DNA from: a virus
Taxonomy: Duplodnaviria; Caudoviricetes
Virus record (IMG/VR): IMGVR_UViG_3300037492_000170
Coordinates: 32,001 to 96,000 of that record
Reading direction: 5' to 3' (one strand)
Length of the DNA stretch: 64,000 bases
Part shown: piece after piece, positions 1 through 64,000 of the stretch
Numbering within the stretch: position 1 is the first letter of the stretch
Layout of the letters: every line of letters starts with the position of its first letter
Notes under the pieces: generated by a model
Told to the model about the DNA's origin: nothing
Databases searched by the model: none
The model's input: only the letters and a program-made list of their open reading frames with translations
Program-made: the position numbers and the translations under genes

Positions 1-2
1 TA

Positions 3-347
3 ACTATTAAGCAGTTCAAAGATTTTAGTATGGCATGGGTCCAAGTGAGTGATGCTATATTTATGATAACCGGGTGGGAGAATTCAAAAGGTGCCATAGC
101 AGAAAAGGAAGAAGCAGAACGCCTGGGCATCCCAGTGTTTTATGATCTAGGTAGTTTAATAGCATGGGGAAAACCTAAAACTTGTCATGAGTGCAACGAT
201 TCGACAAACCTTCGAGAATGTGATAAAGGAAGATGGTTAGATGAGAATACCCTTTGTTACTGTAACCTTATTCACCAAGCAGTATCAAAGGAGGATTTTT
301 GTTCGTCTTGGAGGTCTAATGATAAAACGAATGCCCATGATATTTAA
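3..347 (+). CDS. DUF4406/nucleoside 2-deoxyribosyltransferase-like protein with Cys-rich C-terminus (5' truncated)
   Basis: Motif DAIFMITGWENSKGAIAEKEEAERLGIPV is typical of this family; the frame is open to the window start; CxxC motif in the C-terminal part. Confidence 0.65.
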   Translation, partial: TIKQFKDFSMAWVQVSDAIFMITGWENSKGAIAEKEEAERLGIPVFYDLGSLIAWGKPKTCHECNDSTNLRECDKGRWLDENTLCYCNLIHQAVSKEDFCSSWRSNDKTNAHDI

Positions 348-528
348 GGGGGGTGTAGTATGGATAGACCTGAAAGAAGAGGGCGATCTTTTCATAGGAG
401 AGTGTAAGGAACTTGGTTTGCAAGTAGAGGCACATCTTGAGAGCGGAGCCATAAAGAAGATGCGAGGTCTGTTAGAGTTTCATGGATTAGGTTACGATGA
501 ATGTTTTGAAAGAGGTGGCAATGAATGA
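319..528 (+). CDS. small protein, possibly HicB-like N-terminal fold
   Basis: GGAGG at 310-314 before ATG 319; EEGDLFIGECKELGLQVEAHLESGAIKKMR resembles the HicB beta-beta-beta-alpha pattern. Confidence 0.4.
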   Translation: MIKRMPMIFKGGVVWIDLKEEGDLFIGECKELGLQVEAHLESGAIKKMRGLLEFHGLGYDECFERGGNE

Positions 529-727
529 GTTTGAGGCTGAGAATTTCAATGTAAAGATAGACCGCGCATATTTAGCCGGGATACTGAAAGGTGTATCTAC
601 ATGTAAAATGATGTATGCTAGTTCTCCTAAGAAGGATGAACTTCAACCGGCATTTGATTCACTTATCGAGTACGTTAAAGCTGACCTAGCAATGAGCTTT
701 CCGAATAGTGAGATACCGCGTGCATAA
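521..727 (+). CDS. hypothetical protein
   Basis: GAGGTGG RBS before ATG 521; overlaps both neighbouring genes. Confidence 0.6.
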   Translation: MNEFEAENFNVKIDRAYLAGILKGVSTCKMMYASSPKKDELQPAFDSLIEYVKADLAMSFPNSEIPRA

Positions 728-1283
728 TCTAGCAAATCATATTAAAATGTACCCGCACTCAGCAATCATGGAAAAAGAAGGTAGGCTTTATGGGCAGTGG
801 ATAATAGGAAACAACTACCGGGCTACACAACCATATCATGGTTCCTACCCTCCATCATATGTGGAGCGCGTTAAATCTTTATTCCCAGACAATAAAAAGA
901 TACTACATCTATACTCTGGGATGGTCCAACCAGCAGAAGGAGAACAGACATTCGATATAAACCCTGCTTTAAACCCCACAAAATGTGGTAAAGCTGAGGA
1001 GTTATCTGATTATTTTTCTGAAAACGCTTTCAGTTTAGTCTTGGCAGACCCGCCATATACTCCAGCAGACGCTGCTAAATATGGTGCCAAGATGCCTATC
1101 ACGTACAGAGTTATGTCCGAGCTGTATAAAATCGTGGAGGTGGGGGGCGTAGTCGTGTGGCTTTGTACTAGAATACCACTTTGGAAAAAGATTGAGTGGA
1201 AATTGCTGGGAGTAATAGGGCTCTTTTGTGGCACTAATAGGGTGTATCGTGCTGTTGTTCTACTTCAAAAAATTAATGCTTGA
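708..1283 (+). CDS. putative amino (N6-adenine/N4-cytosine) methyltransferase
   Basis: ILHLYSG motif-I-like segment, DINP, and catalytic LVLADPPY motif. Confidence 0.7.
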   Translation: MRYRVHNLANHIKMYPHSAIMEKEGRLYGQWIIGNNYRATQPYHGSYPPSYVERVKSLFPDNKKILHLYSGMVQPAEGEQTFDINPALNPTKCGKAEELSDYFSENAFSLVLADPPYTPADAAKYGAKMPITYRVMSELYKIVEVGGVVVWLCTRIPLWKKIEWKLLGVIGLFCGTNRVYRAVVLLQKINA

Positions 1284-1307
1284 CAAAAAATTCTAAAATG
1301 GTATAAT
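1280..1307 (+). promoter_or_regulatory. sigma70-type promoter of the Y RNA/tRNA/ro60 operon
   Basis: TTGACA (1280-1285), 16-nt spacer with extended TG, TATAAT (1302-1307). Confidence 0.85.
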
Positions 1308-1336
1308 ACCCCCTAGTTTGGAAGCAGATAATTTTC

Positions 1337-1470
1337 GGGAGCGTCGGAGATGACACTTACTTCTCATGCTAAGAGAGAGAGAGACCTTGGTGCAAATCCA
1401 AGCGGGTATGCTTGCATATCTGTGGGCAAGTAGCAAGCCGCGTTGTCAGTGTCTTCGCTTCTTACCTCCC
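1337..1470 (+). ncRNA. Y RNA-like element Y1 (YrlA-like, circularly permuted tRNA cargo)
   Basis: GGGAG/CTCCC and GACACT/AGTGTC stems, CGTCG and TACTTC boxes; inside: anticodon-like arm, T arm CTTGG-TGCAAAT-CCAAG, loop-closed acceptor stem, D arm; upstream of ro60. Confidence 0.8.
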
Positions 1471-1484
1471 AACTTGTTTATTAC

Positions 1485-1551
1485 CAGTGGCGACGAATGA
1501 TAAGGATACTTCATGCTAAGAAAAACTCCCTATCAGTAAACTATCCCACTG
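1485..1551 (+). ncRNA. Y RNA-like element Y2
   Basis: CAGTGG/CCACTG and TGATAAGGA/TCCCTATCA stems; GACGAATG fits the bacterial Y RNA GNCGAAN(0-1)G motif; TACTTC box. Confidence 0.75.
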
Positions 1552-1561
1552 ATTATTATAA

Positions 1562-1629
1562 ACGAGCGGCGTTAGTGAGGATTACTTCATCTGAATTGAA
1601 AAAAACATCTTCACTGTTCCTTCCCTCGT
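1562..1629 (+). ncRNA. Y RNA-like element Y3
   Basis: ACGAG/CTCGT and AGTGAGGAT/ATCTTCACT stems; CGGCG and TACTTC boxes. Confidence 0.75.
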
Positions 1630-1644
1630 ATCATCTCTAGGTAG

Positions 1645-1756
1645 ACGTGCGGCGGCTGTATCAGGTACTTCGTGTAACTGGTTAAACACTCTTCCTAATC
1701 GGGAGACTTTCTGGGTTCAAATCCCAGAGTACCCCTGATACAAATATTACCCACGT
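1645..1756 (+). ncRNA. Y RNA-like element Y4 with embedded tRNA cloverleaf
   Basis: ACGTG/CACGT and TGTATCAGG/CCTGATACA stems; CGGCG and TACTTC boxes; enclosed D arm, anticodon arm and T arm (CTGGG-TTCAAAT-CCCAG). Confidence 0.8.
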
Positions 1757-1768
1757 TACTAAAATATA

Positions 1769-1828
1769 TCCTTGTGCCCGGATTAATTTTCCACCGAGCA
1801 ATAAGCTCAACAGCACAGGGAGTTTTTT
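1769..1828 (+). ncRNA. small three-way-junction RNA or terminator-like element
   Basis: TCCTTGTGC/GCACAGGGA closing stem, two inner hairpins, followed by T6. Confidence 0.4.
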
Positions 1829-1841
1829 AATGGGTGATTAA

Positions 1842-2012
1842 ATGACAAAAGATGAAACCATAAAACGTCTTTCTTCGTCTCTTTATGACGCAGCCTCTAA
1901 CCGCCAAGAAGATAAATCCCCAGAAGCAGTATTGAAAACTGTCTCACAGTGGTTAGAAGAATTACCTACTGAGATGGAAAAGCTATTGAAAGAGAAAGAA
2001 TCGGCTGGTTAG
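1842..2012 (+). CDS. small hypothetical protein (56 aa) inside the RNA operon
   Basis: GGGTGA RBS-like sequence, ATG 1842 to TAG 2012 (MTKDETIKRLSSSLYDAA...); the last codons overlap tRNA-Asp. Confidence 0.55.
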   Translation: MTKDETIKRLSSSLYDAASNRQEDKSPEAVLKTVSQWLEELPTEMEKLLKEKESAG

Positions 2013-2076
2013 TGTAGAGGTAACACATTGGATTGTCTATCCAATTTCAAGGGTTCAATTCCCTTACCAGTCGCCA
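2003..2076 (+). tRNA. trnD: tRNA-Asp(GTC)
   Basis: GGCTGGT/ACCAGTC acceptor, TTGGA-TTGTCTA-TCCAA anticodon arm, G73, encoded CCA. Confidence 0.92.
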
Positions 2077-2081
2077 AGTAT

Positions 2082-2156
2082 TGCGGGATAGTTCAGTAGA
2101 AGAACGCGTGGCTCATACCCACGAAGTCGAGAGTGCAATTCTCTCTCCCGCGACCA
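2082..2156 (+). tRNA. trnM: tRNA-Met(CAT), initiator-like
   Basis: TGCGGGA/TCCCGCG acceptor (weak 1:72 pair), CGTGG-CTCATAC-CCACG arm, CCA. Confidence 0.85.
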
Positions 2157-2258
2157 GTGGTGAAAGGGTGAATGCGTAACATATTGTTATTAGCCTCATC
2201 CAACCAGGGGATGGCACTTCGATTACGAATACAGTCATCCCCACTTATTTAAAAATAC

Positions 2259-2344
2259 GGAGGGGTGGGCGAGTGGTTGATGCCAACGGTCCTGAACACC
2301 GTAGGTCGAAAGACCCGTAGGTTCGAATCCTACTCCCTCTTCCA
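2259..2344 (+). tRNA. trnS: tRNA-Ser(TGA)
   Basis: ACGGT-CCTGAAC-ACCGT arm, long variable arm, GTTCGAATCC T arm, CCA; has C33 and U73. Confidence 0.85.
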
Positions 2345-2351
2345 TTAATAT

Positions 2352-2427
2352 GCCGGTGTAGCTCAATTGGCAGAGCAACTGACCTGTAATCAGTTTGTTG
2401 GGGGTTCGATTCCTCCTACCGGCTCCA
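2352..2427 (+). tRNA. trnT: tRNA-Thr(TGT)
   Basis: GCCGGTG/TACCGGC acceptor, ACTGA-CCTGTAA-TCAGT arm (C33), CCA. Confidence 0.88.
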
Positions 2428-2433
2428 GTGAAT

Positions 2434-2519
2434 GCAGGAGTGGAGGAATGGCATACTCAACGGACTTAAAATCCGTTGCCAGAAATGGATTGAGGGTTCG
2501 ACTCCCTCCTCCTGTACCA
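2434..2519 (+). tRNA. trnL: tRNA-Leu(TAA)
   Basis: ACGGA-CTTAAAA-TCCGT arm, long variable arm, A73, CCA. Confidence 0.92.
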
Positions 2520-2525
2520 GTATAC

Positions 2526-2603
2526 GGGGGTGTCGCTCAAATAGGTAGAAGCGCCTGGTTTAGAGCCAGTTCAGTAAAAGTTCGAATCTTTTCACCCCTA
2601 CCA
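2526..2603 (+). tRNA. tRNA with TAG anticodon (nominally Leu) on a short-variable-loop, Pro-like body
   Basis: GGGGGTG/CACCCCT acceptor, CTGG-TTTAGAG-CCAG arm, AAAAG-TTCGAAT-CTTTT T arm, CCA. Confidence 0.75.
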
Positions 2604-2609
2604 ATCAAT

Positions 2610-2687
2610 TCCCTGGTAGCTCAGTTGGTAGTAGCGTGTGACTGTTAATCACAAGGTTCGCAGGTTCGAGACCTGCCCAGGGAGCCA
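2610..2687 (+). tRNA. trnN: tRNA-Asn(GTT)
   Basis: TCCCTGG/CCAGGGA acceptor, TGTGA-CTGTTAA-TCACA arm, G73, CCA. Confidence 0.93.
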
Positions 2688-2694
2688 ATAAACG

Positions 2695-2779
2695 GGGGAA
2701 GCTGTAGAGATAGAGAGCTACGCTAGTCTGTAAAACTAGTCCTTCGGGTGAGCAGGGGCGGTACCTGCCTTCCCCACCA
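2695..2779 (+). tRNA. trnY: tRNA-Tyr(GTA), non-canonical D and T loops
   Basis: GGGGAAG/CTTCCCC acceptor, CTAGT-CTGTAAA-ACTAG arm, variable arm, T loop GGCGGTA, CCA. Confidence 0.85.
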
Positions 2780-2800
2780 GAATGGCTGAATAAGCCTAAA

Positions 2801-2871
2801 GCGGAGCGGCGGAGACTAGAGATACTTCAAACTGTTACTTTGACCAAACTCTAGTCAACACTACCCTCCAC
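2801..2871 (+). ncRNA. Y RNA-like element Y5, directly upstream of ro60
   Basis: GGAG/CTCC and GACTAGAG/CTCTAGTC stems; CGGCG, TACTTC and CTACC boxes; inner TCAAA-CTGTTAC-TTTGA hairpin. Confidence 0.78.
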
Positions 2872-2907
2872 ATCCTTTAATTCCACCAACACATATGGGA
2901 GGCGAAC

Positions 2908-4470
2908 ATGTCAAGATTCAATCAAAAAGCTGTTAATCCGAGGGATACAATCAACCATGAGGGTGCAAAAGCTTATGGTATGTTGAATCCAGAAATGGAG
3001 CTGTACGCCAGGACCGCTAGTTATCTGGCACAGGACACCAACTACTGCAAGGTTGCTGATGCAAATGCGCGCATCAAGGAACTTGTTGGCATCTGCGATA
3101 AGAACTTTGTTGGTAGACTTGCAGGGTACTTGAGACATCAGATGTATCTCAGGTCCACACCCATCTTGTTACTGACTTATCTTGCACAGTGCGGGAAGCT
3201 GGAAGCGTGGATGGTGCAAGATGTCATCTCTAGGGCTGACGAGATTAAAGAGTTGCTTGCAGCATGGCAGCAAGAGACTGGCAGAAGGGACCTAAAGAAG
3301 CTTCCGAAGGCTATGCAGAATGGTATTGCAAAAGCATTCGGTAAGTTTAACGCGTTCCAGTTCAGGAAGTACAACAAGCAGGGCAGAGAGGAAATCACAT
3401 TCCTCGATGCTATGCGTATCACCCATCCGAAGCCCATGAATGAGGAGCAGAATACCACTTATAAGGCTATTAAAGAGGGTAATCTCCCACCGATTGAAAC
3501 ATGGGAAACCGTGCTATCATCTGGTATGAATAAGAGAGAAGCGTGGGAGCTACTTATCAAGGGGCACAAGCTTCCCTACATGGCACTTCTACGTAACCTG
3601 GTTAACATCTCTAAAGCCGATGTTGATAATGTCTACATAGATATGGTTGTTAATCAACTCACCAACAAGGATGAGATTCTCAGGTCTAAGCAGTTCCCGT
3701 TCAGATGGACTGCTGCTCACGACCAGCTAGAGCTTATGGGAGGAAACCAATTCATTACCACCGCATTCCAGCGCGCACTTGAAGAGGCTCTGAAGACTTC
3801 AGTACAGAACATTGCTGGGCTTAACTTGAAACAGAACACTATAATAGCTTGTGATGTGTCAGGGTCCATGCGTAATCCACTCAGCGTTAAGTCTAAAATT
3901 CAGCTTGTAGATGTGGGTTTGCTTATGGGTAAGTTAATTAGCGCGCATAATCCCAGGTCTTTGTATGGTGTGTTTGGTGACATCTGGATGCCTGTACATA
4001 GTGGCTCCTCTGTTCTAGAGAAAGCTTACTATGACCCCCACCAGATAGGGTTCTCCACACAGGGGCATAAGGTTATTGATTGGGCTGCAGATAACAACAT
4101 AAAGGCAGAGGTGTTCATGTTCTTCTCAGACATGGAAATTTATTCCCTTTCTGATAAGGACTTCTTTCGTAGTACCTCTAGATTGTATCTACCCATTACT
4201 AACACAGTTACTTGGGATGAAAGGAGAGCATCATTTAGAAAATCATGGAACAATTATAAGAAGCTTATGCCTAACGCTAAGTGTTACTTGTTTGATTTAT
4301 CTTCTTATGGCAGCACACCAGTTGATGTTCAGCGTGATGATGTTATCTTCTCTTCTGGTTTTTCTGAGAAGATATTTGAAGTGCTGGATGGTACTGGAAA
4401 CTGGAACGAAACACGAACTAAAATAATGATGGGAGCTAGTAAAGTAAGGGAGGAGGAAATGGCAGCATGA
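2908..4470 (+). CDS. rsr: Ro60/Rsr RNA-binding protein (TROVE + vWA)
   Basis: TINHEGAKAY start, YLRHQMYLRS, LPYMALLRNL, QFPFR TROVE motifs and vWA MIDAS DVSGSM; GGGAGG RBS. Confidence 0.95.
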   Translation: MSRFNQKAVNPRDTINHEGAKAYGMLNPEMELYARTASYLAQDTNYCKVADANARIKELVGICDKNFVGRLAGYLRHQMYLRSTPILLLTYLAQCGKLEAWMVQDVISRADEIKELLAAWQQETGRRDLKKLPKAMQNGIAKAFGKFNAFQFRKYNKQGREEITFLDAMRITHPKPMNEEQNTTYKAIKEGNLPPIETWETVLSSGMNKREAWELLIKGHKLPYMALLRNLVNISKADVDNVYIDMVVNQLTNKDEILRSKQFPFRWTAAHDQLELMGGNQFITTAFQRALEEALKTSVQNIAGLNLKQNTIIACDVSGSMRNPLSVKSKIQLVDVGLLMGKLISAHNPRSLYGVFGDIWMPVHSGSSVLEKAYYDPHQIGFSTQGHKVIDWAADNNIKAEVFMFFSDMEIYSLSDKDFFRSTSRLYLPITNTVTWDERRASFRKSWNNYKKLMPNAKCYLFDLSSYGSTPVDVQRDDVIFSSGFSEKIFEVLDGTGNWNETRTKIMMGASKVREEEMAA

Positions 4471-4712
4471 GTAAATTACTAATTATTATCCTAGTGTTAT
4501 TTGGAGCAGCTCAAAGTTGGGCACAAAGCAAGGATGTTAGGAACAGCAGCGGTGAGCTAGTTCAGGTATGGCGGCAACAGGGTAATCAGACTGATGTAAG
4601 AAGCGGAGATAACGAACTGTTGTATACACGTAACAGACAGGGTAACACTGTTACTATACGAAGCGCATCAGGAGAGGAAGAAGGGAGCGAGTACTACGAT
4701 GACAGGGATTAA
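4467..4712 (+). CDS. small exported protein with short beta repeats
   Basis: Signal-peptide-like N-terminus; three DVR/TIR-xxxGE-type repeats; ATGA overlap with ro60. Confidence 0.65.
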   Translation: MSKLLIIILVLFGAAQSWAQSKDVRNSSGELVQVWRQQGNQTDVRSGDNELLYTRNRQGNTVTIRSASGEEEGSEYYDDRD

Positions 4713-5016
4713 AATTCCATTGGAGATTAGTGACCTTAATACATTATTGGATTTAATAAATAGGAAGCCGGGTAAGACGAGAACCACCGACCACGGTGTT
4801 GGCGTACATGGGAGCATATTCATGGAGAATAAGAAGATAGACAGAAGAGTAGAAGCAGGACCACCGATAAATATCATAACGATGAGACTAACCGAGAGTG
4901 AACTTTATACTCTACGCTGGGCTTTGCAGACTGCCATTACGCAGTCTAGGGAGGGTGACTTCAATCCTAAGACAACTAAGGTAATTGAGAAGATTCTTAA
5001 AGGATTGGGTGACTAA
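4699..5016 (+). CDS. hypothetical protein
   Basis: ORF overlapping the upstream gene and ending at a terminator. Confidence 0.6.
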   Translation: MTGIKIPLEISDLNTLLDLINRKPGKTRTTDHGVGVHGSIFMENKKIDRRVEAGPPINIITMRLTESELYTLRWALQTAITQSREGDFNPKTTKVIEKILKGLGD

Positions 5017-5048
5017 AAGAGAAAGCCCCCAGATGGGGGCTTTTTTTT
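5017..5048. terminator. bidirectional intrinsic terminator
   Basis: AAAGCCCCC-AGAT-GGGGGCTTT hairpin with T8 on + and an A-rich flank; lies between convergent genes. Confidence 0.85.
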
Positions 5049-6753
5049 ATACCGCTGTTGTCGGGATAGCCGGAGGCTTAGGAGAAGGAACAGCGGGAGG
5101 CTTAGCCGGAGGGGTCGCTGGTGTTTCTGGAGGGGTATCCGTAGGAGTAGTTGGGGTATCAGGTAACTTGGCTGTATCTACCGGAGGTTTATCCTGGGGC
5201 GATCCTGATGCTGTTTCCAACTCAGGTATAACCAACCTACCTTGGTCAAGTAACTTTCCTACTATTGCATACGGATAATCAGCCCACACTGCATTAATCT
5301 TACTAATCTGTGTACCCATAAGATTGTTCAACATATCAATTCCGTTGTTAATGGAAGTGGCTCCCATCGAACCAAAAGACTTCATGGCATTGATTATATC
5401 ATTGGTGCCCACCGTCTGCGGACCCTTGCTTTTATACTCCCAGAGAAAGCATTCAAACTCCCCCCACACTACAGTACGATTTATAATCTCATCAAATGAT
5501 GTTCGTTCAGGGATAAAAATTTGCTGCTCAGCAAGCATCTGTGCTGTGAAGGCACTGGAGTAAGAATAAACTCCAATCCCCCCAAGGTATAGGGCAGGTA
5601 ATCTAAAAGCCTGACGAATTACATCGTAAGAGTTTTCCATATACCCCTTAAACATGAGGTCTTGGTTCCTGTTAGAAATCATGTTCTCAATTCTTATCTT
5701 AACATTCGAATCATTATCAAGCCCTGTTATCTCTGGCACTGCTTCCAGTAAACCTGTCCTGTTGAAATTGTCTGCACTTCTAAACGATTGAATTAAGTCC
5801 TGCAGCTCTGCTCTAGAATCATCCGTCAGCGAACCATTCTCCACTATGATTAACATAGGGGGGATGCCTTGGTTATCAAACAAGTCGAAGTTCACATACT
5901 GTGCTGTGGACCTGCCAGCAACCTCAGTCAACGCGCCTATCCAGCGCGGCACACCATAAGCCTTCCCGCCAAAGTTATTCTTAATCCAAAGCAACTCAGT
6001 AGCTAATTCTGTACTCTTACCGCCACCTTTGGTTGTAAGATACTCTCCTGTCAACGCGTCCATCGGTCTGGTATCCCCAAAGGTTTTGAACCACTTGAGT
6101 TTGTTATCAGACTGGTTGACCTGTACATACCTACGAAACTTCTTCTTTATATTAAAAGCAGTAGGATTACCGTCTCGTATGATTATAGTCTTTACATTAA
6201 CCGGATCTGTATCCAGGTAACACATCCTGGTATCTGTAACAGGATTGTAATAAGCAAAGGTAAGAAGGTTAGTCTTGGGTCGTCTAACCATTTCTATGGC
6301 TGAATAGCCTACCACCTCATAATCCTCACGCGCAAGAACGCGCACTGATTGAAATGACTGATCCTCATTAACTTGGTCAAAGAAGTTTTCAAGTAACATC
6401 TTCTGCCGCTGAGCTTCTGAAGAATCTCGCTCGGTTAAATCATTGCCTTTGAAGACAAGTTCATACCCAAACCCATCAACATTCTTCTGCATAGCTTTGA
6501 CACACGCCTGTAAGACATCTGATGATTCATATGTGCTGTATAGTGACGAAGGTATCATATCAGGCTGGATGATAGCCTCATACGCGCCGTAGTAATCAAT
6601 GAACGGGTCTTTATCTTCGCGCCCGCGCCCAAGCATATCTGGAGGTCCAGACCCACCTGTCTTTAAAGGTGTGACTTCATTAACTCGTTGTGTTCTAAAC
6701 TTAGTCACACCCAAATTTATTCTACTCCGCTCTTGTAGTTCTTCATCAGTCAT
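5047..6753 (-). CDS. phage portal protein
   Basis: YGVPRWIGAL, FDNQGIPPMLIIVENGSL and IRQAFRLPALYLG match PBSX-type portals; Pro/Thr-rich tail. Confidence 0.88.
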   Translation of the reverse strand: MTDEELQERSRINLGVTKFRTQRVNEVTPLKTGGSGPPDMLGRGREDKDPFIDYYGAYEAIIQPDMIPSSLYSTYESSDVLQACVKAMQKNVDGFGYELVFKGNDLTERDSSEAQRQKMLLENFFDQVNEDQSFQSVRVLAREDYEVVGYSAIEMVRRPKTNLLTFAYYNPVTDTRMCYLDTDPVNVKTIIIRDGNPTAFNIKKKFRRYVQVNQSDNKLKWFKTFGDTRPMDALTGEYLTTKGGGKSTELATELLWIKNNFGGKAYGVPRWIGALTEVAGRSTAQYVNFDLFDNQGIPPMLIIVENGSLTDDSRAELQDLIQSFRSADNFNRTGLLEAVPEITGLDNDSNVKIRIENMISNRNQDLMFKGYMENSYDVIRQAFRLPALYLGGIGVYSYSSAFTAQMLAEQQIFIPERTSFDEIINRTVVWGEFECFLWEYKSKGPQTVGTNDIINAMKSFGSMGATSINNGIDMLNNLMGTQISKINAVWADYPYAIVGKLLDQGRLVIPELETASGSPQDKPPVDTAKLPDTPTTPTDTPPETPATPPAKPPAVPSPKPPAIPTTAV

Positions 6754-9311
6754 GTAATATATTCCTCCAAATCTGCATAATTATATCCTACCTTCGCCTC
6801 TACTACCCAAGGCACTTTCAATTCCACCCCAAAATATTCCTTTAGGGGGAGATTTTCCATCTCATATTGTATTATTGGTGCATAAAAGTCAACCCTATCT
6901 TCTCTACATTCGAAGATTAACTCATCATGAACAAATAAAATTGCTTTTATCTCTTTAGGATTCAACAATCCCTTTCGAAGAAGTTCATTGCAAGCCAGTA
7001 GTACAGAGTCTGAGGCAGCCGCCTGTATAGAATGGTTATAAGCCTGTCGTTCACTCCTTCCCGCGGCTTCCTGGTCTAGTGAATTTATCTCAGGGAGTCT
7101 CCTACGTCTACCAAGGGGGGACGAAACGTAACCAAGTTTCCTGGCTGACTTCCGTATCTTACTATGATAGGCTGCAATCCCTGGATACGTTTTAAAGAAT
7201 AGTGCATGATAATGCTTAGCTTCATCTATAGTCAAATCAATATCGTATTGAAGTTTGGCATATTTCTGATATCCATATACCCCCATCCCATATAACAACC
7301 CAAAGACGAGAGACTTTGCGCGCTTACGCGCAAGCTTGAAATCGTCTTCAGGAACCTCGTCCCTAGTCTTACCCAAAAGAAGTTCTGCGGTCTTAGTATG
7401 CACATCCTCCTTATTCCTGTATACCTCCAACAAGGTCGGGTCCTCAGAACAGTGAGCCATCCACCTAACCTCCGCCTGAGACGCATCCAACGCTAAGAAT
7501 ACTGAACCAGGCTTGGCTATTATAAGCCTACGCATCTCCCTGCCGGTACCACTAGCAGGTATGTTCTGTAAGTTAGGCGCGTTGACACTCGTACGCCCAG
7601 TAGTAGCAGTAACTAAAGAATAGGTGGGATGAATCCTACCGTCAGACCTGACTGACTGCTCGAAGTTCTTAATATATCTAGTGACTAAAGTGTTTAATTT
7701 ACTCCACTCCTCATATACCACTATAAACTCTAAAGCCTTCTTATGAATCCTGCCTTTATCCTTCAGATAATTCCTAGCCTTAGCATCTACACTAAAGGTG
7801 CCCCCCTTCGAAGTCTTGAAAATGGGCTCCAAGTGATAACCATCCTCTGCAAACAACACATCTCTAATTAAACCCGCTCTCGTAAGCTTTATCCCTTGTG
7901 GTGTGTGTCTCTCCAATACACCGGGGGGGATGAGTGCCACAGCGAGCTTATAACATGAGACTAATTCTCTAGATATTGTATCCTTAACAATAGGAAGTTG
8001 TTCCATATCAACCAACGCGCCATTGTTAGCAAACTCAAACAGCGACGTTGATATTGTAGGCATCACAAACTTAGAGAAATAATTAGCTACGCGTTTAGTT
8101 TCAAGAAGTCTGTTGCGCGTACTTATAGCAGAGACGTAAGTGGTCGCTGCATCGGCACACGCGTAGTAGGATAGTTCGCTGCAAGGAACGGATAACATAT
8201 TGGACTTATCGAATTTGTTGTCAAACTCAGTAGAGTAAGAAGAATCTAGGGTAGTGAAGTGCTTCCTAACCTGCTCTAAAGATGCTCTGGCGTGAAGGTT
8301 CTCATCTAAAAGATGAGCCGCAGCCTGAACATCCATACCATAAGCTCTTGGTTTAATGGGGGGAAGTCCCTCACGAATACAGAGCGCGTTGATGAATAGT
8401 AAATCAAAATTTCCATTGAACATGTACTTGATAATATCTGGAGATTCTATCAAACGCACAAGGTCACTCAGCTTCTTATCGAAGTTGGTGGACTTCCTAA
8501 CCCCTATTTTCTGTTCTACCTTCTTTCTACCGACCTTGGCAGTAAAATCAACATAAAAATCCGGATTATCTTCACACATCTCATGCAGATATACCTGGTA
8601 TGCGGTCTCCTGATCAGCACACAGTGAATAAGATATAAGAAGATTGTTATTGCCTAGCCAATCAAGTCCCTGTGTCTCTGTATCTAAAGCAACTGCCCTT
8701 GGTTTCTCATCGAACAACTTATCCAAACTCTCCAGTTCTTTAAATCTGAATGTGCTCATGGGATCAATTGGCACACAACCACTATCAAGAAAGCGTTTAA
8801 TCTTAGCAAAATCTGTGATTAGTTCAGACGTAAAGCTGTGAGCGCGTAGACAATAAGCCGGGTGATAGGTAGGAAGCACCCAGCAATTAAACTCCTCAGA
8901 CCATACAAAAACACCGTGCCTCTTCTTTATGTTACGCTGCCTCATTACCTGCCATGTAGCTATATCCCCGAGTGTAACAATCAGTTTAGGTTTGATAGCT
9001 GTGGCAGCTCTAACCATAAATCTTCTACAGTGTTGGAGAAGAGTGTTCACTTCTTTTACAGTATAAGCATCCTTATCAATCCTACACACAGCAGCGTTTG
9101 ATAGAAAAAAACTATCTAGATTAAGCTCGGTAAGAAATGCTACTTTCTTAAGCAGGTCTCCAGAGGGACCAACAAAAGGTTGTCCTTCTACCAACTCCAT
9201 TCTTCCAGGTGATTCCCCAACTAGCATTACATCAGCGTTGACATTACCTCTAAACGGAACTTGTTTTAGTCTCCGATAGTTTGGGCATTCTTTGTCAAGA
9301 CACTTCTGCAT
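6750..9311 (-). CDS. polA: family A DNA polymerase with N-terminal family-4 uracil-DNA glycosylase domain (SPO1-like)
   Basis: GESPG..E...GQPFVGPSG and TYHPA (UDG); DTET exonuclease; TGRTS..PNLQN, DASQAEVR, KSLVFGLLYG and VHDE polymerase motifs. Confidence 0.95.
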   Translation of the reverse strand: MQKCLDKECPNYRRLKQVPFRGNVNADVMLVGESPGRMELVEGQPFVGPSGDLLKKVAFLTELNLDSFFLSNAAVCRIDKDAYTVKEVNTLLQHCRRFMVRAATAIKPKLIVTLGDIATWQVMRQRNIKKRHGVFVWSEEFNCWVLPTYHPAYCLRAHSFTSELITDFAKIKRFLDSGCVPIDPMSTFRFKELESLDKLFDEKPRAVALDTETQGLDWLGNNNLLISYSLCADQETAYQVYLHEMCEDNPDFYVDFTAKVGRKKVEQKIGVRKSTNFDKKLSDLVRLIESPDIIKYMFNGNFDLLFINALCIREGLPPIKPRAYGMDVQAAAHLLDENLHARASLEQVRKHFTTLDSSYSTEFDNKFDKSNMLSVPCSELSYYACADAATTYVSAISTRNRLLETKRVANYFSKFVMPTISTSLFEFANNGALVDMEQLPIVKDTISRELVSCYKLAVALIPPGVLERHTPQGIKLTRAGLIRDVLFAEDGYHLEPIFKTSKGGTFSVDAKARNYLKDKGRIHKKALEFIVVYEEWSKLNTLVTRYIKNFEQSVRSDGRIHPTYSLVTATTGRTSVNAPNLQNIPASGTGREMRRLIIAKPGSVFLALDASQAEVRWMAHCSEDPTLLEVYRNKEDVHTKTAELLLGKTRDEVPEDDFKLARKRAKSLVFGLLYGMGVYGYQKYAKLQYDIDLTIDEAKHYHALFFKTYPGIAAYHSKIRKSARKLGYVSSPLGRRRRLPEINSLDQEAAGRSERQAYNHSIQAAASDSVLLACNELLRKGLLNPKEIKAILFVHDELIFECREDRVDFYAPIIQYEMENLPLKEYFGVELKVPWVVEAKVGYNYADLEEYIT

Positions 9312-10068
9312 TTGATGGCTCCTTACTAGTATTTACTTGACCTATAATTGCTGTTAAATCTCCTATAAGTTTTGCTCTACCAGGAGCGCTGTTGCACTCA
9401 ACAGTAAAGAGTGTCTCGTTGTCAACAACCACCACACCGAACTTAGGGTCAAACTTAGCCCTGCCTGACCAAGTTGTCAGATAATCATAGTAGACACAAG
9501 ACATAGAATAAAGTTTCTTATCTAAATCCTTGAACCAAATTATACCAGGGCTGGAAAATAAGTATCGTTGGTAGAAGAAAGGCAGTACCATCTTAGGCTT
9601 TATCTTATAAACTTTGTTTGTAAGGTCTACCGCTGCCTTCAACATCTCTTGGGAGGCTGGAAAATAATGCAGATACAAATTTTTCTTTACCAGCTTTTTA
9701 GACAAGAGTGTGTCGCCACCAAACATCCCGCCCCTATCCGTCATGAACCGAATATTCTTCTCCCTCACCGTTCCTTTATACCACTTCGTTACTTTATTAT
9801 CTCTCATTAATAGAAACCACTCTGGGAGTGTATTTACACGTTTAGATAGAGGGATGCCCTTTCTCATTAAAGTTCTATGCTTACTCATCAGTTCGGTTCG
9901 GTTCTTACCTTTTTCAGTAAGTGTATAGGTCTTCCCCTTTCTAGTCATAAACCCAGATGATATAAGAAATAACAGACTATCTGCCTGACTTTTAGTAGGG
10001 GATTTGAGGGTTATAGTATTACCCTCTAGATTAGATAACAAAAAATCCCATGCAATATAGGCTATCAT
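9295..10068 (-). CDS. hypothetical basic protein, possible winged-helix N-terminus
   Basis: 257-aa ORF coupled to neighbours; LISSGFMTRKGKTYTLTEKG resembles a wing motif. Confidence 0.6.
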   Translation of the reverse strand: MIAYIAWDFLLSNLEGNTITLKSPTKSQADSLLFLISSGFMTRKGKTYTLTEKGKNRTELMSKHRTLMRKGIPLSKRVNTLPEWFLLMRDNKVTKWYKGTVREKNIRFMTDRGGMFGGDTLLSKKLVKKNLYLHYFPASQEMLKAAVDLTNKVYKIKPKMVLPFFYQRYLFSSPGIIWFKDLDKKLYSMSCVYYDYLTTWSGRAKFDPKFGVVVVDNETLFTVECNSAPGRAKLIGDLTAIIGQVNTSKEPSNAEVS

Positions 10069-10523
10069 GTGTAATGTTGCTTATGTCCAGCACCATAAGA
10101 TTCGGTGTTATAATATCTGGTAGCCTGTTCATTACAGGTACTACACATCTTATTAGTGGTAGTGTTCTCTGAGTAGAAAATTCTATCGCACCCAAGACAC
10201 CTAATCTCCCCAACGGAGATTTTCCTCATCCCGAAGAATGCACGCACTTCATCTACAGACATACCCTCAGATAGATCACTGTTTATCCTTAGTTTGTATC
10301 GCTTCCGCTGCTCGCTTATGCATGTTTTCTTACCACATGTCTTACGATGCTCACCTCTAGCTTTTATAGGAGACCCGCATATGCAGCAATACCTGAGAGG
10401 GATTGCCCCTTTCCGTTTTTCGTATCTCATTCTCTCCCCACAACGCTTCGAGCAATGTTTTTGACGTTTATCTCTGGGCTCGAAGTCGATCCCGCACCAC
10501 GGACATTTCTTATTTTCAGCCAT
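10065..10523 (-). CDS. multi-zinc-finger protein
   Basis: Repeated CxxC...CSxxC motifs. Confidence 0.65.
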   Translation of the reverse strand: MAENKKCPWCGIDFEPRDKRQKHCSKRCGERMRYEKRKGAIPLRYCCICGSPIKARGEHRKTCGKKTCISEQRKRYKLRINSDLSEGMSVDEVRAFFGMRKISVGEIRCLGCDRIFYSENTTTNKMCSTCNEQATRYYNTESYGAGHKQHYT

Positions 10524-10524
10524 T

Positions 10525-10553
10525 ATTGTACCATACTTTTTAAAAATTGTCAA
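10525..10553 (-). promoter_or_regulatory. sigma70-type promoter (leftward)
   Basis: TTGACA-17nt-TACAAT with extended TG on the - strand; the -10 box lies very close to the 10523 ATG. Confidence 0.55.
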
Positions 10554-10556
10554 CTG

Positions 10557-10585
10557 TTGATTTTTCAACAAATTTATGTTATACT
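10557..10585 (+). promoter_or_regulatory. sigma70-type promoter (rightward, divergent)
   Basis: TTGATT-17nt-TATACT with extended TG. Confidence 0.6.
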
Positions 10586-10610
10586 AATGTAAATAAATTT
10601 GGAGGAAGGC

Positions 10611-10904
10611 ATGAAAAAAGAAGACGAGAACATAGTGAAAGAGGCTGTGAAAACTTTAAATCAGGAGCTAACTAAGGCGCGTGATTACAAGTCTCCAAAG
10701 CGGAGAATCGGGCTAGTTTGGCAAGCGGATGGTAATGCGGCAGTAATAGATATAGAGGATATTGAAGTCTTCTACGGAGATATGACCTCAATGCATATAA
10801 AAGCCAAGCTCCTTCATATCATCAACGACCCGTTCCATGTGGAGATTCACCATATTATCGAGGCATTCCTCCTGAATAACCTTGATAGTGTATTAGATAA
10901 GTGA
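10611..10904 (+). CDS. hypothetical protein, isolated + strand gene
   Basis: GGAGG RBS before ATG 10611 and its own promoter. Confidence 0.7.
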   Translation: MKKEDENIVKEAVKTLNQELTKARDYKSPKRRIGLVWQADGNAAVIDIEDIEVFYGDMTSMHIKAKLLHIINDPFHVEIHHIIEAFLLNNLDSVLDK

Positions 10905-11017
10905 GAGGCGGGGGGTGCTGCAATTGGTTCGGTAGGGAGGCAATTCCTGAACCGCGCGGCACCCTCTACACTGCTAATAATTACTTTCATCTTCAGTGCT
11001 TCACCCGCCAATTCTAG

Positions 11018-12028
11018 TTAACCAGAAGTTGATAGTACATCAGTAGTCCCTGTATCATACTTCACATACAAGGTTGTAACATTGCCTACCTTCAACGCGT
11101 AGAATGCAACATTGCCAGCGGCTGGCGTATCGGGGGCAGAGACCACAGTTGCTAACGCAGCAAAGGTACCTTGTGTTCCCTGGTTACCCTGTGTACCCTG
11201 ATTTCCTTGAGTGCCTTGGTTGCCTTGTGTACCCTGATTTCCTTGAGTACCTTGGGTTCCTTCTCCAACAGTACCTTGATTACCCTGTGTGCCCTGTGTA
11301 CCCTGATTACCTTGAGGACCTGCCTCAGTACTAGCCGCACCAGTATTACCCTGATTGCCTTGAGTACCCTGATTACCCTGATTGCCTTGAGTACCAGAGT
11401 TCCCTGGATTCCCCATATTACCCTGATTTCCCTGGCTTCCCTGTGTACCTTGAGGACCAGCTACTCCACTCTGATTACCCTGAGTGCCCTGTGGACCAGT
11501 GTTACCCTGAGTTCCTTGAGGACCCTGAGATCCGGTCTCACCAGTAGTACATGCTTCCCACGCTATGCCGGTAGAAACATAAAGTAGGTCAGTAGTAGTA
11601 TCGTAGAAAAAAGCACCGGTATAATCCAGTGTTTTTAAAATATTAACTTTACAACCAGTACCACCACCACCTGTAGCTGCCACGTCATGAGCAACAGCAT
11701 AGCCAGTTCCGCCAGCAAGTATTGCTATGCCAGTTACAGCGCCAGCATCGACAGATGTCACAGTAACAGTTCCGCTAGTACCACCAGCAATTGCTAATGT
11801 ATTACCAACTACGTATGTAGTTGCCCCGCCACTATGTAGACTCACTTCAGTAATAACACCAACAGGCGGTATCGCTGATGTTGCGCCTAGCATACACTTA
11901 CCCATAATTCTTTTGTTCACGCCGTCAGAGATGAGCATGACCTGTTTATCTTCTGCATACCCATAATCAAATTTGGATATAATTCCCTTTGTTGCCTGTA
12001 CAAGTGTCGCAAATCGTTTGATTGCCAA
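11018..12028 (-). CDS. collagen-like structural/fiber protein
   Basis: Gly-rich beta domain followed by a long Gly-X-Gln run (GTQGNQ); TTG start. Confidence 0.8.
   Translation of the reverse strand: MAIKRFATLVQATKGIISKFDYGYAEDKQVMLISDGVNKRIMGKCMLGATSAIPPVGVITEVSLHSGGATTYVVGNTLAIAGGTSGTVTVTSVDAGAVTGIAILAGGTGYAVAHDVAATGGGGTGCKVNILKTLDYTGAFFYDTTTDLLYVSTGIAWEACTTGETGSQGPQGTQGNTGPQGTQGNQSGVAGPQGTQGSQGNQGNMGNPGNSGTQGNQGNQGTQGNQGNTGAASTEAGPQGNQGTQGTQGNQGTVGEGTQGTQGNQGTQGNQGTQGNQGTQGNQGTQGTFAALATVVSAPDTPAAGNVAFYALKVGNVTTLYVKYDTGTTDVLSTSG
11167..11543 (-). repeat. 9-bp/18-bp coding repeat (Gly-Thr-Gln / Gly-Asn-Gln)
   Basis: Tandem taccctgat/taccttgag-like units. Confidence 0.85.
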
Positions 12029-12128
12029 TTTAGTACCCCTTATTGTATAGCTTTACGCTACGGTTATACAGCAAATGCTGTAGTGGTGCCTCCACTTATA
12101 TTATTTAATACACCTATCATCAGGTTTG

Positions 12129-13010
12129 TCAATACGTTCCTATCCCCCCCCGATTAATCCAGAAGCTATAGTTGCTCTTGTTGAATAAATATGGATTACC
12201 ATCAATAACAAAAGTGCCACCAGCATTCCATTTCGGGAAAGTATTTATTCTAGTAGACTTATACTCTGTATGCAATGGGTCACGCATACAACCACCATCA
12301 ACAATCCAATACTTACCAGATTTATCAAACCCGGTCGCTTGATGATGTGTATGCCCACATATTATATTCTTATGATAAATAGAAGCTAACTCTCTAGCAA
12401 CAGCGAGCGGGAGTCTACTATAGTTATCCTGGTGTGCCACAAGGATTTCCGTCCCCCCCGATTCAAGAACACAATAAGAATACTCTGAGAACTCCACACC
12501 GGCTAGGCTCTTAAAGAAGTCAGCAATAGTTATCTCCCCATCAAGCTTATGAGCCAAGCGTCGCTCATGATTCCCTGTAGTGCAATGCACTTCGGAGAAC
12601 AGACTCAGAAAAATTCGTAGTATCTTTACTGCTGGTTCTAACTCTTCTTTAAATGCAAGTTTATAAACCGTTGAGCGCGCCCATTTAGAGAAACTATCGA
12701 GTGATATAAAGTCTCCATTGATGATGAGAGTTTTAATATCAAACTTTTTAGCTATAGAACATGCTTGTTCTAATATCTCTGGGTCGTGGCACGGTACTTC
12801 TACATCTCCTATTACCATTGCCCGGTCTGCCTTAACCGTCATAAATTCGTCATACTTGGGCGTGCTGGGTTTTGGAATGGTCTGCCTTAAATCCAGTTTC
12901 CACCTCCTGATACTTCTCTTTGATACATCATATTTTATTGCGAGGTCTGCATTAGACATTCTTGCTGCTTCTATTCTGAACTCTTCTTCATTCTTCATGT
13001 TTCGTCCCAT
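12129..13010 (-). CDS. calcineurin-like metallophosphoesterase with N-terminal HTH
   Basis: GDVE, NGD, GNHE and GHTH motifs; LAIKYDVSKRSIRRW helix-turn-helix. Confidence 0.85.
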   Translation of the reverse strand: MGRNMKNEEEFRIEAARMSNADLAIKYDVSKRSIRRWKLDLRQTIPKPSTPKYDEFMTVKADRAMVIGDVEVPCHDPEILEQACSIAKKFDIKTLIINGDFISLDSFSKWARSTVYKLAFKEELEPAVKILRIFLSLFSEVHCTTGNHERRLAHKLDGEITIADFFKSLAGVEFSEYSYCVLESGGTEILVAHQDNYSRLPLAVARELASIYHKNIICGHTHHQATGFDKSGKYWIVDGGCMRDPLHTEYKSTRINTFPKWNAGGTFVIDGNPYLFNKSNYSFWINRGGIGTY

Positions 13011-13102
13011 CGTTTCTCCTTAAATCCACCAAACGACTCCAGCCCACACCCAATAGAACTCATCCGGCAACAAAATTAGAGACTCGACAACTATGCTCAT
13101 TA

Positions 13103-13471
13103 TTACTGCCTCTGCAGATTTTGCATCTGCTGCTGATAGTTCTGTTGCAGTTGCTGCATCTGCTGTTGAAACTGCTGTGCTGACTGTTGTTGCATCTGTG
13201 GATTACCTTGATTCTGTATCTGGCTTATTGTACGCTGTGTTTGCAGCCTAGCCATAGATGCCTGAAAATCCGCCTGTGCTTGTATAGTCTGCACCTGCTT
13301 CTGTTGCTGTTGTTGCTGAGTTTGTGATATGGGTTGGTTAAATTGCTGATTAGGTATCATAGGCATCGGGTTAGGTCCACAACCTGGGCTCTGTGCCGAA
13401 GCTACACTTACTGCCGCCAATACCACAAACATTACAAATACAAATTCTTTTATCATAATCTTACCCCTCAA
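13103..13471 (-). CDS. Gln-rich exported protein
   Basis: Signal peptide ending ASA-Q followed by poly-Q tracts. Confidence 0.65.
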   Translation of the reverse strand: MRGKIMIKEFVFVMFVVLAAVSVASAQSPGCGPNPMPMIPNQQFNQPISQTQQQQQQKQVQTIQAQADFQASMARLQTQRTISQIQNQGNPQMQQQSAQQFQQQMQQLQQNYQQQMQNLQRQ

Positions 13472-13848
13472 GTTTTTACTTCAACACTCTTATATAATAC
13501 TAATATTGATTAGTCAAGTTTCATCACAATCAAACTCCTTGGCAGTATCACCGCTGTTTGCCTCTCCTTTTTGATACAATAGACACTTCTTTCCTTCAGA
13601 TTGAATCTCCCAAATGTCATTAATAATTTCAAGCAATTCCTCGTGAGTATGTCGTTGTTCTTTGCCACGACGTAATCTTCTATACAACTACATATCCTCA
13701 ATATCTAGAGGAGTGCCGTTATAATCGGTATACTCTTCGGCTGCTTCACGTTCGCGTATCAATTTAAGTTTAATACATTTCCGGCAATAGCAACCAGGCT
13801 CGTGTGTTATATCTCTAGTTATATCGAATAACTCTTTATTTTCTTCCA

Positions 13849-14040
13849 TCATTCCTCTACATCGCTCAAATTAATACGACTGCCACATGCACACTCAGCG
13901 TAAACTCTCAACTTATCATTCATTACAAATCCAATAGTATACCAACGCATTTTGTCTTTCTTTATGGGACAGTATTTTACATGCTTATTCTTCCAAAGCA
14001 TTACACACGTCACTTGATTGTCATCAAGTTTGAACTCCAT
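13849..14040 (-). CDS. small Cys-containing hypothetical protein
   Basis: ORF in the operon, directly downstream of the NlpC/P60 gene; ECACG motif. Confidence 0.5.
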   Translation of the reverse strand: MEFKLDDNQVTCVMLWKNKHVKYCPIKKDKMRWYTIGFVMNDKLRVYAECACGSRINLSDVEE

Positions 14041-14042
14041 TG

Positions 14043-14549
14043 CTATTTATCGCCCAGAATAAGCCTTCGAACTTTTACAAGATCAGTTAATAACTTACCC
14101 TTTAATTTATCTAACACTACTCCACGCGTTTCACTTGCATGAGTAACTTCGAGTAGACCTGATTTTGGTCCTATCATGAAAGCACCTACATGCCCATAAG
14201 TTCTAGCACTTCCACTCCAGGTCCAAAAACTTAAGTCTAAATGGTCAGCGTCATCTGACTTAATATCCTTACCTAACCATCCACCACCACCTGTAGCCAT
14301 ATCCCTCGCTGTAGTCCGCGATATAGGAATTCCTGCCCGTCTAGCCGTTAGATACATATAGCGACTGCAATCGACTCCTAATTCTATAGGGTCATCTGGT
14401 TTAATCTTATCCGACATTACGTACTTAGGGTTCTTCAGGATCATGAAGTTGAGTTCTTTCTCCCAACTTGCGGCATACATCTCAGCCAGTGACCATGAAT
14501 AACTAGGCAGCAAACATAACAATAGTATAATAGTTAGTATATTTAACAT
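14043..14549 (-). CDS. NlpC/P60 family peptidoglycan peptidase with signal sequence (candidate endolysin)
   Basis: GVDCS catalytic Cys, GHVG and THAS motifs; hydrophobic N-terminus. Confidence 0.8.
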   Translation of the reverse strand: MLNILTIILLLCLLPSYSWSLAEMYAASWEKELNFMILKNPKYVMSDKIKPDDPIELGVDCSRYMYLTARRAGIPISRTTARDMATGGGGWLGKDIKSDDADHLDLSFWTWSGSARTYGHVGAFMIGPKSGLLEVTHASETRGVVLDKLKGKLLTDLVKVRRLILGDK

Positions 14550-15166
14550 CCTTGCTTCCGAACAGGCGCTGTTAGTGAACGCTCAATCGACCACTTATTC
14601 AATCTCGCTCGTAGAGTAGTAGGCGCTATACCCAAATAATCCGCCCACTGAGTTAGTGTTTTGGTCTCTCCTTTGTGCTCTATCCATCTATTAGTTCTTC
14701 TATTACTAGCCTGTTCCTTTCTAGTCGCTAATCTCCAATTACCGGGTTCATAATCCCCATCATTATCAATCCTATCAAAGGTCATACCTTCTGGTATATC
14801 ACCAACATCCTTATAGAAATTTTCAAACTTACGCCACGGGAGGTAAATCTTAATACCACGACCTCCATAATCTTTATATTGTTTGAACTTGGGGTTATCA
14901 CACCTTCTTATTATATCTTCCCAGACCTGGTATGTTCTACTTTCAAGTCCTCTTCTAGCCTGACCATGTATAGTGTGTATATCTGTTTTTAGACAACCAC
15001 AAGACCTTGTGTGCCCCTTCCTAAGACATGATGCTGTAACTTTAACTGTGTTACCACAATCGCAAAGGCACTCCCATAATGATTGCTGTTTTTTATTACC
15101 TGCATCTGTAATCACTTTTAACCTACCAAACCTTTGTCCTACTAAATTTAGCCTATTCCAAATCAT
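14543..15166 (-). CDS. HNH homing endonuclease 1
   Basis: LVGQRFGRL, CxCDCG, YGGRGI and FDRIDNDGDYEPGNWRLAT motifs. Confidence 0.9.
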   Translation of the reverse strand: MIWNRLNLVGQRFGRLKVITDAGNKKQQSLWECLCDCGNTVKVTASCLRKGHTRSCGCLKTDIHTIHGQARRGLESRTYQVWEDIIRRCDNPKFKQYKDYGGRGIKIYLPWRKFENFYKDVGDIPEGMTFDRIDNDGDYEPGNWRLATRKEQASNRRTNRWIEHKGETKTLTQWADYLGIAPTTLRARLNKWSIERSLTAPVRKQGC

Positions 15167-15256
15167 CTTGCACCTCCTATTAGTGCGTCCTAGACTGTTT
15201 CTTAGAGGCAGGTCAGCTAGGATACTGACTTTTCGGGTACGTTGCCCTAGCCTCTA
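15167..15256 (-). ncRNA. HNH-associated pseudoknotted leader RNA, copy A
   Basis: TAGAGGC/GCCTCTA P1, TA-GGG..CCC-GAA, GTCAG/CTGAC P3; loop TCCTAG pairs with downstream CTAGGA. Confidence 0.75.
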
Positions 15257-15353
15257 TTGTTATTATACTCACATTTTGGCAGGGATGAGCCATAAGAAGA
15301 TGATGACGATAATTAGAAAAGCCAAAGCACCCAGATATAACGCGAACTCGCGG

Positions 15354-15611
15354 CTATCTCGGTCCATTACTTATCCTCAGAAATCTGATTATGTCATCAA
15401 GTTTCTCGTTCATACCTTGCAAAACTACAATCAATTCGGCATTCTTATTTGACATAGTTGGTGTAGGTAAAGCTGACCCTACCTGCATATCTACGTATTT
15501 AGTCCTGGGTGTTAGGTCCGATTGTGCCGGTGGATGTTTAAATCCCTCTGCTAAACACATAGCTGGTATGAGGATAAAGATACCTAAAATTATAGCAATT
15601 ATTCCATTCAT
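15354..15611 (-). CDS. small exported/membrane protein in the lysis-like cluster
   Basis: N-terminal hydrophobic segment and C-terminal coiled coil. Confidence 0.55.
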   Translation of the reverse strand: MNGIIAIILGIFILIPAMCLAEGFKHPPAQSDLTPRTKYVDMQVGSALPTPTMSNKNAELIVVLQGMNEKLDDIIRFLRISNGPR

Positions 15612-15623
15612 GATGATTCCTAA

Positions 15624-16100
15624 TTAACTGTAAGTCATGAGATAACAGAGACTTGCAATAATGACCGATAATATAATAGTGCTCCCATACGTGGTGCTCA
15701 TAATCTGTTTGAATAGACCACCATCTGGGAATAAGGTCCGGGACACAAATAAAATACTTGCAGTGACTAGAACCATACCCCCAAGGAAACTTGTAGTTCG
15801 AAGCAACATACTTCGGTACAAACCGAAAGAATCGGAGTCAGGCATCAGGATGGGGCTTATATATAAAAATACAACAATGATAATAAGAGCGCCTATACTA
15901 GACTGGCTCCATGCCTTGACCTGTTCCCAAAGGTCTCTGTTCTTCCTTGTGCGGAGAATAGTCCATATAAACACCGCAAGAAGTAGCAAGAGGATCGTTA
16001 TTTGGCCCGGTGTATCTAGAAGCCTACTAAAATAAGCCCATGCCCAATCCAGCGCGTTCAAATCCGCATCATTACTTATAATTATCGCAGAACTACTCAT
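15624..16100 (-). CDS. multi-pass membrane protein (holin candidate)
   Basis: Four hydrophobic segments; near the NlpC/P60 gene. Confidence 0.55.
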   Translation of the reverse strand: MSSSAIIISNDADLNALDWAWAYFSRLLDTPGQITILLLLLAVFIWTILRTRKNRDLWEQVKAWSQSSIGALIIIVVFLYISPILMPDSDSFGLYRSMLLRTTSFLGGMVLVTASILFVSRTLFPDGGLFKQIMSTTYGSTIILSVIIASLCYLMTYS

Positions 16101-16465
16101 CGGTTACCCTTTAATAGCTTATCTAGTTTAGCGTTCAGTTCTACAATATCCTTACGATATGTTTCTTTATCTAAGATGTCCTTTGCAACTGCTTTGATTT
16201 GTTCCTTAACTACTTCTGCCATCTCTTCTTTTAACTTATCCTGGTTATCCACTATTATTTTGTTGGTAGCCTCTAACTTCAATCTTACCGCTTCAGCAAT
16301 AGCTTCTAATCTTACTCTTACTTTCTCGGCCCTATCCAAAGCTTGATAAGTATTATCCAGAAGGATGTCTCCTGTGTTCGTAAAGTTAAGGTACCCATGA
16401 TATACAATGCCACCAAGGAAAAAACAGAAGAGGCATACAACTATATAAGCTAGGATTCTTTTCAT
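16097..16465 (-). CDS. membrane-anchored coiled-coil protein (i-spanin-like)
   Basis: N-terminal transmembrane segment followed by a heptad-rich helix. Confidence 0.5.
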   Translation of the reverse strand: MKRILAYIVVCLFCFFLGGIVYHGYLNFTNTGDILLDNTYQALDRAEKVRVRLEAIAEAVRLKLEATNKIIVDNQDKLKEEMAEVVKEQIKAVAKDILDKETYRKDIVELNAKLDKLLKGNR

Positions 16466-16885
16466 TTACTTAGCCTCTATAGGTAGTATTTTTAACCATT
16501 CCTGGGTTCTTCTGTGCATTTCTCTGTTCGTCATAAATTCGGTACGCAACCGCTCAAACACACTTTCTATCTCTTCGTGAATCCTATCATGGCTATTTAT
16601 AATATATTTACGGTGCTCTTTAAGTTCCAAAGTATGATTAGCAAGCCCAGCATCAATTCGTTCTAATAACATAGCGTTGTTTTTCAATACCTCGACAGCG
16701 AGGATACCATTGCGATCCAGCTTTTCGGATAATTCTAATACTCTTGCTGTCATTTGCAGAGTATGCTCACGAGCTACATGTGCATCTTCTACTTGGTATT
16801 GATAGTAGAAGTAAGCAATCCCGCAAACAGCTATGATAAGGCAAACACCTACCACCCATGATATAAAGACCCTTAACTTACTCAT
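16466..16885 (-). CDS. membrane-anchored helical protein
   Basis: N-terminal transmembrane segment plus coiled coil. Confidence 0.55.
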   Translation of the reverse strand: MSKLRVFISWVVGVCLIIAVCGIAYFYYQYQVEDAHVAREHTLQMTARVLELSEKLDRNGILAVEVLKNNAMLLERIDAGLANHTLELKEHRKYIINSHDRIHEEIESVFERLRTEFMTNREMHRRTQEWLKILPIEAK

Positions 16886-17168
16886 TTTTACCCTTACCGT
16901 TAATTAGTTTATTGATTACATCCATCAGCCTTGTAGACGTGCCACTGGTTGTTTCCTTTATTTCTGTAAGTATCTGCTTGTTCTGCACATCAGACTGGCG
17001 CAAGTACGCATCGTGGGCGAGGGTGTTCTCAAGGATTAAATCAATCTTATTATGAGTCTCAACTTTAACCTTCTTCACATCCCGAATACGGTGATATACA
17101 AGATACCCGATAACAGGAAACAGAACTATGGCTAGAATTATGAATGGTGTTATAGAGAACCAAGTCAT
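16878..17168 (-). CDS. membrane-anchored small protein
   Basis: N-terminal transmembrane segment; coupled ORF. Confidence 0.55.
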   Translation of the reverse strand: MTWFSITPFIILAIVLFPVIGYLVYHRIRDVKKVKVETHNKIDLILENTLAHDAYLRQSDVQNKQILTEIKETTSGTSTRLMDVINKLINGKGKNE

Positions 17169-17342
17169 ACTACGTCCTTATCGACAGTTGTATCTTTGAT
17201 TACCTCTTGTTTTAACGCAAAAAGTTCTATCAATAAAACATCCACCTTTGAATCTAAATTCTTTAGCCGAACAATTATCCCCGCCATGTTTCGGAGTAAT
17301 TGAAGCGCTGTATTTTCTGATATTGGCACTGTTCATACTCCA

Positions 17343-17669
17343 TTAGGCGTTACCCATAGGCTGCTCAACTTCACCAAAATCACATAAATCGTCAGGAATG
17401 GTGGCAAGATACTTTAATAAGTCCCCGTGTTTAGCAACGAAGAGGCAGTGGTAAATAATATTAGCAACCATCTGCTGCTCTTGTGGACTCATCTGACGTG
17501 AAATCAGATTCAACTCATACGCCAGATAATTTAACACGCCTTGTGTTGCCATTGCAGTACGCGCATTGCTAACTGTCTCACGTACCAACCGTTTCCCTTC
17601 GTCCGATTCACATAACTTAAGCATCACGTTTGGCTGCAGGATATATTTGGGATTGTTTTCTTTATTCAT
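17343..17669 (-). CDS. hypothetical protein
   Basis: TAATG overlap with the RNR stop codon. Confidence 0.6.
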   Translation of the reverse strand: MNKENNPKYILQPNVMLKLCESDEGKRLVRETVSNARTAMATQGVLNYLAYELNLISRQMSPQEQQMVANIIYHCLFVAKHGDLLKYLATIPDDLCDFGEVEQPMGNA

Positions 17670-19522
17670 TACAACTCGCAAGAGTTTCCTGCACAGGCAA
17701 ATTCTCGACTACCTGTGGTAGTATCTGTATTCTCATACTCTGAAAGTTTACTGAAGTCAAGGACTGGGAGTTCTCTCAACAGTCTATGATATTCTATTTC
17801 TGATACCTCCTCATACGGAGCTTGCGCGTACGACTTGTTCTCGTATGGGAAGAAAGCAACTCCATTAATAGTATCAAAATGTTTATACACATAAGCTATA
17901 ACCTCCAACCACTCATCATCTTTAACAAAGATGGTGCAGCTCATGTTCTGTTCTGCCCAATTCTCTACTAACATTCTATACCACTCAAGTTGACCAATTG
18001 CTGTATCCTGCTCACGAGTCTTCGCTCCGTCTGGAGAACGCATAGGGAACGAGAATATTGCAGTATCGTGGTTGCCTTTGTCTAACTCATAAGGCATACC
18101 TTGGTCAACCATCATCCTAAACAGAGCATCGTGCATCGAGATACGTACGCGTCTAAGATAATAATTAGCCCACCTGGAGTGCATACCTGAAGAGCAATCA
18201 ACCATCTGACTCACAGTACCACTAGGCTTTCCAAGCGTTATAGCTGCTGGCATATTTATACCAAGTGCTGCTGATGCCTGTTTAGCAGTCTTCACGGCAG
18301 TAGTACGCCAATGGCGTAGTGTCTCTGGTGTTATCAGATTTATATTATCACAGAGTCCTGTAAGTGATACCCCTAGTAACCTCTCTTCTTCTGCATTTTT
18401 AGCCCACTCAGGACGTAAATGAGGGAAGTATGTAAGTGTAGACTGAATACATCCCATCCAGGTCGCTGTTCGTATCTTGTCTGCTACACTATCAAAATCA
18501 TCATCTGCTCGAATGACTACCTCAGTTAAATTGCATAAACCCATATCACGTAGTAGTGTTTCCCCACAGGGATTTGATATCACTATAGCACTCTTATCTC
18601 TACGTTTAGGGCTTCGTTTTCTCGCTGCCACTAAATTAAATATGCCACGCTCACCAGAGCCAGACTTAGCCATATCTATGAACTCTTGGGTAAACTTGAG
18701 GACATCAGGTTTCTTTCTATAAACTGCTGAGATATTTGCCATGAACCTTCTTGGGTGAAAGTTACCCTGCTTTGCATTCTGCATATCCATATCATCTACA
18801 TCACATAAACATATCATAGCAGTCCGACGAACACCACCACAAACCACCGCAGATCCTACCTCACACATCATATCAAACACTTCTATAGATTTAAGCTTAC
18901 GATCTTGGGCACCTATAATTGTTTCTCTCAGGAACTCCAAACAACGCGCTAAAGGCTCAGGACCGGAAGCATAACCGCCTGATATCACTAAGGGAGTTCC
19001 CGCTGGTCTCACTTGAGAGTAATCAAACACTGCATCTCTACCGTTGAACCATTCCTGTATACCAAAATCAACTGCTTTCTTCCAACCTAACCTGCTATCT
19101 CCAACAACATGCCTCAATGTAGGCAAATTCCGCTGCTTTTTTATCTCAGGAAGTTGCTCTAACCACTTTGCCTCCACAGAAAACCCAACACCAGTGCCAG
19201 CAAGTTCAATATACATTGCCTCGCCAAAACCTTCTAGTGAGGTCGAGCAAAAACCTGAACAACCGTATGCAGCTATATTATCTCGTCTTGCATTCTCCCC
19301 AGCAGACCAGACAAGCCTCATACTTGCCATGACACCTTTCGTAAGCATATAATCTTTAATCTTTTTCTTTGTCTTGGTGGGTATATTCTGGCAGTTCTTC
19401 GTTTCGTTAAATATAAAATTGCAGTATCTATCAACAGTCTCTTCCCAGACTTCACGCCTCCCTAATTCTGGGAGAAAACGACTGTATGTACGTAGAAAAA
19501 TAAACTCCTCGTATATCCCCAT
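17669..19522 (-). CDS. nrdJ: class II (adenosylcobalamin-dependent) monomeric ribonucleotide reductase
   Basis: RTYSR, VVCGGVRRTA, SNPCGE, KPSGTVSQ and C-terminal CAGNSC motifs; no beta-subunit gene nearby. Confidence 0.92.
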   Translation of the reverse strand: MGIYEEFIFLRTYSRFLPELGRREVWEETVDRYCNFIFNETKNCQNIPTKTKKKIKDYMLTKGVMASMRLVWSAGENARRDNIAAYGCSGFCSTSLEGFGEAMYIELAGTGVGFSVEAKWLEQLPEIKKQRNLPTLRHVVGDSRLGWKKAVDFGIQEWFNGRDAVFDYSQVRPAGTPLVISGGYASGPEPLARCLEFLRETIIGAQDRKLKSIEVFDMMCEVGSAVVCGGVRRTAMICLCDVDDMDMQNAKQGNFHPRRFMANISAVYRKKPDVLKFTQEFIDMAKSGSGERGIFNLVAARKRSPKRRDKSAIVISNPCGETLLRDMGLCNLTEVVIRADDDFDSVADKIRTATWMGCIQSTLTYFPHLRPEWAKNAEEERLLGVSLTGLCDNINLITPETLRHWRTTAVKTAKQASAALGINMPAAITLGKPSGTVSQMVDCSSGMHSRWANYYLRRVRISMHDALFRMMVDQGMPYELDKGNHDTAIFSFPMRSPDGAKTREQDTAIGQLEWYRMLVENWAEQNMSCTIFVKDDEWLEVIAYVYKHFDTINGVAFFPYENKSYAQAPYEEVSEIEYHRLLRELPVLDFSKLSEYENTDTTTGSREFACAGNSCEL

Positions 19523-19619
19523 GTATTAACCCCGCTAAAGAATAATTTGGCAGCCGAAGCTGCCATCTAACAGCAAGCACATACCACAAATTATCTAAAA
19601 AGTCAAGGTACCTGCGCGT

Positions 19620-20270
19620 TTAAACTTCAATAGTATTTTTGTTCTTGAGCCCGTATACTACTGCCGTCCCAGTCCCCCCAGAGTAAACTAACATCGAATT
19701 TATACTTTCATCGTTTCTAATTATAACCTTTTCGCCCACTGGTATTGTTATAGCATTAGCAGAAGCGCCATTAAATCTAATCCCAGCCGCAGCATTGGTC
19801 CCGTTGTAAATATACAAGGCGGGATACGCTAACACTGAAACAGATGCAGTAGGAAAACTAGTTTCACTAAGTAATAAAGTAAGGGGCGTTACAAACGGCT
19901 CATCATCTGTGAGTGTAAGTCCTTCTATTGCTGTGATAGTAACTGTACATGCTGCACCAAAACCGCCAGTTGTTGCTTTAGTGCCAATAGTATAACCGGT
20001 ACCGCCAGTAACTAATGCAACTGCGGATATAACCCCTTGCGATTGTGTTATAGATACAGTTCCGCCAACTCCTCCCGCAAGAGTAAGGACATCACCAGTA
20101 TGATAACCAGTACCACCGACAACAGGTGTTGCAGTTATTGCAGTTATAGCACCAGTAAGAGTAGAGGGTTTAGTTCTAAAGTATCTACTTGTCTCTTTTT
20201 CTTCATCAACTTGAAACGTCATACCACCAATTACTATCACTTCATCAGAGGTATTTGTGTACGTAGGCAT
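19620..20270 (-). CDS. Gly/Thr-rich beta structural protein
   Basis: GGTGY repeats like the collagen-like protein; MPTYTN start shared with 29602-30015. Confidence 0.65.
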   Translation of the reverse strand: MPTYTNTSDEVIVIGGMTFQVDEEKETSRYFRTKPSTLTGAITAITATPVVGGTGYHTGDVLTLAGGVGGTVSITQSQGVISAVALVTGGTGYTIGTKATTGGFGAACTVTITAIEGLTLTDDEPFVTPLTLLLSETSFPTASVSVLAYPALYIYNGTNAAAGIRFNGASANAITIPVGEKVIIRNDESINSMLVYSGGTGTAVVYGLKNKNTIEV

Positions 20271-20323
20271 TAATCAATCTCCTTATTGTTAAAAATTAAC
20301 GATACCCTTAATAAAATTAGGGG

Positions 20324-20620
20324 TTATGAAAGCTCTTTCACTTCTGGGTTAGAATATGCTTGATAGGTAGTCTGGACCACAGTATCAATTATACTCCTTT
20401 CGATAGTAGGGAAGTTCTCAGTAACTTTAGATACAGCAAACGAAAACTTCTCAGAACCACTCAAATCTGTTTTAGCGGCAGCATCACGAATACCATCCAA
20501 TGCTATGGGAACTAATATCTTCCCGTGTGCCACCAAATCTTTAACTACATTTAATGCTATCGCTTGTACAGTTTTGTTACCTATTAGGTAAGACAGTGCT
20601 AATTTAAGTGCTATCCACAT
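20324..20620 (-). CDS. LL-H holin-like protein
   Basis: SGSEKFSFAV...IDTVVQTTY pattern; GGAGG RBS before ATG 20620. Confidence 0.45.
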   Translation of the reverse strand: MWIALKLALSYLIGNKTVQAIALNVVKDLVAHGKILVPIALDGIRDAAAKTDLSGSEKFSFAVSKVTENFPTIERSIIDTVVQTTYQAYSNPEVKELS

Positions 20621-20621
20621 T

Positions 20622-20858
20622 CTAATCTTCCTCCTTCTTCTTTGACATATTACCAATCAAAAATCCGAAGCTTGTACTAACAAGCCCAATGAGCACCTTC
20701 ACTACCTCAATAGAAATAGTAGTCTCACTCTTCTTGTCACCAAGGAGGGGGGATATTACAATCACAGCCAGAACAATAAACATACACACTGCAATAACAA
20801 AGATAGCAATACCAACTACTTGTTCGTTAATATCCTTCCCAAATATCTTAGAGAACAC
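20622..20858 (-). CDS. two-TM small membrane protein
   Basis: Two hydrophobic helices and a charged tail. Confidence 0.55.
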   Translation of the reverse strand: MFSKIFGKDINEQVVGIAIFVIAVCMFIVLAVIVISPLLGDKKSETTISIEVVKVLIGLVSTSFGFLIGNMSKKKEED

Positions 20859-21046
20859 TACTCCTCCTCTTCATAATGTGAATCTAAAAAAGGCATGGGT
20901 AAATACTCAGTATAAGGAGTCCCCATTTTTAGTAGCACCGCACCTAAACAAGAACAATTTATATGAAAATTTCCCACTGGGTATGTATCATAAGTGTATA
21001 TAATAGCCCCACATTGTGCACAATTACCAAGTAAAACCATACCCAT
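20858..21046 (-). CDS. small zinc-ribbon-like protein
   Basis: CAQCG...CSC motifs; coupled to both neighbours. Confidence 0.5.
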   Translation of the reverse strand: MGMVLLGNCAQCGAIIYTYDTYPVGNFHINCSCLGAVLLKMGTPYTEYLPMPFLDSHYEEEE

Positions 21047-21564
21047 TAAACATCCACACTATCTAAAAAAACTTCAACATCCGAACTACACAACAATTCC
21101 AGATTAGCATTAATTTTCTCGTCTGTCCAGTCCCACCATCTAACAGCAAGTAGACGAGCTATGACTTCTGGGCTGAACCTGTAACGTATTAACTTCGCAG
21201 GATTCCCACCAACTATCTCGTAAAAATCTACGTTTCTGATAAGATGGCTGCCATTAGCAACCACGGCTCCATCCCTTATCACTACACCAGACATAATAGT
21301 TACATTATCACCAATCCACACATCTGACCCAATAATAACCGGTTTACTCAACTTCGGATGTCCCCGACCGTGATAAGGAAATAATACTTGGTTCACATGC
21401 CCAAAAGGGTAGGTTGACACACGTCGCGTATCATGATTTCCTCCCAAATAAATCTTTATATTCTGACCAATCGAACAAAAAGAACCTATTTCCAAGTCAG
21501 CATCGGGATACATAATTGTAATCCTCTCAGTACCAAAAGTACAACGCCCTACCTGGAAACTCAT
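21046..21564 (-). CDS. CatB/Vat-type hexapeptide-repeat O-acetyltransferase
   Basis: IGSFCSIG, STYPF, IGSDVWIG, GGNPAKLIRYRF and WWDW motifs. Confidence 0.9.
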   Translation of the reverse strand: MSFQVGRCTFGTERITIMYPDADLEIGSFCSIGQNIKIYLGGNHDTRRVSTYPFGHVNQVLFPYHGRGHPKLSKPVIIGSDVWIGDNVTIMSGVVIRDGAVVANGSHLIRNVDFYEIVGGNPAKLIRYRFSPEVIARLLAVRWWDWTDEKINANLELLCSSDVEVFLDSVDV

Positions 21565-22367
21565 AGCACCCCCACGGGAGTAGTAAATGCTTGCTCGACA
21601 GACCAACCCCGAATTAATCTCATCCGTAAGGTAGCAGATTTTACACCAAGCTCCCTAGCCCACTGCGCAAGTGTCTTCGTATCATCTTTATATGATATTA
21701 ATGCACCAGCTCGTCCTCCCCACAAAGGAATATTAAAAGCGTCCTCTACTGATAAATTTTCTACATATAGTCTACGACGCAAAGTATTTACGTGTATTAA
21801 CAAAAAACGCGCCCATTGGGTTACTGTTTTCCTTTCTCCCTTATATTCTATCCAAACATTGTGTCTTGTATTATTTGCCTGCTCTTCACCAGTTGCCCAC
21901 CTCAAATTTCCGGGCTCATATCCCTTACTATTATCAATACGATCTAATGACATTCCAGTCGGACACTCACCTAAGAACTCCATTATATAAGAATAAAAAT
22001 TAATAAACCCCGTCTTCCCTAGCCATCCAGAGAATACAAATATACCACGAGCACCATAATTTTTAAATTCTGGGTTCCTCTTATTATAGCATCTAGATTT
22101 TATACTAGTAAACATCGCCCTGTATTTATTCTTGGTCCCACCTACCAACAATCCATGAGTAGTAATAGAAGCAATAAACACTTCCCGCTTAAGGCAACCA
22201 CATGATCTTGTGTGCCCATCTTTCAAACTTCCACTTCGAGCTACTATAGTGTTTCCACAAGCACAAGAGCACAGCCACATCACGTCCCCATGTGCATGAC
22301 TTCCTGCAGATTCAACTACCCGCAATCTACCAAATTGCTGCCCAGCCAATTCCAATCGTTTACCCAT
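21561..22367 (-). CDS. HNH homing endonuclease 2
   Basis: LAGQQFGRL, YGARGI, SLDRIDNSKGYEPGNLRWAT; duplicated C-terminal KTxxQWAR domain. Confidence 0.9.
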   Translation of the reverse strand: MGKRLELAGQQFGRLRVVESAGSHAHGDVMWLCSCACGNTIVARSGSLKDGHTRSCGCLKREVFIASITTHGLLVGGTKNKYRAMFTSIKSRCYNKRNPEFKNYGARGIFVFSGWLGKTGFINFYSYIMEFLGECPTGMSLDRIDNSKGYEPGNLRWATGEEQANNTRHNVWIEYKGERKTVTQWARFLLIHVNTLRRRLYVENLSVEDAFNIPLWGGRAGALISYKDDTKTLAQWARELGVKSATLRMRLIRGWSVEQAFTTPVGVL

Positions 22368-22458
22368 AACTACCTCCTGTAGTATTATCCTGATTTTGTT
22401 AGTTAATGGGCAGGTGGTTCAGGAATACCACTGTTCGGGAGCTACCCTAGCCCATTAA
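22368..22458 (-). ncRNA. HNH-associated pseudoknotted leader RNA, copy B
   Basis: TTAATGGGC/GCCCATTAA P1, TAGGGTAGCTCCCGAA; loop TCCTGA pairs with downstream TCAGGA. Confidence 0.75.
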
Positions 22459-22459
22459 A

Positions 22460-23764
22460 CTAAATTAACTCAGGACCCATAGGTCTATATGAGTCCTTCA
22501 AGCAAATAAGAACTGAACTTATATAAGAAACATTCTTATCTTGATGCCATTGTGATGGATAATACGTAAATAAAGTCGCGTCCTTAAATCTTATCTCGGT
22601 ATTTCGAATATATCTAGCTTGCTCTCTTCTAGTGTAGTAAAGTAACGAATTCTCCACCCAAAAGCTTCGGTGTGTCGGGTCCTGAAAAGCACCCTGACCC
22701 ATTGCACTAGGGGTGTTGAAAAGTAAATAACCTCCCGGCATTAAAACTCTGTGGGCTTCACTCATAAAATGGATAGGGTCCAACAAGTGTTCCGCAATAT
22801 CGAAAGCGCGTATACAATAAACACTACTGTCCTCAAATGCCCAACTTCCATTCAGATCACAACACACATCCCCCCCAACTAAATCAACACTAATAAAACC
22901 TTCGGCACGATCTATACCGCCTCCCAAATCCAACATGATAGAACCATTACGCGTACCTTCTGCTACAATCATTTGATAAAGGTATTGCCTTTGAATCTCC
23001 CACTTAGTTTCCTGTAGCGCCTCATTCCTAACCAGCCACGAGTTGGAGCCGTCTACTCTATAAAGATAACCACAAAAATCAAGATGTTTGAATTTACCCT
23101 CGATAAAGAAGCGCGCCATTAAATCCTGATCATCAAGTGTAGCTAAATCCTCATTATGCCCTCCCAGCTTGTTATAAGCTGCAGCTCGAAAGACACGTAG
23201 ATGATCAGGAGCAAACCAAATTAAACTGTTATGAAAAGGCGTAGATTCAGGGCACACGGTCTCCTTGTAAAGAACCCCACCCATGTAAAAGTCCCTGTAA
23301 CTCCAACCATTAATAGAGTCATAATTGGTTGATGGACCCGCATTTCCAAAGAACCTTGGTGACTTATCATCGTTATTGAAACTAGCGGCATTAGTATATA
23401 CCATCAGGACATCAGGGTCTTCGAAAGCATCCCTAACACGCTCAATTGTGTGTGGTGTCAGCATATCATCGTGGTCTAGTTCCGCCAGCAAATCCCCCTT
23501 GCATTTACTACAGACATACTTCTTCACTGAACCAATATTTGGTAATCCATCAGCGGCAAATTTTGGTGTGAACTCAACACCTGGAGTTATAAGCACAGTC
23601 CTGTTATCAGCTAGTATTTCTCTGGGAATATCCTCTACAGTAGCCCCTGCATTAGGATATATAACCCACTCATCATAATCTTGATCTCGTATAGATTCGT
23701 ATGCTTCAAGAAGATACTTTGTACGATGCGTGGGTGTAAAAATAGAAATTGTAAGTCTAGACAT
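22460..23764 (-). CDS. GT2 glycosyltransferase fused to SAM-dependent methyltransferase
   Basis: IFTPTH, ELDHDD and LDDQDL (GT2); LDLGGG, IAEHL and FQDPTH (methyltransferase). Confidence 0.88.
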   Translation of the reverse strand: MSRLTISIFTPTHRTKYLLEAYESIRDQDYDEWVIYPNAGATVEDIPREILADNRTVLITPGVEFTPKFAADGLPNIGSVKKYVCSKCKGDLLAELDHDDMLTPHTIERVRDAFEDPDVLMVYTNAASFNNDDKSPRFFGNAGPSTNYDSINGWSYRDFYMGGVLYKETVCPESTPFHNSLIWFAPDHLRVFRAAAYNKLGGHNEDLATLDDQDLMARFFIEGKFKHLDFCGYLYRVDGSNSWLVRNEALQETKWEIQRQYLYQMIVAEGTRNGSIMLDLGGGIDRAEGFISVDLVGGDVCCDLNGSWAFEDSSVYCIRAFDIAEHLLDPIHFMSEAHRVLMPGGYLLFNTPSAMGQGAFQDPTHRSFWVENSLLYYTRREQARYIRNTEIRFKDATLFTYYPSQWHQDKNVSYISSVLICLKDSYRPMGPELI

Positions 23765-23796
23765 GAGCCTCCCACCGAAGTCTTTAGCATCCGTGT

Positions 23797-23825
23797 AGTA
23801 TAACATAAAAACTCTTGTTTGTCAA
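23797..23825 (-). promoter_or_regulatory. sigma70-type promoter for the GT2-methyltransferase gene
   Basis: TTGACA-17nt-TATACT with extended TG. Confidence 0.8.
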
Positions 23826-23845
23826 GCTCATAAGAAAGCTATCAC

Positions 23846-25042
23846 CTAACCCATATACCTTCTAGGTCGTTTATTACTCAGCGCGCGACCACCGACAGCC
23901 GTATGCGCATACCACGCCCAAACATTCAACTGACGCGCCCGCGATCCACAATCAGCACCAGTACCCCAACTACCACCGGCAATCAGCTTATAAAAACCAT
24001 AAGTTCCCTGAGAAAAAACCTGGCCTCTGGTTCCTGTTACATCTTTCCATCCAAATGCTACTCCTGTAGCATAATCAGCACCTTGGACTGGAGTAAGAGA
24101 ATCATTTAACCATTGCCAAAGAACACCAGCACAATCTTCACAACCAATGTTGGAAATCATTCTTCTACCTGCGGTATCTGAATGACCTGATGTCGTAACA
24201 GGGTCAGCACCTGCAGTAATATTAGTAGCTTCGTTGGAACCTGTTGCAATATACGTAAACTCATGATCGAACAAGAGACGTTTGTTTACTAAAGCAGTAT
24301 CATCTACAAAATCATATTGAGTTCTTGTATCTGATATTGTAGCTCCATTAACTGAAGCAGTTGAAGCACCAGTACCTGAGATAAGATAAATATCAACCCA
24401 AGCTGAAATTCCTGCTGCATAAACCATACCTTCGTTACCAGATTCTGCTCTATGCCATAAGTCCCATACTGAAAGAGGTAAAATATCTCCAGCGAGATAA
24501 TCTGTAAGAGTATGCCCAGAAATAGTACCAACTGCAACACATAAACAATGAAAACCACCTACTTTTCTGGAAGTAGATGCAGAATATCCCGAAGGGGTAG
24601 TTGAATTAGCTGAAATCTTAACTACCGGAACTGTACCAGAAACAGGTTGACACATATAAATATAGAAATCTTTACCTGCTCTATTGGCAGCAGTAGTGTA
24701 GTCAGTACCAGAAACAGTATCCCAAGAACCAGCAGTGTTTAAATCTAAGGTAGTCTGAGCAATAAGTTTTAGTGAAACAGTATCAATCTTAACTTCTACT
24801 TCATTAGGAGAATAAAGAGTTCTCCTTAATGTAGCTGAACCGGAACCACCTTGATACCAACATTCTGAACGTTCATAGTGATATTTCTTGTAACCAGTAC
24901 CAATGAAATATTTTACCCCATTATACGGAATAAATAGTTTACCAGTATCAGTTGCAAGGGCTATCTCTAAATCTTGAAGTGAAGCACTGACCGATGCAGA
25001 TATTACTGCCTCAGTCCCATAACGAATTAATGGCTTCAACAT
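23846..25042 (-). CDS. Mtd-like receptor-binding protein with C-type-lectin variable region (DGR target 1)
   Basis: Mtd_N-like N-terminus, GGFH, GRRMISNIGCEDCAGVLWQW and GGSW...CGSR...VGGR motifs. Confidence 0.88.
   Translation of the reverse strand: MLKPLIRYGTEAVISASVSASLQDLEIALATDTGKLFIPYNGVKYFIGTGYKKYHYERSECWYQGGSGSATLRRTLYSPNEVEVKIDTVSLKLIAQTTLDLNTAGSWDTVSGTDYTTAANRAGKDFYIYMCQPVSGTVPVVKISANSTTPSGYSASTSRKVGGFHCLCVAVGTISGHTLTDYLAGDILPLSVWDLWHRAESGNEGMVYAAGISAWVDIYLISGTGASTASVNGATISDTRTQYDFVDDTALVNKRLLFDHEFTYIATGSNEATNITAGADPVTTSGHSDTAGRRMISNIGCEDCAGVLWQWLNDSLTPVQGADYATGVAFGWKDVTGTRGQVFSQGTYGFYKLIAGGSWGTGADCGSRARQLNVWAWYAHTAVGGRALSNKRPRRYMG
23869..23985 (-). repeat. DGR variable region VR1 with IMH-like 3' end
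   Basis: Differs from VR2 almost only at positions where one copy has A; shared CGCGCGCTGAGTAATAAACG end. Confidence 0.75.
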
Positions 25043-25053
25043 AATACTTCTCC

Positions 25054-25344
25054 TTAAACCAAGGCAGCTTCTACTTCTTCAACTGTAAATCCTAACCTAA
25101 ACAACTTACAATTAGTATCTAGTTTCAGCTCTTGCTGGATTGTTATGGGCTCATTAGTCTCAGTATCCTGTGATTCAATCAATCTATGAGTCGCGTCAGT
25201 GATTCCTTCGCCAGTTAGCTCCACATTATCCCAGATTAGCCTGTCATCGTAGAGCGTCTGCCAATAATCCTTCCAATTATCTTGGTTTTCCCTCACATAC
25301 TCATAATCAAATTTTGTATTCAAATGTCTTGCTAAACCTTCCAT
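25054..25344 (-). CDS. small acidic fiber-associated protein
   Basis: HLNTKFDYEYVR...LFRLGFTVEEVE; lies between the two Mtd-like genes. Confidence 0.65.
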   Translation of the reverse strand: MEGLARHLNTKFDYEYVRENQDNWKDYWQTLYDDRLIWDNVELTGEGITDATHRLIESQDTETNEPITIQQELKLDTNCKLFRLGFTVEEVEAALV

Positions 25345-25426
25345 TATATTACTCCTATCCTTTGTAGTTTATAGTGGGCAGGTAGCTAAGGTTTCTACTT
25401 TTCGGTTCCGGTAACCTAGCCCATTA
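25345..25426 (-). ncRNA. leader RNA copy C (no HNH downstream)
   Basis: TAATGGGC-TAGG..CCGAAAA-GTAG-AAACCTTAG-CTAC-CT-GCCCACTA; the pseudoknot partner is degenerate. Confidence 0.7.
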
Positions 25427-25431
25427 AATTA

Positions 25432-26835
25432 TTAGCACCGTTTATTACTCAGCGCGCGACTACCGATATCCGCATTCGCAAACCACGCCCAAGTACTCAA
25501 AATACGCGCCCGCGACCCACACTTAGCACCATAATTCCAACCACCACTGGCAATCAGCTTATAAAAACCATAAGTTCCTTGGGAATTAACTTGACCTCTG
25601 GTTCCTGTTACATCTTTCCATCCAAATGCTACTCCTGTAGCATAATCAGCACCTTGGACCGAAGCAAGAGAATCATTTAACCATTGCCAAATAGTACCAG
25701 CACAATCTTCACAACCAATGTTGGAAATCATTCTTCTAGTGCTAACCCCCGCTACCGAATTCATGTGTCCACCAGTCGTTATTGGGTCTGCGTAAGCAAA
25801 TGTAGGTTTAGCAGCACCCTGGTCTGCTGTATAAGTTCCATTAGTAATTACTTCGCCTAATGTAAATGCTCCGGTTCTGCTCTTAACAGTGTATGTTAGA
25901 CTCGTTAAAACTGTTACAATAACACAGGTTTTAGTACTTGTTTGTCCAGTTAATGTATCTCCTGCTACCCAAGCAGTTCCTGGTGCTACATCTAAAGTAA
26001 GCAATTCATAATCTATATTAGTAGCTTCGTTGGAACCTGTTGCAATATACGTAAACTCATGATCGAACAAGAGACGTTTGTTTACTAAAGCAGTATCATC
26101 TACAAAATCATATTGAGTTCTTGTATCTGATATTGTAGCTCCATTAACTGAAGCAGTAGAAGCACCAGTACCTGAGATAAGATATATGTCTACCCAAGCT
26201 GAGATACCAGAAGCATAAACCATACCTTCGTTACCAGATTCTGCTCTATGCCATAATTCCCATACTGAAAGAGGTAAAATATCTCCAGCGAGATAACCTG
26301 TAAGAGTATGATTTGATATAGTTCCTACTGCAACACATAAACAATGAAAACCTCCTACTTTTCTGGAAGTAGATGCAGAATAACCAGATGGAACTGTTGA
26401 GTTAGCACTGATTTTAATCACTGGAACTGTACCAGAAACAGGTTGACACATGTAAATATAGAAATCTTTACCTGCTCTATTGGCAGCAGTAGTGTAGTCA
26501 GTACCAGAAACAGTATCCCAAGAACCTGCGGTATTAAGATCCAAGATTGTCTGGACGGCTAACTTGAGGCTGACTGTGTCAATCTTAATCTCTATTTCAT
26601 TAGGAGAATAAAGAGTTCTCCTTAATGTAGCTGAACCGGAACCACCTTGATACCAACATTCTGAACGTTCATAATGATATTTCTTGTAACCAGTACCAAT
26701 AAAATATTTTACCCCGTTATATGGAATAAATAGTTTACCAGTATCAGTTGCAAGGGCTATCTCTAAATCATTTAACACGTCGCTAGTAGCAGCGACAATT
26801 GATGCTTCTGTTCCATGTCGAATTAAAGGTCTCAT
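25432..26835 (-). CDS. Mtd-like receptor-binding protein (DGR target 2) with an internal insertion
   Basis: Near-identical to 23846-25042 apart from a ~75-aa insert and the variable region. Confidence 0.88.
   Translation of the reverse strand: MRPLIRHGTEASIVAATSDVLNDLEIALATDTGKLFIPYNGVKYFIGTGYKKYHYERSECWYQGGSGSATLRRTLYSPNEIEIKIDTVSLKLAVQTILDLNTAGSWDTVSGTDYTTAANRAGKDFYIYMCQPVSGTVPVIKISANSTVPSGYSASTSRKVGGFHCLCVAVGTISNHTLTGYLAGDILPLSVWELWHRAESGNEGMVYASGISAWVDIYLISGTGASTASVNGATISDTRTQYDFVDDTALVNKRLLFDHEFTYIATGSNEATNIDYELLTLDVAPGTAWVAGDTLTGQTSTKTCVIVTVLTSLTYTVKSRTGAFTLGEVITNGTYTADQGAAKPTFAYADPITTGGHMNSVAGVSTRRMISNIGCEDCAGTIWQWLNDSLASVQGADYATGVAFGWKDVTGTRGQVNSQGTYGFYKLIASGGWNYGAKCGSRARILSTWAWFANADIGSRALSNKRC
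25439..25556 (-). repeat. DGR variable region VR2
   Basis: Aligns without gaps to VR1. Confidence 0.75.
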
Positions 26836-26851
26836 ATATTATCTCCTTGAA

Positions 26852-27148
26852 CTAAGTTACCACCATTCCGCCTACAAGTAAATAGGAAGTATACATTCCA
26901 TCTACCGGAGGTGTGTTATCTACTAAATAACCACCACCAAATATCCAAGCATCGAGTGTACCAGAAGCGTCTGCAATAGGAACTTTTGAGGCGGTTGGTA
27001 TTGCTGTAGGAACAGGGTATTTCTGCCTCGTAGTACCATCATAAACTACAATCTTCTTAGTGTCTGTAGTAAACGCAATCTCACCTGTTTCTAGGGTAGT
27101 AGCGTCTACTACTGCCTCAGTTCCACGTTTTAATTGGAATTTGATCAT
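26852..27148 (-). CDS. short Mtd_N-domain fiber/adaptor protein
   Basis: FQLKRGT...GEIAFTTDTKKIVVYDG motif. Confidence 0.7.
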   Translation of the reverse strand: MIKFQLKRGTEAVVDATTLETGEIAFTTDTKKIVVYDGTTRQKYPVPTAIPTASKVPIADASGTLDAWIFGGGYLVDNTPPVDGMYTSYLLVGGMVVT

Positions 27149-27157
27149 AGGAACCCC

Positions 27158-28246
27158 TTATGTCAGTACGCCGCAGTCCAACGTGGTAATGTCTCCCCAA
27201 GCTACATCTGCACCGTGCCCAGCACTCTTTAAGAACTGTCCGGATGTACCATGTAAAAGTTCCGTGGGAACAAAAGTAGCGCCCTGATATACCAAAATGG
27301 AACCTTGCTCTGCACCATGGACTAACTGTGTTAATGCAATAGAGTCTGCCGCAGGTGCAGGAATAGCTTCCCATCCTATATCAGTAGCAGCTCCACCAGC
27401 AGTAAGCACATAACCATCAGCACCAGCAGCTAAAAATGTAGGGGGACCACCAGAACCATTATAAGCAACAAGGTCCCCACGAGTTCCGTGCTCCATCATC
27501 GCTAGGGTCACATAGTTAGCGGCAATTGACAAATCATGACTATGGTCCTGACGTGCTACCTGAGATGAACTACCCACTGCACCAGAACTTGCATCTGCAA
27601 TCGACCCAGGTTCACTGGATGCTAACGCGTAATTATTAATCGGAACCCATGCAGCACCTGAATAGATGAACAGAAGGTCCTCATCGTCAACATATGCACA
27701 CATACCTTCAGTAGGGACCTTAAATTCCCATGCATCTGGTGTTAGCGCAGTATTCCACTGTGCTATCTGCCCTGCTTTATTAGCCCATGCACCAGTGGGG
27801 TCTGCTGCAATTATATATCTATCACCATTTGTAGGTGTTACTGGAGGTGTTGCAAGGTCATTATCCTTAACAGAGTCCTGAAACTCACCTACACCCCAAG
27901 AAGCAGCAGTAATAACCTGTTGAATCTTCTGCCCAGACCATGTACCAGATGCATCCGTAGCTGCATCGTCGAGCTTCAATGAAACCTTAGTAAATGTAGT
28001 CGGTGCTGAACAGTAATACACAGTCGCATTGGTTGTATCTACATATAAACAGCCAGCAATACCGCCAGCAGAAGGCACTCCAGCGCTTGTGAACGCCTTA
28101 TTGACTGGAACTTTGGTCGCACTGTTGTCTGCCGAGGTTACGTAGAATACTGTATTCTCGGTGTCAAACCACAATTCCGACAAATACCCTGTAGCTGCAG
28201 CAACCAGTGCTGCGGTCCCTCTTTTATGTTGTAATTTCACTGGCAT
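27158..28246 (-). CDS. tail fiber protein with Mtd_N and DUF2793-like domains
   Basis: LQHKRGT start; TPPVTPTNGDRYII...TGAWANKAGQIAQW...W.F..PTEG motif. Confidence 0.78.
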   Translation of the reverse strand: MPVKLQHKRGTAALVAAATGYLSELWFDTENTVFYVTSADNSATKVPVNKAFTSAGVPSAGGIAGCLYVDTTNATVYYCSAPTTFTKVSLKLDDAATDASGTWSGQKIQQVITAASWGVGEFQDSVKDNDLATPPVTPTNGDRYIIAADPTGAWANKAGQIAQWNTALTPDAWEFKVPTEGMCAYVDDEDLLFIYSGAAWVPINNYALASSEPGSIADASSGAVGSSSQVARQDHSHDLSIAANYVTLAMMEHGTRGDLVAYNGSGGPPTFLAAGADGYVLTAGGAATDIGWEAIPAPAADSIALTQLVHGAEQGSILVYQGATFVPTELLHGTSGQFLKSAGHGADVAWGDITTLDCGVLT

Positions 28247-28920
28247 AACGATAACTCCTTATTTGCTTTACTTATTCTCCGACATGCTCTCACAGGAGTT
28301 GTAATAATTCTCTCATCACTCCACCCCCTGTCCTTTCTTCCCATTATAGCCTCTCTACTTACCGATAACCTTACAGCCCATTGAGCCACAGTTAAATCTT
28401 CACCATTGAAAATCAATCTACGATTAGCTCTAGTATTGTTCATCTGTTCTCTATGTGTCGCCCATCTACAATTTTCAGGTTCATAATCCCCGTTATTGTC
28501 CTTCCTGTCTAGGGACATACCCTCCAGTGGATCTCCCATATCATTGTAGAAATTCTCAAAGCCGTGATTGGGGTCTAACCATCTATCACAAACCTTAATA
28601 CCCCGACCACCATAGTCTTTATATCGTGCATTGCTAGGGTTATAACACCTATCCTTCATACCTTGCCATGTTCTATATATTTTAGGCAAAGCACCATTCA
28701 TACGATTACCATGAGTGGTAAAAGACCTAGCTGTAGACTCTTTTCTTAAACAACCACAAGACTTTGTATTCCCCTTCATTAAATGTGACCCTGTAACAAC
28801 AGTCTTGTTACCACAAATACAATCACACTCCCAAAGCGTCTTGTTAAATTTAGTAGTTCCAGCAAACTTCATTACTTCCAACCTATCGAACTTCTGTCCG
28901 ACTAAATCTAGTCTCATCAC
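28237..28920 (-). CDS. HNH homing endonuclease 3
   Basis: LVGQKFDRL, YGGRGIKVCDRW and SLDRKDNNGDYEPENCRWAT motifs. Confidence 0.9.
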   Translation of the reverse strand: MMRLDLVGQKFDRLEVMKFAGTTKFNKTLWECDCICGNKTVVTGSHLMKGNTKSCGCLRKESTARSFTTHGNRMNGALPKIYRTWQGMKDRCYNPSNARYKDYGGRGIKVCDRWLDPNHGFENFYNDMGDPLEGMSLDRKDNNGDYEPENCRWATHREQMNNTRANRRLIFNGEDLTVAQWAVRLSVSREAIMGRKDRGWSDERIITTPVRACRRISKANKELSLCQ

Positions 28921-29012
28921 TTCACTCCTTATTGTGTTATCCTTAGAAGTTATTTAATGGGAAGGCGGCTAAGGTTTCCGCTTTATCGGGTGTACACCCC
29001 TATCCCATTAAA
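28921..29012 (-). ncRNA. HNH-associated pseudoknotted leader RNA, copy D
   Basis: TTAATGGGA/TCCCATTAA P1, GCGG/CCGC P3; loop CCTTAG pairs with downstream CTAAGG. Confidence 0.75.
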
Positions 29013-29021
29013 ACTACAATA

Positions 29022-29600
29022 TCACGCAAGAGCCCCACAGTCTACTTCATTCAGCCAAGCACCGGATATTGTTGGACTGTCACTTCTAGACAGCGGGATT
29101 GAATTAACGGTTGGTGTAGTAGTTGCACTTGCTGGATTCTCCACTACAGTATTACTAGCATTTAATGTGGCGTGCTTACTATGAGGACTGGCAGCATTAA
29201 TATGAGCAGAAATATCTGCTGGACTATATGTAAGCTGTACCCACGCATCCCCTGAAGTAAGAAACAATGTGAAGGTATCTGTCTCAAAATACAATTTTCC
29301 AGGAACCACCGCAGAGGGTCTTTCATCATGAGTACCTGTTACACACGCTCCTACTAATTTCTTGCCTGTACCATTAAACAAATACACTTCATTAGTATCA
29401 GTGGTAAAAACGATTTCATAATCCCTTAGATTACTAGAAAACATCTGAGCCTGCGTACCCCTACGCAATACCACTGAATGTCTCTCGGCAGCAAAATCTC
29501 CAGGTTCGAGATACTCAACAATCTGCTCGTTAGTCCATAACTCGGCATCGTCAGTAACAGAATCATCTATGGGATAGTAGGGATTTATTATAGTTATCAT
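29022..29600 (-). CDS. Mtd_N-domain fiber/adaptor protein
   Basis: VVLRRGT...EIVFTTDT and PGKLYFETDT; C-terminal DCG motif shared with 27158-28246. Confidence 0.7.
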   Translation of the reverse strand: MITIINPYYPIDDSVTDDAELWTNEQIVEYLEPGDFAAERHSVVLRRGTQAQMFSSNLRDYEIVFTTDTNEVYLFNGTGKKLVGACVTGTHDERPSAVVPGKLYFETDTFTLFLTSGDAWVQLTYSPADISAHINAASPHSKHATLNASNTVVENPASATTTPTVNSIPLSRSDSPTISGAWLNEVDCGALA

Positions 29601-29601
29601 A

Positions 29602-30015
29602 TCATGAGCCCCACAACTTTACTCCAGCATTATGTGTTCCTCCACTTACAAAAACTATACTCCCAAACTTTCCATCTGTTTCTATAAGCATAAAAACCCC
29701 TACTGGTATTTCGAGTACATTAGCTGTATCTCCATTAGCATAAAAACTAACAATTCCGCCTGTTTCATTGTGTAACATAAGACTATTATAACCCATACAT
29801 AAAATGGGGTCAGACGGAAAATCATTAACAGTTGCTAATTCCATAAATGGATTTACTAGTGGCTCGTGACTAACGAATGATACCCCTGTAGGCAAAGTCG
29901 TTGGATAAAAATCCGTAGTGCCTGTCGTATATTTCTTGATGGACTTGCGCTTCTTCAGCCCAATACCACCACGTAGAGTAACTGTACGAGCAGTGGAGTT
30001 CGTGTAGGTTGGCAT
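29602..30015 (-). CDS. structural protein, paralog of 19620-20270 without the Gly-rich insert
   Basis: MPTYTN start and NxT...F..NG..AN...IPVG...SGGT pattern in both. Confidence 0.6.
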   Translation of the reverse strand: MPTYTNSTARTVTLRGGIGLKKRKSIKKYTTGTTDFYPTTLPTGVSFVSHEPLVNPFMELATVNDFPSDPILCMGYNSLMLHNETGGIVSFYANGDTANVLEIPVGVFMLIETDGKFGSIVFVSGGTHNAGVKLWGS

Positions 30016-30018
30016 ATT

Positions 30019-30249
30019 TTATTCCTCTTCTGGAACTGTCTCTTCTTCAACCGGACGGAAGGTTATCACCTTAATTTCTGTTTGGCTAATCCAAATACTA
30101 CCACCATTTTCCATAGGAACTCTTATCTTAGCCTGTGACATTAGAGCAGGTTCAATAGCTGCTTGTTCCCCGTCTATAACCATGCTAAATACCACATCAT
30201 TTCCGTCCGAATCACGTAAATTACTTATAATTGTCACTGTCGTCTTCAT
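30019..30249 (-). CDS. hypothetical protein
   Basis: GGAGG RBS; ORF in the operon. Confidence 0.6.
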   Translation of the reverse strand: MKTTVTIISNLRDSDGNDVVFSMVIDGEQAAIEPALMSQAKIRVPMENGGSIWISQTEIKVITFRPVEEETVPEEE

Positions 30250-30276
30250 CTGTCTACCTCCCTTTTGTTTTACAGT

Positions 30277-30627
30277 TTATACTTTTAGTGCTGCTACTGC
30301 TTTAAACGTAGCAATCTTCTCTGACATAGCCAATTCTGTCGGTGTAGCTTCCGCTGCAACAAACTCAGCCAACTCACCTTCTGCTGCATCTGCCACATCA
30401 CCTATCTGAGCCTCAACCGCAGTAGTCAGTGCACTAAAGTCTGTCGTGATGTCGGCAATAACTTTATTGCCTCTGGTTAGCTTTAGCCCTTCCGGTGAAA
30501 GCTGTGCCATGAACATTCCGAACACTGAACTGTAAAGCCCAGATTCAGCCGGTCCTGCTTCCTGCCACACTATACGAAATGATTCCGTACCTGAAATTAT
30601 ACTAGCCAAAACATCTGCTGCTGCCAT
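30277..30627 (-). CDS. hypothetical protein
   Basis: ORF in the operon with an Ala/Glu-rich C-terminus. Confidence 0.6.
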   Translation of the reverse strand: MAAADVLASIISGTESFRIVWQEAGPAESGLYSSVFGMFMAQLSPEGLKLTRGNKVIADITTDFSALTTAVEAQIGDVADAAEGELAEFVAAEATPTELAMSEKIATFKAVAALKV

Positions 30628-30628
30628 T

Positions 30629-31300
30629 TTATTCCCCTTCTACTACTTTTAGTTGTGGCTTTAGTAATTCTTTTCTAAAGCGCATGAAATCTCCTATAAA
30701 CCGTTTACCACCAATATGAACATTGGTAATTTCGGGATCTAAATAAATGCTATACCCCAACTCTCTTAATCTCCTACACATCACATTATCTTCCGACACC
30801 AACTCCCCATCTATTATCTTAACGTCAAATATCATTTTTCTCAATTTGCCTTCATTCTCATACTCAGGGCTATTGTCCCATAATGATTGCATGGCTTTAT
30901 TACTGAGTTTGAGGAATCCAGTACCTAAACTATTAACTTTGATAAGACCATTCTCCCCTATATCCAGATTCTGTGTGTTAATGTTATAAAGCTCTGCGTC
31001 ATCAGTCTTTTTACGCACAGTTCCACCAACTACATCCTCTGGATAATTGAATAGCTTGAAAACATTTATTGGCTCAAACTCCATGTCATCGTCCACGAAG
31101 ATCATCGCATCGGCACTGTTCTCCAATGCTATTGCAATCAGATCATTTCTTGCCCTTTGGATTAAGGCATCGTGACTGAGGTAAATGGGATAAGTGGTGA
31201 TACCAAGGGATTCACCCATACGAATAGTTTCTACCATAGAAGCACAGTAGTAGACCGAAACGGTTCCCGAATAACAAGGAGTTCCAATGATAATATTCAT
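30629..31300 (-). CDS. GT-A fold glycosyltransferase-like protein
   Basis: IGTPCY, IQRARN, FVDDD, LGTGF, SED..C and HIG motifs. Confidence 0.8.
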   Translation of the reverse strand: MNIIIGTPCYSGTVSVYYCASMVETIRMGESLGITTYPIYLSHDALIQRARNDLIAIALENSADAMIFVDDDMEFEPINVFKLFNYPEDVVGGTVRKKTDDAELYNINTQNLDIGENGLIKVNSLGTGFLKLSNKAMQSLWDNSPEYENEGKLRKMIFDVKIIDGELVSEDNVMCRRLRELGYSIYLDPEITNVHIGGKRFIGDFMRFRKELLKPQLKVVEGE

Positions 31301-32826
31301 CTAGCTTCTAGTTCCTTTACCCTAGCAGACAGTTCCTGAATTGCCCTCACCATAACAACCAGTAGATTCCCCGATGCTACTTCCAACCTTTCAGGATTCA
31401 CATCATAGACTAATCCAGGTATTGTCACACCTTCTTCCTTCTGTGCGATTTGAAGTTCTTGGGCGAGAAAGCCCATACCCGGTATCCCAACTTTGCTACC
31501 ATCCCTCATATTCCAAGTAAATTCCCTTGGTTTGAGGCGATTAATAAACTCAAGTCCTACAGGGATATTGCCTATATTAGTTTTATCTCGTTCATCAGAA
31601 ATAGCGGTAATAGAAGTAACCTGACATCTCAATGTAGCAACACTAGCATTACCTAATGTCACTTCATTAGTAGCGGTAGCACTTGAAGCATCAGCATCGT
31701 AGCCAATTGCAGTCAGGTTTGAGCCGGTGGTTACGCTATCCAATGCTAATGTACCAACAGCGGTGTTGTAGACTCCGGTGGTGTTTGCATAAAGTGCCCA
31801 ATACCCAATCCCTACGTTGGAAGTACCAATACTATTAGTCTCAAGAGCACTAGTTCCGACAGCGGTGTTGTTGGCTCCGGTGGTGTTTGCAGCGAGAGCA
31901 TTAGTACCTACAGCAGTACAGTTTGAAAACGATTGATTACTCGCTCCTCGTAATGCTGCAACTCCCAAAGCAACATTGTTTATACCAGTTAAATTAAAAC
32001 GCATGGCAGTGTAACCAACAGCCACATTTTCATAACCGGTAGTTAATGCCTGGGCTGCCTGATAACCTAATACACTGTTGCTGTTGCCTACTGCGGAAGC
32101 AAGTGCACTTCCCCCTACGGCTACATTCTGAACTCCTATTTGATTCCCCTCCAATGCTGATGCACCAACAGCGGTGTTGTTGACACCGGTGGTGTTTGTA
32201 GTAAGACTATTGTAGCCACATGCTGTATTATTATCTGCTAAATTAGCTGCTAGGGCACTCCTACCAACGGCTACATTAGAACATCCTACAAGGTTAGCAT
32301 AAAGGGCTGCATCTCCTACTGCCACATTTTGAACACCCGTTGTGTTTGTTTGAAGTGCCCTAGAGCCACATGCAGTATTATAATTCCCTGTTGTATTTGC
32401 ATTCAACGCACTAGTACCAATAGCAACATTTGATGTAACCAACCCAGCACCATAGGATAAAACACGAGAGAATATATGGTCACCGGCAGGATAAGTTCCA
32501 GCAACTACTTCACTGGCATTGATAGCTTCAAAGGCTAAATCAGTAGTAGTGCCACCACCTTTAAGGACATATCCATCTACTGGTGCGGCAAGTAATGTTG
32601 GCGTAAATGAAGCTCCTGCATAGTGCATGATACCACGGGAAGCACCATGTACGATGTTAGTTAGGGCTATATTATTAACGGCATCGTCAGCAGAGTACTT
32701 CTTCTTTGAGGAACCATCATACACGACCAACTTTTTAGTATCTGTCTCAAACGCTATTTCATAATCACTGAGCGACGCAGCATCTACAACTGCGGCGGTT
32801 CCCCGTTTAATTTTTATAACTGCCAT
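31297..32826 (-). CDS. tail fiber with YadA-like NxAVG repeats and C-terminal intramolecular chaperone (peptidase S74)
   Basis: KIKRGT start, tandem N.AVG..AL..NTTG repeats, SDERDKTNI...GFLAQE...AIQELSARV. Confidence 0.9.
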   Translation of the reverse strand: MAVIKIKRGTAAVVDAASLSDYEIAFETDTKKLVVYDGSSKKKYSADDAVNNIALTNIVHGASRGIMHYAGASFTPTLLAAPVDGYVLKGGGTTTDLAFEAINASEVVAGTYPAGDHIFSRVLSYGAGLVTSNVAIGTSALNANTTGNYNTACGSRALQTNTTGVQNVAVGDAALYANLVGCSNVAVGRSALAANLADNNTACGYNSLTTNTTGVNNTAVGASALEGNQIGVQNVAVGGSALASAVGNSNSVLGYQAAQALTTGYENVAVGYTAMRFNLTGINNVALGVAALRGASNQSFSNCTAVGTNALAANTTGANNTAVGTSALETNSIGTSNVGIGYWALYANTTGVYNTAVGTLALDSVTTGSNLTAIGYDADASSATATNEVTLGNASVATLRCQVTSITAISDERDKTNIGNIPVGLEFINRLKPREFTWNMRDGSKVGIPGMGFLAQELQIAQKEEGVTIPGLVYDVNPERLEVASGNLLVVMVRAIQELSARVKELEAR

Positions 32827-32827
32827 C

Positions 32828-33049
32828 TTACACTCCTAAGATATTCTCGAAATGTTCATGCGCCCTTTGCATACAGATGAACATCTTATCAAGATTTGTC
32901 GGTATTATCTGTCCATCAAGAAGTGCTGCTCCAGGAATACTTACATCGCCCCCATCAAACGTGGGGGTTGGATTACTATCACTTGCCACTCCAGCATCCA
33001 CCAATAGAAGATTATCCAGACAAGTCATATCACCATCATATAACAGCAT
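32828..33049 (-). CDS. small hypothetical protein with DGG repeats
   Basis: YDGD/VDAG/FDGG/LDGQ repeats; coupled ORF. Confidence 0.5.
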   Translation of the reverse strand: MLLYDGDMTCLDNLLLVDAGVASDSNPTPTFDGGDVSIPGAALLDGQIIPTNLDKMFICMQRAHEHFENILGV

Positions 33050-33606
33050 TAGTATATCCTATACACCATCGCTGGCGCAGCTTGAGGAAAGGGTGGTCGT
33101 TCATCACAGAACTCTACCATCCAACCACTTATAGGTTGAAGTTCATTTGCAAGAAAATCATGCACGGTAAATTGAATAGGAGACGCATCGTGGAATAAGA
33201 ATACGCCGGTTGGTTTAAGTTTACTCTTGTATAAATTAAACGTATTCTGCGCTTGCTCATAGGTGTGAGGGTCTAAGTCTATGTGAATTATGTCCAAACT
33301 ATTGTCAGCAAACTGATTTACACAGTCCTCAGCACGTGAGTGTATGAAGAATGTCTTTAGATTGTCTATAACAGGTGCCATCTCTACTCGATAATTGATA
33401 TCCACAAATTTAATGGTGTAGGGCAGCCCTACCTCATCCAACTTCTCAACAAATAACCTTGCACTGAATCCAAGGTCACACCCTAATTCTAACACAGATA
33501 TATTAGTTTGTCCAACAATTGCTTTGTCAATAGCATTGAGATAGAAGTCATGATAACTCTTGAATACTTCCACACCTAACATTTCCGAGAACGGTCGCTC
33601 TATCAT
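33049..33606 (-). CDS. class I SAM-dependent methyltransferase (Methyltransf_24-like)
   Basis: VLELGCDLGFS, DIIHID..HTYE and GVFLFHD motifs. Confidence 0.85.
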   Translation of the reverse strand: MIERPFSEMLGVEVFKSYHDFYLNAIDKAIVGQTNISVLELGCDLGFSARLFVEKLDEVGLPYTIKFVDINYRVEMAPVIDNLKTFFIHSRAEDCVNQFADNSLDIIHIDLDPHTYEQAQNTFNLYKSKLKPTGVFLFHDASPIQFTVHDFLANELQPISGWMVEFCDERPPFPQAAPAMVYRIY

Positions 33607-34214
33607 AATGCCCCCCTAACTGGACGTGTAAGAGAATCTTCTACTGACCACGCCTTTAGCCTAGAATATAATGTACTGACTGGCATACCTAAATTGCGTG
33701 CCCACTGCGATGCCGTCATAGTCTTCCCATCATAATGAATTATAACATTATCTCTCATATTATTCATTTGCTCGAAGCGAGTTGCCCACCTATAGTTATT
33801 TGGTGCATAATCCCCATCGTTATCAATTCTATCTAAAGATTTACCAGCGGGGGCCTCCCCTACATCAGCAAGAAAGTTTTCAAACTTCAACCATCTATCA
33901 CATACTTTTATTCCTCGTCCACCATATCTATCATAAAACTTATGATTTGGGTTTAAGCATCTCTGCAGCATACCACTCCATACACGATAAATATTAGTTT
34001 CCTTTCCAACTCTGTTATATCCATGCTTAGTCACTACATCAATATGAAGGCAACCACACGATTTAGTGCCTCCACTTCTCAACTGATCCCCACGAACCTT
34101 ACAGACTTTACCACAATCACATCGGCAAATCCAATAATACATCCTGCGTTTATTTTTATCACCTGTACTAATCACAGTTAGTCTTCCAAATATTTGCCCA
34201 GTTAAATCTATCAT
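33603..34214 (-). CDS. HNH homing endonuclease 4
   Basis: DLTGQIFGRL, YGGRGIKVCDRW and SLDRIDNDGDYAPNNYRWAT motifs. Confidence 0.9.
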   Translation of the reverse strand: MIDLTGQIFGRLTVISTGDKNKRRMYYWICRCDCGKVCKVRGDQLRSGGTKSCGCLHIDVVTKHGYNRVGKETNIYRVWSGMLQRCLNPNHKFYDRYGGRGIKVCDRWLKFENFLADVGEAPAGKSLDRIDNDGDYAPNNYRWATRFEQMNNMRDNVIIHYDGKTMTASQWARNLGMPVSTLYSRLKAWSVEDSLTRPVRGAL

Positions 34215-34305
34215 AATATCACTCCTTATGGTGTTTATCCTTAGTGATTATCATGGGCAGGCCGCTAAGGTTTCGGCTCTTCGGGTCTAGATTCCCTAGC
34301 CCATG
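34215..34305 (-). ncRNA. HNH-associated pseudoknotted leader RNA, copy E
   Basis: CATGGGC/GCCCATG P1, GCCG/CGGC P3; loop CCTTAG pairs with CTAAGG; overlaps the 3' end of the upstream glycosyltransferase gene. Confidence 0.75.
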
Positions 34306-35941
34306 CTAAAACTTGTTCAATAGCTTCTATAACTTCCTCCACAGAATGATTCATACAATCATGGTCTGGCAAAGGACACTGTTCTCTATCTTGTTGATAT
34401 GGTTGATTATTAAAGCATTTATATTCTATAGGGCACGGCTTCCACAAGTTAACTCTATCGGGACCCTCATGACCATACTGCTCTGGTCTAGTCCTCCCAA
34501 ACATGGTTACTGTTGGTACATCAAAAGCTGCTGCCACATGACTCCCCATAGTGTCCAAACTAACTACAAGGCTTGAAGAAGAAATCCATCGAAAAGCTTC
34601 TCTAAATTTAAGGTTTGATATCGACACAACCTTATCAAAAGAATCGTGCTGCTCCTCACCTGTCAGGTGGATAACATCATAACCCTTTTCAGTTAGATAA
34701 TCAATAATAGCCTGCCATCTGTCATTGGACCAATACTTAGTTCTGCTGATGTCTGAGAAATCAAAGAGTTTAGCATTACTTTGCGGGCATATAACAACAT
34801 AAGGTCCACTATTCTCCATAGGCTCTATTCCAAATATCTGTGGGCGCGTACTTGGAGCCACGGGAACATCTATCATCCTGCAATACGCCTCAGATATGTG
34901 TCCCTCCCACTTATTCTCTGCCATCCAACTATATATACTCTTCTCTACTCGATATGTTCTCTGTGCATCAAACTGACCCTTGGCTATCTCATCAATATCT
35001 GGATTTCCTTTGAATACGTGCTCACCGTAAGGATGATAGACTGATATATTTCGTTCTGGATACATCTCTCGTAGTTGCCTGAAAGCAGGTTCAGACATAA
35101 CCAAATCCCCGATAGCGTGACTCAAAGAAATGTGAATACCTGGTTTCAAGTTCTTCTTCAAAATATTGAACCTACGTAAATCATCGAGAGATTTACTCCC
35201 GTCTTTTACTGCTCTCGCTCCACCAGTACCTGCCCGGAAATGATATGCTATCGCCCCTGGATGCACTAATACTTTCATACCTTCGAGATGAACGCGCCAG
35301 GACAAGTGTGTATCCTCTCTATGAAAATTCAAGAGAACCGTCTCAAACCCATTAATCCGGTCGAGTGCTGCCTCTGTTAACATCATAGCAGAGTTTATAT
35401 GCTCCACCGGAAAAGGCTTCTTCCTAGTGTGAAGGGACCACTGAACATTAACACTGTCACTAAGATGCTCAATAGTTCCGTGTTTATATCTATCATCGTC
35501 GAGTTTAAAGGTATCCGGTTTCGTCCCGGCGAATAGCATGAGTCCAGATGCAGCACCTACAAGTGGGTCATCGAACAAAGGAACTACCTTTTCCAAGTAG
35601 TCTGGAGATAACCACGAGTCATCCTCTGCTCGATATACCAAGGGATTCCCCCAGTCACGCGCACCTAACCACCCGGCTTGGTATACCGCCCCTACATGAT
35701 AAGTGCTTGGTCCTGGTAGAATTCTTATTCTATGCCCCTGCATCTGTAATTCACCAATAATTTTAGAATAAAGTGAATGCTTGGTCCACTTCTCCTGCGT
35801 AAATGCAACATCATCAGAGTCGTCTACGATACATAAATCAAAGTTTTTAAATGTTTGCATCCTCAAACTGAACAATAGCTGATGCACAATATCCATGCGG
35901 TTGTGCGTCGCAACTATCACTGTCACCCGTTTATTGGACAT
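34265..35941 (-). CDS. GT2 + GT9 (heptosyltransferase-like) double glycosyltransferase
   Basis: VATHNR, VDDS, EDD and REDT (GT2); AIGDLV, KYW, SLDTMGSHVAAAFDVPTVTMFG (GT9). Confidence 0.88.
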   Translation of the reverse strand: MSNKRVTVIVATHNRMDIVHQLLFSLRMQTFKNFDLCIVDDSDDVAFTQEKWTKHSLYSKIIGELQMQGHRIRILPGPSTYHVGAVYQAGWLGARDWGNPLVYRAEDDSWLSPDYLEKVVPLFDDPLVGAASGLMLFAGTKPDTFKLDDDRYKHGTIEHLSDSVNVQWSLHTRKKPFPVEHINSAMMLTEAALDRINGFETVLLNFHREDTHLSWRVHLEGMKVLVHPGAIAYHFRAGTGGARAVKDGSKSLDDLRRFNILKKNLKPGIHISLSHAIGDLVMSEPAFRQLREMYPERNISVYHPYGEHVFKGNPDIDEIAKGQFDAQRTYRVEKSIYSWMAENKWEGHISEAYCRMIDVPVAPSTRPQIFGIEPMENSGPYVVICPQSNAKLFDFSDISRTKYWSNDRWQAIIDYLTEKGYDVIHLTGEEQHDSFDKVVSISNLKFREAFRWISSSSLVVSLDTMGSHVAAAFDVPTVTMFGRTRPEQYGHEGPDRVNLWKPCPIEYKCFNNQPYQQDREQCPLPDHDCMNHSVEEVIEAIEQVLAWARESRPEEPKP

Positions 35942-35974
35942 AAAAGCCTCCCTAGTCCATTTAGAATAACATTG

Positions 35975-36003
35975 ACTATAGATGTGATTATCTGCTTTGT
36001 CAA
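35975..36003 (-). promoter_or_regulatory. sigma70-type promoter for the GT2-GT9 gene
   Basis: TTGACA-17nt-TATAGT. Confidence 0.7.
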
Positions 36004-36004
36004 G

Positions 36005-36199
36005 TTATCGTTTACCTTGAGTCTCAATAGCTAAAGCAACGGCGTTCCTGTAATTGTCAGCAGCGATAATAAAATCACTAGTACCGCTAATAGCTGAGAT
36101 ATCTGCGGCTGATACCATCTGCTCCAGAGATGTAATCATCTGCAAAACAGTAAGCAGCCTCATGTCTACTTTCTCATAATCAATATTTGCTAGTGCCAT
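36005..36199 (-). CDS. small hypothetical protein
   Basis: AGGAG RBS, directly after the giant fiber gene. Confidence 0.6.
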   Translation of the reverse strand: MALANIDYEKVDMRLLTVLQMITSLEQMVSAADISAISGTSDFIIAADNYRNAVALAIETQGKR

Positions 36200-36212
36200 A
36201 AGTAATCTCCTT

Positions 36213-39200
36213 TTAGAATAGAACTATTGAATTAACAGGTGGAGTTCTAATTAGTCTGAGTGTGCCAGTACAACTGTCTAAATAAGTGTTAAACGCAGTC
36301 TGATATAGGCTATAAGAATAATTACTCATCCCAACTGCTGGACCAGCAGTAACAGAAACACTCATATAACCAGATCCCCATAGCACCCACCCAGAAGGAT
36401 CAGCAAGAGGAATGTTACAGCTTAGTACGTAATTATACGCCTGCCCCCTTAGATAAGCATCTACTTTTGAACTATTACCTAAAACAACATAGTCTGTATA
36501 ACAAACAACGTAGCCATAACCTGTAATATAAAAATAAAGAAGCCCTCTTGATGATCCTGTCCTTAATACATTACATTCTACTGACACATCGGGTCTAAGA
36601 AAACCAATCATTGTACTAGACGATATTGTTGCTGAATTAGTAATATTTACATCCCAATACTGTTCTGGTTGATGATATAAAGACCAAAGATTCCAATTGC
36701 CACCCATTCTATTGGTAGACACCACCGATATATAACCAATCAGCATTGAGTCGCACATACCCTTATTACCAGAGCTGTCACGTGACCCACACACCGTGTA
36801 GTGTTTATCAGGCGCAGCTGTTGTTACATACCAGTAAGCAGGGTTTACCCATTCTGTTCCAAGAGTGTAGTCTTGACCGGCTGCGGGTACTTTCAGGTAT
36901 ATGTAATAGAAACTTCCAGCAGAGAGAGAACAGTTGTCAAGGTGGAAATGGAGCGTAGAACCATTTACCAGATTCATCTTCGAACCATTCTCAAATACTA
37001 TCTGGGCATTTGTCTCCATAGGTGAAAGAGTAAAGTAGTATGTGTCCGCATAGTTCAACCTGATTGGTAGACCAGCGCTTTTTTGGTCCTCATATTTGAA
37101 CCGTTTTCCAATCCAATCATAAGTAATAAGATAACTCATATCCCCAACATAACCGCTCTGGAGATTTAATTCCAGTCCCTGCAAATGCAGACTCGTAGTA
37201 TCCAAAGCGCTATCAAGAGCGTTCAAATCTGATGTGAGAGATCCCATTCGTTGACTTACCAGACTTACCTTATTACTAAGGCTGTTCCAATCGCCGCTAA
37301 GATTACTGATAGTGCTGGCTGTACTATTAAGATTTCCACTGAGAGCATTGAGATTTGATGTTGCGTTGCTTAAATTGCCGGATAAAGAATTAACATTGCC
37401 GCTCAAATTACTGAGCGTTCTGCTCACGTTACTGATATGATTACTCAGTGAGTTGTAATTATTTCCCAGCCCACTAAGGTTTAGGCTCAACGAACCTACG
37501 TTCCCACTCAAGAGAGAAGCAGTTGATTGAATGCCACTAATATTAGTAGATAATGAGTTTGTGATGAGACTAATATTACTATACGTGGACCAGAGACTTG
37601 TTACCTGCAGACTTGCGGTATTTAGGTTTCCGGATAATGCCGCAACATTAGCACTAAGAGCACTTTCATGAACACTTAAATTGCTCATTACATTACTAAC
37701 ATTACTCAACCTACCGCTGAGGGTACTATAAGTATTGCTCAACCCACTAAGGTTTCCGCTCAGGGAATTTACATTGCCGCTGAGAAGAGTTAGATTAGAC
37801 TGTGTGGCACTAATATTAGTAGATAATGAGTTTGTGATTAAACTCACATTGCTATATGTAGACCAGAGGCTATTGATGACTAGACTAGCACCACTCACAC
37901 TAGAGGTTAAATTGCTAAGATTTCCACTAAGTAAACTAAGATTCCCACTCAAAGAAGTAAGATTACCACTGACGTTGCTAACCCTATTGCTGAGTGTATT
38001 ATAATTTGAACCCAGATCGCTTGTAAGTATGCTAAGAGAATTAATATTTCCACTCAGAAGGGACACGTCAGAGTATAGTGCGCCTAAGTTTGAATCTAAC
38101 CCGGACAACTCACTACCAAAATCACTGACATAAGAATGTAATCTTATAAGGTAGGAATCTGCTGCATTAATATCTGAGGCAACACTGACTAAGTTTCCAC
38201 TTAAATTACTTACACGACCAGATAATGTTTGTAAATTACTATTTACATTTGAAGTCCAATAGCTTAATGAGGCATAGTCACTCTGCAAACTTATAGTATA
38301 GTTCGAGAGTTTGTTAACATTACTTCCTAAACCAGAGACACTACCTGATAAGGCAGAATATGTTTGACTTATTGCACTGAAATTACTATATAAATTACTA
38401 ACATCACCACTCATTGCAGAAACATTACTTCTCAAACTGAGTAGTGTATTGGATAGTCCACTTGCAGAACTAAACAAATCTACTATGTCAAGACTCATAA
38501 CGTCCGTGTCTGATTGTAGATTACTTAGATTAGAATAGAGAGACCCCATATCCTCACTAACATTTGAAGCAAACTCACTGGTATATGAGTGTAAAGCTAT
38601 TATATTACCATCTGCTGCACTTATATCAGACAGGTAATCTGAAATGTGAGACTGAACATTACTCACATTACTATAAACAGCCCCAACATCACTTACAAGG
38701 GAATTGTAGTGCAGAGAAATATTGTTAAGATTGATTCCCAATCCAGAAAGCTGTCCTGATAATGTATTAAAATTACTCCCTGTTGCACTAATGTTACCAC
38801 TCAGTATATTCAAATTACTAATAGTAGCACTTAGATTTGTACTAAGACTATTTACTCGAAGGGAAACAGCAGTAAAATTAGAGGCAGCCTCAGACCGCAA
38901 AGTACTGGCTAATAAAGATATATTATTACTAATCTGGGTGTCTGCGCTCCCCAGCATATCGAATCCGTGACTGAGATTACCCAACTCAGAATAGATACCA
39001 GAAACATTGCTCCAAACATTATTGGACATAAGACTATTTGCATCACTAAGGAATGACGTAGCACTATATAAATCACCTGAAAAGTTGCTAAAAATAGAAT
39101 AGAGTGAATTAATGGTACCAGAGGCAGCACTTACGTCAGAATAGATATCTCCGATATTAGTATTAATATCAGAGACTACATCGGATATACTAGAGGCTTC

Positions 39201-42128
39201 CTCCCAAATATCACTCAGTGTTGAATTAATAATCGATACATCACTAATAATGTCGGATACGTTATCCTCGATGTTTGATATATTAGACCAAACATTTGAA
39301 ACAAGCTCGCTTCCTATGTCACTATATAAAGAAGTTAAATCAGTAAGTTCTCCAGATAAATCGCCAACATAAGACTCTAGCTGGTCAGCATATGAATCAG
39401 TTGCACTTAAATTAGAAAATAACGCCTCGACATTACTTCCTATATTACTTGCATTCTCTGATATGTTGTCAATATAACTACCCATATCAGAGATATCGTC
39501 ACCCATACCACTAAATTCACTCTGTAAATCTGAAACATCCCCAGTTATATCGCTTAGGTTAGAGACAATATTAGATGCATTAGAGTAAGCCCCGTCTATA
39601 GCAGAATCTAAAATGGATAGATTACCTGAAAAATCACTTACTGCTGAATAAAGACCGGATAAGTTAGACTGGGCACCACTCAAATCACTAAACAAGGCGG
39701 TCACATTACTCTGAATATCGCTTACATTATCGGATATCTCATTAAAATTACTTCCCATATCGCTTATATTATCGTAAGCACCGCTAACATCACTATATAA
39801 ATCATCAATATCGCTATAGATATCCTCTACATTAGATTCCATAGCATCTAAATTTGAGCCCAACGCACTAACATTATTACTCAGCGCAGACGCATTGGAA
39901 TAAAGGTCTGTTATATCACTTCCTATATCTACTGTAATAGTCCCTAAATCACTTACGTCATCTAATAGTTCAGATACATCACTTCGCAGATCAGACGCTA
40001 TACTATACATCATCGATAGATCATCAGAAAGACTATCAAATAAACCTACATTGAAAGAGCCAATGCCTAATAGAAAATTAATAAAACTATCCTGGGATAG
40101 AGCTATACTGGCTAGGCTACCTAAGTCCATTGCAATATCATTCAGATTTAGTAGGGCAGCATCTTGTTTTCCAGGAGAATCTAATAGCCAATACCCGGTC
40201 AATAATCCACTGGAATCCGTCTTTACAGTTGCTACCCAACGTGCTGACGTACCAGGCCAGTTTGCAGACAAATAACCCCTTGTTGGAGCTACTTTTGAGA
40301 AGAATAATTTATTTGCGCGAGCGCCCCAACAAGTCTCATTATTAGCCATATAAACATAAAAAATAGTATCATGTTGAGAGCTAACTAAAGAAATATTACT
40401 CAATGGAGCTGATATATTTGATTCAGTGTAAGTTTGAAAATAATCACTAACATTCGCGATATGCACATCAGAGTCTGTTGAAGGAAGGGTGATTAGTGTC
40501 TCCCCGCCAACATACACAACGCCCGCAGTACCCTCGGTTTCGGCTACCTTAAATTGAGTAGACGAGTCAGGTTTAATAGCAAAGTCAGCTTGACCTTTAA
40601 AATGCGTAGGATTAAGGATTAAACTCTTGATATACGAAATGTCTTTGGCATATAAAAATCTACCGTTAGCATCAGTCCATACGTGCCCAATACAACGAGA
40701 ATAGAAAAGGGGCCAGGATTCTGTCAGTCTAAAATGCTCATGTTCTTTAGTAGATAAGAATGGTTTTAGTTGTAAGTCTTTCCTCTCGTCATAATTACCT
40801 ACTGCGTTAACATCAGTTCTTCGGAAAGGTTTCCCGGTCTTAGGATTTATCTCATTGAAGTTTATAGCATCAACTTCGTTTACAATGTATATCCAATACT
40901 CAGTATTACCAGTTAATGCCGTGTCGTGATAAACAGGTAGTTCGTCCCCGTCTATAGATACCCACGGGTCATTATTGTAAACAGATTTGCCATCCCCAAT
41001 GTAAATAAGTTCCTCGGGAATATATATCTGTCCGAAGCTACCATCCATACGAGTGAGCCGCAGTTCCTCGGTGCCCTCATAACTCAGATAAAAATCACTA
41101 TAATCGCGAAAGGTCTCCTGAAGATTCGGTCGTCTACTAATCCACGATATATCTAGCTCATGTCTGAAGTAACAATCCGAATCAGTCTCTATGAATCCAG
41201 CAACCACGGCATTAACACCAACACCCGTCGCTGCCATATAACCATCTATTGGTGGGGTTAGTGATAAGAATAGTTTTCCCCGAAAATCCCATGCAATAGT
41301 TGTTTCCGTCTCTAACACATTGAATGCAGAAGAAGCTGTGTTTACTAAATATATCCAATACTCTGTGTCGGGAGCCAACACAACTGGTGTAATTACATTA
41401 GCGGTAAGATCCAACGCAGGACAGGTATTAAAAACAGAGCACTGTGGGTCCGCATTTACTATCTCTCCATTTACTAAAACAGTTCCGCTTCCACCCTTAA
41501 CTATATCTAATGATAATTGTTTCTTGTTGTAATATTCAATCTTCACGTCTGGAGTAAGGAAAGCAATGAATCCTTCTGGCAGATGTTTCGTTGGTTGGTC
41601 ATCTTCAAATGCAGAATGTCTAAACTTACGCCAAACATACCCGTCCCAGAATACCTCAACGTCGGGGTCTATTATTACATGTGCCCCACCAATAAGATTA
41701 CCCGGATATGGAATATCATTTACATCATCTATTTCCCATAACCAAACTACTTGAGCCCAAGCATCTGTATCCGAATTCCAGAAATAAATATCATAAGGTC
41801 TACCATCATATACATCCTGACCCGCCGGGGGCCAGTTTGCTTTAGGTACACCCCACGCTTGCATGAAGGGTCTTGGACCGGCGGGAAGTTCACTAACAGT
41901 TTGAACAACCCCGGCTAATTCAAGTGTTGTATATTCTCTACCATTCCAAATTAACGTCCTACGCCAATCACGAACAAACCTGGTCTGCCCATAAAAGTTA
42001 CCTTCTGGTGATTGCCAACCAAGTCCCCGAGAATATGTCTTACCATCGCCTACCCTTGGTGCAGTAGCACCAGGGGGCACGTAATAAAACAGACTACCCT
42101 TATCTTCTAGTGTTGGATCGTAGACCAA
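36213..42128 (-). CDS. giant tail fiber-like protein (1971 aa) with a long Ser/Asn-rich coiled coil
   Basis: Repeated YWIY/FYVY...LFLS..P globular modules flanking a heptad repeat region. Confidence 0.8.
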   Translation of the reverse strand: MVYDPTLEDKGSLFYYVPPGATAPRVGDGKTYSRGLGWQSPEGNFYGQTRFVRDWRRTLIWNGREYTTLELAGVVQTVSELPAGPRPFMQAWGVPKANWPPAGQDVYDGRPYDIYFWNSDTDAWAQVVWLWEIDDVNDIPYPGNLIGGAHVIIDPDVEVFWDGYVWRKFRHSAFEDDQPTKHLPEGFIAFLTPDVKIEYYNKKQLSLDIVKGGSGTVLVNGEIVNADPQCSVFNTCPALDLTANVITPVVLAPDTEYWIYLVNTASSAFNVLETETTIAWDFRGKLFLSLTPPIDGYMAATGVGVNAVVAGFIETDSDCYFRHELDISWISRRPNLQETFRDYSDFYLSYEGTEELRLTRMDGSFGQIYIPEELIYIGDGKSVYNNDPWVSIDGDELPVYHDTALTGNTEYWIYIVNEVDAINFNEINPKTGKPFRRTDVNAVGNYDERKDLQLKPFLSTKEHEHFRLTESWPLFYSRCIGHVWTDANGRFLYAKDISYIKSLILNPTHFKGQADFAIKPDSSTQFKVAETEGTAGVVYVGGETLITLPSTDSDVHIANVSDYFQTYTESNISAPLSNISLVSSQHDTIFYVYMANNETCWGARANKLFFSKVAPTRGYLSANWPGTSARWVATVKTDSSGLLTGYWLLDSPGKQDAALLNLNDIAMDLGSLASIALSQDSFINFLLGIGSFNVGLFDSLSDDLSMMYSIASDLRSDVSELLDDVSDLGTITVDIGSDITDLYSNASALSNNVSALGSNLDAMESNVEDIYSDIDDLYSDVSGAYDNISDMGSNFNEISDNVSDIQSNVTALFSDLSGAQSNLSGLYSAVSDFSGNLSILDSAIDGAYSNASNIVSNLSDITGDVSDLQSEFSGMGDDISDMGSYIDNISENASNIGSNVEALFSNLSATDSYADQLESYVGDLSGELTDLTSLYSDIGSELVSNVWSNISNIEDNVSDIISDVSIINSTLSDIWEEASSISDVVSDINTNIGDIYSDVSAASGTINSLYSIFSNFSGDLYSATSFLSDANSLMSNNVWSNVSGIYSELGNLSHGFDMLGSADTQISNNISLLASTLRSEAASNFTAVSLRVNSLSTNLSATISNLNILSGNISATGSNFNTLSGQLSGLGINLNNISLHYNSLVSDVGAVYSNVSNVQSHISDYLSDISAADGNIIALHSYTSEFASNVSEDMGSLYSNLSNLQSDTDVMSLDIVDLFSSASGLSNTLLSLRSNVSAMSGDVSNLYSNFSAISQTYSALSGSVSGLGSNVNKLSNYTISLQSDYASLSYWTSNVNSNLQTLSGRVSNLSGNLVSVASDINAADSYLIRLHSYVSDFGSELSGLDSNLGALYSDVSLLSGNINSLSILTSDLGSNYNTLSNRVSNVSGNLTSLSGNLSLLSGNLSNLTSSVSGASLVINSLWSTYSNVSLITNSLSTNISATQSNLTLLSGNVNSLSGNLSGLSNTYSTLSGRLSNVSNVMSNLSVHESALSANVAALSGNLNTASLQVTSLWSTYSNISLITNSLSTNISGIQSTASLLSGNVGSLSLNLSGLGNNYNSLSNHISNVSRTLSNLSGNVNSLSGNLSNATSNLNALSGNLNSTASTISNLSGDWNSLSNKVSLVSQRMGSLTSDLNALDSALDTTSLHLQGLELNLQSGYVGDMSYLITYDWIGKRFKYEDQKSAGLPIRLNYADTYYFTLSPMETNAQIVFENGSKMNLVNGSTLHFHLDNCSLSAGSFYYIYLKVPAAGQDYTLGTEWVNPAYWYVTTAAPDKHYTVCGSRDSSGNKGMCDSMLIGYISVVSTNRMGGNWNLWSLYHQPEQYWDVNITNSATISSSTMIGFLRPDVSVECNVLRTGSSRGLLYFYITGYGYVVCYTDYVVLGNSSKVDAYLRGQAYNYVLSCNIPLADPSGWVLWGSGYMSVSVTAGPAVGMSNYSYSLYQTAFNTYLDSCTGTLRLIRTPPVNSIVLF
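37200..40040 (-). repeat. Ser/Asn-rich heptad coding repeat
   Basis: SNLSxLS/SNVSxLY heptads with internal near-duplications (LWSTYSNxSLITNSLSTNIS twice). Confidence 0.8.
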
Positions 42129-42135
42129 TTATACC

Positions 42136-42429
42136 TCATGTAAAAGCAGTTCCAGGAAGCCAGTACTGATCGGGAACAGGTTTCTGTGTTCCTTGTGCAT
42201 GAAAATTCCAATTTGCACGTTCCTTCCCAGACATTTCTGTGTCAAATATATCACCTATAATAACAGCAGTGCCTAACACACTCCAACACCCACCAACTTC
42301 GGCATCAAACGCTACTGCTCCACCAAGTGCAAAGAATTCAAGACATCCTGGACTAACTGCTCCTATCTCAGTGCCATCTGAAGATTGAAAGTACTTATTC
42401 CAATCACCGCCTAGTGGGTCTAGTTCCAT
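42136..42429 (-). CDS. small Cys/His protein, paralog 1 of 3
   Basis: GGAVAFD...CW.V.G...IGD..D..M.G...NFH..G...D.Y.LPG. Confidence 0.7.
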   Translation of the reverse strand: MELDPLGGDWNKYFQSSDGTEIGAVSPGCLEFFALGGAVAFDAEVGGCWSVLGTAVIIGDIFDTEMSGKERANWNFHAQGTQKPVPDQYWLPGTAFT

Positions 42430-42438
42430 AATAATACC

Positions 42439-42783
42439 TCATAAAGATGGACACGGCCCAGGTAATGCGTACTTATCAGTAGTAGGACAACAATCACCAT
42501 TAGTATGAATATTGAAGTTGAAAATCTGAAACCCTTTCATAACAGGTGCATCTGTATCCCCTATAGGAATCTTAATTCCTGTAACACCCCAACAAGCTTG
42601 AGATGCAGGGTCCCAAGCTACTGCTCCACCACCAGTCATTGATTGGGCACATGCTCCAGACGCACCACCACCAGAACCTGCATTAGCCGTAGGCACAACT
42701 AGACTGATTATTTTTCCACTTGTGGTAGTGCCCATATTAATAGAAGCATAAGAACCAGCATTAGGACTAGGATTTATAGCCAT
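42439..42783 (-). CDS. small Cys/His protein, paralog 2 of 3
   Basis: Same motif set (GGAVAWDP, CWGV, IGD, NIH, DKYALPG). Confidence 0.7.
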   Translation of the reverse strand: MAINPSPNAGSYASINMGTTTSGKIISLVVPTANAGSGGGASGACAQSMTGGGAVAWDPASQACWGVTGIKIPIGDTDAPVMKGFQIFNFNIHTNGDCCPTTDKYALPGPCPSL

Positions 42784-42795
42784 TAGATTACCATC

Positions 42796-43389
42796 CTACC
42801 ACCCAGGGTCTTCCTCACCCGGAGTACATGGCGTTATTATTACATCAAAGTTCTCAGTAAAATATAAGGCTAATTGTGAGTAAGCCCAATCGTGTAAAAC
42901 AAGTGGAGTCTTTGCCGTAAACCTACTATCATACCAATGTGGTGGTAAAAGGTATGGACCCATAACATCCTCTCCAAACGGTGATTTCCCTGATGGCTTC
43001 CACTCTTTAATACTGGCTTGATAGGTATCTATATACTCATAAATCTCGCTCATATGTGGAAAAGACTTGTATAATGACTCAGCAGCAATGTTCGCATCGG
43101 GACCCATAAGCTCAAGCATATATTTTGTTACCGTTCCCAACAACAACGCACGAGTTTCATCTAAGCTCATTATACGTGCGCCCTTTGGGTCATCAACTAT
43201 AACCCCCATTCCTACTATCACGCCCTTGCCCAAAGACTTAAGCATATACTCATACCACTGCATCCCGGTACCATCGAAAAACGGTCCTATCATGGATTCT
43301 ACAAACTGCTCCTCAGTGAGCCCACCCATGCCACCAGATAGAGCATATAATTGACGAGCAATATTCGCGTAGTACTCTCTATCCGTCAT
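42796..43389 (-). CDS. hypothetical protein
   Basis: ATGA overlap with the upstream gene gives start 43389. Confidence 0.65.
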   Translation of the reverse strand: MTDREYYANIARQLYALSGGMGGLTEEQFVESMIGPFFDGTGMQWYEYMLKSLGKGVIVGMGVIVDDPKGARIMSLDETRALLLGTVTKYMLELMGPDANIAAESLYKSFPHMSEIYEYIDTYQASIKEWKPSGKSPFGEDVMGPYLLPPHWYDSRFTAKTPLVLHDWAYSQLALYFTENFDVIITPCTPGEEDPGW

Positions 43390-43688
43390 ACTGGTGCTAC
43401 CGCTCCCGGAAGTTGGTAAGAATCCACACAACACTTCTGTGTGCCACAAACATGCATCCAGTGATTCATTCTCTCAAAACCTGCCATTACTGAATCAATT
43501 GTATCGGCTATTACTATCTTTTGTCCTGCAACTAACCAACAACCGGGTTTCCTGGACGACCACAATCCCTTACCTGGATCATAAGCGGCAGCACCATGCC
43601 CCAAACATAACCCAGAAACTACCCCTATACCTACTGCACCACCACCCTGATAATACTTTGCGAAATCTCCCATTGGATCGTCTGCCAT
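43386..43688 (-). CDS. small Cys/His protein, paralog 3 of 3
   Basis: Same motif set (GAAAYDP, CWLV, IAD, WMH, DSYQLPG). Confidence 0.7.
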   Translation of the reverse strand: MADDPMGDFAKYYQGGGAVGIGVVSGLCLGHGAAAYDPGKGLWSSRKPGCWLVAGQKIVIADTIDSVMAGFERMNHWMHVCGTQKCCVDSYQLPGAVAPV

Positions 43689-43698
43689 AACTATTCTC

Positions 43699-44676
43699 CT
43701 ATTCTAGACAAACCTTCCCTAAACCTAAATCCCATAAATCCATCTTCAAATGTGCAATTTTAGGATTTGTAAATATTCTATCCCTGTATTGCTTACGCAC
43801 ACTCTCTCCATAATCTGGGAACTCTTGGCTGGCACAATTCCTACCCTGCGCGAGCACGTTCCCTATCATAAACCATCGAAGCATCTCATTGTCTTTCTCA
43901 ACTTCAGGTGGAATCATATCATAATAACTCACACCAATATCTGTTAAGAAACGCATCGCTGCCAATACTGCATTAGCATTATTACTGTGCTCTTCCCCAA
44001 GTCCAATCAAGTGTAGTAACTCCAGATATTTACGTTTGTCCAACACAGCCAGACTATGGAATATAGTGTAAACCGTTCCCAGCTTATGGACCAAATGAGG
44101 AGAACGAAACATATCAGCAACATCAAAGACTAGTGCATCCGCTGAAATATCACTTATGCTTGTTTTATCCCAAGGTAAATTCCAATCATTCATAATCATG
44201 TAATAAAGCAACTCTAATAATTGCCTTACATCTCCATCTGGTAGAAACTTCTTTCGGTCACACGAGTAATTGAGAACAAAATAATACTGATGATTCTCTG
44301 TGTCATGTTCCACATAATCAAGCACTCTCACGCCGGACCCCTCAAAGTCCTTTGAGTTCTTTATGAGTTTCAACTCTTTTGGTCCACACGTCCCTATAAA
44401 ATCAGAGAAGTAGGGTTGGTACCTATACTGGAATATACCAGTTTTCCCCGCAAACCTCGGGTCTTGTGTATTATAACCGCAATAGAAAACATCGGATTTA
44501 CTGGTCACTCCCGGATACCCTATATCCATTGTAAGATGGTTAGAATAAGGAACACCCACACCCTTATAATAACTACTACCGTTTTTGCACACCCTACCAC
44601 CTACAAAGGTTAAGTCAACAGGAATAGAGAAGGTTCTTACTTCTTCACCGAGGTTATTATAAACGGGTATCTTCAC
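43699..44676 (-). CDS. hypothetical protein
   Basis: 325-aa ORF in the operon, GTG start. Confidence 0.7.
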   Translation of the reverse strand: MKIPVYNNLGEEVRTFSIPVDLTFVGGRVCKNGSSYYKGVGVPYSNHLTMDIGYPGVTSKSDVFYCGYNTQDPRFAGKTGIFQYRYQPYFSDFIGTCGPKELKLIKNSKDFEGSGVRVLDYVEHDTENHQYYFVLNYSCDRKKFLPDGDVRQLLELLYYMIMNDWNLPWDKTSISDISADALVFDVADMFRSPHLVHKLGTVYTIFHSLAVLDKRKYLELLHLIGLGEEHSNNANAVLAAMRFLTDIGVSYYDMIPPEVEKDNEMLRWFMIGNVLAQGRNCASQEFPDYGESVRKQYRDRIFTNPKIAHLKMDLWDLGLGKVCLE

Positions 44677-44853
44677 TTATGCGCCCTCTAGCTTAACTAA
44701 TCTATCCAACACATCCGTAAGGGTCTCTTTTAAAACAGCGTTCTCCTTCTTCACAAGCTTCAATTGCTTAACGATGGGGTTGGGGTAAGGCTTCAACCAA
44801 CCATCGCTGGATCTAAAATACCCGGAAGGGGGTGTATCATAAATATCCTTCAT
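44677..44853 (-). CDS. small coiled-coil protein (58 aa)
   Basis: MKDIYDTPPSG...LDRLVKLEGA fills the gap between neighbours. Confidence 0.55.
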   Translation of the reverse strand: MKDIYDTPPSGYFRSSDGWLKPYPNPIVKQLKLVKKENAVLKETLTDVLDRLVKLEGA

Positions 44854-44855
44854 CT

Positions 44856-47800
44856 CTAAATCCTACTACAAATAAAAGCCGGGTTCATAACCCTCGGAGT
44901 TCTGGCTCTATTTGAAGTCTCGAAATAAATCAATGGTCTCATCTGTTCAAACTCTGTAAGTGTGATTGTACCACCAGTACCGTATGTACCATTCCCTGCT
45001 ATATCAACCCCAGTTGTAGGATTGGTTAACTCAAAAGTATCGTCAGTGACATTCTTAATTCGAAAGGTCCCATTTGCATTAGTATTAACAGTGACACCGC
45101 TAATATCTACAACAGCACCCTCTTTGAACCCATGTTCTTCAGATGTTATCTCTATCACGGATGCATTAGTAGCACCAGTAACGGTAGCCTCGTCGGGAGT
45201 CTCAAACTCATATCTATAAAATGGGTCTGTGGTGATTTCTGGAATATATCCAGCTTTAGCACCAATCTCTACAAAAGTTACCCCATCATCTACAGAGTAT
45301 TTAGGAGTAATCGAGGTGACTCCCTCTCCATTAGACCCATCTGCGTAGACTTCCATAAAAGCTGCTATCTTATTTGGATACTCCAGCGCATCTGAAAAGA
45401 AGGAATTTCTGCCTACATAATTGGCGCTGACATCATGAAGCATAAACACAATACCAGCAACCTTGCTTATTATCTGGTAATTTCCACCCAAACTAGTGAC
45501 ATCAATCCTAAGTTGAACCTTATCGTAAACGGCTTCCAAGTCTACGTCGATATTGGGGTTATATGCTTCCCACGAATCCTCGAAGTCATCACCAGTTAGA
45601 GCTACTCGATAACTCCAAATAACATGTGTTCCTGGATAAATAAATTCTGTAACTGCTGTCACAAACCTCGATGCTTCTAATCCGGTAAGCCCATCGAAAA
45701 CTATACTACAATTCTCCTCGAAGTTAGACCTGTAGAGTTTGTACTTTATATCCTTCTTAGACATTGCTTCCCAAGTGGTATTATTAGCCGCGTGGAACAT
45801 TACCCCAGAAGCTGGTTGAGTTGTGATACGCGCACCAGTTATATAATCGAGCTGTCCTATTTCTTCACAAAACAATTCGTACCCAGTGTTATTACCACTT
45901 GGCATAATAACAAAGCAATACTCATTATTTGCTTGATACCCCAAGACATTGCTAAATGTGAATATCGTCTCTACTGAACTATTAGCAGATATGGAAACCT
46001 CTGATGGAGCTAATGTCTTTGAGGCATAAACATAAGGCCCCGGATACCCATTAATCATATTCCTAATCTGAACAGTAATCCCCTGTGTTGCATGTTTTGT
46101 CTGGAAATAAAGCCCCACCGCTGAAACATAGGTAAGCTCTGCGGGAACAAAGAAAGATTGTGCTAATGGGTCAAAAGTATTGTTAAAAGGAGTTATTGTA
46201 GTAACTGACCTAGTATCATCAACACATGCTTGCCTTAATATTGGAACATCATAACCAACAGTAGTGCCTTGTGAAGACGCAGTAAAACCAGAAGTGTAAA
46301 AAATGGTTTGCGCTGAAGATATATCATGTGAGGCATAATAGAATACATCAACGGCAATCTTACCTACTTGCACACCAGCGGGGACCTGGAACGTAGCCGT
46401 TAGATTACCATCATTACTGGTTCTGGCTGTAGACTTCGTTTTATAAGTATTTGAACCTGCACTACCATGCTTATTCACTGGCGTGGCATCATAAACTAAG
46501 TTTACAGGAACACCACCAAAAGTGCAGGCATGGTCAATATTAGGCATTAGGCCAGTTATGCTAACCTTTATCATAAACGGAGAGCCGTCTGCGTTTGTGG
46601 TCCGAGCCCTGCCCATGATAGAAATATCAACTATACGATTTCCTAAATCCATAGTTCTTGAGCCAGGAACCAATGAAGACTCTACTCCCTGCCTAGTTTC
46701 TGTTGTAGTAACATTAATTGTTCCAGCTATTTGACCATAACCACCTAATCCGAATACCCCAGGAGCAGCCTGATAAAGGGTAATAAGAGTTTCTTGTGAT
46801 ACACCCGAAACTCCCCAACTACCCCAGTTTATGTGATTAAACATCTCTGGGTCGGCAGCAAGTATGGATGCCCAATTATTATCCATTTCCACATTGAGCG
46901 CAGGCATCTGTGTCTTATCTATAAACGAATCTACAGGAGGGTCTAGCAACATAATCCCGTAGTAGTTCTCGTACATAAAGTCAGAGGCGCAATTCATTGT
47001 TATACTAGCATATGGCTGTGTCTGAATAACTTCAGGTTGGTAGTCCAGCATTATAGTATTATCTACTTCTCGAATACCATTGCTCTCAGCAACTGCTACT
47101 ATCAACTCCTGCTCATCAGTTGTTGCTGGCAACAATAGCCATTTATTGTGTCTATCTAATGCAGCCGAATATGTAATCCCACCTTTATCGAATGTAAGGT
47201 CCATCTTGTTGAAGCCGGTTAATGCATCTGTGAACAAGCCCTTAGTGTCCACTGCGGTAGGATGACCTGCTGCTTCTTTCTCAAGTGCGTTTATTGCGTT
47301 CCAATACTCTAACCTAACAATTCTATCTTCCAGATTTGCAATACCATACTGAGTTGTACGCATGGAATCAACAGGAAGTATTGTAACATCACCTTTATCA
47401 TATGTATAGGGTGGAACACAAACAACACCTATAGATAGAACCATCGGTTGGTCTTGTGGAATAGGCGCGTACTTAGACGGAGTTCCCTCAATAATTGCAA
47501 ACCTACTATTAGGATAAAGTACTACCTTATCTCGTCGAGGTAGGTAATATTCATAATCGAATACTGTAGACTGTCCGACTTCGGGCCAGATGCCTTCCGT
47601 CCTGAAATCTATGCAGTCCCTTAGATACCAGGTCTCATTGGGTGCCATTTCTATTTCTTCATATATATCATAGGAATCAGCACTCACATAATCACCCTCA
47701 GTACTATGATTCCAAAATTCGTATGTAACATAGTAAACAGCATTTGCTATAGGCTGCCCAGTTACGCCAGAATTTGGAGCGCCAGCAGCAGACCAATCTA

Positions 47801-50126
47801 TCTCGGAATCCTCATGTATAAGCGCGGTAGAATTCTTTAAAAACTCATAATCTGTATAATAAGTAACCGACTGAGCCGGAGTAGTTGTTACACGAAGAAT
47901 TCTAACTACATCAGTCGAGTTTCCAGACAGCCCTACAACTGCCTCATCATTTATAACTTTTTTGATGAAAGTTGCATCAGTAAATGTAAACTTATCCTGT
48001 GTATAATCAGCACCTTTCGTGACCTTAGCATCAGTCACCCTTACCAGTTCACGAATACCCTTTTCTGCGCTAATATTATAGGCATACTTGACATAATAAG
48101 TTGCACCGCTTCCTGGCTCGCTTCCTTGCACACCAGCAAAACTTATTGAATTTCCATCCTTGACAAAATCAGAGGTCTCTTCATAATCCCACTTCCCGTC
48201 GTGACAATTTGCCGCTGTATCGGCTGCACCAATAATATCCACTACTGTATCACTAACTAAAGCATCAATATGTGTCTGAGCATTATGTGTTACTGATTCA
48301 ACAACCTCAGTTCTGTAAACCATGTCTGTAACAGTCTTAACATAGGCATCATTCACTTCATATATTCTGGTCCCTATTGGATAATTTACCCCTGTAGATA
48401 GACCAAGTATTGTATAAGCATCCGTTGCAACTGCACTTATTGTAAGCGTCTTCCCATCAATAGCTTGTATTTTTAGATAGCCGCCAGCGGCAGTACATTC
48501 TACCAAGTCCCCATCTGTTGCATATGCATTCATTACTGCTTCGATTTGAGTTACAAGCTGCGCCGCTGTCTGTCCATTTCCAGAAAGAGTTACTGTATGA
48601 GCATTTCCAGAACCAACGGTTAACTTTATATTAAGCGTATCTACAGCATAATTCTGCGGATTAGTGCAAATTACATAACCACCATCAGCACTAAAACTAT
48701 CTGTACCACTTCCATTAATTGCTTTTACAGTTCGTGCTTTATTAATTACACAGGTCTGCGTTGTATCAATTTGGACTTCGTGCCCATTGGGATATGCCTT
48801 ACCAGAACCAATATTCAAGTATAACTTTGTGTCATCTGTATCATGGTCAGTTATACTCAATGGGAAATTCTTAACTGTAAAGGAGCCAGAGACATCATAA
48901 GTTCGTCGGTCAATCATATCGTAGAGTTCAGAATATTCTGGGGGTATCCTTGTTTCTAATACCGCCCCGTCGTTAAACTCTGCAATCACAAGAAGATTGG
49001 TGTCCAATGTAGTCTCTATTGACCACTCGACCAATGATATTATCCTATCTGCACCAGGAAGATTGTACATCTCGGCTGGAATATTATCGTCTATATTTCG
49101 AAGTTTCACGTCATCAGTGTAATCCACCACATCAGTAGTCACAACGATACCAGCATACTCTGTTCCTGTTCCACTGATTGTCAACGAGGTTGCCGGTACT
49201 GGTATATGCCTACCATCAAGATAAATCTTCCCCGCTGAGAAGCTCCATAACAAACTAGTAGTCTCAATAAATAATGCCTTATATGTGTACGAAGTAGTTC
49301 CGGGAGTGCCTTCAACTGTTGCAGTTATTGCATCAGGAACTGGAACACTTCCCCCAACTACATCAACTGGAAGTGTGGAAAACGCTTGCCCTACATCATA
49401 AAACTCATTTACTGTCGCTTTGCACCAACCCAAATACTGATAAGTCCCAGATGAAAGTTTATAAAATCGAATAGAGCTGACTCCGGCGGGTATTGTATCA
49501 ACCACCAACTTAATTCTATTAGTAGTGCTTAGTGTAGCGTGTCCAGTAGCAACAACTGTAGCAGTGCAAAATCCAGATACCTTGAAGATATGTTGTGGTT
49601 TACAACCCTCCATAATATCGCCGTTTTTATGATAAGCACTACCAAACTCAGCCATTGCTTCGGTATTCATTGCTTGCTGGTCAACAAGTTCCATTCTCTG
49701 AAGTGGTCTGTCCGTCCTATAACCAATGAATCTCCAGTCCTCCCGACCACTTGTATTCGTAGTAGCAGGAACCACTGAAGTTACAGCTTGCCCTTCGTCG
49801 TACAAAGCATTTACAGCCGCAGTACACTGACCAATATACTTAAATACTCCGGTGGTACTTCTAAAGAAGTTTATATAACGAACACCTGCGGGAACCGACT
49901 CCACTTGTAGAAGTATCCTATTGGTACCATCGCAAGTAGCATTACCGGTAGCTATAGAAGCAGTTGCACTAGCAGTAGTATCACCATTAATGGTAGTAAA
50001 TGTTGCTTGATACTCATATGTAGTTGCTCCAGGAGTCCCTGAAACTACAGGTGTCTTTAATACCGGAACTGCTAAATTAGGAAAGTATCTCAAGTTGTAA
50101 GCGTGCAAACTGTCTAAAATTGCCAT
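44856..50126 (-). CDS. DUF4815-like baseplate/tail protein (1756 aa)
   Basis: RPLQRMEL, PGADR, RRTYDVSGSFTV, YYLPRRD, LEDRIVRLEY and DPLAQSF motifs. Confidence 0.85.
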   Translation of the reverse strand: MAILDSLHAYNLRYFPNLAVPVLKTPVVSGTPGATTYEYQATFTTINGDTTASATASIATGNATCDGTNRILLQVESVPAGVRYINFFRSTTGVFKYIGQCTAAVNALYDEGQAVTSVVPATTNTSGREDWRFIGYRTDRPLQRMELVDQQAMNTEAMAEFGSAYHKNGDIMEGCKPQHIFKVSGFCTATVVATGHATLSTTNRIKLVVDTIPAGVSSIRFYKLSSGTYQYLGWCKATVNEFYDVGQAFSTLPVDVVGGSVPVPDAITATVEGTPGTTSYTYKALFIETTSLLWSFSAGKIYLDGRHIPVPATSLTISGTGTEYAGIVVTTDVVDYTDDVKLRNIDDNIPAEMYNLPGADRIISLVEWSIETTLDTNLLVIAEFNDGAVLETRIPPEYSELYDMIDRRTYDVSGSFTVKNFPLSITDHDTDDTKLYLNIGSGKAYPNGHEVQIDTTQTCVINKARTVKAINGSGTDSFSADGGYVICTNPQNYAVDTLNIKLTVGSGNAHTVTLSGNGQTAAQLVTQIEAVMNAYATDGDLVECTAAGGYLKIQAIDGKTLTISAVATDAYTILGLSTGVNYPIGTRIYEVNDAYVKTVTDMVYRTEVVESVTHNAQTHIDALVSDTVVDIIGAADTAANCHDGKWDYEETSDFVKDGNSISFAGVQGSEPGSGATYYVKYAYNISAEKGIRELVRVTDAKVTKGADYTQDKFTFTDATFIKKVINDEAVVGLSGNSTDVVRILRVTTTPAQSVTYYTDYEFLKNSTALIHEDSEIDWSAAGAPNSGVTGQPIANAVYYVTYEFWNHSTEGDYVSADSYDIYEEIEMAPNETWYLRDCIDFRTEGIWPEVGQSTVFDYEYYLPRRDKVVLYPNSRFAIIEGTPSKYAPIPQDQPMVLSIGVVCVPPYTYDKGDVTILPVDSMRTTQYGIANLEDRIVRLEYWNAINALEKEAAGHPTAVDTKGLFTDALTGFNKMDLTFDKGGITYSAALDRHNKWLLLPATTDEQELIVAVAESNGIREVDNTIMLDYQPEVIQTQPYASITMNCASDFMYENYYGIMLLDPPVDSFIDKTQMPALNVEMDNNWASILAADPEMFNHINWGSWGVSGVSQETLITLYQAAPGVFGLGGYGQIAGTINVTTTETRQGVESSLVPGSRTMDLGNRIVDISIMGRARTTNADGSPFMIKVSITGLMPNIDHACTFGGVPVNLVYDATPVNKHGSAGSNTYKTKSTARTSNDGNLTATFQVPAGVQVGKIAVDVFYYASHDISSAQTIFYTSGFTASSQGTTVGYDVPILRQACVDDTRSVTTITPFNNTFDPLAQSFFVPAELTYVSAVGLYFQTKHATQGITVQIRNMINGYPGPYVYASKTLAPSEVSISANSSVETIFTFSNVLGYQANNEYCFVIMPSGNNTGYELFCEEIGQLDYITGARITTQPASGVMFHAANNTTWEAMSKKDIKYKLYRSNFEENCSIVFDGLTGLEASRFVTAVTEFIYPGTHVIWSYRVALTGDDFEDSWEAYNPNIDVDLEAVYDKVQLRIDVTSLGGNYQIISKVAGIVFMLHDVSANYVGRNSFFSDALEYPNKIAAFMEVYADGSNGEGVTSITPKYSVDDGVTFVEIGAKAGYIPEITTDPFYRYEFETPDEATVTGATNASVIEITSEEHGFKEGAVVDISGVTVNTNANGTFRIKNVTDDTFELTNPTTGVDIAGNGTYGTGGTITLTEFEQMRPLIYFETSNRARTPRVMNPAFICSRI

Positions 50127-50137
50127 ATTAATTCCTC

Positions 50138-50716
50138 TTAATATTCATATGGTGTAAGAACACCGTACCCATCGTCAACGTAGATATACCACACCTCGCC
50201 CGCAGCGCGTGTTGGAAGAAAGTCTTCCAGAAAATTAGGAAGGTCTAGATCTGTATCAACAATTAGTTTTCTCGCACCTGGATGATAGAGATTAGCGCCC
50301 ATCAAATAGGAAGATGCTCCGCCTGGGCATCCCTGAGAACCTGGAACAATAATCTGGCTCATCATGTCTACGCTGCTCCAAGTCTCTCCTCCATGCCGTT
50401 CCACTAAATCCGCTATCTCATTCCAAGTTCCTTTGAAAGAGTGCCTAGTAACCGCTACGCTCGTCTTGGCTCGATTCCACTCAGTCGTGTTAGAGGACCG
50501 AACATCAAAAACATGCCCTACAGCATCGCCTTTGTACTGAATGAATCTGTCATCTGCTCTGTCTATATTCCTAGATGCAAGAAGTTCAATAACAAGATCA
50601 GATACTCTATCGAACTCAGTATCCCAGATACCAAGATACCTTTCAAGAATACCCTGGCTGTCTAGGCGTGCCCATATATGAGGTAAACGGTCGAATAAAG
50701 GGACTCTATTAGACAT
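50138..50716 (-). CDS. baseplate wedge protein (P2 gpI-like)
   Basis: LFDRLP..W..LD...LERYL, FKGT and RAAG motifs; follows gpJ. Confidence 0.75.
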   Translation of the reverse strand: MSNRVPLFDRLPHIWARLDSQGILERYLGIWDTEFDRVSDLVIELLASRNIDRADDRFIQYKGDAVGHVFDVRSSNTTEWNRAKTSVAVTRHSFKGTWNEIADLVERHGGETWSSVDMMSQIIVPGSQGCPGGASSYLMGANLYHPGARKLIVDTDLDLPNFLEDFLPTRAAGEVWYIYVDDGYGVLTPYEY

Positions 50717-52118
50717 ATGAAACGCTCACTGTTCCAAGCACTGGAACTGCCCCTATTACACCGGCGACATCAACAATAGGTGCAATAAAACTAAAGTAAT
50801 CCACACCCGCAACTTTAGAAATAGTCTCAGTAAGTTCGAGTAAGGTTATTCCATCACCAACCTCTATCATACCTGGTAACAACGCCGCTGTCAATGCAGT
50901 AGTGATATAGGTAGATACGGTGTTTTCCGAATAACCCTTCCTTTTACCAACTCTTAAAGATATATCCAAAGGAGTTTCAGTCACATCACTGATAACGTAC
51001 CTACCACTCCAATTTCCAAATGCTCCCCACTCGGCACAAGCATCTTCTATTGTAGTCTTGAGATTATTTGAGAGTGTCCCACCACCGGAAGGATATACAT
51101 AAATGAAAATATAAAGGTAGGGCCAATCCGAACCACTATTCCTATCTATAGCTTGGACAGATACTACACCAGTGATAGCAGATACCATTGCTTCATAATC
51201 AGCAACAGTCAAGCCCCTTCGTTGTGTACGCGCGAGTCTAGGTATCCTACTACGTAAAGATTCTACGGATTCAATATCGCTCCCACCAGTAGCAGCAACA
51301 AGATTACTAACAGTCACAAGAAAATCCCGGTCAACACTTGTAATAGTACCAATACCACAGTTACCTATTAAACCATCTGATTTTACATAAGTGATTGTAG
51401 CGGTAGTTGGGGGTGTCGCTGTACCATATATTCCATCACCCAATGTTAAGAAACAGCAATTCTCCACACCCTCATAAGTATCCGCATTTAAATCTACTCT
51501 AAAGTGTGTATCGTCCGCTTGTGAATTAAAGAAAGTATCAACCCTTGTCCACTCCTGTTGTGTATTATCAATCATCTCTACAGTTGATTCAACAACCCCA
51601 ACCCCTAAATTATAACGCATTCGCATACTTGAGTCTATACTATCAAAATCACTAGCAATTACAGATGCAGACTCATAGGTTCCTTGGAGTGCAGGTACTT
51701 GCACACTATTCTCATTAGTCTCAAGTATAGCTTCTTCAGTAATTGAATAAATCAAACCATCTGCCCGCGAAAATACACTCTCCTCTGGGATAACAATCCT
51801 AGCAGCAGTATCGCCCCTAGTTATAGTTAATGTAGTAGCAGCGGGGGATGTTAACATAGGTCTAATATCAACCATACTTCCTAAATCAATAAGGGACTGT
51901 AAAAACCGGGCAGTATTAATAAAACCTTCGATGAATGCCTCATCAATATAAAATCCCAGCATGTCGGTTTCGCGTGCTAACAAACGAATTAATGAAATTC
52001 CACCATCAGAATGATTCCTATCTGTAAGTTCAGGGACTTCTTCAGTAAGGATAGTAAGCAGCCGTTCAAAGTTTGATGTGTAGTCCCTTTGTGAAAAATT
52101 TGTATATATGTCAGCCAT
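50709..52118 (-). CDS. baseplate wedge protein (gpJ/T4 gp6-like)
   Basis: RDY, GDGIYG..P, ATGGSDIES and RGLTVADY motifs. Confidence 0.9.
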   Translation of the reverse strand: MADIYTNFSQRDYTSNFERLLTILTEEVPELTDRNHSDGGISLIRLLARETDMLGFYIDEAFIEGFINTARFLQSLIDLGSMVDIRPMLTSPAATTLTITRGDTAARIVIPEESVFSRADGLIYSITEEAILETNENSVQVPALQGTYESASVIASDFDSIDSSMRMRYNLGVGVVESTVEMIDNTQQEWTRVDTFFNSQADDTHFRVDLNADTYEGVENCCFLTLGDGIYGTATPPTTATITYVKSDGLIGNCGIGTITSVDRDFLVTVSNLVAATGGSDIESVESLRSRIPRLARTQRRGLTVADYEAMVSAITGVVSVQAIDRNSGSDWPYLYIFIYVYPSGGGTLSNNLKTTIEDACAEWGAFGNWSGRYVISDVTETPLDISLRVGKRKGYSENTVSTYITTALTAALLPGMIEVGDGITLLELTETISKVAGVDYFSFIAPIVDVAGVIGAVPVLGTVSVSYV

Positions 52119-53028
52119 TTACTATCTCCATCATGATACGTTGTTTAGATGGAATACGTAAGGAAGCACTAAGCGGGGGGTCTCCCAATGTATCCATATG
52201 CTCCCTATTTAGACCAGCAGCAGCAGAATCAGCAATATAATTCCTTGCAAGAACGTACCAATAGCGAATATCTCCATAAAATTTCCATGATAAAGACAGC
52301 CAGGTGTCCCCTCTAATTATTGTGTGGTAAGAGTCCCCAGATGATAAACTCAGGTTCTTATAAGGCATTATTCTAGTATAAGGACTGCCGTCTCGCACAC
52401 TTGTTGGACCTCCCTTATACCTACTCACATAATCATGCCCGGCCGCATCAATATTACCGGATGGATATTCCTGCAATCTAGAAACCCTATCTGTAACAAA
52501 AGGAGAGACAAGATTCCCCGGCACTTGTCTGGTAACAAAATCAATAGTAACCCACATGGGAACTTCGCCTAAATCAGCTTGCCTTCCTGTAGTCTTCCAC
52601 CTGACTCCGCTAAATCTACCATATTTATTACTATCCCCCTCATACCCGATAGTATCAAACATATCCGGTATACGTGCTCGTTTTTCCCATCTTACTGTAG
52701 AGGTTTTGAAATACACTTCTGCTATCTGCCTAAATTCGTATGTGTTTGGTTCAAACAATATCATGAATATATAAGAACCGAACTCAGGAAGTGTATCATG
52801 CTCACCTGGTCTTGTCAAGAGTATATGTGCAATTGATTCCGCTATATGATTTACATTAGGAGTAACAGTTTCTCGTATGGACCAACTATCTTGTAAGTAT
52901 TCCAAAGCCACAGAAGTAGCATCAGTATTTCCTGCCGTAGTTACAACTCCACCTGTAGATGGATTAAGTCTAAATGGAAACCCCAAACCCCGACCGTAAA
53001 CTGGGAGTTCGGTTGTTTTTCTACTCAT
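52111..53028 (-). CDS. gp25/gpW-like baseplate protein fused to LysM-like domain
   Basis: GLGFPF, ILLTRPGE...PEFGS, WEKR; C-terminal GDTWLSLSWKFYGD..W..LA...LRIP. Confidence 0.85.
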   Translation of the reverse strand: MSRKTTELPVYGRGLGFPFRLNPSTGGVVTTAGNTDATSVALEYLQDSWSIRETVTPNVNHIAESIAHILLTRPGEHDTLPEFGSYIFMILFEPNTYEFRQIAEVYFKTSTVRWEKRARIPDMFDTIGYEGDSNKYGRFSGVRWKTTGRQADLGEVPMWVTIDFVTRQVPGNLVSPFVTDRVSRLQEYPSGNIDAAGHDYVSRYKGGPTSVRDGSPYTRIMPYKNLSLSSGDSYHTIIRGDTWLSLSWKFYGDIRYWYVLARNYIADSAAAGLNREHMDTLGDPPLSASLRIPSKQRIMMEIVNG

Positions 53029-54011
53029 GCGGTTGAAACCTCACTAAATAATGATTCCTTAGATGCCTTTACTAACAGATCCGTTACAGGTTTTATCATA
53101 CTTTCCTCAACAGGAAAGTATAAGTCTTCCTGAATAATAGTCTTGGTTGACTTCATATCCCCTGTCTTACCACGAAGTTTAAGCTGAAATTTATTTGCGC
53201 CGCTGCCGACAGAAAAAATAATTGAGCCCCCATCTTTAGACGACATGATTATTGATGGACCAGTGTTTGCATTTTTACTGTCAGCGCATCTAATTATCAT
53301 ACCGCTGCCATCTTCGGCATCTATCATTGTTATACCAGAACCATTCTGCCCCAGTAACCGAACATACCCAGCCTTATCCTTAAAAATTTCGCCGGGGGCT
53401 TTTTGTGTCCCATCAGCCTGAGTGTCTGTATTTCGCGTATATACTCCAGGTGGTCTGGGTTTAGTCTCCTCTCCCTCTTTCTGTGTCGGCTCCTTCCCCT
53501 TAATTCCACCATTAAAAACTAAACAACCGGAAGGACCTTGTATTATAAGTTGCTCTTTATTAACAGTAGTTGTTATTGTCAGCCCAGATCCATCAGGTGT
53601 TTTGAGTTGATAAATATTATGACCTTGCTTCTTCTTTATAGCGTTTGCAGTCTCTTTAGGTAGTAATCCTACCTTGCTATCTTTAGACTCAGAAGATGGA
53701 CCAGCGGGAAACACAATTTGGTTCATTGGGTCTCCGTCAATATTAACAAGAACACCCCTTTGCCTTGGAGACATGGGCCAGGATATACCAGTATCGCCTT
53801 TATTATGTGTGCCACCAATCGGCATACCACCTACTTCAACCCAACTAGTATAGTTTTCCTTCCCAACTCCACTCTTAACAGGGCACTCAACTTGTACCCT
53901 ATTATCCCCCTTGGGGTCTCCTTCTGTTTTACGAATAACACAATCGCTAAAAGTGACAGCTTTTAGAATATTCCCAGCATCTGGATTAACTATTGTTGGT
54001 GTTTCCCACAT
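53025..54011 (-). CDS. baseplate spike protein (gpV/gp5 OB-fold)
   Basis: DPKGDNRVQVECP...SW...G..WP...DGDP, followed by beta-strand repeats. Confidence 0.75.
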   Translation of the reverse strand: MWETPTIVNPDAGNILKAVTFSDCVIRKTEGDPKGDNRVQVECPVKSGVGKENYTSWVEVGGMPIGGTHNKGDTGISWPMSPRQRGVLVNIDGDPMNQIVFPAGPSSESKDSKVGLLPKETANAIKKKQGHNIYQLKTPDGSGLTITTTVNKEQLIIQGPSGCLVFNGGIKGKEPTQKEGEETKPRPPGVYTRNTDTQADGTQKAPGEIFKDKAGYVRLLGQNGSGITMIDAEDGSGMIIRCADSKNANTGPSIIMSSKDGGSIIFSVGSGANKFQLKLRGKTGDMKSTKTIIQEDLYFPVEESMIKPVTDLLVKASKESLFSEVSTA

Positions 54012-54013
54012 TA

Positions 54014-54274
54014 TTATGTCCTATCCACCGATGCATTTGCGCCATCCTTTTTTACCCCGCCACCTTTAGCCTTTTCAGCACCTCCCCGTGACTGAGTAGT
54101 TGACATGGTAAACTTTGCTGATACTATAGTGCTATCATCTTTACCAAACGAAACTGTAGCCTGACTTCCAGCATCTAGGTCTCTGGGTCCAATATTAATG
54201 TCACCGCCCCCATATATATCAGAGTTAATAACTACCTTACCTTTACCTTTTTTTGTTTTTTTAGCTTGTGTCAT
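54014..54274 (-). CDS. small baseplate-associated protein
   Basis: Coupled to the hub gene; similar C-terminal motif. Confidence 0.55.
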   Translation of the reverse strand: MTQAKKTKKGKGKVVINSDIYGGGDINIGPRDLDAGSQATVSFGKDDSTIVSAKFTMSTTQSRGGAEKAKGGGVKKDGANASVDRT

Positions 54275-55368
54275 GTTCTAGCCACCGAAGAGTTCATTCC
54301 TTGTTTTACAGAGGACCCTTTCTTATTCCCCTCCTGCTTCTCATCTGGTTCATTTCTCATCACATGTAGTGTAGTAGAACCACCGTGTCCTTCCTCCCAA
54401 CCATGTGTACATGTTTGAACATACCAACCACCAGAATTCTCTGGTCCTAAATTATCAAATTCAATTCCCTTCTTTGCGCGAAGTTCAGGAGACCAGTATA
54501 GGACCACATCTCCGCGCACTGACTTACCTTTACTGGCATTCTGTGCTGCATTAGCCCTGTTATTATCCACTGAATTAGTATCAGATGAAGAACCATAATC
54601 GTAAGTCAAATCACCACCAGCAGCCGCTCCAGCGGCAGCACCAGCAACTCCTCCACTGCCAGCCCCTCCTCCACTACCGGCAGCAGCTCCTGCAGCAGCT
54701 CCTGCAGCTCCGCCCTTGCCTCCATCTGGTTTCTTTCCGTTTTTTTCCTCACGACCAACCCCAGAATTAAGCGCTGTACCTGTCATACACATTGCTTTTG
54801 GCGCGCACGAGGGAGCCTTGAATTCTCCAATATTAAACATAGTCTGCTCTGCGTTATATTGACTGGTAGTTTTACACATATTGGTTAATTCACCTATAAT
54901 ACTCCATACAGTACCATTACACGGGAGTTTTACACCATTACCAAAATCAGGACTTTGAAGGTCTACTTTTACACTAGCCTTATTATCAACAGCAGCCTCA
55001 ACAGTCTCCTTTATAGCTTTAACTGCATCTGTTCCTTCTTTATACATACCTTTCATAGATTTCCCATCAATATTTGCTATTATATCTTGCCCAAGAATCT
55101 CTATAGTTAATGCTTTATCAGAATAAGTCTCTGTGACCCCTTGAATTTTAAGTTTTGCTGTGTTTGATAAATCATTTGGTGTTCCGAACATAACCTCGAT
55201 ATCACCATCTAATTGAAATAAACCACTAAATAACATATCAATGTTAACTATAGTTATATTGCAAGAAGACATCCCATCATCAACTTCCTTAACCGACCAT
55301 TTAGATACAATTTTCGTTATATCTGTCTCGGCTACCTTAACAATAAAATCACACTCTTTATCATACAT
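54271..55368 (-). CDS. baseplate hub protein (gpD/gp27-like)
   Basis: DITK..., PELRAK...LG...SGGWYVQTCTH motifs; position in the tail module. Confidence 0.75.
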   Translation of the reverse strand: MYDKECDFIVKVAETDITKIVSKWSVKEVDDGMSSCNITIVNIDMLFSGLFQLDGDIEVMFGTPNDLSNTAKLKIQGVTETYSDKALTIEILGQDIIANIDGKSMKGMYKEGTDAVKAIKETVEAAVDNKASVKVDLQSPDFGNGVKLPCNGTVWSIIGELTNMCKTTSQYNAEQTMFNIGEFKAPSCAPKAMCMTGTALNSGVGREEKNGKKPDGGKGGAAGAAAGAAAGSGGGAGSGGVAGAAAGAAAGGDLTYDYGSSSDTNSVDNNRANAAQNASKGKSVRGDVVLYWSPELRAKKGIEFDNLGPENSGGWYVQTCTHGWEEGHGGSTTLHVMRNEPDEKQEGNKKGSSVKQGMNSSVART

Positions 55369-55820
55369 TACGCGGTTAACCTCAGAATTGTAACTGCAAT
55401 TGTTGCATTATATGGTAAAAGAGTATCTGGGTTAGCTAAAGTTTTGTAGTGTACATCCACTTTATCTACTACACCATATATTGATAATGAAGCACCTGAA
55501 ATAAACATAATCTTCGGTGGTCTCTTAACATTGCCACCAGATTCAGTAGTATCAGCTAACGCTATAAGACTATCTGCAAAACCTCGAACAAAGAAATCAG
55601 AGTTATTATCCCTAGAAACATCTATGGAAAAATGCACTATGTGGCTTGAACCACATGTATATTGTAAGAACGGCTCGTTATTACCAGCTGCTTTCATAGG
55701 ATGCCACTGAGCTGACCTTGAATATTGAATGGTTGCTGGGTTCCATTGAAAAATAACCGGGGAAGCCCCACCATCGACTGGTATTATCATACCTTTAGTA
55801 AAATTAGGTGAGTATGGCAT
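55368..55820 (-). CDS. tail tube initiator-like protein
   Basis: FQWNP.TI.YSR, LQY..G and RPPKIMF motifs. Confidence 0.75.
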   Translation of the reverse strand: MPYSPNFTKGMIIPVDGGASPVIFQWNPATIQYSRSAQWHPMKAAGNNEPFLQYTCGSSHIVHFSIDVSRDNNSDFFVRGFADSLIALADTTESGGNVKRPPKIMFISGASLSIYGVVDKVDVHYKTLANPDTLLPYNATIAVTILRLTA

Positions 55821-55840
55821 TTATATAGATAACATCCTTA

Positions 55841-58684
55841 TTAATTTGTATAGCCGCCCTGTGGTGGTACTTCAGCAGAACCCCCCACTCTAACGTCCTG
55901 TGCCATGCCAGGTCCTGCTATCTTAATTCCTGCAATAGCTGCTGCCACTCCTGCTAAAGCCGATGCAATACTAGTTCCACCAGTACTAATACTTGCTGCC
56001 ACTGTGTTGCTAACATCAGTTATAACACCACTAGAAGCCTCAGCATCAGACATCCCTGTTTTACCCCCAGCAGCGACCACGGACTCCATTGCTCCTTCCA
56101 TCCCTTCTGGATACAAATCAACACCTGAAGCAAGACCTTCTTTATCGAACCAACTCCCTACATAATCTCTATTTAATTTTATGCCTCTTTTAAGTTCACC
56201 CCCCCAATAATCACCAGCAACATTATCATCTTTACGATTGGGATCTGAGAGACTATTCCAATACTTCAAGTCTGCTTCATTCTTTAAAACCTGCTGCGCC
56301 TTTGTTTGTGTTGAATCTGGAGCATACCTAGATAAAAAGTTTGAAAGGAATGAGTTTGAGGCAGCAAATTGAGCAACGTCTCTAGAAAAGTTAGCAGTAG
56401 CACGTTGATAAACTGTAGAAGCATCTAATAACTTATCAGCACCAGTAACGGTATCTCCTTGACCATGAAAAGCCTCCTTAGCTTCTGCTGAAACTTGTTT
56501 TACTTGTTCCCTAATAAGAGGATTGTTCATAGAATCCATTACTCCCAACACTTCCAGACTCTTCACTCCGCGCCTAGCTTCTCCTTTACCAAATATATCA
56601 TCCGCACGAGAGGAACTCTCTCCTACTAAATTCCATAATTTAGATGGGTCTTCTGCATATAACGCTGGGGTCATCTGCTCAATAGACTGCCCACCAAACT
56701 CAGGCAATGGTTTTGTAATCACCCTTCTATTATGTGTTTGCACCCCAGACTTACTAACATAAGCAGGTGTAAACGCCTTCGCTCCCCTAACAAAGAAATC
56801 CCTTGGTTGTTTACTCATCCATTTTAGTTGCTGAGGGGTAAGCTTATATGGGTCCTCTGGCAAGTACCTAGATTCAAGAACTTTTCCACGCGTAGCACCC
56901 ATCGCTACTATTCTATTAATATCCTCCATATTTTTTCCGGTTAAATGTCTAAGTTGTCTACCTTGAGTATTGGCTTTCATGCCCATTGCTCTGGCTGAAA
57001 AAGCCATTCCAATTTCTTGTTCAATCGGTCTCCCTGTATTTAAAAGGGACTGAAATGTATACCTACCACTAGCTATCAAATCCCTAAACCATCCAGAAGA
57101 GAACGTTTCCCCTGCCCTGACCATATTCTGAAACTTAGTAAATCCAGCAGCCGGGTCTTTTGCCATAATATCTTTAAACTGAGGATGTTTTGTTAACAAC
57201 TCAAACACAGTAGGCATCTCTAGTTGCGCCTGTTGAGGAGTCATTTTTCCTAATCTAGCACCAACTATCGCATTCTCAGTTAACTTATCCATCTGCCCCG
57301 GTGCCATATTCTTAGTACCACCCAAACCCATAAACTCCGCCCGCATACTAGCAAAGTCTCCAGAACCTATCCCCTTTAAACCACCATACTTTGCCGATAT
57401 GTCTGTACCAGTCATAAAAGCAGCTTCAACTTGTTCCTTAGTAGCACCAGCAGCATACATATTAACTGCCGATTCTGTAAACTCTCCTCTATGTCTTTGA
57501 GTTACAACATCGCTAAGTACATTTCCAATGCCCCTAACTGCAGCATAACCAGGAACATATACCATAGCAGAACCCATGCCTCCGCCCATAGTATTAATAC
57601 CCTGTCTAATCAATCCACCGGTTGCGCTAGCCACTCCTCCAATACGTTCTCTTATATTACCACCAGCACCACTAAACATATGAGAAGGACCCGCATCCCA
57701 GGGCATCCCCCATTCACCTAATCCAGTACCTGTAGGACCACCATAATAACGTCCACGTTGTCTAGCATTGTTCTGTCTGGTCCACTCCGCTCTCCTTATC
57801 TCCGCTTCGTTATACTGACTAGACCTACCACCCACATAACCTGGTGCTTGCCAATTAACATAGGCTTGTCTTCCAGCCGCCGTAGTTAGATCAAATTTTG
57901 GGGCAGCTCCCGAAACATGAGCGCCCAAATCCGCAGCAAACTGCCTCATTCTAGGTGTCGGTCCTACACGGTCTGCCCCCCATCTTCCATCTGTCGTTTC
58001 AAGAGAACCGGCTGGTCTACCTAGACCACCAGCATCCCTTTTCAAAGCTGCGTTGCGTGCTTTTTCTTTTGCTGCGGATAAACTCGCTACATCAGCATCG
58101 GCTTGCATTGCGGCATCAACTGCTCTTCGGGCTAGTGTAACTTTCTGCACATCTAATGCAAGTTGTTTTTGACCTTTATGCATGGTAGCATATTTTTTCT
58201 GCTGTGCTGTATTCATCGAGGCGACAAGCTGCGCTTCAGTTAATGCACCTTGAAGTGCTGCCTGTAATGCAACAGCTTCCTGTTTACCAGCTTTTGTGGT
58301 CTTAGCAACACTCATAACGGCAGCTTTGCTTTGTGCCGCTGCAAGTTCTGGAGCGTAAAGTGATGAGGGTGTTAAGTTTTTAGCAGAACCACCCGCCACA
58401 TTGGCAAACATATTTCGAACATTATCAATTACTCTCTTGGCTTCAGTCTCAAAAGCCTTCAAACTATCAGTGCTTATTTTAGGCTCAATAAGAATATCAC
58501 TAGCTGCTTTCTTTAAATCAGCAAACTGTTTGCGCAGCGGAGCAGTCAAATCCTTAGACATGGATTTGCCGACAGTTTGCTCAAGTTTGGCACCTAATTG
58601 ATTAAACTCAGTAGCTATCTTATTTATTTCAGCTTCTAAGTTTCCAACTAGTGAAACACCTATGGTTACATTGGTATCAGGCAC
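55841..58684 (-). CDS. tape measure protein
   Basis: Long Ala/Gly-rich helical protein between chaperone and baseplate genes. Confidence 0.8.
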   Translation of the reverse strand: MPDTNVTIGVSLVGNLEAEINKIATEFNQLGAKLEQTVGKSMSKDLTAPLRKQFADLKKAASDILIEPKISTDSLKAFETEAKRVIDNVRNMFANVAGGSAKNLTPSSLYAPELAAAQSKAAVMSVAKTTKAGKQEAVALQAALQGALTEAQLVASMNTAQQKKYATMHKGQKQLALDVQKVTLARRAVDAAMQADADVASLSAAKEKARNAALKRDAGGLGRPAGSLETTDGRWGADRVGPTPRMRQFAADLGAHVSGAAPKFDLTTAAGRQAYVNWQAPGYVGGRSSQYNEAEIRRAEWTRQNNARQRGRYYGGPTGTGLGEWGMPWDAGPSHMFSGAGGNIRERIGGVASATGGLIRQGINTMGGGMGSAMVYVPGYAAVRGIGNVLSDVVTQRHRGEFTESAVNMYAAGATKEQVEAAFMTGTDISAKYGGLKGIGSGDFASMRAEFMGLGGTKNMAPGQMDKLTENAIVGARLGKMTPQQAQLEMPTVFELLTKHPQFKDIMAKDPAAGFTKFQNMVRAGETFSSGWFRDLIASGRYTFQSLLNTGRPIEQEIGMAFSARAMGMKANTQGRQLRHLTGKNMEDINRIVAMGATRGKVLESRYLPEDPYKLTPQQLKWMSKQPRDFFVRGAKAFTPAYVSKSGVQTHNRRVITKPLPEFGGQSIEQMTPALYAEDPSKLWNLVGESSSRADDIFGKGEARRGVKSLEVLGVMDSMNNPLIREQVKQVSAEAKEAFHGQGDTVTGADKLLDASTVYQRATANFSRDVAQFAASNSFLSNFLSRYAPDSTQTKAQQVLKNEADLKYWNSLSDPNRKDDNVAGDYWGGELKRGIKLNRDYVGSWFDKEGLASGVDLYPEGMEGAMESVVAAGGKTGMSDAEASSGVITDVSNTVAASISTGGTSIASALAGVAAAIAGIKIAGPGMAQDVRVGGSAEVPPQGGYTN

Positions 58685-58943
58685 TTTTCCTCTTCTTTTT
58701 AGCCTCTTTTTTCTCGAACTCTATCTGAGCTAGGTACTGTTTCCATGTATCTTTTCTTACTGAGCTGGGCCAGGACATAATATCATTCTTGCTTTCTTTC
58801 ATGTGCCACTCAAGATTAAACACATCTTGATTGAATCCTTTAAGTGTTTCATAAACAAGTGGGCACCATATTGAAGCATCTCTATAACCCCATTGTACAA
58901 ACTCACCAGCCACCTGGCGAGCTAGCCCGTTGGAAATAAAAAA
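58677..58943 (-). CDS. tail assembly chaperone C-terminal part (probable -1 frameshift extension)
   Basis: In the -1 frame relative to the upstream gene at T TTT TTA; IMSWPSSVR motif. Confidence 0.55.
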   Translation of the reverse strand, partial: FFISNGLARQVAGEFVQWGYRDASIWCPLVYETLKGFNQDVFNLEWHMKESKNDIMSWPSSVRKDTWKQYLAQIEFEKKEAKKKRKSA

Positions 58944-59629
58944 TCCGGGTGTGTAAGCACATTCACCAACGCGGGAGAACTGCACTTAGGGCACACCAAC
59001 TTAGCCACAGAATCATAACCACATACTAATTTACTTCTAGCCTTTCTTATTGCTCTATGATCAGCAGAAGGGAATTTAACAACATCTTCATATGAAAAAT
59101 CATTAGAGCCATCAATAGACCTAATACTCTGAAACTCACTCTGATTAGAGTCCACGCCGGTATCCAGTTGAGATAAAACAATAGCTTCTTTGTGTCCGGT
59201 AAGTAGACCAAATACAATTTTCTTCTTAGTCTTTGGAAGTGTAATCTCAACCTCCGGGTCCGCTTTATTCTCTACATCTGGATATGTAAACTTCATAGAT
59301 TTAAGTGGAAACTCGTGTGGGGAAACTTCTCCACATACGTAACACATATTGTTGAACTCAAATACTTCACCATAATTAATCTTGTAGCCCTCTATTAACA
59401 AATGGTCCTGATCTGGAACATATAAATCTAATATGTGATCGGTGGTAACTTTCCTCAAACTACCGATTGATTGAACAAGAACTGCTAGGTAATCCACTAT
59501 CAGTTCATACATTTTTTTATTTCTTTTGAGAAGCAGTCTATCAGCGTATCCATCAGTTTCCTGAATAACGACATCTTTTCCGTTTAACGGGAGTGTAACT
59601 GTTTTCTTCTCAAGTACATAATCAGACAT
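58922..59629 (-). CDS. tail/baseplate hub assembly chaperone (T4 gp26-like)
   Basis: VTLP, YGEVFEF...CxxC, ITLPKT and CPKC motifs; between tube and tape measure genes. Confidence 0.75.
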   Translation of the reverse strand: MSDYVLEKKTVTLPLNGKDVVIQETDGYADRLLLKRNKKMYELIVDYLAVLVQSIGSLRKVTTDHILDLYVPDQDHLLIEGYKINYGEVFEFNNMCYVCGEVSPHEFPLKSMKFTYPDVENKADPEVEITLPKTKKKIVFGLLTGHKEAIVLSQLDTGVDSNQSEFQSIRSIDGSNDFSYEDVVKFPSADHRAIRKARSKLVCGYDSVAKLVCPKCSSPALVNVLTHPDFLFPTG

Positions 59630-59647
59630 AAAGCCTCCCTAGTAAAA

Positions 59648-60130
59648 CTAAGATATAATTCGCATAGTCCTTGATTCATATGCGATTTCTAACTCTTCAA
59701 TAACATTAGCAGCTTCACCCAAAGAATGCCTATCCCCTAATGTAAAGCTAACAGGAAAACCACGTTTATACTCCCACACTCTGGAGGGGTCGCCGCGCGG
59801 ATCTAACTCATATAAAGTAAAATTCTTTGTATAGACAGATGGGACGTTACCATTACCAGTAACCGGGTCTTGACACAGATTCATCCAATCTTCGAAATAA
59901 ACCCTTCCAGGTCCATCCAAAGGAGCCACTATACCAAGAGTACAGTTACCATAAGTGAGCATCCCTACTTCTTTAGCCGGGTGGTTTTGCCCAGCCCCTG
60001 CGTGCTGGGTAACACTATTTGTACGAACCCCAGGATTAAAGTGCTGCACTAAAGCAGCCGGAAGTCCATTAATCTCTAATCTAAACTTAAATTGCTTCAA
60101 CACACTAATTGCTGCAGCTTCTACGGGCAT
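59648..60130 (-). CDS. tail tube protein (T4 gp19-like)
   Basis: FKFRLEING, YFEDW, W.YKRGFP and IEELEIAYE motifs. Confidence 0.9.
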   Translation of the reverse strand: MPVEAAAISVLKQFKFRLEINGLPAALVQHFNPGVRTNSVTQHAGAGQNHPAKEVGMLTYGNCTLGIVAPLDGPGRVYFEDWMNLCQDPVTGNGNVPSVYTKNFTLYELDPRGDPSRVWEYKRGFPVSFTLGDRHSLGEAANVIEELEIAYESRTMRIIS

Positions 60131-60235
60131 TTTCTAGTTCCTCCTATCAATTTTTGTGCACACAAAAATGAACATGGCGAACATGTTAGATGCTCGCCAG
60201 ATTCTGTCAAGGGGATGTCAGGAGATATGTTACTT

Positions 60236-61273
60236 TTAACTAATCCTATTCTTCAACTCCTCTACCCGTAGACAACCGCAAGATTTGGAAGAGCCCCTCT
60301 TCAGGTTGTTTAAAAGAACCTCGGTAACCTTACCACAATCGCACTTACATAACGCATATGTGAGATACTGTTTTCCGTTAGATTTTCTGCATGTATTTAC
60401 TACGGTTAATCTACCAAACCTAATTCCTGAAAGGTCTTTCAACTTAGAACCTTGAGGGATATTATACTTAGTACCTGGTTTAGTTCCGGGCGTGTGCGCG
60501 TTAGGGTCCAATATCTTCTCGGGTGGGTCCCCCCGTTCATACCTGTTCTTTAATAACTGATACGAAACTCCAAGCTTCTCTGCCCACTCTCCTATAGTCC
60601 GTGACTCGCCGCCATATGTAAGAATGGTATTTTTAATATCCCTAGTCTTGTTGTCAAGTGTGTTCTTAGATAGAACCTTATCTACAGAAAACTTCGACCT
60701 TGACCTTATTCGTTTATGAATAGTAGTGGCTGGAATATCAAGTTGCTTTGCCCAATCCTCTACAACACGAGTCTCTCCTTTATATGTCAACTTACGATTC
60801 GTACGTTTGTTCCTTGCCTGTTCTCTTAGGCTTTCGTACCTACAGTTCTCTGGAGAATACCCCAAATCATTATCTTTCCTACCTAATGTCTTTCCATCTG
60901 GGCATATTCCCATATCTTCAAAGAAGTTAGCGAAGCCGTCTTCCCCATCCCACCTATCACAAAAGGTTATCCCTCTCCCTCCATAATTTTTATACTCTTT
61001 TCTGTTAGGATTTCTGCATCTAGCACGCGCCCCTTCCCATATCGTATATTCCTTCTGGTATATACTGTCTTTTGCCGCCCCGCCGTGTTTCACATTAGCG
61101 CTGCACCCACAAGAGGTGGATTTACCAGTTCGTACTGAATAAGAATCGACGAGTCTCTCTGTTCCACACTCACATACACACTTGTAAAAATAACGTGTAG
61201 ATGTCCCCATAACCTTCTTAATGACACCAGTCACTTTCCATTTCCCAAATTTTGTTCCGGCTTTATTTTCCAT
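60236..61273 (-). CDS. HNH homing endonuclease 5 between sheath and tube genes
   Basis: YGGRGITFCDRW, RKDNDLGYSPENCR; the CxCDCG/SCGC module occurs at both termini. Confidence 0.88.
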   Translation of the reverse strand: MENKAGTKFGKWKVTGVIKKVMGTSTRYFYKCVCECGTERLVDSYSVRTGKSTSCGCSANVKHGGAAKDSIYQKEYTIWEGARARCRNPNRKEYKNYGGRGITFCDRWDGEDGFANFFEDMGICPDGKTLGRKDNDLGYSPENCRYESLREQARNKRTNRKLTYKGETRVVEDWAKQLDIPATTIHKRIRSRSKFSVDKVLSKNTLDNKTRDIKNTILTYGGESRTIGEWAEKLGVSYQLLKNRYERGDPPEKILDPNAHTPGTKPGTKYNIPQGSKLKDLSGIRFGRLTVVNTCRKSNGKQYLTYALCKCDCGKVTEVLLNNLKRGSSKSCGCLRVEELKNRIS

Positions 61274-61278
61274 AAAAA

Positions 61279-61332
61279 AACCTCCTTACATTTTCATAAG
61301 GAGGTTATACCATAAAAAAGATGAAATGTCAA
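61279..61332 (-). promoter_or_regulatory. sigma70-type promoter plus RBS-sequestering hairpin for HNH 5
   Basis: TTGACA-17nt-TATAAC; AACCTCCTTA/TAAGGAGGTT inverted repeat covering the RBS. Confidence 0.75.
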
Positions 61333-61433
61333 GTTTTACTCTGGAACGCCGTTTGAGTTTTTCCTCAATAGTATGTTTTTTTGTTCCAGACTGAGAAATA
61401 AGCTACTTTAAGTATTTTACCTAAGTAGTTGAA

Positions 61434-64000
61434 TTATCTTCGAATCCAACCCGGCAGTTCCTTTAACTCTGTGTAGGTCTCGAAAGCCTCACCCGTTCTA
61501 AGTACACCTAACTCAAACTCTAGGTAGTAGATAGTTCTGGTAGGCTGTATAAGTGCCCTACAATGGTAAATTCCTCTATCAATATCAAGTCCTGAGTTGA
61601 TAACGGCATTCTTAAGTACTCCACCATCAAACCAGGCATCACGGTCGGTCTGCAACGCGTAGTCATAGATATCATACTTATTCTTCCAATCATCAAAAGC
61701 AGGTTCAAGAGTTCTATGAATCTCTCTCCAGGTTACAGGATGGTTAGGCTCAAACAAGAAGGTTCTCAGTATCGGCATAAGCATCCTGTTCATAACCGTA
61801 ATAAACCTAACAACATTAAGTTCTCTCAATGCGGAAGGTGCTCTCTGTGTAGTTCTCTGCTCCCAGAACATCGCGCCCTCGATACCTACGTATCTAGATA
61901 TCATCAGGTAATTGATGCCGTTCTCTGCAAACAAATCAGAGTAACCTGTAGTCCTGTTAGTTTGGATATCAAAATCCAAATCCTCAACAAGTGTTACCAC
62001 ACCTCGTCTGGGTCCAACAGGAGCGTGACTTGAACCGTAATCATTATCAGTCCTACATAAACAAGATGCTAGATGCCCAAGGTTGGAAACCCACTTCCTA
62101 GTATCATCCAAATCATCATAAACCAACGGGCGACCGTACCACAAAGAGAACCTATGACTATTGAAAGCCGGATGGCTCCAAGGGGCTCCACCTAGTCTCC
62201 AGGTCACTGCTTCTTCAGGACGCAATCCGTAAGGCACCATCCCATACCCTAACATATCGGCTCTATCCTCACAGTATACAATCATCGCTTGATAGACCGT
62301 AGCAGAGGTAGTACCTGGAACCATAAGATCCATACTCATATGAGCAGTATCTGCAGCATAAATTCCGGTTTGTGAAGGAGAATCACCTATCCAATCGGAA
62401 TCATCAAAATCATCAAGCCCGTTAAACCCACCTGTGAGAGCAACACCCAGTGTCTCATCAGAAAGTTCTGGTCGATTAAGCCACCCAACTTCTGTATAAA
62501 AATCATTTGAAGAACTTTCATCAGTCACTATTACAAGTGTAGACCTTTCATTAATGTAGTTAACAAAATATCTCTGAGATGTTGGGTCCATGCTAAGTGT
62601 TGGGAACCACTCTTGCATGGCACTTTGTCGAAGATAAGAAACCTTTACATCAAAACTACCTCTTGAATCAAGCGCAGAATCGTATATAAACACTCTAAGG
62701 TCATCGCCCCAATCTCCTGGGTCTTTTGATGTGAATGTTGCAGTGTCTTCCTGTACCCCTTCATACCCGAGAACTTCTGTAGTTATAAACCCTAATTTTA
62801 TAGCTGAGGATGACTCAGATTTAATTTGTACAGAAGAGTCATCACCAGAAGCTACAGTTCTAAAAGCTAGTTTACCATCTACGGACAGCACAGTAGCCCC
62901 TTCTAATCCTGCCTCGTTTATTTGAGTAACTAACTGAGCAGAGGTCAATCTAAAAGAAGAGCCCGGTGATGTAGAGGGGCTTCTTTCATAAACACCTTCT
63001 ACAAATCCTAATACAGTATAACAATGAAGAGCTACTGTCATTATCTCTATATCATCTGCTACATTTGTAGCAAATACTCTAATCTTATCTGTACTTGTAG
63101 CCACGGCACTAACGTCATCAATAGCTGCAATTTCTTCCGCTATTTGTGTAGCAGTTCTTTGAATACCAGCAGTTAATGTTATAGTAGTGGGACTCCCCCA
63201 CTCTCCATTATGCCTGACCCTAATTTTAAACTTATCATTCTCAGTATCCGTCGCTTTAATAACAAACGGACCAGCAACAGTACCAGTTGTCCTACCAGAT
63301 ATAGTTGAATCATAAGCAAAGGAAAAATACTGATCTGCTCCACCATCTATGGATACAATTAGTTCATCTTCCCCAACGATATGCATATACTGTCCCATAG
63401 TGACACCAATAGTGCTATAAACATCATCAGCAACATCCGATATCTCTAAATCATCGTCAGGGTTATCAGTAAATATCTTTACATGCCCGTGTATAGCTTC
63501 CGCATTTATACCTGTTGCTGCTGCTATTTCAAGAGCAATCTGTGAAGCAGACCTCGTTGTACCTTCAGTTAATGTTATAGGTAAAGCACTTCCCCATGTT
63601 CCTTCATGTCTGAGTTTAGCCGAAAACTTTTTGTTGTCTGCTGTTATCTCAAACGGTCCTTCAACAGTACCAGTTACATGCCCACCAAAACTCTGAATAA
63701 ATGTGTAAGGACCAGTTCTTCCTTCAACATAAGCATGAGTTATAGCGTTACCTCTATCCGGGATAGTAACAGTAGCTGTAGTTGCAGTTAATGTGGAGGC
63801 ATCAGAAGTTACGTCATAATGCGCCGTACGTATAAGATTCAAACGCGCACCTTGTCGAAGTGCCATTTCACAAACCAACGGATCATTTGTATATGGAACT
63901 TTCAGCCCATATGTTCTACGATAGTCATCAAGTGATGTTACAGTCATTGGAGCACCAACAGGTCCGCGTTCTGCTTGAATAACCATAGTAACATAACCCA
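61434..64000 (-). CDS. contractile tail sheath protein (5' truncated)
   Basis: ERGP, PGDWG, LTGG, APVG..RG, LNVVR and LFEPN motifs; the frame is open to the window end. Confidence 0.93.
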   Translation of the reverse strand, partial: GYVTMVIQAERGPVGAPMTVTSLDDYRRTYGLKVPYTNDPLVCEMALRQGARLNLIRTAHYDVTSDASTLTATTATVTIPDRGNAITHAYVEGRTGPYTFIQSFGGHVTGTVEGPFEITADNKKFSAKLRHEGTWGSALPITLTEGTTRSASQIALEIAAATGINAEAIHGHVKIFTDNPDDDLEISDVADDVYSTIGVTMGQYMHIVGEDELIVSIDGGADQYFSFAYDSTISGRTTGTVAGPFVIKATDTENDKFKIRVRHNGEWGSPTTITLTAGIQRTATQIAEEIAAIDDVSAVATSTDKIRVFATNVADDIEIMTVALHCYTVLGFVEGVYERSPSTSPGSSFRLTSAQLVTQINEAGLEGATVLSVDGKLAFRTVASGDDSSVQIKSESSSAIKLGFITTEVLGYEGVQEDTATFTSKDPGDWGDDLRVFIYDSALDSRGSFDVKVSYLRQSAMQEWFPTLSMDPTSQRYFVNYINERSTLVIVTDESSSNDFYTEVGWLNRPELSDETLGVALTGGFNGLDDFDDSDWIGDSPSQTGIYAADTAHMSMDLMVPGTTSATVYQAMIVYCEDRADMLGYGMVPYGLRPEEAVTWRLGGAPWSHPAFNSHRFSLWYGRPLVYDDLDDTRKWVSNLGHLASCLCRTDNDYGSSHAPVGPRRGVVTLVEDLDFDIQTNRTTGYSDLFAENGINYLMISRYVGIEGAMFWEQRTTQRAPSALRELNVVRFITVMNRMLMPILRTFLFEPNHPVTWREIHRTLEPAFDDWKNKYDIYDYALQTDRDAWFDGGVLKNAVINSGLDIDRGIYHCRALIQPTRTIYYLEFELGVLRTGEAFETYTELKELPGWIRR

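What the first reader, a model, noticed from the sequence alone, without database searches (positions are those of the whole stretch)
1361..2843. Y RNA cargo loops look like anticodon stem-loops (GCU, GCU, UGA, GUU): candidate anticodon-nuclease decoys
Seen: at the TACTTC box, four elements form a hairpin with a 7-nt loop. Y1 is TTCTC-ATGCTAA-GAGAG, Y2 TTC-ATGCTAA-GAA, Y3 TTCA-TCTGAAT-TGAA and Y5 TCAAA-CTGTTAC-TTTGA. The central triplets are Ser, Ser, Ser and Asn anticodons. The Y5 loop differs by one base from this phage's tRNA-Asn loop (CTGTTAA). The Y3 loop shares CTGAA, including the odd C33, with its tRNA-Ser loop (CCTGAAC). Known: PrrC, RloC, VapC and PARIS AriB cut anticodon loops. Inference: non-chargeable, Ro60-stabilised anticodon mimics could titrate such nucleases or tRNA-modifying enzymes.
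Basis: partly seen in the sequence, partly recalled or inferred. Interest (0 to 1): 0.85.

Follow-up and report, generated by a model that had tools for sequence, protein, structure and literature searches.

The report
Y RNAs displaying tRNA anticodon arms
A phage Ro60 gene is preceded by five partner "Y" RNAs, four of which carry a hairpin built like a tRNA anticodon arm; the same feature recurs beside Ro60 genes of many Bacteroidota, so the likeness is real, but its proposed role as a decoy for tRNA-cutting enzymes is untested.

Summary
Observation confirmed. All four hairpins lie where stated (1361-1377, 1510-1522, 1586-1600, 2827-2843), directly at a TACTTC box inside five Y-RNA-like scaffolds upstream of a Ro60/TROVE gene (2908-4470).

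The box and its 5' GNCG motif mark a YrlA-related family found beside Ro60 in 203 fetched loci. In two separate censuses a 7-nt loop is the commonest hairpin after the box: 39 of 179 elements (shuffles mean 6.8) and 42 of 238 (shuffles mean 9.8). The loops favour C32, U33, R37 and A38, while the middle triplet varies.

In 30 of 30 T-arm- and D-arm-anchored relatives, the two bases before the variable loop pair with the two bases after the D arm. The hairpin therefore completes a 5-bp anticodon stem with a 7-nt loop, and the Ro60-binding stem branches off between positions 28 and 29. Of 54 loops that could be compared, 24 equal a real tRNA anticodon loop letter for letter.

Y2, Y3 and Y5 keep only this arm. 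The decoy role is untested. A competitive-inhibitor role for YrlA was already floated in print (PMC7790460). The feature is not phage-specific. This scan has noted similar anticodon-display RNAs beside Ro60-like genes on other DNA.

Verdict: new variant of a known kind.

The parts
1280..1307 (+). Sigma-70-type promoter-like site (TTGACA, 16 nt, TATAAT, with TG) just upstream of Y1
   Evidence: 12 of 12 consensus matches. This is a consensus match only; transcription is not shown.
1337..1470 (+). Y1: a Y RNA-like scaffold (outer stem GGGAG/CTCCC, GNCG motif, inner stem, TTACTTC box). It carries an anticodon-arm-like hairpin at 1361-1377 (loop ATGCTAA), a T arm with loop TGCAAAT, a closed acceptor-like stem and a short D-like arm.
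   Evidence: Fold. nhmmer box hit. ARAGORN at -ps90 calls 1331-1411 'tRNA-Ser(gct)' using this hairpin as the anticodon arm. The T arm begins 27 nt after the box rather than 24. The hairpin is not in every minimum-energy fold.
1485..1551 (+). Y2: a minimal Y RNA. Scaffold (GACGAATG, an exact GNCGAAN0-1G) plus the hairpin TTC-ATGCTAA-GAA at 1510-1522 and an AAAAC linker. No T or D arm.
   Evidence: Folds (z -1.72). Hairpin +0.7 kcal/mol. The same build occurs in L062 at box end 179 (TTC-ATTCCAA-GAA-AAAAC).
1562..1629 (+). Y3: a minimal Y RNA. Scaffold plus the hairpin TTCA-TCTGAAT-TGAA at 1586-1600. The loop has C at the position of U33.
   Evidence: Folds (z -2.79). A strain in run X3 keeps this hairpin unchanged.
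1640..1760 (+). Y4: the same scaffold carrying an unpermuted cloverleaf (1663-1735) joined through its acceptor stem. The TACTTC box forms the acceptor 5' strand, and the anticodon loop is aberrant (CTAATCG, C at position 37).
   Evidence: ARAGORN 'tRNA-Ile(aat)'. Rfam tRNA 32.2 bits. Fold (z -2.94). The same type occurs in L087, L031 and L001.
2003..2687 (+). Seven tRNA genes (Asp, Met, Ser, Thr, Leu, Leu, Asn) between Y4 and Y5
2695..2779 (+). Sub-threshold tRNA-Tyr(GTA)-like gene with a long variable arm, an encoded CCA and an unusual T loop
   Evidence: ARAGORN finds it only at -ps90. It is missed at default settings and by Rfam.
2801..2871 (+). Y5: a minimal Y RNA. Scaffold plus the hairpin TCAAA-CTGTTAC-TTTGA at 2827-2843 and a CCAAA linker.
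   Evidence: Fold (z -4.83; 0 of 200 shuffles fold as well). The best nhmmer box hit in the genome. Same-build elements in L086, L087 and L031 share the ACCAAA-type linker and carry loops CTTGAAA, CTGAAAA and CTGTAAA. The loop CTGTTAC equals a real tRNA-Asn loop in the data.
2908..4470 (+). Ro60 / TROVE-vWA protein, 520 aa
   Evidence: Pfam TROVE 7.3e-25. PHROG 850 'RNA-binding protein' 3.4e-45. 1885 relatives found. The DxSGSM (MIDAS-type) columns are invariant in alignment A1.

Best explanation
SHOWN. The four hairpins are the anticodon-arm element of YrlA-related Y RNAs, the partner RNAs of Ro60.
- The family has a conserved 5' handle (GNCG motif, inner stem, UACUUC box) and pairs its two ends into the Ro60-binding stem.
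- In complete members, the hairpin after the box (3 bp plus a 7-nt loop) is continuous with a 2-bp helix. That helix forms between the bases before the variable loop and the bases after the D arm.
- Together these make a 5-bp stem and 7-nt loop at tRNA positions 27-43. The Ro60-binding stem branches out between positions 28 and 29.
- The loops follow anticodon-loop rules: Y32, U33, few A34, R37, A38, and G37 after G36. Often they equal a real tRNA loop.
- In this phage, Y1 is a near-complete permuted mimic and Y4 an unpermuted one. Y2, Y3 and Y5 have lost everything but this arm.

INFERRED. Ro60 binds the handle, and the anticodon-arm look-alike is the effector end. It offers host proteins that read anticodon loops a non-chargeable, Ro60-protected copy. 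My most likely concrete role is occupation of, or competition for, anticodon-loop nucleases or modification enzymes during infection. This last step is a minority bet within the whole statement (about 0.2).
For: Family and handle
- nhmmer with the 26-nt handle finds 201 hits in the 123 metagenome and viral Ro60 loci plus the window.
- It finds 242 hits in 76 of 80 GTDB genome loci. Of these, 240 lie on the Ro60 strand and 230 have an exact TACTTC.
- Only the five array elements score E < 1 in the 122,744-base phage genome.
- The inner stem covaries in 7 of 8 pairs across 12 minimal elements.
- Rfam YrlA aligns relative L051 over its full length at 38.2 bits, with the box and hairpin as an insert after the model's CUAc.

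Hairpin
- A 7-nt loop is the modal class in both censuses: 39 of 179 (shuffles mean 6.8, maximum 14 in 100) and 42 of 238 (mean 9.8, maximum 19).
- In an ungapped alignment anchored on the box and T arm, 14 of 14 sequences were used. The hairpin helix is 90% paired, and both variable pairs change by compensation.

Anticodon-arm position
- The T loop starts most often 24 nt after the box. This equals tRNA numbering 27-43, then 44-48, then 49-65.
- The 27-28:42-43 pairing is kept in 30 of 30 anchored elements, with 8 pair types. Partner shuffles give a mean of 11.4 and a maximum of 18.
- In those 30: U33 24, Y32 25, R37 30, A38 23, A34 4, with 18 different triplets.

Loop rules (71 unique hairpins)
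- C32 37, U33 51, R37 56, A38 45, A34 10. Generic 7-nt-loop hairpins of the same loci give 25%, 29%, 54% and 36% (n = 9554).
- G36 goes with G37: 9/1 against 3/31, Fisher P = 2.9e-6.
- 24 of 54 comparable loops are identical to a real tRNA loop of the same triplet. The flank-shuffled control gives a mean of 17.0 and a maximum of 23, with 0 of 1000 reaching 24.

Independent programs
- ARAGORN reads the hairpin as an anticodon arm in L006, L042 (twice) and L100, and in Y1 at -ps90.
- The Rfam tRNA model aligns it to the anticodon arm in L076.
- L062 244-389 is an unpermuted tRNA-like RNA with the Ro60 stem inserted between the D arm and this hairpin.

Context for the inferred role
- The phage tRNA-Thr and tRNA-Ser have C33, and tRNA-Asp has U37. 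Phage tRNA anticodon-loop changes are proposed to evade tRNA nucleases (PMC10264068; search listing and start of abstract only).
- The phage encodes an RNA ligase.
- YrlA was suggested as a competitive inhibitor of an anticodon nuclease (PMC7790460; passage read).
Against: - No hairpin is called in 59 of 179 and 80 of 238 elements. Other loop sizes occur at about shuffle level.
- A whole sub-type links the box to the T arm by an unpaired ACAGGGAAC-like stretch. Salmonella YrlA and the Rfam consensus also lack the hairpin. The arm is therefore dispensable for Y RNA function as such.
- Y1 is not in the canonical frame: its linker to the T arm is 3 nt longer, and I found no 27-28 partner.
- Y2's stem has 3 bp at +0.7 kcal/mol, and Y3 has C33.
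- The statistics count related sequences, so the P values are inflated. The one-per-locus counts are 18 and 23 of 27.
- Chen et al. 2014 read the stem-loop at this place as a variable arm. Which helix stacks under the D stem is unknown.
- A stoichiometric decoy would have to compete with a very large tRNA pool.
- Expression, Ro60 binding and any ligand are unshown.
Confidence: 0.6

Rival explanations
1. Reader's reading in its strict form. The loops are decoys tuned to particular tRNAs. Ro60-stabilised, non-chargeable anticodon mimics titrate or block host anticodon nucleases (of the PrrC, RloC, VapC or AriB type) or tRNA-modifying enzymes, as a phage counter-defence.
For: - The loops are anticodon-like down to identity-linked positions 37 and 38.
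- Four minimal elements of the same build, in four related phage contigs, carry four different triplets while C32, U33 and A37 stay.
- The phage's own tRNAs show C33 and U37 deviations, and the phage has an RNA ligase.
- A competitive-inhibitor idea for YrlA is in print (PMC7790460).
Against: - Nothing tested binding or cleavage.
- The same hairpins are common in Bacteroidota chromosomes: 42 of 238 elements, in 32 of 76 loci. They are therefore not a phage invention.
- The match to this phage's own tRNAs is within chance (2 of 3 triplets, my estimate P about 0.065). In relatives I saw no match between Y triplets and the tRNAs within 4 kb (the tRNA sets are incomplete).
- Three- and four-bp stems are weak substrates.
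- tRNA is far more abundant than any decoy is likely to be.
Confidence: 0.17
2. Vestige or structural cap. The hairpin is what is left of the anticodon arm of the tRNA (or tRNA dimer) from which YrlA-type RNAs arose. It is kept only because a stable 7-nt U-turn loop closes the stem or helps folding, and no ligand reads the loop.
For: - The dimeric-tRNA origin model (10.1101/312249, section 9 read) predicts such remnants.
- The Rfam tRNA model aligns the handle to the D-arm region and the hairpin to the anticodon arm.
- The arm is absent in many Y RNAs.
- The triplets drift freely among elements of the same build.
Against: - A neutral remnant should lose Y32, U33, R37 and A38, and also the G36-G37 link. 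Yet these hold across loci whose Ro60 proteins are only 30-48% identical.
- Letter-perfect matches to real loops exceed the flank-shuffled control.
- Repeated gene conversion from tRNA genes could mimic this and was not excluded.
Confidence: 0.2
3. Plain variable arm. The stem-loop is the 'V' arm of YrlA as labelled by Chen et al. 2014. It is analogous to the long variable arm of class II tRNAs, and its likeness to anticodon loops is incidental.
For: - It lies after the conserved YUAY and before the T arm, where Chen et al. place V.
- In the Salmonella crystal structure the Ro60-side stem occupies the anticodon-stem position.
Against: - A complete 4-5-nt variable loop (AGGUC-like) still follows the hairpin.
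- The hairpin's 3' strand runs straight into the 42-43 bases, which pair with 27-28.
- The loop is 7 nt with anticodon-loop composition.
- From recall, not from a call: class II variable arms have loops of about 3-5 nt.
Confidence: 0.08
4. Chance hairpins next to a repeated box, with no conserved structure.
For: Three- to five-bp stems are easy to find. Y1's hairpin is not in every minimum-energy fold.
Against: The 7-nt class is enriched about four- to six-fold in two separate data sets. There are compensatory changes, and 4 of 5 elements in the window have the hairpin (P about 1e-5).
Confidence: 0.02

Closest known systems
YrlA (Y RNA-like A; Rfam RF02553; Chen et al. 2014, PMC4201824; Wang et al. 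2018, bioRxiv 10.1101/312249)
   Same: Encoded next to Ro60 on the same strand. A 5' GNCG(A/U)A-type motif, a conserved YUAY (here the UAC of the box), and 5' and 3' ends paired into the Ro60-binding stem. Complete members have a T arm, a closed acceptor-like stem and a D arm in permuted order. Relative L051 aligns to RF02553 over its full length.
   Different: None of Y1-Y5 is matched by RF02553, even at E <= 10. None of 14 relatives' loci reaches its gathering score. The family carries an extra 3-bp, 7-nt-loop hairpin at the YUAY that completes an anticodon arm. Three of the five window elements lack the T, acceptor-like and D arms altogether.
YrlB (Salmonella, Mycobacterium smegmatis; Chen et al. 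2014)
   Same: A shorter second Y RNA encoded beside YrlA that shares the 5' Ro60 motif.
   Different: M. smegmatis YrlB is said to keep a T arm. Y2, Y3 and Y5 keep only an anticodon-arm-like hairpin. I made no sequence comparison, because no YrlB sequence was at hand.
Deinococcus radiodurans Yrn1
   Same: Chen et al. 2014 note that Yrn1 can be drawn with a 'potential anticodon arm' with a 5-bp stem.
   Different: That loop has 6 nt, and its arm order and Ro60 module differ. Here the loop has 7 nt with anticodon-loop composition across many loci.
Thermus phage phiLo Ro60 with Yrl1 and Yrl2 (PMC12135203)
   Same: A phage-encoded Ro60 with Y RNA-like genes just upstream, identified through a CGAA motif. 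Binding to Ro60 and to host PNPase was shown in vitro (passages read).
   Different: The passages I read describe no tRNA-like or anticodon-like module. Two RNAs, not five.
tRNA anticodon stem-loops, including phage tRNAs with altered anticodon loops (PMC10264068; PMC11555353)
   Same: A 5-bp (composite) stem and a 7-nt loop with Y32, U33, R37 and A38. 24 of 54 loops are identical to real tRNA loops.
   Different: No acceptor end, so they cannot be charged. They are mounted on a Ro60-binding stem. Stems of the minimal forms have 3-5 bp. I saw only the search listings and the starts of the abstracts of these two papers.
Ro60-like (DUF2828) phage proteins with 'handle' RNAs showing anticodon-loop mimics, noted earlier in this scan on other genomes (e1-5990841, e1-5751783, e1-5635449, e1-5945325, e1-5699725)
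   Same: The same theme: a ring protein of the Ro60 kind flanked by several small RNAs that share a handle and display anticodon-arm look-alikes.
   Different: These are AI notes that I did not check. They report another handle (CAGCAA-type) and another protein family. Here the protein is a clear TROVE Ro60, and I tie the handle to YrlA.

Membership tests
YrlA-type Y RNA (Chen et al. 2014; Rfam RF02553) | Encoded within about 4 kb of a Ro60/TROVE gene, on the same strand | tested here: met
   All five elements lie 40-1570 nt upstream of the TROVE ORF 2908-4470, on the + strand.
YrlA-type Y RNA (Chen et al. 2014; Rfam RF02553) | 5' motif GNCGAAN0-1G (the proposed Ro60 contact) | tested here: inconclusive
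   Exact in 1 of 5 (Y2, GACGAATG). GNCG alone is present in 5 of 5. Relatives mostly read G.CGTAGA.
YrlA-type Y RNA (Chen et al. 2014; Rfam RF02553) | Conserved YUAY before the variable region | tested here: inconclusive
   TTAC in Y1 and Y3, ATAC in Y2 and Y5, GTAC in Y4. TAC is invariant in 5 of 5. L051's box aligns at the model's CUAc.
YrlA-type Y RNA (Chen et al. 2014; Rfam RF02553) | Nearly invariant T and D stem-loops forming a tRNA elbow, in permuted order (T before D) | tested here: not met
   Absent in Y2, Y3 and Y5. Y1 has a T arm with loop TGCAAAT and only a putative 3-bp D arm. Y4 has both in normal tRNA order.
YrlA-type Y RNA (Chen et al. 2014; Rfam RF02553) | Score at or above the Rfam gathering threshold (69 bits) | tested here: not met
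   No RF02553 match on Y1-Y5 at E <= 10. None at gathering score in 14 relatives' loci. L051 scores 38.2 bits and L076 29.5 bits.
Y RNA in the broad sense (Ro60 partner RNA) | 5' and 3' ends pair into a bulged stem that carries the Ro60 site | tested here: met
   Outer and inner stems appear in all five folds. The inner stem has compensatory changes in 7 of 8 pairs across 12 minimal elements.
Y RNA in the broad sense (Ro60 partner RNA) | Bound by Ro60 in vivo or in vitro | not testable with these tools
   No RNA run holds the stretch.
tRNA anticodon stem-loop (structural class) | 7-nt loop closed by a 5-bp stem | tested here: met
   The loop has 7 nt in 4 of 4. Stems have 5, 3, 4 and 5 bp. In relatives the stem is a composite of 2 + 3 bp.
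tRNA anticodon stem-loop (structural class) | U33 and a purine at position 37 | tested here: met
   Window: U33 in 3 of 4 (Y3 has C) and A37 in 4 of 4. Family: U33 in 51 and R37 in 56 of 71. Anchored set: 24 and 30 of 30. Real tRNAs: 352 and 355 of 361.
tRNA anticodon stem-loop (structural class) | Lies at positions 27-43 relative to the variable loop, T arm and D arm | tested here: met
   This holds for relatives: and 86 (30 of 30). In the window only Y1 has a T arm, and its spacing is 3 nt longer. Y2, Y3 and Y5 have no other tRNA part to measure against.
tRNA (functional) | Open acceptor stem with a 3' end that can be charged | tested here: not met
   There is no acceptor end in Y1, Y2, Y3 or Y5. 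Y4's acceptor stem continues into the scaffold.
Anticodon-nuclease decoy or inhibitor (no established RNA family) | Binds or is cut by an anticodon-loop nuclease and protects tRNA | not testable with these tools
   No computation available here addresses this.

The most novel reading that the evidence does not exclude
Ro60/Y-RNA particles of Bacteroidota and their phages are anticodon-display devices. Each Y RNA mounts the anticodon arm of a particular tRNA, with the matching 37/38 bases, on a Ro60-protected handle. The purpose would be to bait, block or sense enzymes that attack or modify anticodon loops. Phages would carry arrays of them (five here, three reduced to the bare arm) as a counter-measure in the contest over tRNAs. 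This would give bacterial Ro60 a concrete job, and it would link it to the similar handle-RNA systems that this scan noted beside Ro60-like proteins in other phages.
Probability: 0.15. Interest if true: 0.85.

Novelty: new variant of a known kind. Interest (0 to 1): 0.62.

Why it matters
The function of bacterial Ro60 and of the tRNA-like end of its Y RNAs is a long-standing open question. The authors of the YrlA papers state that the interacting factor is unknown.

My calls show that a large Ro60-linked RNA family carries a full anticodon arm whose loops follow the rules of real anticodon loops. The family occurs in 76 of 80 sampled genome loci, nearly all Bacteroidota, and in related phages. 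Some members, three in this phage, are reduced to that arm alone. This points the search for the effector at proteins that read anticodon loops.

It also makes the published competitive-inhibitor idea directly testable with short RNAs.

There is an annotation problem as well. tRNA finders call some of these RNAs as tRNA genes: 'tRNA-Ile(aat)' here, and Ile, Thr and Pro calls in L006, L042 and L100.

What I could read of the literature labels this stem-loop a variable arm. I could not see the supplements of Chen et al. 2014, which may show it.

Tried and rejected
- **DNA search of the phage collection** with 1200-4500: it found only tRNA matches, no relative.
- **Single-protein scan of viral contigs**: nothing found. 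An alignment query was needed.
The large contigs of the nearest Ro60 proteins (P0005, P0014, P0016) could not be fetched that way.
- **Rfam**: no YrlA match on the window's elements.
- **First hairpin caller** required negative energy and lost 3-bp stems. I replaced it with one uniform caller: stem of at least 3 bp starting at box bases 3-6, loop 3-12, energy at most +1.0 kcal/mol.
- **Rows dropped.** Of 201 nhmmer hits, 182 were non-identical and 179 had at least 45 nt downstream. Of 242 hits in the second set, 238 were kept. Weak hits (E up to 10) were kept, not filtered. In one search, 37 elements had the T loop at +24, and 7 without a D arm by my pattern were set aside. In some searches the T-arm-anchored loops came from the first set only, because I had not yet stored that value for the second set.
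- **My first model**, in which the box's two U's pair with bases 42-43, was rejected for complete members. It still holds for the minimal forms.
- **MAFFT alignment of 12 minimal elements**: it misaligned the hairpins, so RNAalifold returned only the inner stem.
- **T-loop and D-loop likeness** of the 7-nt loops: considered and dropped. C at the third loop position occurs in only 3 of 37.
- **Sequencing runs**: no RNA holder was listed.
- **Contigs of four DNA runs**: one strain in X3 has Y3's hairpin through Y4, and Y5, unchanged. It has other sequence left of 1582 and a different tRNA block. This gave nothing on the loops.
- **My pattern for more elements in the genome** had the wrong spacing and found none. 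nhmmer on the laid genome replaced it.
- **RtcB**: none in the phage.
- **Papers not held**: PMC10870794, PMC6047535 and 10.1093/nar/gkw722. What I say of Sim and Wolin 2018 and of Burroughs and Aravind 2016 comes only from citations inside papers I read.
- **Not-in-print claim.** It rests on searches, on the passages read, and on no supplements.

Full report
**What is in the window.** The window is part of a 122,744-base virus record rated 99% complete. It encodes a portal protein and a family A DNA polymerase.

ORF 2908-4470 on the + strand is a Ro60 protein:
- Pfam TROVE, 7.3e-25.
- PHROG 850, 3.4e-45.
- 1885 relatives; the nearest are 44-48% identical.

Upstream, on the same strand, lie the following features:
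- A perfect sigma-70-like promoter match at 1280-1307.
- Four elements with a TACTTC box, at 1358, 1507, 1583 and 1666.
- A 56-codon ORF.
- Seven tRNA genes.
- A sub-threshold tRNA-Tyr-like gene at 2695-2779.
- A fifth box element at 2823.

Each element folds as an outer stem, an internal loop with a GNCG motif, an 8-10-bp inner stem, the box, and a variable "cargo". A handle profile finds only these five at E < 1 in the whole phage genome.

**The observation.**
- Y5 (z -4.83) and Y3 (z -2.79) are solid.
- Y2 has a 3-bp stem at +0.7 kcal/mol.
- Y1's hairpin depends on the window that is folded.

Four of five elements with a box-anchored hairpin and a 7-nt loop is far above the shuffle rate of 6.8 in 179. 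I estimate P at about 1e-5. Y1 and Y2 share their loop by paralogy, so they are not independent.

However, two of three distinct Y triplets matching one of the phage's ten tRNA anticodons is within chance by my estimate (about 0.065).

**What family this is.** With an alignment of 25 Ro60 proteins I fetched three sets of loci:
- 80 metagenome loci.
- 43 viral loci.
- Later, as an independent set, 80 loci from GTDB species genomes, nearly all Bacteroidota.

A 26-nt profile of the handle gave these results:
- 201 hits in the first two sets plus the window.
- 242 hits in 76 of the 80 genome loci. Of these, 240 lie on the Ro60 strand and 230 have an exact TACTTC.
- One to seven elements per locus. 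An array of five is therefore at the upper end but not unique.

The closest phage contigs (L031/L085, L086, L087) have six elements just upstream of Ro60.

The handle agrees with what Chen et al. 2014 describe for YrlA (sections read):
- A 5' GNCGAAN0-1G motif thought to contact Ro60.
- A conserved YUAY that begins the "V" region.
- A T arm, a closed acceptor-like stem and a D arm.

The Rfam YrlA model does not match the window's elements. It also matches none of 14 relatives' loci at its gathering score. It does align the complete relative in L051 over its full length at 38.2 bits. In that alignment the box and its hairpin form an 18-nt insert after the model's CUAc. So this is a YrlA-related family with an added hairpin at the YUAY.

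**Is the hairpin conserved, and is it anticodon-like?** I applied one uniform caller to all non-identical elements.

| Measure | First set | Second set |
|---|---|---|
| Elements | 179 | 238 |
| 7-nt loop (the mode) | 39 | 42 |
| Shuffles, mean | 6.8 | 9.8 |
| Shuffles, maximum of 100 | 14 | 19 |
| No hairpin called | 59 | 80 |

All other loop sizes sit near the shuffle level.

Composition of the first set's 37 unique loops, against 9554 generic 7-nt-loop hairpins from the same loci:

| Position | Y hairpins (of 37) | Generic hairpins |
|---|---|---|
| C32 | 23 | 25% |
| U33 | 25 | 29% |
| R37 | 30 | 54% |
| A38 | 29 | 36% |

The second set replicates this: U33 in 27 and R37 in 27 of 36.

Pooled over 71 unique hairpins:
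- U33 in 51 and R37 in 56.
- A34 in only 10 (P = 8e-4 against 31%).
- The 44 loops with both U33 and R37 carry 25 different triplets.

Further tests:
- G37 goes with G36: 9/1 against 3/31, Fisher P = 2.9e-6.
- Of the 54 loops for which the data held a real tRNA with the same triplet, 24 are identical to that tRNA's loop in all seven letters. Shuffling the flanks among Y loops gives a mean of 17.0 and never reached 24 in 1000 trials.
- Y5's CTGTTAC is one of the 24.

These sequences are related, so the P values are upper bounds on the significance. Counting one hairpin per locus gives U33 in 18 and R37 in 23 of 27.

**Where the hairpin sits in complete members.**
- In elements with a T arm, the T loop most often starts 24 nt after the box. 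That is the tRNA spacing for a 17-nt arm, a 5-nt variable loop (often AGGUC) and a 5-bp T stem.
- An ungapped alignment of the 14 first-set elements with that spacing was anchored only on the box and T arm. In it the hairpin helix is 90% paired, with compensatory changes at both variable pairs.
- The outer two "pairs" with the box's U's do not covary. Instead, the two bases just before the variable loop are complementary to the two bases that follow N26 behind the D arm.
- That pairing holds in all 30 elements where a D arm could be found (9 first set, 21 second set; 7 without a recognisable D arm were set aside). It shows eight pair types, and partner shuffles give a mean of 11.4 and a maximum of 18.
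- This is the 27-28:42-43 top of a tRNA anticodon stem. The hairpin's 3' strand runs straight into it.
- The result is a composite 5-bp stem with a 7-nt loop. The Ro60-binding stem leaves between positions 28 and 29.
- In these 30, U33 occurs in 24 and R37 in 30. The lower three pairs are all formed in 20 and two of three in 7. There are 18 different triplets.

Independent programs agree:
- ARAGORN calls four such elements as tRNAs, with the hairpin as the anticodon arm. At a slightly lowered threshold it does the same for Y1.
- The Rfam tRNA model aligns the hairpin of two L076 elements to the anticodon arm, at 26.5 and 24.2 bits.
- L062 244-389 is the unpermuted counterpart. It has acceptor stem, D arm, then the Ro60 stem closed by a loop, then box, hairpin, variable loop, T arm and acceptor 3' strand.

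**The window's five elements in this light.**
- Y1 is a near-complete permuted mimic. Its hairpin is self-contained (5 bp, using the box's U's), and its linker to the T arm is 3 nt longer than canonical.
- Y4 is a different graft: a whole cloverleaf attached by its acceptor stem.
- Y2, Y3 and Y5 are minimal. They have the handle, the arm and an A-rich linker, and nothing else.
- Such minimal forms are common: 20 of 119 T-arm-less elements in the first set and 17 of 72 in the second have the 7-nt-loop hairpin.
- Their inner stems covary.
- Y5's counterparts of the same build in three related phage contigs keep C32, U33 and A37 but read UGA, GAA and GUA where Y5 reads GUU.

**Function.** Nothing here tests function.

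What is established in the literature I read:
- Ro60 binds the Y RNA stem.
- The other end of the RNA tethers an effector, which is PNPase in Deinococcus.
- YrlA is modified by tRNA enzymes.
- The ligand of YrlA's tRNA-like domain is unknown.
- A phage Ro60 with two Y RNA-like partners binds host PNPase in vitro.
- Hughes et al. 2020 proposed that the YrlA tRNA-like domain, which their anticodon nuclease does not cut, might competitively inhibit that nuclease.

My committed reading is that the arm is the effector end, and that it engages proteins that read anticodon loops. Within that, occupation of anticodon-loop nucleases or modification enzymes is the most likely concrete role.

Context in favour:
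- C33 in the phage's tRNA-Thr and tRNA-Ser, and U37 in its tRNA-Asp. This is the kind of change proposed to evade tRNA nucleases (PMC10264068; listing and start of abstract only).
- An RNA ligase elsewhere in the genome.

Against:
- The arm is absent from many Y RNAs.
- The feature is chromosomal as well as viral.
- The minimal stems are short.
- A stoichiometric decoy must compete with abundant tRNA.

A vestige kept for folding remains a serious rival.

**Novelty.** Y RNAs next to Ro60, their tRNA mimicry, multiple Y RNAs per locus, phage copies and the inhibitor idea are all known.

What I did not find in the texts I could read or search:
- That the stem-loop labelled V is a complete, rule-abiding anticodon arm with the Ro60 stem branching from it.
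- That minimal Y RNAs consist of that arm alone.

Supplements were closed and two reviews were not held, so this claim is limited. Earlier notes of this scan report the same theme beside Ro60-like proteins of another family in other phages. I did not check them.

I rate this a new variant of a known kind, of real interest to the Ro60 and tRNA-defence fields, with the functional claim still open.

Noticed in passing
window 2695-2779 (+): A tRNA-Tyr(GTA)-like gene with a long variable arm, an encoded CCA and an unusual T loop. ARAGORN finds it only at -ps90. Default ARAGORN and Rfam both miss it.
   Followed up: partly
window 2259-2344, 2352-2427, 2003-2076 (+): The phage tRNA-Ser (loop CCTGAAC) and tRNA-Thr (loop CCTGTAA) have C where U33 is nearly universal. 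Among 361 real tRNAs in my data, 352 have U33. tRNA-Asp (loop TTGTCTA) has a pyrimidine at position 37. This fits the published idea that phage tRNAs change their anticodon loops to escape nucleases.
   Followed up: partly
window 2156-2245 (+): A well-folding stretch (z -3.69) between tRNA-Met and tRNA-Ser. Its second half is a 9-bp stem enclosing CACTTC plus a small hairpin (TTCG-ATTA-CGAA). It looks like a sixth, degenerate box element without the GNCG motif.
   Followed up: no
window 1769-1828 (+): A long hairpin (z -3.34) followed by a run of six T, just after Y4. It may be a terminator that would separate Y1-Y4 from the tRNA/Y5/Ro60 unit. The consensus scan missed it because of its large loop.
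   Followed up: no
L062 244-389: An unpermuted tRNA-like RNA (Rfam tRNA 48.7 bits with an 86-nt insert). A loop-closed Ro60-type stem sits between the D arm and the anticodon-like hairpin. It is the circular permutation of the YrlA layout.
   Followed up: partly
window 1663-1735; L006 5830-5902; L042 5709-5778 and 6062-6127; L100 3786-3854: tRNA finders annotate parts of Y RNAs as tRNA genes (Ile-aat, Ile-tat, Thr-tgt, Pro-tgg, Ile-gat). This is a likely source of false tRNA calls near Ro60 genes.
   Followed up: partly
own genome C1:17115-18125 (outside the window; L124 1036-2046): An RNA ligase (Pfam RNA_ligase plus the PHA02142 OB domain; PHROG 968), directly upstream of a tRNA-His gene at 18267-18342. 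No RtcB is present in the genome.
   Followed up: partly
window 15188-15257, 22388-22457, 25359-25426, 28941-29010, 34238-34306 (-): Five matches to the Rfam int-alpA RNA family above its gathering score.
   Followed up: no
window 1582-2920, as laid with run X3: A related strain keeps Y3's hairpin through Y4, and Y5 with the Ro60 start, nearly or fully identical. It has different sequence to the left of 1582 and a rearranged tRNA block, so the array seems to be modular.
   Followed up: no
L032 3491-3883: A tmRNA gene (90.4 bits) lies between Y RNA-like elements and the Ro60 gene of that locus.
   Followed up: no

What the first reader, a model, noticed from the sequence alone, without database searches (positions are those of the whole stretch)
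1337..4470. Phage Ro60 with an array of five Y RNA-like scaffolds carrying different tRNA-derived cargo
Seen: five elements (1337-1470, 1485-1551, 1562-1629, 1645-1756, 2801-2871) share one architecture: terminal stem, CG(G/A/T)CG, a second stem, TACTTC, variable cargo, the second stem's partner, a pyrimidine-rich YTAYC-like box and the terminal partner. Stem sequences differ between copies but keep pairing, while the boxes are conserved. They lie downstream of one strong promoter with eight tRNAs and ro60. Known: bacterial Ro60/Rsr binds Y RNAs with a GNCGAAN(0-1)G motif (exact in Y2), usually encoded beside the gene. Inference: this is a modular Ro60 RNP that presents interchangeable tRNA parts, perhaps to counter tRNA-targeting defences or to route tRNA repair/decay. 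I do not know of a described multi-cargo array like this.
Basis: partly seen in the sequence, partly recalled or inferred. Interest (0 to 1): 0.93.

Follow-up and report, generated by a model that had tools for sequence, protein, structure and literature searches.

The report
Phage Ro60 with five Y RNAs
A freshwater phage carries a Ro60 RNA-binding protein gene preceded by five small Y RNA genes that share one protein-binding stem but carry different tRNA-like heads; the same arrangement turns out to be common next to Ro60 genes in phages and Bacteroidota.

Summary
It finds nothing else in the 122.7-kb phage genome. All five lie on the ro60 strand, behind a perfect sigma-70 promoter, together with seven tRNAs.

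The scaffold consists of:
- a 5-bp terminal stem;
- a G-rich internal loop, consensus GGCGUAG;
- a 9-bp second stem;
- a nearly invariant UACUUC box;
- a pyrimidine-rich 3' strand.

The same model gives 589 further matches in 213 Ro60 loci, all on the ro60 strand. All 14 base pairs covary. It also recovers the published YrlA of Caulobacter phage CcrColossus, so these are Y RNAs of the YrlA lineage, although Rfam's YrlA model misses them.

Arrays are common: up to 6 copies in uncultured viral loci and 8 in CcrColossus and a Dokdonia genome. This phage is therefore not unique.

Less well described features are the array sizes, the UACUUC scaffold and three head types on one scaffold. About a fifth of elements also carry an anticodon-loop-like hairpin.

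Ro60 binding and function remain untested. A role in tRNA repair or counter-defence is plausible, because the phage also encodes an RNA ligase and a CCA-adding enzyme.

The parts
1280..1307 (+). sigma-70-type promoter, TTGACA-16-TATAAT with an extended -10 TG
   Evidence: 12 of 12 consensus positions. It is the only perfect match in 1100-4800. This is a consensus match only; the transcription start was not mapped.
1337..1470 (+). Y1: long Y RNA of the YrlA type. After the UACUUC box come a hairpin with loop AUGCUAA, a T-arm-like hairpin, a closed hairpin, and a D-arm-like hairpin.
   Evidence: R2 match at 33.9 bits, E 1e-6; not in the training set. The order of modules was read and by comparison with the YrlA-type long elements. 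Rfam YrlA does not hit it.
1486..1550 (+). Y2: minimal hairpin-type Y RNA. It has an exact GNCGAAN(0-1)G at 1492-1499 and the loop AUGCUAA.
   Evidence: z = -3.4; E 9.5e-10.
1562..1629 (+). Y3: minimal hairpin-type Y RNA with the loop UCUGAAU.
   Evidence: z = -2.8; E 2e-14.
1645..1756 (+). Y4: Y RNA whose head is a non-permuted tRNA-like cloverleaf (D arm, anticodon-like arm, T arm). ARAGORN calls it tRNA-Ile(aat) at 1663-1735.
   Evidence: (Rfam tRNA 32.2 bits, cut-off 29), and 43 (E 4e-7; not in the training set). Part of the UACUUC box pairs as the acceptor stem.
1769..1828 (+). Structured stretch ending in a U-run, possibly a leaky terminator or processing site after the first four Y RNAs.
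   Evidence: z = -3.0. The terminator scan did not call it. This reading is inference.
1842..2012 (+). 56-aa ORF of unknown function between Y4 and tRNA-Asp.
   Evidence: No Pfam or PHROG match. The stretch is kept in a related phage (record 9).
2003..2687 (+). Seven tRNA genes: Asp GUC, Met CAU, Ser UGA, Thr UGU, Leu UAA, Leu UAG, Asn GUU.
2695..2779 (+). Unannotated tRNA-Tyr(GUA)-like gene with a long variable arm, an encoded CCA, and a non-canonical T loop and D loop.
   Evidence: ARAGORN calls it only at its 80% threshold. Default ARAGORN and Rfam tRNA at E <= 10 miss it.
2802..2870 (+). Y5: minimal hairpin-type Y RNA with the loop CUGUUAC, 38 nt upstream of ro60.
   Evidence: z = -3.8; E 3e-12.
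2908..4470 (+). ro60 (TROVE-domain RNA-binding protein, 520 aa).
   Evidence: Pfam TROVE 7.3e-25. PHROG 850 'RNA-binding protein' 3.4e-45. The best solved relative is Thermus phage phiLo Ro60, 9KOP/9L5Y, at 8.5e-18. The closest homologues are 41-48% identical and come from metagenomes.

Best explanation
The locus is a polycistronic operon of non-coding RNAs and ro60. One strong promoter drives five Y RNA genes, seven or eight tRNA genes, and ro60.

Each Y RNA has the same Ro60-binding module:
- a terminal 5-bp stem formed by its own 5' and 3' ends;
- an asymmetric internal loop, G-rich on the 5' side (a variant of GNCGAA) and pyrimidine-rich on the 3' side;
- a second 9-bp stem closed by the UACUUC box.

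The effector heads differ:
- Y1 has a permuted tRNA-like head of the YrlA type.
- Y4 has a normal-order cloverleaf.
- Y2, Y3 and Y5 have only a short hairpin with a 7-nt loop.

After excision from the precursor, probably by the host's tRNA-processing nucleases, each RNA would bind the ring of the phage Ro60. Its head would then tether or gate Ro60 towards a different partner. Candidate partners are an exoribonuclease such as PNPase, tRNA-handling enzymes, or damaged tRNAs.

Shown here: the elements exist, they are conserved, they covary, and they are linked to ro60. Inferred from published Y RNA biology: processing, Ro60 binding and partner recruitment.
For: - R2 finds exactly the five elements in the window and none elsewhere in the genome.
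- R2 finds 123 matches in 53 viral loci, 203 in 80 metagenome loci and 263 in 80 bacterial loci at E <= 0.01, all on the ro60 strand. In the viral loci, 114 of 123 lie upstream of ro60, at a median of 359 nt.
- All 14 of 14 stem pairs show changes on both sides. Between 90% and 93% of cells are paired, against 40-56% when the partner is slid by 1-3 columns.
- TACTTC is present in 373 of 381 unique elements.
- R2 recovers the YrlA that Chen et al. 2014 list for CcrColossus. Their Table S2 gives 108824-108959. The R2 match at L136 2499-2630 corresponds to 108827-108958.
- In the Bacteroides rows of their Table S1, a 143-nt YrlA lies 35-41 nt after Ro. This agrees with the first R2 element of the gut loci.
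- 98 of 157 long elements that carry the box have an early T arm. The 11 of these printed mostly continue with a closed hairpin and a D arm, which is the YrlA order.
- Published work shows Y RNAs processed from polycistronic precursors together with a tRNA, and at least two Y RNAs per species (PMC4201824, sections 8-10 read). It also shows a phage Ro60 binding phage-encoded Y-like RNAs and host PNPase (PMC12135203, abstract and passages).
Against: - No expression data exist: no RNA run holds the stretch.
- Rfam's curated YrlA model does not hit any of the five elements. Its best score in the region is 22.6 bits over genuine tRNAs, against a cut-off of 69.
- The exact GNCGAAN(0-1)G motif occurs only in Y2.
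- Y1's fold is no more stable than shuffled sequence (z = -0.3).
- The covariation counts come from alignments fitted to the model, which favours the structure.
- R2 gave no match upstream of phiLo ro60, where the paper places Yrl1 and Yrl2. Its two phiLo matches, one weak at E 0.63, lie downstream.
Confidence: 0.8

Rival explanations
1. The elements act in cis rather than as free RNAs. They would be repeated Ro60-binding or nuclease-processing sites in the long leader of the ro60 mRNA, setting ro60 translation or tRNA processing. That would amount to autoregulation, not separate RNPs.
For: In viral loci, 114 of 123 matches lie upstream of ro60 on the same strand, often within a few hundred nt. 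Y5 ends 38 nt before the start codon. No separate promoters or terminators flank the individual elements.
Against: In most bacterial and metagenome loci, the arrays lie downstream of ro60. That position does not fit a leader. Characterised Y RNAs are likewise encoded upstream of rsr, yet they are cut from a common precursor and accumulate as free Ro60-bound RNAs (PMC4201824, sections 8-9). Each element closes on its own terminal stem, and short spacers separate the elements.
Confidence: 0.07
2. The elements are decaying tRNA genes or a selfish repeat that spreads within tRNA clusters. Their link to Ro60 would be a by-product of both sitting in the same hypervariable region.
For: Y4 scores as a tRNA. 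The region is a tRNA cluster. In a closely related phage, blocks of this region are swapped for other sequence.
Against: The arrays also occur beside ro60 in loci with no tRNA gene, for example L002 and L030. Across 381 unique elements, the scaffold keeps an almost invariant box and compensatory stem changes, which indicates selection on structure. No copy lies anywhere else in the 122.7-kb genome.
Confidence: 0.03

Closest known systems
YrlA / YrlB Y RNAs of bacteria and phages (Chen et al. 2014, PMC4201824; Rfam RF02553)
   Same: - They are encoded next to Ro60 on the same strand.
- The 5' and 3' ends pair into a stem that carries a GNCGAA-like motif.
- One RNA per locus has a permuted tRNA-like head (T arm, closed acceptor-like hairpin, D arm) and others are plain hairpins.
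- They are co-transcribed with tRNAs.
- My model recovers the published CcrColossus YrlA.
   Different: - Rfam's YrlA model reaches its cut-off in none of the 56 loci scanned, nor in the window.
- The scaffold consensus here is GGCGUAG ... UACUUC ... UUUGUUCC. An extra hairpin follows the box, whereas Salmonella YrlA 'lacks the anticodon loop' (10.1101/312249, passages).
- The 2014 tables seen list one YrlA per Ro60. Here there are 5, and up to 8 elsewhere.
Deinococcus radiodurans Yrn1 / Yrn2
   Same: Yrn1's tRNA-like part has the D arm, an anticodon-like arm and the T arm in normal order, as in Y4. It is made as a precursor together with a tRNA and a second Y RNA (PMC4201824, sections 6 and 9).
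   Different: I made no sequence comparison with Yrn1. The paper describes Yrn1's Ro-binding helix as resembling animal Y RNAs on both strands.
Thermus phage phiLo Ro60 with Yrl1 and Yrl2 (PMC12135203)
   Same: It is a phage-encoded Ro60 and the closest solved structure to this protein (E 8.5e-18). That Ro60 binds phage-encoded Y-like RNAs and forms a complex with host PNPase (abstract and passages).
   Different: Two RNAs were reported there, against five here. R2 does not match the region upstream of phiLo ro60, where the paper places them. It matches just downstream instead. I did not see the sequences of Yrl1 and Yrl2.
Bas63 gp130, a Ro60-like counter to the ppl defence (preprint 10.1101/2024.10.10.617714)
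   Same: It is a phage Ro60-like gene next to a tRNA cluster. Its authors suspect that some of the annotated tRNAs are really Y RNAs, and they give genetic evidence for a counter-defence role (passage).
   Different: I did not examine Bas63. No Y RNAs were defined there.

Membership tests
Y RNA (Ro60 partner RNA; YrlA lineage) | Encoded close to a Ro60 gene and on the same strand. | tested here: met
   All five lie 38-1571 nt upstream of ro60 on the + strand. The same holds for all 589 R2 matches in 213 other loci.
Y RNA (Ro60 partner RNA; YrlA lineage) | The 5' and 3' ends pair into a stem with the conserved 5'-strand motif GNCGAAN(0-1)G. | tested here: inconclusive
   The terminal stem is present in all five and covaries. 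The motif is exact only in Y2, at 1492-1499. The other four have CG(G/U)CG followed by other letters. The family consensus is GGCGUAG.
Y RNA (Ro60 partner RNA; YrlA lineage) | The same model recognises an RNA already published as a Y RNA. | tested here: met
   The R2 match at L136 2499-2630 corresponds to record 108827-108958. Chen 2014 Table S2 gives the CcrColossus YrlA as 108824-108959.
Rfam YrlA (RF02553) | Scores at or above the curated cut-off of 69 bits. This requires the T arm, closed acceptor hairpin and D arm. | tested here: not met
   None of the five elements is matched at E <= 10. The only YrlA rows in 1200-3000 lie over true tRNAs, at 22.6 and 16.5 bits. Related loci give at most 34 bits.
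Y RNA (Ro60 partner RNA; YrlA lineage) | Bound by Ro60 and dependent on it for accumulation. | not testable with these tools
   No RNA run holds the stretch. The complex-prediction tool does not take RNA.
Ro60 / TROVE protein | A TROVE domain (HEAT-repeat ring) followed by a vWA domain. | tested here: met
   TROVE scores 88.5 bits against a cut-off of 23. vWA_Ro60 scores 20.7 bits, below its cut-off of 27.7. Against PHROG 850 the match covers residues 1-508 of 520. The relation to phiLo Ro60 is E 8.5e-18. The vWA part is therefore weakly supported.
tRNA (the inside of Y4, 1663-1735) | A cloverleaf above the Rfam cut-off, with a standard anticodon loop and a free acceptor end. | tested here: inconclusive
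   Rfam tRNA scores 32.2 bits against a cut-off of 29, and ARAGORN calls Ile(aat). However, it is nested in the scaffold stems and has no CCA. Read as a 7-nt loop, position 37 is a pyrimidine. It is most likely a mimic, not a decoding tRNA.

The most novel reading that the evidence does not exclude
The hairpin that follows the UACUUC box is an anticodon stem-loop mimic, and the arrays display a changing panel of such mimics on Ro60. In this window the loops read as Ser-GCU twice, Ser-UGA and Asn-GUU. Elsewhere they read as Tyr-GUA, Lys-UUU, Lys-CUU, Phe-GAA, Gln-UUG, Cys-GCA and others.

The RNPs would act as decoys or sensors for enzymes that read anticodon loops. Anticodon nucleases of anti-phage defence are the leading candidates. 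Alternatively, the RNPs would guide Ro60-linked repair or decay to cleaved tRNAs.

Cassette swapping between close relatives, and the phage's own RNA ligase, CCA-adding enzyme and tRNAs, would then be parts of one tRNA-protection system.
Probability: 0.15. Interest if true: 0.85.

Novelty: new variant of a known kind. Interest (0 to 1): 0.55.

Why it matters
Ro60 and Y RNAs are conserved from bacteria to humans. Even so, what bacterial and phage Ro60 RNPs do, and why one species has several Y RNAs, is still largely open.

This locus and its relatives add three things:
- Many Ro60 genes come with arrays of 3-8 Y RNAs built on one recognisable scaffold with exchangeable heads.
- Current family models miss them. 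Rfam YrlA reached its cut-off in none of the 56 loci scanned.
- Some copies are annotated as tRNAs, as in CcrColossus.

A scaffold model like the one built here would allow systematic annotation. It also points to culturable systems where arrays can be deleted and tested: CcrColossus on Caulobacter, Xanthomonas phage Tenjo, crAss001, and Chitinophaga or Flavobacterium.

The anticodon-loop-like hairpins and the neighbouring RNA-repair genes turn the idea of a link to tRNA damage and anti-phage defence into a concrete, testable hypothesis.

Tried and rejected
- **Rfam on the window.** At gathering and E <= 10 thresholds, there was no YrlA or other family on the five elements.
- **blastn against isolate phages.** A search with 1200-4500 hit only tRNA similarity.
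- **Single-protein locus search in viral contigs.** It found nothing. An alignment of metagenomic homologues was needed.
- **First Python descriptor.** It was too strict and missed Y2 and Y5. A looser one picked wrong 3' partners for long elements. Both were replaced by covariance models.
- **Model R1.** Built from 7 short elements, it missed Y1 and Y4 even with filters off. R2 recovered them.
- **Expression.** No RNA holder was listed for the stretch.
- **Laid contigs.** Parts of the stretch had no cover in some runs, and I draw no conclusion from that.
- **phiLo.** R2 gave no match upstream of ro60, where Yrl1 and Yrl2 are reported. I could not map the published RNAs because I did not see their sequences.
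- **The 2020 Annual Review on bacterial Ro60 (PMC10870794).** It is not held. Whether it mentions larger arrays is unknown to me.
- **Earlier-findings index.** It had nothing for this genome.
- **Literature searches.** Searches listed no paper describing large Y RNA arrays or anticodon-mimic Y RNAs. This holds only for the library searched.
- **Reading UACUUC as the counterpart of 'AUGCUU' in the Rfam YrlA consensus.** One weak alignment suggests it. I did not pursue it, and it stays uncertain.
- **MFE folding of 2692-2790.** It did not give the tRNA cloverleaf (z = 0.34). The cloverleaf rests on ARAGORN at a lowered threshold.


Full report
**Setting.** The window is part of a 122,744-bp linear virus record, about 99% complete by CheckV. 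It carries a portal gene, a family-A DNA polymerase with an N-terminal UDG domain, tail and baseplate genes, and several Mtd-domain fibre genes. Near-identical DNA occurs in lake-water and sediment metagenomes.

The ORF at 2908-4470 is a Ro60:
- Pfam TROVE scores 7.3e-25; the Ro60 vWA domain falls below its cut-off.
- PHROG 850 'RNA-binding protein' scores 3.4e-45 over residues 1-508 of 520.
- The closest solved structure is the Ro60 of Thermus phage phiLo, at 8.5e-18.
- The nearest homologues are 41-48% identical metagenomic proteins. After those come Bacteroidota Ro60s at about 34-40%. This suggests a Bacteroidota host, which is inference.

**The observation.** The sequence shows the five elements as described. 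Each has a 5-bp terminal stem, then CG(G/A/U)CG, a second stem of 8-10 bp, UACUUC, a variable middle, the partner of the second stem, a pyrimidine-rich strand ending in UAYC or UUCC, and the partner of the terminal stem. Minimum-energy folds give this shape for all five. Four have z-scores of -2.8 to -3.8, and Y1 has -0.3. A perfect TTGACA-16-TGnTATAAT promoter lies at 1280-1307.

ARAGORN's eight tRNAs include one, Ile(aat) at 1663-1735, that is simply the inside of Y4. The true count is seven ordinary tRNAs, plus a tRNA-Tyr(GUA)-like gene at 2695-2779. ARAGORN reports the latter only at a lowered threshold.

**Is it more than chance?** A plain motif search, CGNCG then 12 nt then ACTTC, found clusters of 4-6 matches just upstream of ro60 in the three closest viral relatives, L002, L003 and L005.

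I built model R1 from seven short elements, three from the window and four from those loci. R1 gave 59 matches at E <= 1 in 499 kb, all on the ro60 strand.

I then built R2 from 47 of those matches. With filters off, R2 finds exactly five matches in the 64-kb window, at 1337-1470, 1486-1550, 1562-1629, 1645-1756 and 2802-2870. Their E-values run from 1e-6 to 2e-14, and the next match has E = 3.2. Y1 and Y4 were not in any training set. The other 59 kb of the genome has nothing better than E = 1.5.

**Association with ro60 elsewhere.** At E <= 0.01, R2 gives the following, every match on the ro60 strand:

| Loci searched | Matches |
|---|---|
| 53 viral loci | 123 |
| 80 metagenome loci | 203 |
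| 80 bacterial genome loci, mostly Bacteroidota (Chitinophaga, Flavobacterium, Dokdonia, Emticicia, Hymenobacter and others) | 263 |

The earlier R1 search of the metagenome loci had one weak minus-strand match among 78 (E 0.51).

In the viral loci, 114 of 123 matches lie upstream of ro60, at a median distance of 359 nt. Array sizes in those loci are as follows:

| Copies per locus | 0 | 1 | 2 | 3 | 4 | 5 | 6 |
|---|---|---|---|---|---|---|---|
| Loci | 10 | 10 | 8 | 13 | 5 | 4 | 3 |

Four of the ten empty loci begin at or within 20 nt of ro60's start, so they have no upstream flank.

In named phages, at E <= 1 with filters off, R2 finds the following:
- 8 copies upstream of ro60 in Caulobacter phage CcrColossus;
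- 5 in Xanthomonas phage Tenjo;
- 4 downstream of the TROVE gene of crAss001, one of them weak (E 0.79);
- 1 in Streptomyces phage Satis;
- 2 just downstream of ro60 in phiLo, one of them weak (E 0.63);
- none in Vibrio phage Va1.

One Dokdonia locus has 8 copies. Several Chitinophaga, Flavobacterium and Sporocytophaga loci have 6. In Emticicia the copies alternate with tRNA genes.

**Structure support.** On the three model-fitted alignments, all 14 pairs show changes on both sides. Between 90.3% and 93.3% of cells are paired, against 40-56% when the 3' partner is slid by 1-3 columns. No shuffle out of 500 reaches the observed covariation score. Because the alignments were fitted to the model, an unbiased test is still wanted. 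The box TACTTC occurs in 373 of 381 unique elements.

**What family is this?**
- Rfam's YrlA model reaches its cut-off in none of the 56 loci scanned at gathering threshold, nor in the window. On the five elements it gives nothing at E <= 10.
- It gives weak partial matches inside R2 elements of other loci. In L028 it scores 34 bits over the T-arm-to-D-arm part.
- R2 recovers the one YrlA that Chen et al. list for CcrColossus. Their Table S2 gives 108824-108959, and my match corresponds to 108827-108958.
- In the Bacteroides rows of their Table S1, a 143-nt YrlA lies 35-41 nt after Ro. This is the size and place of the first R2 element in the gut loci.
- Of 157 long elements with the box, 98 have a T-loop motif early in the head. 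The 11 of these printed mostly continue with a closed hairpin and a D arm, which is the permuted YrlA order. In 24 the T loop comes late, as in a normal tRNA, and 35 have no T-loop motif.

So the scaffold is the Ro60-binding end of the YrlA lineage in a sequence variant that the curated model does not reach. In the window, Y1 is the YrlA-type copy, with a degenerate T loop and D arm. Y4 is a normal-order cloverleaf, the orientation the 2014 paper describes for Deinococcus Yrn1. Y2, Y3 and Y5 are minimal hairpins, comparable to the 'long hairpin' Y RNAs YrlB and Yrn2.

**The hairpin after the box.** Among 373 unique elements with the box, 78 have a hairpin of at least 4 bp that starts in the box and has a 7-nt loop. 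Shuffles of the following 30 nt give 17.9. No other loop size exceeds its shuffled count by more than about one.

Of these 78 loops:
- 52 have U at position 2 and a purine at position 6, against 16% in shuffles;
- 36 fit Y-U-NNN-R-A, the anticodon-loop pattern, against 1.1% in shuffles;
- the middle triplets are diverse, with 24 kinds among the 52 loops.

In the window the loops are AUGCUAA (Y1, Y2), UCUGAAU (Y3) and CUGUUAC (Y5). The phage's own tRNA-Ser(UGA) and tRNA-Asn(GUU) have similar loops.

Published Salmonella YrlA 'lacks the anticodon loop' (10.1101/312249, passages), so this hairpin is a difference. Only about a fifth of elements meet the strict definition. Orthologous copies in L003 and L005 differ in the loop, so I treat mimicry of particular tRNAs as a hypothesis.

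**Context that bears on function.** The same genome encodes an RNA ligase (genome 17115-18125; Pfam RNA_ligase 5e-27, PHROG 968 1.6e-65). It also encodes a tRNA nucleotidyltransferase (905-2170; PHROG 2244 2e-83) and a metallophosphoesterase (window 12129-13010). Two further tRNAs are present.

In a related phage from another sample, the promoter, Y4, the small ORF, Y5 and the start of ro60 are kept. The Y1-Y3 stretch (246 nt here) is replaced by about 876 nt, and parts of the tRNA block are replaced too (record 9). The array therefore turns over by cassettes.

Published work gives three precedents:
- Y RNAs tether Ro60 to PNPase, and the phiLo Ro60 forms such a complex with host PNPase.
- Jumbo-phage TROVE proteins have been discussed as RNA-repair platforms (PMC7824862, passage).
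- A Ro60-like protein of phage Bas63 counters the ppl defence (preprint, passage).

**Mechanism proposed.**
- Shown: a conserved, covarying, ro60-linked RNA scaffold in five copies with three head types, in one apparent transcription unit with tRNAs and ro60.
- Inferred from the family's published biology: excision by tRNA-processing nucleases, binding of each scaffold to the Ro60 ring, and use of the heads to bring different partners or substrates to Ro60.
- Speculative: the anticodon-like hairpins act as decoys or sensors for anticodon-reading enzymes.

**Novelty.** Phage Ro60 genes with Y RNAs have been known since 2014, and so has the idea of a Ro60-binding module plus an exchangeable effector module. 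The papers I could read do not describe the following:
- arrays of 5-8 copies;
- the UACUUC-type scaffold consensus;
- three head types together on one scaffold;
- the anticodon-loop signature.

For PMC4201824 I read the abstract, passages, section 10 and rows of two supplementary tables. For PMC12135203 I read the abstract, passages and section 17. For the others I saw passages or listings. The 2020 review was not available, so I cannot exclude that larger arrays are mentioned there. The window itself is an ordinary member of this widespread arrangement.

Noticed in passing
window 15188-15257, 22388-22457, 25359-25426, 28941-29010, 34238-34306 (all - strand): Five matches to Rfam int-alpA RNA (RF02996) above its cut-off, at 39.6-45.6 bits against 35.8. 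Each sits in an intergenic gap, 14-24 nt upstream of the predicted start of a minus-strand gene in the fibre and glycosyltransferase region. They look like a repeated leader or regulatory RNA.
   Followed up: partly
window 2695-2779 (+): An unannotated tRNA-Tyr(GUA)-like gene. It has a full cloverleaf, a long variable arm and an encoded CCA, but a non-canonical T loop (GGCGGUA) and a D loop without GG. Default ARAGORN and Rfam miss it. ARAGORN calls it at its 80% threshold.
   Followed up: partly
window 2157-2258 (+): The spacer between tRNA-Met and tRNA-Ser folds into two stable hairpins (z = -3.9; 0 of 200 shuffles fold as well). It matches no family.
   Followed up: no
G000 contig 905-2170 and 17115-18125 (loci L140:905-2170 and L140:17115-18125): The phage encodes a tRNA nucleotidyltransferase (CCA-adding enzyme) and an RNA ligase with an N-terminal OB fold. 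A tRNA-Gln and a tRNA-His gene lie close by. With Ro60 and the tRNAs, this looks like an RNA-repair set.
   Followed up: partly
L136 2173-2240 (Caulobacter phage CcrColossus, NC_019406.1 109217-109284): The annotated 'tRNA-Gln' lies inside a scaffold-model match (2170-2332). It spans the Y RNA's 5' scaffold and T arm, so it is probably a mis-called part of a Y RNA.
   Followed up: partly
L134 4518-4579 (Thermus phage phiLo): The scaffold model matches 15 nt downstream of the Ro60 gene (E 3.5e-5) and overlaps the annotated hypothetical ORF phiLo_25. No match lies upstream, where Yrl1 and Yrl2 were reported.
   Followed up: no
window 1336-1581, 2014-2431, 2530-2773: In a 17-kb contig of a related phage (run X3, record 9), these three blocks are replaced by stretches of other lengths, while the flanks are 95-100% identical. 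The Y RNA and tRNA region therefore evolves by cassette exchange.
   Followed up: partly
window 23846-32826 (- strand): Five ORFs carry Mtd (major tropism determinant) N-terminal or second domains, and one carries DUF2793. One of them also has an endosialidase-chaperone domain. This looks like a paralogous set of receptor-binding fibre genes.
   Followed up: no
window 6750-9311 (- strand): The family-A DNA polymerase has an N-terminal uracil-DNA glycosylase superfamily domain fused to the exonuclease and polymerase domains.
   Followed up: no
L169 460-2423 (Emticicia sp. C21): In a bacterial chromosome, five scaffold-model matches alternate with eight or more tRNA genes upstream of ro60. Interleaving of Y RNAs and tRNAs is therefore not special to phages.
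   Followed up: no

Follow-up and report, generated by a model that had tools for sequence, protein, structure and literature searches.

A cloverleaf in ordinary tRNA order on the Y RNA scaffold of a Ro60-encoding phage: a probable non-decoding tRNA mimic

Introduction

Bacterial Y RNAs are described as lying upstream of Ro60 on the same strand, with a stem formed by their 5′ and 3′ ends that binds Ro60 and a distal module that mimics tRNA (PMC4201824). What this tRNA-like domain does is treated as an open question in the published accounts (PMC4201824; 10.1101/312249). The phage locus analyzed here poses the question in a further form: within the window (the whole stretch of 64,000 nucleotides that was analyzed), a Y-like module, Y4, holds a cloverleaf with its arms in the order of a normal tRNA, joined to the Y scaffold at the acceptor position. 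A preliminary description had offered two readings, an unchargeable mimic or a caged tRNA that is released by processing. The evidence leans towards the mimic: with a probability of about two-thirds, Y4 is a phage Y RNA that acts as a Ro-bound, non-decoding imitation of tRNA, and most likely it is a fuller version of a layout that has so far been loosely described in one bacterium only.

Structure of Y4 and organization of its locus

The letters and coordinates of Y4 held up when checked against the sequence, and both the predicted fold and the alignment of relatives place a tRNA-order cloverleaf on the Y scaffold at the acceptor position, as had been proposed (Table 1). RNAfold of 1636-1765 returned this cloverleaf-in-stem structure at −39.8 kcal/mol (z = −3.24), which was equaled by 1 of 200 shuffles. 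In this fold, the acceptor helix is prolonged by a stem of 7 bp, which an internal loop separates from an outer helix (1644-1652/1750-1757); the outer helix is absent from the preliminary description. The stretches TGTATCAGG (1657-1665) and CCTGATACA (1734-1742) are perfect reverse complements; since GG 1664-1665 can pair in only one of two registers at once, the CC at 1734-1735 is left as a bulge once the acceptor helix forms. The stem of the anticodon-like arm can be read as 5 bp, which gives the loop CTAATCG (C37), or as 6 bp, which shortens the loop to TAATC (5 nt). The duplex energy of the 25-nt flanks (−14.2 kcal/mol, with 54 of 2000 shuffles as good) was not distinct from that of the flanks of neighboring tRNAs (−3.4 to −16.1 kcal/mol; single-sequence control). 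This control is non-discriminating, so that it is conservation and covariation among the relatives that support the flanking stems.

Table 1. Positions of Y4, its parts, and the surrounding features in the window.
Feature	Position	Strand	Details	Basis
Sigma-70-type promoter	1280-1307	+	TTGACA, 16 nt, TATAAT; TG before −10	12/12 hexamer matches
Y1, Y2, Y3	1338-1629	+	Y1 1338-1469, Y2 1485-1551, Y3 1562-1629; each closed by a stem and sharing the 5′ scaffold and the TACTTC box	Folds
Y4, whole	1640-1760	+	Outer helix, internal loop, inner stem, cloverleaf	RNAfold; model R1
Outer helix 5′ strand and internal loop 5′ side	1644-1656	+	Strand 1644-1652 (C1650 bulged); loop side CGGC 1653-1656	
Inner Y stem 5′ strand	1657-1663	+	TGTATCA, pairs with 1736-1742	Fold; 5-sequence covariation
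Acceptor-like 5′ strand	1664-1671	+	GGTACT 1664-1669, pairs with 1728-1733; T8, C9 (TC 1670-1671)	
D arm	1672-1689	+	GTGT / AACTGGTTAA / ACAC; A14, A15, G18, G19, A21 present	
Anticodon-like arm	1690-1706	+	TCTTC / CTAATCG / GGAGA	
Variable region and T arm	1707-1727	+	CTTT 1707-1710 (T48 can pair with A15); CTGGG/TTCAAAT/CCCAG 1711-1727	
Acceptor-like 3′ strand, bulge, inner stem 3′ strand	1728-1742	+	AGTACC 1728-1733; CC bulge 1734-1735; TGATACA 1736-1742	
Internal loop 3′ side and outer helix 3′ strand	1743-1760	+	Loop side 1743-1749; strand 1750-1760; no CCA	
Branched hairpin, then T run	1769-1829	+	9-bp stem 1769-1777/1813-1821	−22.2 kcal/mol, z = −2.79
Seven ordinary tRNA genes	2003-2687	+	Asp, Met, Ser, Thr, Leu, Leu, Asn; CCA encoded in all; between Y4 and Ro60	47-63 bits
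Y5	2801-2871	+	Simple stem-closed module, same scaffold, box at 2823; directly 5′ of Ro60	
Ro60/TROVE-domain protein gene	2908-4470	+	520 aa	PF05731, E 7.3e-25, 88.5 bits

Y4 is the fourth of five modules that share a 5′ GGCG...stem...(A/U/G)UACUUC scaffold upstream of the Ro60/TROVE gene, which begins 1.1 kb downstream on the same strand and whose protein has relatives at 44-48% identity. The conserved core of Y4 spans about 1644-1757, and model R1 scores it at 94.6 bits (1647-1754). In the search with this model, it was the sole module of its kind in the 122,744-bp genome; R1 aligned full-length but weakly to Y3 (1561-1630; 17.1 bits, E 1.4) and gave 22.8 bits (E 0.059) on Y5. The TACTTC box occurs on the plus strand at 1358, 1507, 1583, 1666, and 2823, and the 64-kb window contains 54 matches when both strands are counted. 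By eye, a TTGACA/TATAGT site similar to the promoter of Table 1 precedes the arrays in three related phage loci (L006-L008). The branched hairpin behind Y4 is a possible terminator of a Y1-Y4 unit; it does not appear among the results of a terminator pattern scan that was limited to loops of 3-8 nt. A tRNA-Tyr-like element at 2692-2779 was rejected, its fold being no better than that of shuffles (z = 0.05). Furthermore, the genome encodes an RNA ligase and, in the region 1019-1393 of its own numbering, a PolyA_pol/CCA-adding-type nucleotidyltransferase, and a search of the genome for RtcB found none.

The box of Y4 (1666-1671) doubles as the 5′ strand of the acceptor helix, which agrees with the preliminary description: TACT pairs with AGTA in the window and in the relatives L006, L008, L045, and L372, and L007 has the equivalent CCT/AGG. 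The box is not specific to the window, though, but corresponds to the widely conserved YUAY-type element of YrlA-like RNAs, as far as these are described in PMC4201824.

We presume that region 1644-1656 binds Ro60, judging by the position of the motif in the 5′ strand of known Y RNAs, for which GNCGAAN0-1G or a GGUCCGA-like sequence is given (PMC4201824). Within it, GTGCGGCGGC (1647-1656) is identical in L006, L007, L008, and L045. The 5′ motif reads GGCGGCUG in Y4, GGCGUAUA in the relatives, and GGUGAUUA in L372, and the strict form GNCGAAN0-1G is found only in Y2 of the window (GACGAAUG).

Relatives and covariation

The loci of relatives were found via the alignment of Ro60 relatives; a locus search of IMG/VR with the single Ro60 protein and a search with an exact 25-base pattern each returned no relative. 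Matches to the pattern GTGCGGCGGC N9-16 CTTCGTG were found in 111 viral and at least 120 genome stretches, and a script detected a T arm behind it in only 3 of 231 matches, all three in contigs that were already known. The remaining matches, mostly in G+C-rich DNA and without a T arm, were set aside as chance. A tighter core pattern gave 5 stretches: 3 known ones, 1 new member (L372), and 1 chance match in coding DNA (L371).

Model R1 identified the same graft, for which a search of homologs had been suggested, in four other distinct phage sequences. The scores were 134.1 bits in L008 (134.2 in L045, which is of the L008 type), 131.6 in L006 (131.6 in its metagenome copy L075), 98.0 in L007, and 68.9 in L372, and the best score for anything else across 124 sources was 35.4 bits. 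The module lies ~30 nt upstream of Ro60 in L006-L008 and L045; in the L372 contig, it is part of a tRNA array on the same strand as the TROVE gene and 40 kb away from it.

An alignment (A5) of 5 distinct sequences from about 4 lineages, fitted to the model, revealed pairing in 97.3% of cells and changes on both sides in 13 of 31 pairs; none of 500 shuffles reached the observed covariation, and slid controls gave 1-4 such pairs. These double changes fall in the flanking inner stem (5/8), the T stem (3/5), and the anticodon-like stem (4/5). The helices of the interrupted stem, the inner Y stem among them, are 100% paired in all 5 sequences, and the D stem is invariant. The flanking stems, on whose conservation the preliminary description had staked its reading, are thus kept with compensatory changes. 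Compensatory differences of this kind among relatives also argue against the recent transfer of one sequence.

L006, L008, and L045 combine GC in the D loop with TTGGAAT/TCGGAAT in the T loop, and the window, L007, and L372 combine GG with TTCAAAT/TTCGAAT, which amounts to one compensatory tertiary swap from G19:C56 to C19:G56. The anticodon-like loop of the relatives has 6, 6, 9, or 7 nt (5/7 nt in the window) with unrelated "anticodons" and compensatory changes in its stem. The acceptor-like helix has only 3-4 bp, followed by an internal loop, in L006, L007, L008, L045, and L372.

Contigs of four DNA runs were also compared with the window; the substitution counts cover the listed differences, beyond which there are 22 further differences. 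A close natural variant comes from a contig of run X5, a piece with 19 substitutions, 13 of which are listed and lie between 1582 and 2014. Twelve of these cluster at 1614-1644, and the remaining one, at 1747, lies in the internal loop. The change G>A at 1644 replaces a G·U pair with A-U. In the contigs of runs X3 and X4, the alignment skips from 1558 to 1644, and that of X4 ends at 1710.

Likeness to and departures from tRNA

By its cloverleaf and its elbow nucleotides, Y4 resembles a tRNA closely. ARAGORN reports a tRNA-Ile(aat) at 1663-1735, and the Rfam tRNA model (RF00005), whose gathering score is 29, matches with 32.2 bits when run in sensitive mode only, with no match in the default search; its alignment lengthens the stem of the anticodon arm and leaves a loop of 5 nt. 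The set of elbow nucleotides is complete (U8, A14, A15/U48, G18, G19, A21, G53-C61, T54, T55, C56, A58).

However, the anticodon loop of Y4 does not follow the tRNA pattern of seven nucleotides, with U33 and a purine in position 37, that orthologues conserve. It is aberrant, as had been noted: position 37 is C, and pairing of C32 with G38 could reduce the loop to 5 nt. In place of a free acceptor end of 7 bp with a discriminator base and CCA, the helix has 6 bp and an A·C mismatch at 1:72, and both strands run on past the acceptor into a conserved stem. The 3′ end reads ...AGTACCCC followed by TGA, which bears out the claim that the cloverleaf has no CCA, compared to 7/7 other tRNAs of the window that encode it. 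Among the relatives, the Rfam tRNA model matches only L007 (38.6 bits) and ARAGORN calls only L372, as a tRNA-Leu(taa), so that the modules of L006, L008, and L045 receive no tRNA call from either. The YrlA model (RF02553) has no match at 1640-1760, its matches in 1200-2950 (22.6 and 16.5 bits, gathering score 69) both lie over ordinary tRNA genes, and the mascRNA model, at 18.9 bits and E 1.1, gave no match.

Our reading of Y4 as a non-decoder draws on C37, the pairable C32-G38, the variable loops and the 3-4-bp acceptor of the relatives, the A·C at 1:72, and the missing CCA. As for annotation, tRNA finders list modules of this kind as unusual tRNAs (Ile-AAT here, Leu-TAA in L372, Tyr/Pro/Met in a further Ro60 locus, L073), which inflates phage tRNA counts with suggested anticodons that are probably never used.

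Alternative explanations

One alternative, which we consider unlikely, is a caged tRNA or pro-tRNA: the Y stem would keep a tRNA-like RNA inactive until it is excised by RNase P and a 3′ nuclease and given CCA, possibly by the phage enzyme, after which the free ~73-nt RNA would act alone, charged or not. The 6-bp acceptor helix with its A·C and the acceptance of Y4 by both tRNA detectors are in line with this, as are the nucleotidyltransferase of the PolyA_pol family and the RNA ligase encoded by the phage. Moreover, scaffolded cloverleaves with canonical-looking 7-nt anticodon loops and longer acceptor helices exist in L073 (7186-7257, 7 bp, GUA; 8288-8364, CAU) and L035 (2668-2741, UGU), and the YrlA of Mycobacterium smegmatis is reported to be cleaved by RNase P and to receive CCA in vivo (PMC4201824). 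However, the 3-4 acceptor pairs of the relatives would leave an excised RNA with a weak acceptor, and the loop of the anticodon-like arm varies in both length and sequence within the clade. The 5′ leader of Y4 is, furthermore, fully paired up to the would-be cleavage site, which would be expected to make it a poor substrate of RNase P. The flanking stem has been selected for pairing, which is expected of a functional stem and unnecessary in a leader that is discarded. Finally, the "Tyr" copy of L073 has a short variable region, compared to the two other tRNA-Tyr genes there, which are 85 nt long. With a PolyA_pol/CCA-adding-type enzyme present in the phage, cutting and CCA addition could still take place.

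It is quite improbable that the stems and box form a processing or insulating cassette, i.e., host RNase signals (RNase III or E) rather than Ro60 sites, which cut a long noncoding RNA/tRNA transcript and of which the cloverleaf is one cargo. In L073 and L372, ordinary tRNA genes lie in between the scaffolds, and the distance of 40 kb between module and Ro60 in the L372 contig would fit such a role. On the other hand, every scaffold-bearing locus is Ro60-linked or TROVE-encoding, although sampling was biased towards Ro60, all of these loci coming from Ro60 searches and L372 from a TROVE-encoding contig. In addition, the 5′ motif sits at the Ro60 contact site of known Y RNAs as described in PMC4201824, and the stem is interrupted by conserved loops and offers no long perfect duplex.

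A decayed, functionless tRNA gene with flanks that are complementary by chance would account for the aberrant anticodon loop, the 1:72 mismatch, the low Rfam score, and the unexceptional flank duplex energy, but is highly improbable and close to refuted by the conservation of the module in four further phage sequences, all distinct (69-134 bits), the compensatory changes in every variable helix, flanks included, the intact elbow nucleotides with a compensatory tertiary pair, and the few listed substitutions in the close natural variant next to a heavily changed spacer.

Proposed mode of action

As a Ro-bound mimic, Y4 would probably be transcribed from the promoter at 1280-1307 within a Y1-Y4 transcript and then trimmed to the stem. 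Its ends would pair into the long interrupted stem, whose internal loop holds the conserved GUGCGGCGGC and is the part expected to bind Ro60. At the far end, a complete tRNA-shaped domain would follow, its acceptor helix prolonging the Y stem. Its D and T loops could form a tRNA elbow, and the free anticodon-like arm, whose loop is conserved in neither length nor sequence, would point away. Thus tethered to Ro60, Y4 may show the shape of elbow and anticodon arm to a tRNA-binding partner, or the cloverleaf may act as a nuclease-resistant cap. From the sequences, we infer expression, Ro60 binding, mature ends, and a partner. Points that speak against the mimic include the acceptance of the copy of the window by two tRNA detectors and of the L372 copy by ARAGORN, the imperfect fit of Y4 to the strict Ro60 motif, the flank duplex energy that did not set Y4 apart from ordinary tRNAs, the distance of 40 kb between module and TROVE gene in the L372 contig, and the CCA-adding-type enzyme of the phage.

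Permuted and unpermuted forms

The preliminary description had further held that the same scaffold captured tRNA in two ways, Y4 being the reverse of YrlA in topology. This is borne out in that the permuted order of YrlA (T arm, hairpin, D arm) and the unpermuted order share one scaffold within the same array in the related phages L006-L008; as an arrangement, the unpermuted order has a precedent in Yrn1 of Deinococcus radiodurans (PMC4201824). Other Ro-encoding phage contigs also carry unpermuted cloverleaves within Y scaffolds, next to the permuted YrlA type, which is the commoner one. A crude classifier counted at least 35 permuted modules in 26 loci and at least 10 unpermuted ones in 8 loci across the window and 123 loci; these are lower bounds, the modules of the window and of L035 having been missed. 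In the Ro60 loci of 12 Deinococci genomes, the order was mostly T then D, and a search of these loci did not identify Yrn1.

Phage arrays thereby offer a natural comparison, with the same Ro60-binding scaffold on permuted and unpermuted tRNA bodies side by side, as well as ready-made material for pull-down and structural work. The D/T elbow is common to both forms, which differ in the arm that is fused to the Y stem and the arm that stays free; this narrows down the possible binding site of a partner. The presence of a CCA-adding-type enzyme and an RNA ligase in the same genome would fit a wider tRNA-centered function. Taken further, and as a long shot, Ro60 phages might keep two complementary tRNA mimics on one scaffold, a permuted one with a free acceptor arm and an unpermuted one with a free anticodon arm. 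The latter might serve as a Ro60-tethered decoy or sensor for host defense enzymes that target tRNA, e.g., anticodon nucleases, or as a spare tRNA body caged by Ro60, to be freed and then CCA-tailed by the phage nucleotidyltransferase when host tRNAs are attacked. Either way, Ro60/Y RNA arrays, phage tRNA arrays, the CCA-adding enzyme, and the RNA ligase would make up one tRNA-protection system.

Comparison with known systems

A literature search returned no report of unpermuted cloverleaf Y RNAs in phages, although such forms may already appear in the phage YrlA table and in Fig. S1 and S4 that supplement PMC4201824. Named phages have no close Ro60 (best below 33% identity), and a DNA search of phages gave matches to tRNA genes only. 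A phage Ro60 is reported to bind phage Y-like RNAs and host PNPase (PMC12135203). The Yrl1 and Yrl2 RNAs of Thermus phage phiLo, as presented there, share with Y4 the position directly upstream of a phage Ro60, a stem-bulge-stem layout, and a CGAA-type motif, for which Y4 has a putative counterpart. Unlike the Y4 locus, however, phiLo has two RNAs and no array, and the main text of PMC12135203 does not contain the term "tRNA-like".

With canonical tRNA (RF00005), Y4 shares the cloverleaf order, the arm lengths, and the elbow nucleotides, but both of its ends are locked in a conserved extension of 7 bp + 8 bp, and its anticodon loop varies among relatives. A tRNA-like domain that is cut by RNase P and given CCA within a larger RNA has precedents in the YrlA of M. 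smegmatis and in mascRNA-type elements (PMC4201824; 10.1101/312249).

Among Y RNAs, Y4 lies on the same strand as the TROVE gene and has 5′ and 3′ ends that pair into a long interrupted stem. Like YrlA (RF02553; Salmonella Typhimurium structure 6CU1, 10.1101/312249), as far as described, it is Ro60-adjacent and has a D/T elbow, a putative 5′ motif of the Ro60 type, and a YUAY-type box after the stem. YrlA, however, is circularly permuted, with T arm, closed acceptor hairpin, and D arm in this order, and its Y stem replaces the anticodon stem, so that no anticodon arm is left. Y4 keeps the unpermuted succession of D, anticodon-like, and T arms, and its Y stem joins at the acceptor end.

The closest counterpart is Yrn1 of D. 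radiodurans, for which an orientation opposite to that of YrlA and a stem-loop at the anticodon position are described (Chen et al. 2014, PMC4201824); this comparison rests on the published description (PMC4201824; Wang et al. 2018 preprint, 10.1101/312249) rather than on the Yrn1 sequence. According to these accounts, Yrn1 also lies upstream of Ro60 on the same strand and has an end-paired Ro60 stem. Y4 fits the description in its unpermuted D-to-T order, its stem-loop at the anticodon position, and its T arm, and shares an anticodon-position loop that departs from 7 nt (6 nt in Yrn1). In contrast to Y4, Yrn1 as published lacks a complete D arm and a variable region, and its resemblance to tRNA is termed "less evident". 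Y4 differs by its full cloverleaf with all elbow nucleotides, which tRNA detectors accept, by being phage-encoded, by the (A/U/G)UACUUC box of YrlA-type scaffolds, and by its place in an array with other module types. Read as a mimic, Y4 would parallel both YrlA and Yrn1, the difference being that its tRNA-like body is attached through the acceptor end and not through the anticodon stem.

Y4 within an array of Y RNA-like modules

The five Y RNA-like modules of the window share a scaffold consisting of a 5' GGCG-type motif, a stem strand of 7-10 nt and then (A/U/G)TACTTC, with one TACTTC box per module (the 64-kb window contains 54 matches to the box on both strands). Y1-Y4 lie downstream of a sigma-70 promoter, while Y5 is set apart from them and adjoins the Ro60 gene. 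The Y1-Y4 unit may end at 1769-1829, in a branched hairpin followed by a T run. Within Y1, a T-like hairpin (CTTGG/TGCAAAT/CCAAG) precedes a D-like hairpin, which is the order of YrlA; a clear closed acceptor hairpin was not seen in Y1, nor did the YrlA family RF02553 match it.

Promoter, Y modules and Ro60 gene in window coordinates
Feature	Position	Strand	TACTTC box (+)	Evidence
Sigma-70 promoter, TG extension	1280-1307			12/12 positions match
Y1, stem-closed module	1338-1469		1358	Fold
Y2, stem-closed module	1485-1551		1507	Fold
Y3, stem-closed module	1562-1629		1583	Fold
Y4, stem-closed module with cloverleaf	1640-1760	+	1666	Fold
Y5, stem-closed module, directly before TROVE/Ro60 gene	2801-2871		2823	Fold
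TROVE/Ro60 protein gene, 520 aa	2908-4470			PF05731, E 7.3e-25

Two further open reading frames were noted. The first (708-1283, +; 191 aa), just 5' of the promoter, carries DPPY, a motif characteristic of DNA methyltransferases acting on N6-adenine or N4-cytosine, and is without a Pfam match at E 0.001. The second (1842-2012, +; 56 aa), whose final codons extend into the beginning of tRNA-Asp (2003), has no Pfam match and may not be a real gene.

Fold of Y4 and comparison with ordinary tRNAs

The preliminary description had read 1645-1756, whose letters match the window, as a cloverleaf with arms in tRNA order, joined to the Y scaffold through its acceptor stem. Fold, relatives and covariation bear out this reading and indicate a real, conserved element. 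In the RNAfold structure of 1636-1765, the acceptor helix (1664-1668/9 with 1728/9-1733) lies inside the cloverleaf and, interrupted by a bulged CC (1734-1735), leads on into a stem of 7 bp (1657-1663 with 1736-1742). Beyond this stem follow an internal loop, with CGGC (1653-1656) facing 1743-1749, and an outer helix of 1644-1652 with 1750-1757, in which C1650 is bulged and which three weaker pairs extend to 1640/1760. The fold energy of -39.8 kcal/mol (z = -3.24) was equaled by 1 of 200 shuffles.

The tRNA finder ARAGORN called tRNA-Ile(aat) at 1663-1735. Y4 is absent from the default-mode matches of the Rfam tRNA model and reaches 32.2 bits in sensitive mode (gathering score, 29), where the alignment lengthens the anticodon stem and leaves a loop of 5 nt; the minimum-energy fold likewise shuts this loop to 5 nt. 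The elbow nucleotides are complete (U8, A14, A15 with U48, G18, G19, A21, G53-C61, T54, T55, C56, and A58). Nevertheless, Y4 is no ordinary tRNA, because position 37 is C, C32 and G38 can pair, nucleotide 26 is missing and pair 1:72 is A·C in the ARAGORN reading, and the 3' end (AGTACCCC/TGA) has no CCA, whereas CCA is encoded by all 7 of the window's remaining tRNA genes (2003-2687, 47-63 bits).

A further element at 2692-2779 (+) appears tRNA-Tyr-like by eye: ACCA follows a 7-bp acceptor (GGGGAAG/CTTCCCC), the anticodon loop is CTGTAAA, and the variable region is long. The usual GG/TTC is missing from its D and T loops, neither ARAGORN nor Rfam called it, and shuffled sequences fold equally well (z = 0.05). 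An ordinary 86-nt tRNA-Tyr lies downstream of Ro60 in loci L008 and L045.

Relatives, covariation and variation

Relatives were gathered with an alignment of 25 Ro60 proteins, yielding 43 viral and 80 metagenome loci. The Ro60 proteins closest to that of the window share 44-48% identity with it, and none in named phages exceeds 33%. Four loci, L006 (= L075), L007, L008, and L045, encode about six modules on the same scaffold with a similar promoter, the array ending about 30 nt before Ro60; its final module is the same unpermuted cloverleaf as Y4, and other modules have the YrlA order of T arm, closed hairpin and D arm. R1, a covariance model built from the Y4-type module, scores 134.2 bits on L045, 134.1 on L008, 131.6 on L006, 98.0 on L007, and 94.6 on the window, and at most 35.4 bits on all other sequence (124 sources), the runner-up matches being neighboring Y modules aligned end to end via the common scaffold. 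One more member, L372 (68.9 bits with R1), came from scanning IMG/VR with a core pattern. Its module sits inside a tRNA array, 40 kb from a TROVE gene of the same orientation; the contig, 134,852 bp long, also has scaffold modules next to its Ro60 gene. Y4 is the sole copy of its type in the scanned genome of the window (122,744 bp, rated 99% complete), of which the window represents bases 32001-96000.

Among five distinct sequences (window, L006, L007, L008, and L372), 97.3% of cells are paired and 13/31 pairs changed on both sides, a level reached by 0/500 column shuffles; slid partners give 1-4 such pairs. In the flanking inner stem, pairing is 100% and 5/8 pairs are compensatory, compared to 3/5 in the T stem and 4/5 in the anticodon-like stem, the D stem being invariant. 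Covariation support for the module fold is thus good but not deep, since about four lineages are represented in an alignment that was itself fitted to the model. At the contact of D loop and T loop there is a single compensatory swap, from D-loop GG with TTCAAAT or TTCGAAT (window, L007, and L372) to GC with TTGGAAT (L008 and L045) or TCGGAAT (L006). Anticodon-like loops are unrelated in sequence and measure 5 or 7, 9, 6, 6, and 7 nt across members. The acceptor-like helix has 6 bp in the window versus 3-4 bp (TACT/AGTA or CCT/AGG) in other members, which carry an A/C-rich internal loop on the 3' side beyond it.

None of the sequencing runs listed as containing this stretch is an RNA run. A 17-kb contig from DNA sequencing run X5 differs from the window over 1582-2014 by 19 substitutions and 3 gaps. 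Of these substitutions, 13 are listed: 12 are located within 1614-1644, and the other, at 1747, affects the internal loop. The change 1644 G>A converts a G·U into an A-U pair. Alignments of contigs from runs X3 and X4 skip from 1558 to 1644, corresponding to the borders of Y3.

Distribution of permuted and unpermuted layouts

A script seeking the box and then a T arm was applied to the window and 123 loci. In most Ro60 loci the T arm follows 21-30 nt past the box, as in YrlA. With a stricter classifier, the lower bounds were 35 permuted modules (26 loci) and 10 unpermuted modules (8 loci), since the window and L035 escaped it. Outside the Y4 clade, unpermuted modules comprise three in L073 (called Tyr-gta, Pro-agg, and Met-cat by ARAGORN), one in L035 (called Thr-tgt; fold z = -3.74), L050 5710 and L034 3242, as well as, by eye, L067/L070 3853 (D stem missing) and L119 980-1090. 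The L073 and L035 modules also draw the acceptor 5' strand from the box, but in a different register.

Region 5700-9300 of L073, a 195-kb metagenome contig, contains 25 ARAGORN tRNA calls, many in duplicate pairs with Y-type scaffolds between them; the calls at 7186-7257, 7405-7477, and 8288-8364 are cloverleaves inside Y scaffolds. A c-di-GMP-I riboswitch match (L053 2900-2983, -; 53.2 bits) lies close to a Ro60 gene on one metagenome contig, and a 212-kb viral contig encoding Ro60 has a tmRNA gene with the tag ANNTFAVAA (L022 1313-1662, +).

Predicted function and comparison with known Y RNAs

We consider Y4 to be most likely a predicted Ro60-bound, non-decoding tRNA mimic (probability roughly 0.65). 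Binding of phage Y-like RNAs and of host PNPase has been shown for one phage Ro60 (PMC12135203). That Y4 is a processed, "caged" tRNA-like RNA seems improbable. Outside the window, the phage genome encodes a nucleotidyltransferase of the PolyA_pol/CCA-adding family (G000:C1:1019-1393, 63.3 bits, 422-aa frame) as well as an RNA ligase (PF09414, G000:C1:17580-18050, 95.7 bits, 340-aa frame); RtcB was not found in this genome. Ro60, the Y modules, the tRNAs and these enzymes look like an RNA or tRNA repair set. Over a 19-kb part of the phage genome lie five matches to the int-alpA RNA motif (RF02996; 15188-15257, 22388-22457, 25359-25426, 28941-29010, and 34238-34306, all on the minus strand), at 39.6-45.6 bits (gathering score, 35.8).

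YrlA is defined as a tRNA-like Y RNA of permuted order that carries a GNCGAAN0-1G motif and in which a conserved YUAY starts the variable loop (Chen et al. 2014, PMC4201824); this YUAY is the same kind of element as the box of the Y1-Y5 scaffold. RF02553 did not match Y4 in Rfam sensitive mode. In the literature searched, no paper describing phage Y RNAs with an unpermuted cloverleaf was listed. For Deinococcus radiodurans Yrn1, the published account gives an orientation opposite to YrlA, a 6-nt loop on an "anticodon" stem of 5 bp, and neither a full D arm nor a variable arm (PMC4201824); its likeness to tRNA was termed "less evident" (Wang et al. 2018, 10.1101/312249). Judged by this published description of orientation and arms, Y4 therefore shares the Yrn1 topology, but presents it as a complete cloverleaf on a YrlA-type scaffold encoded by phages.
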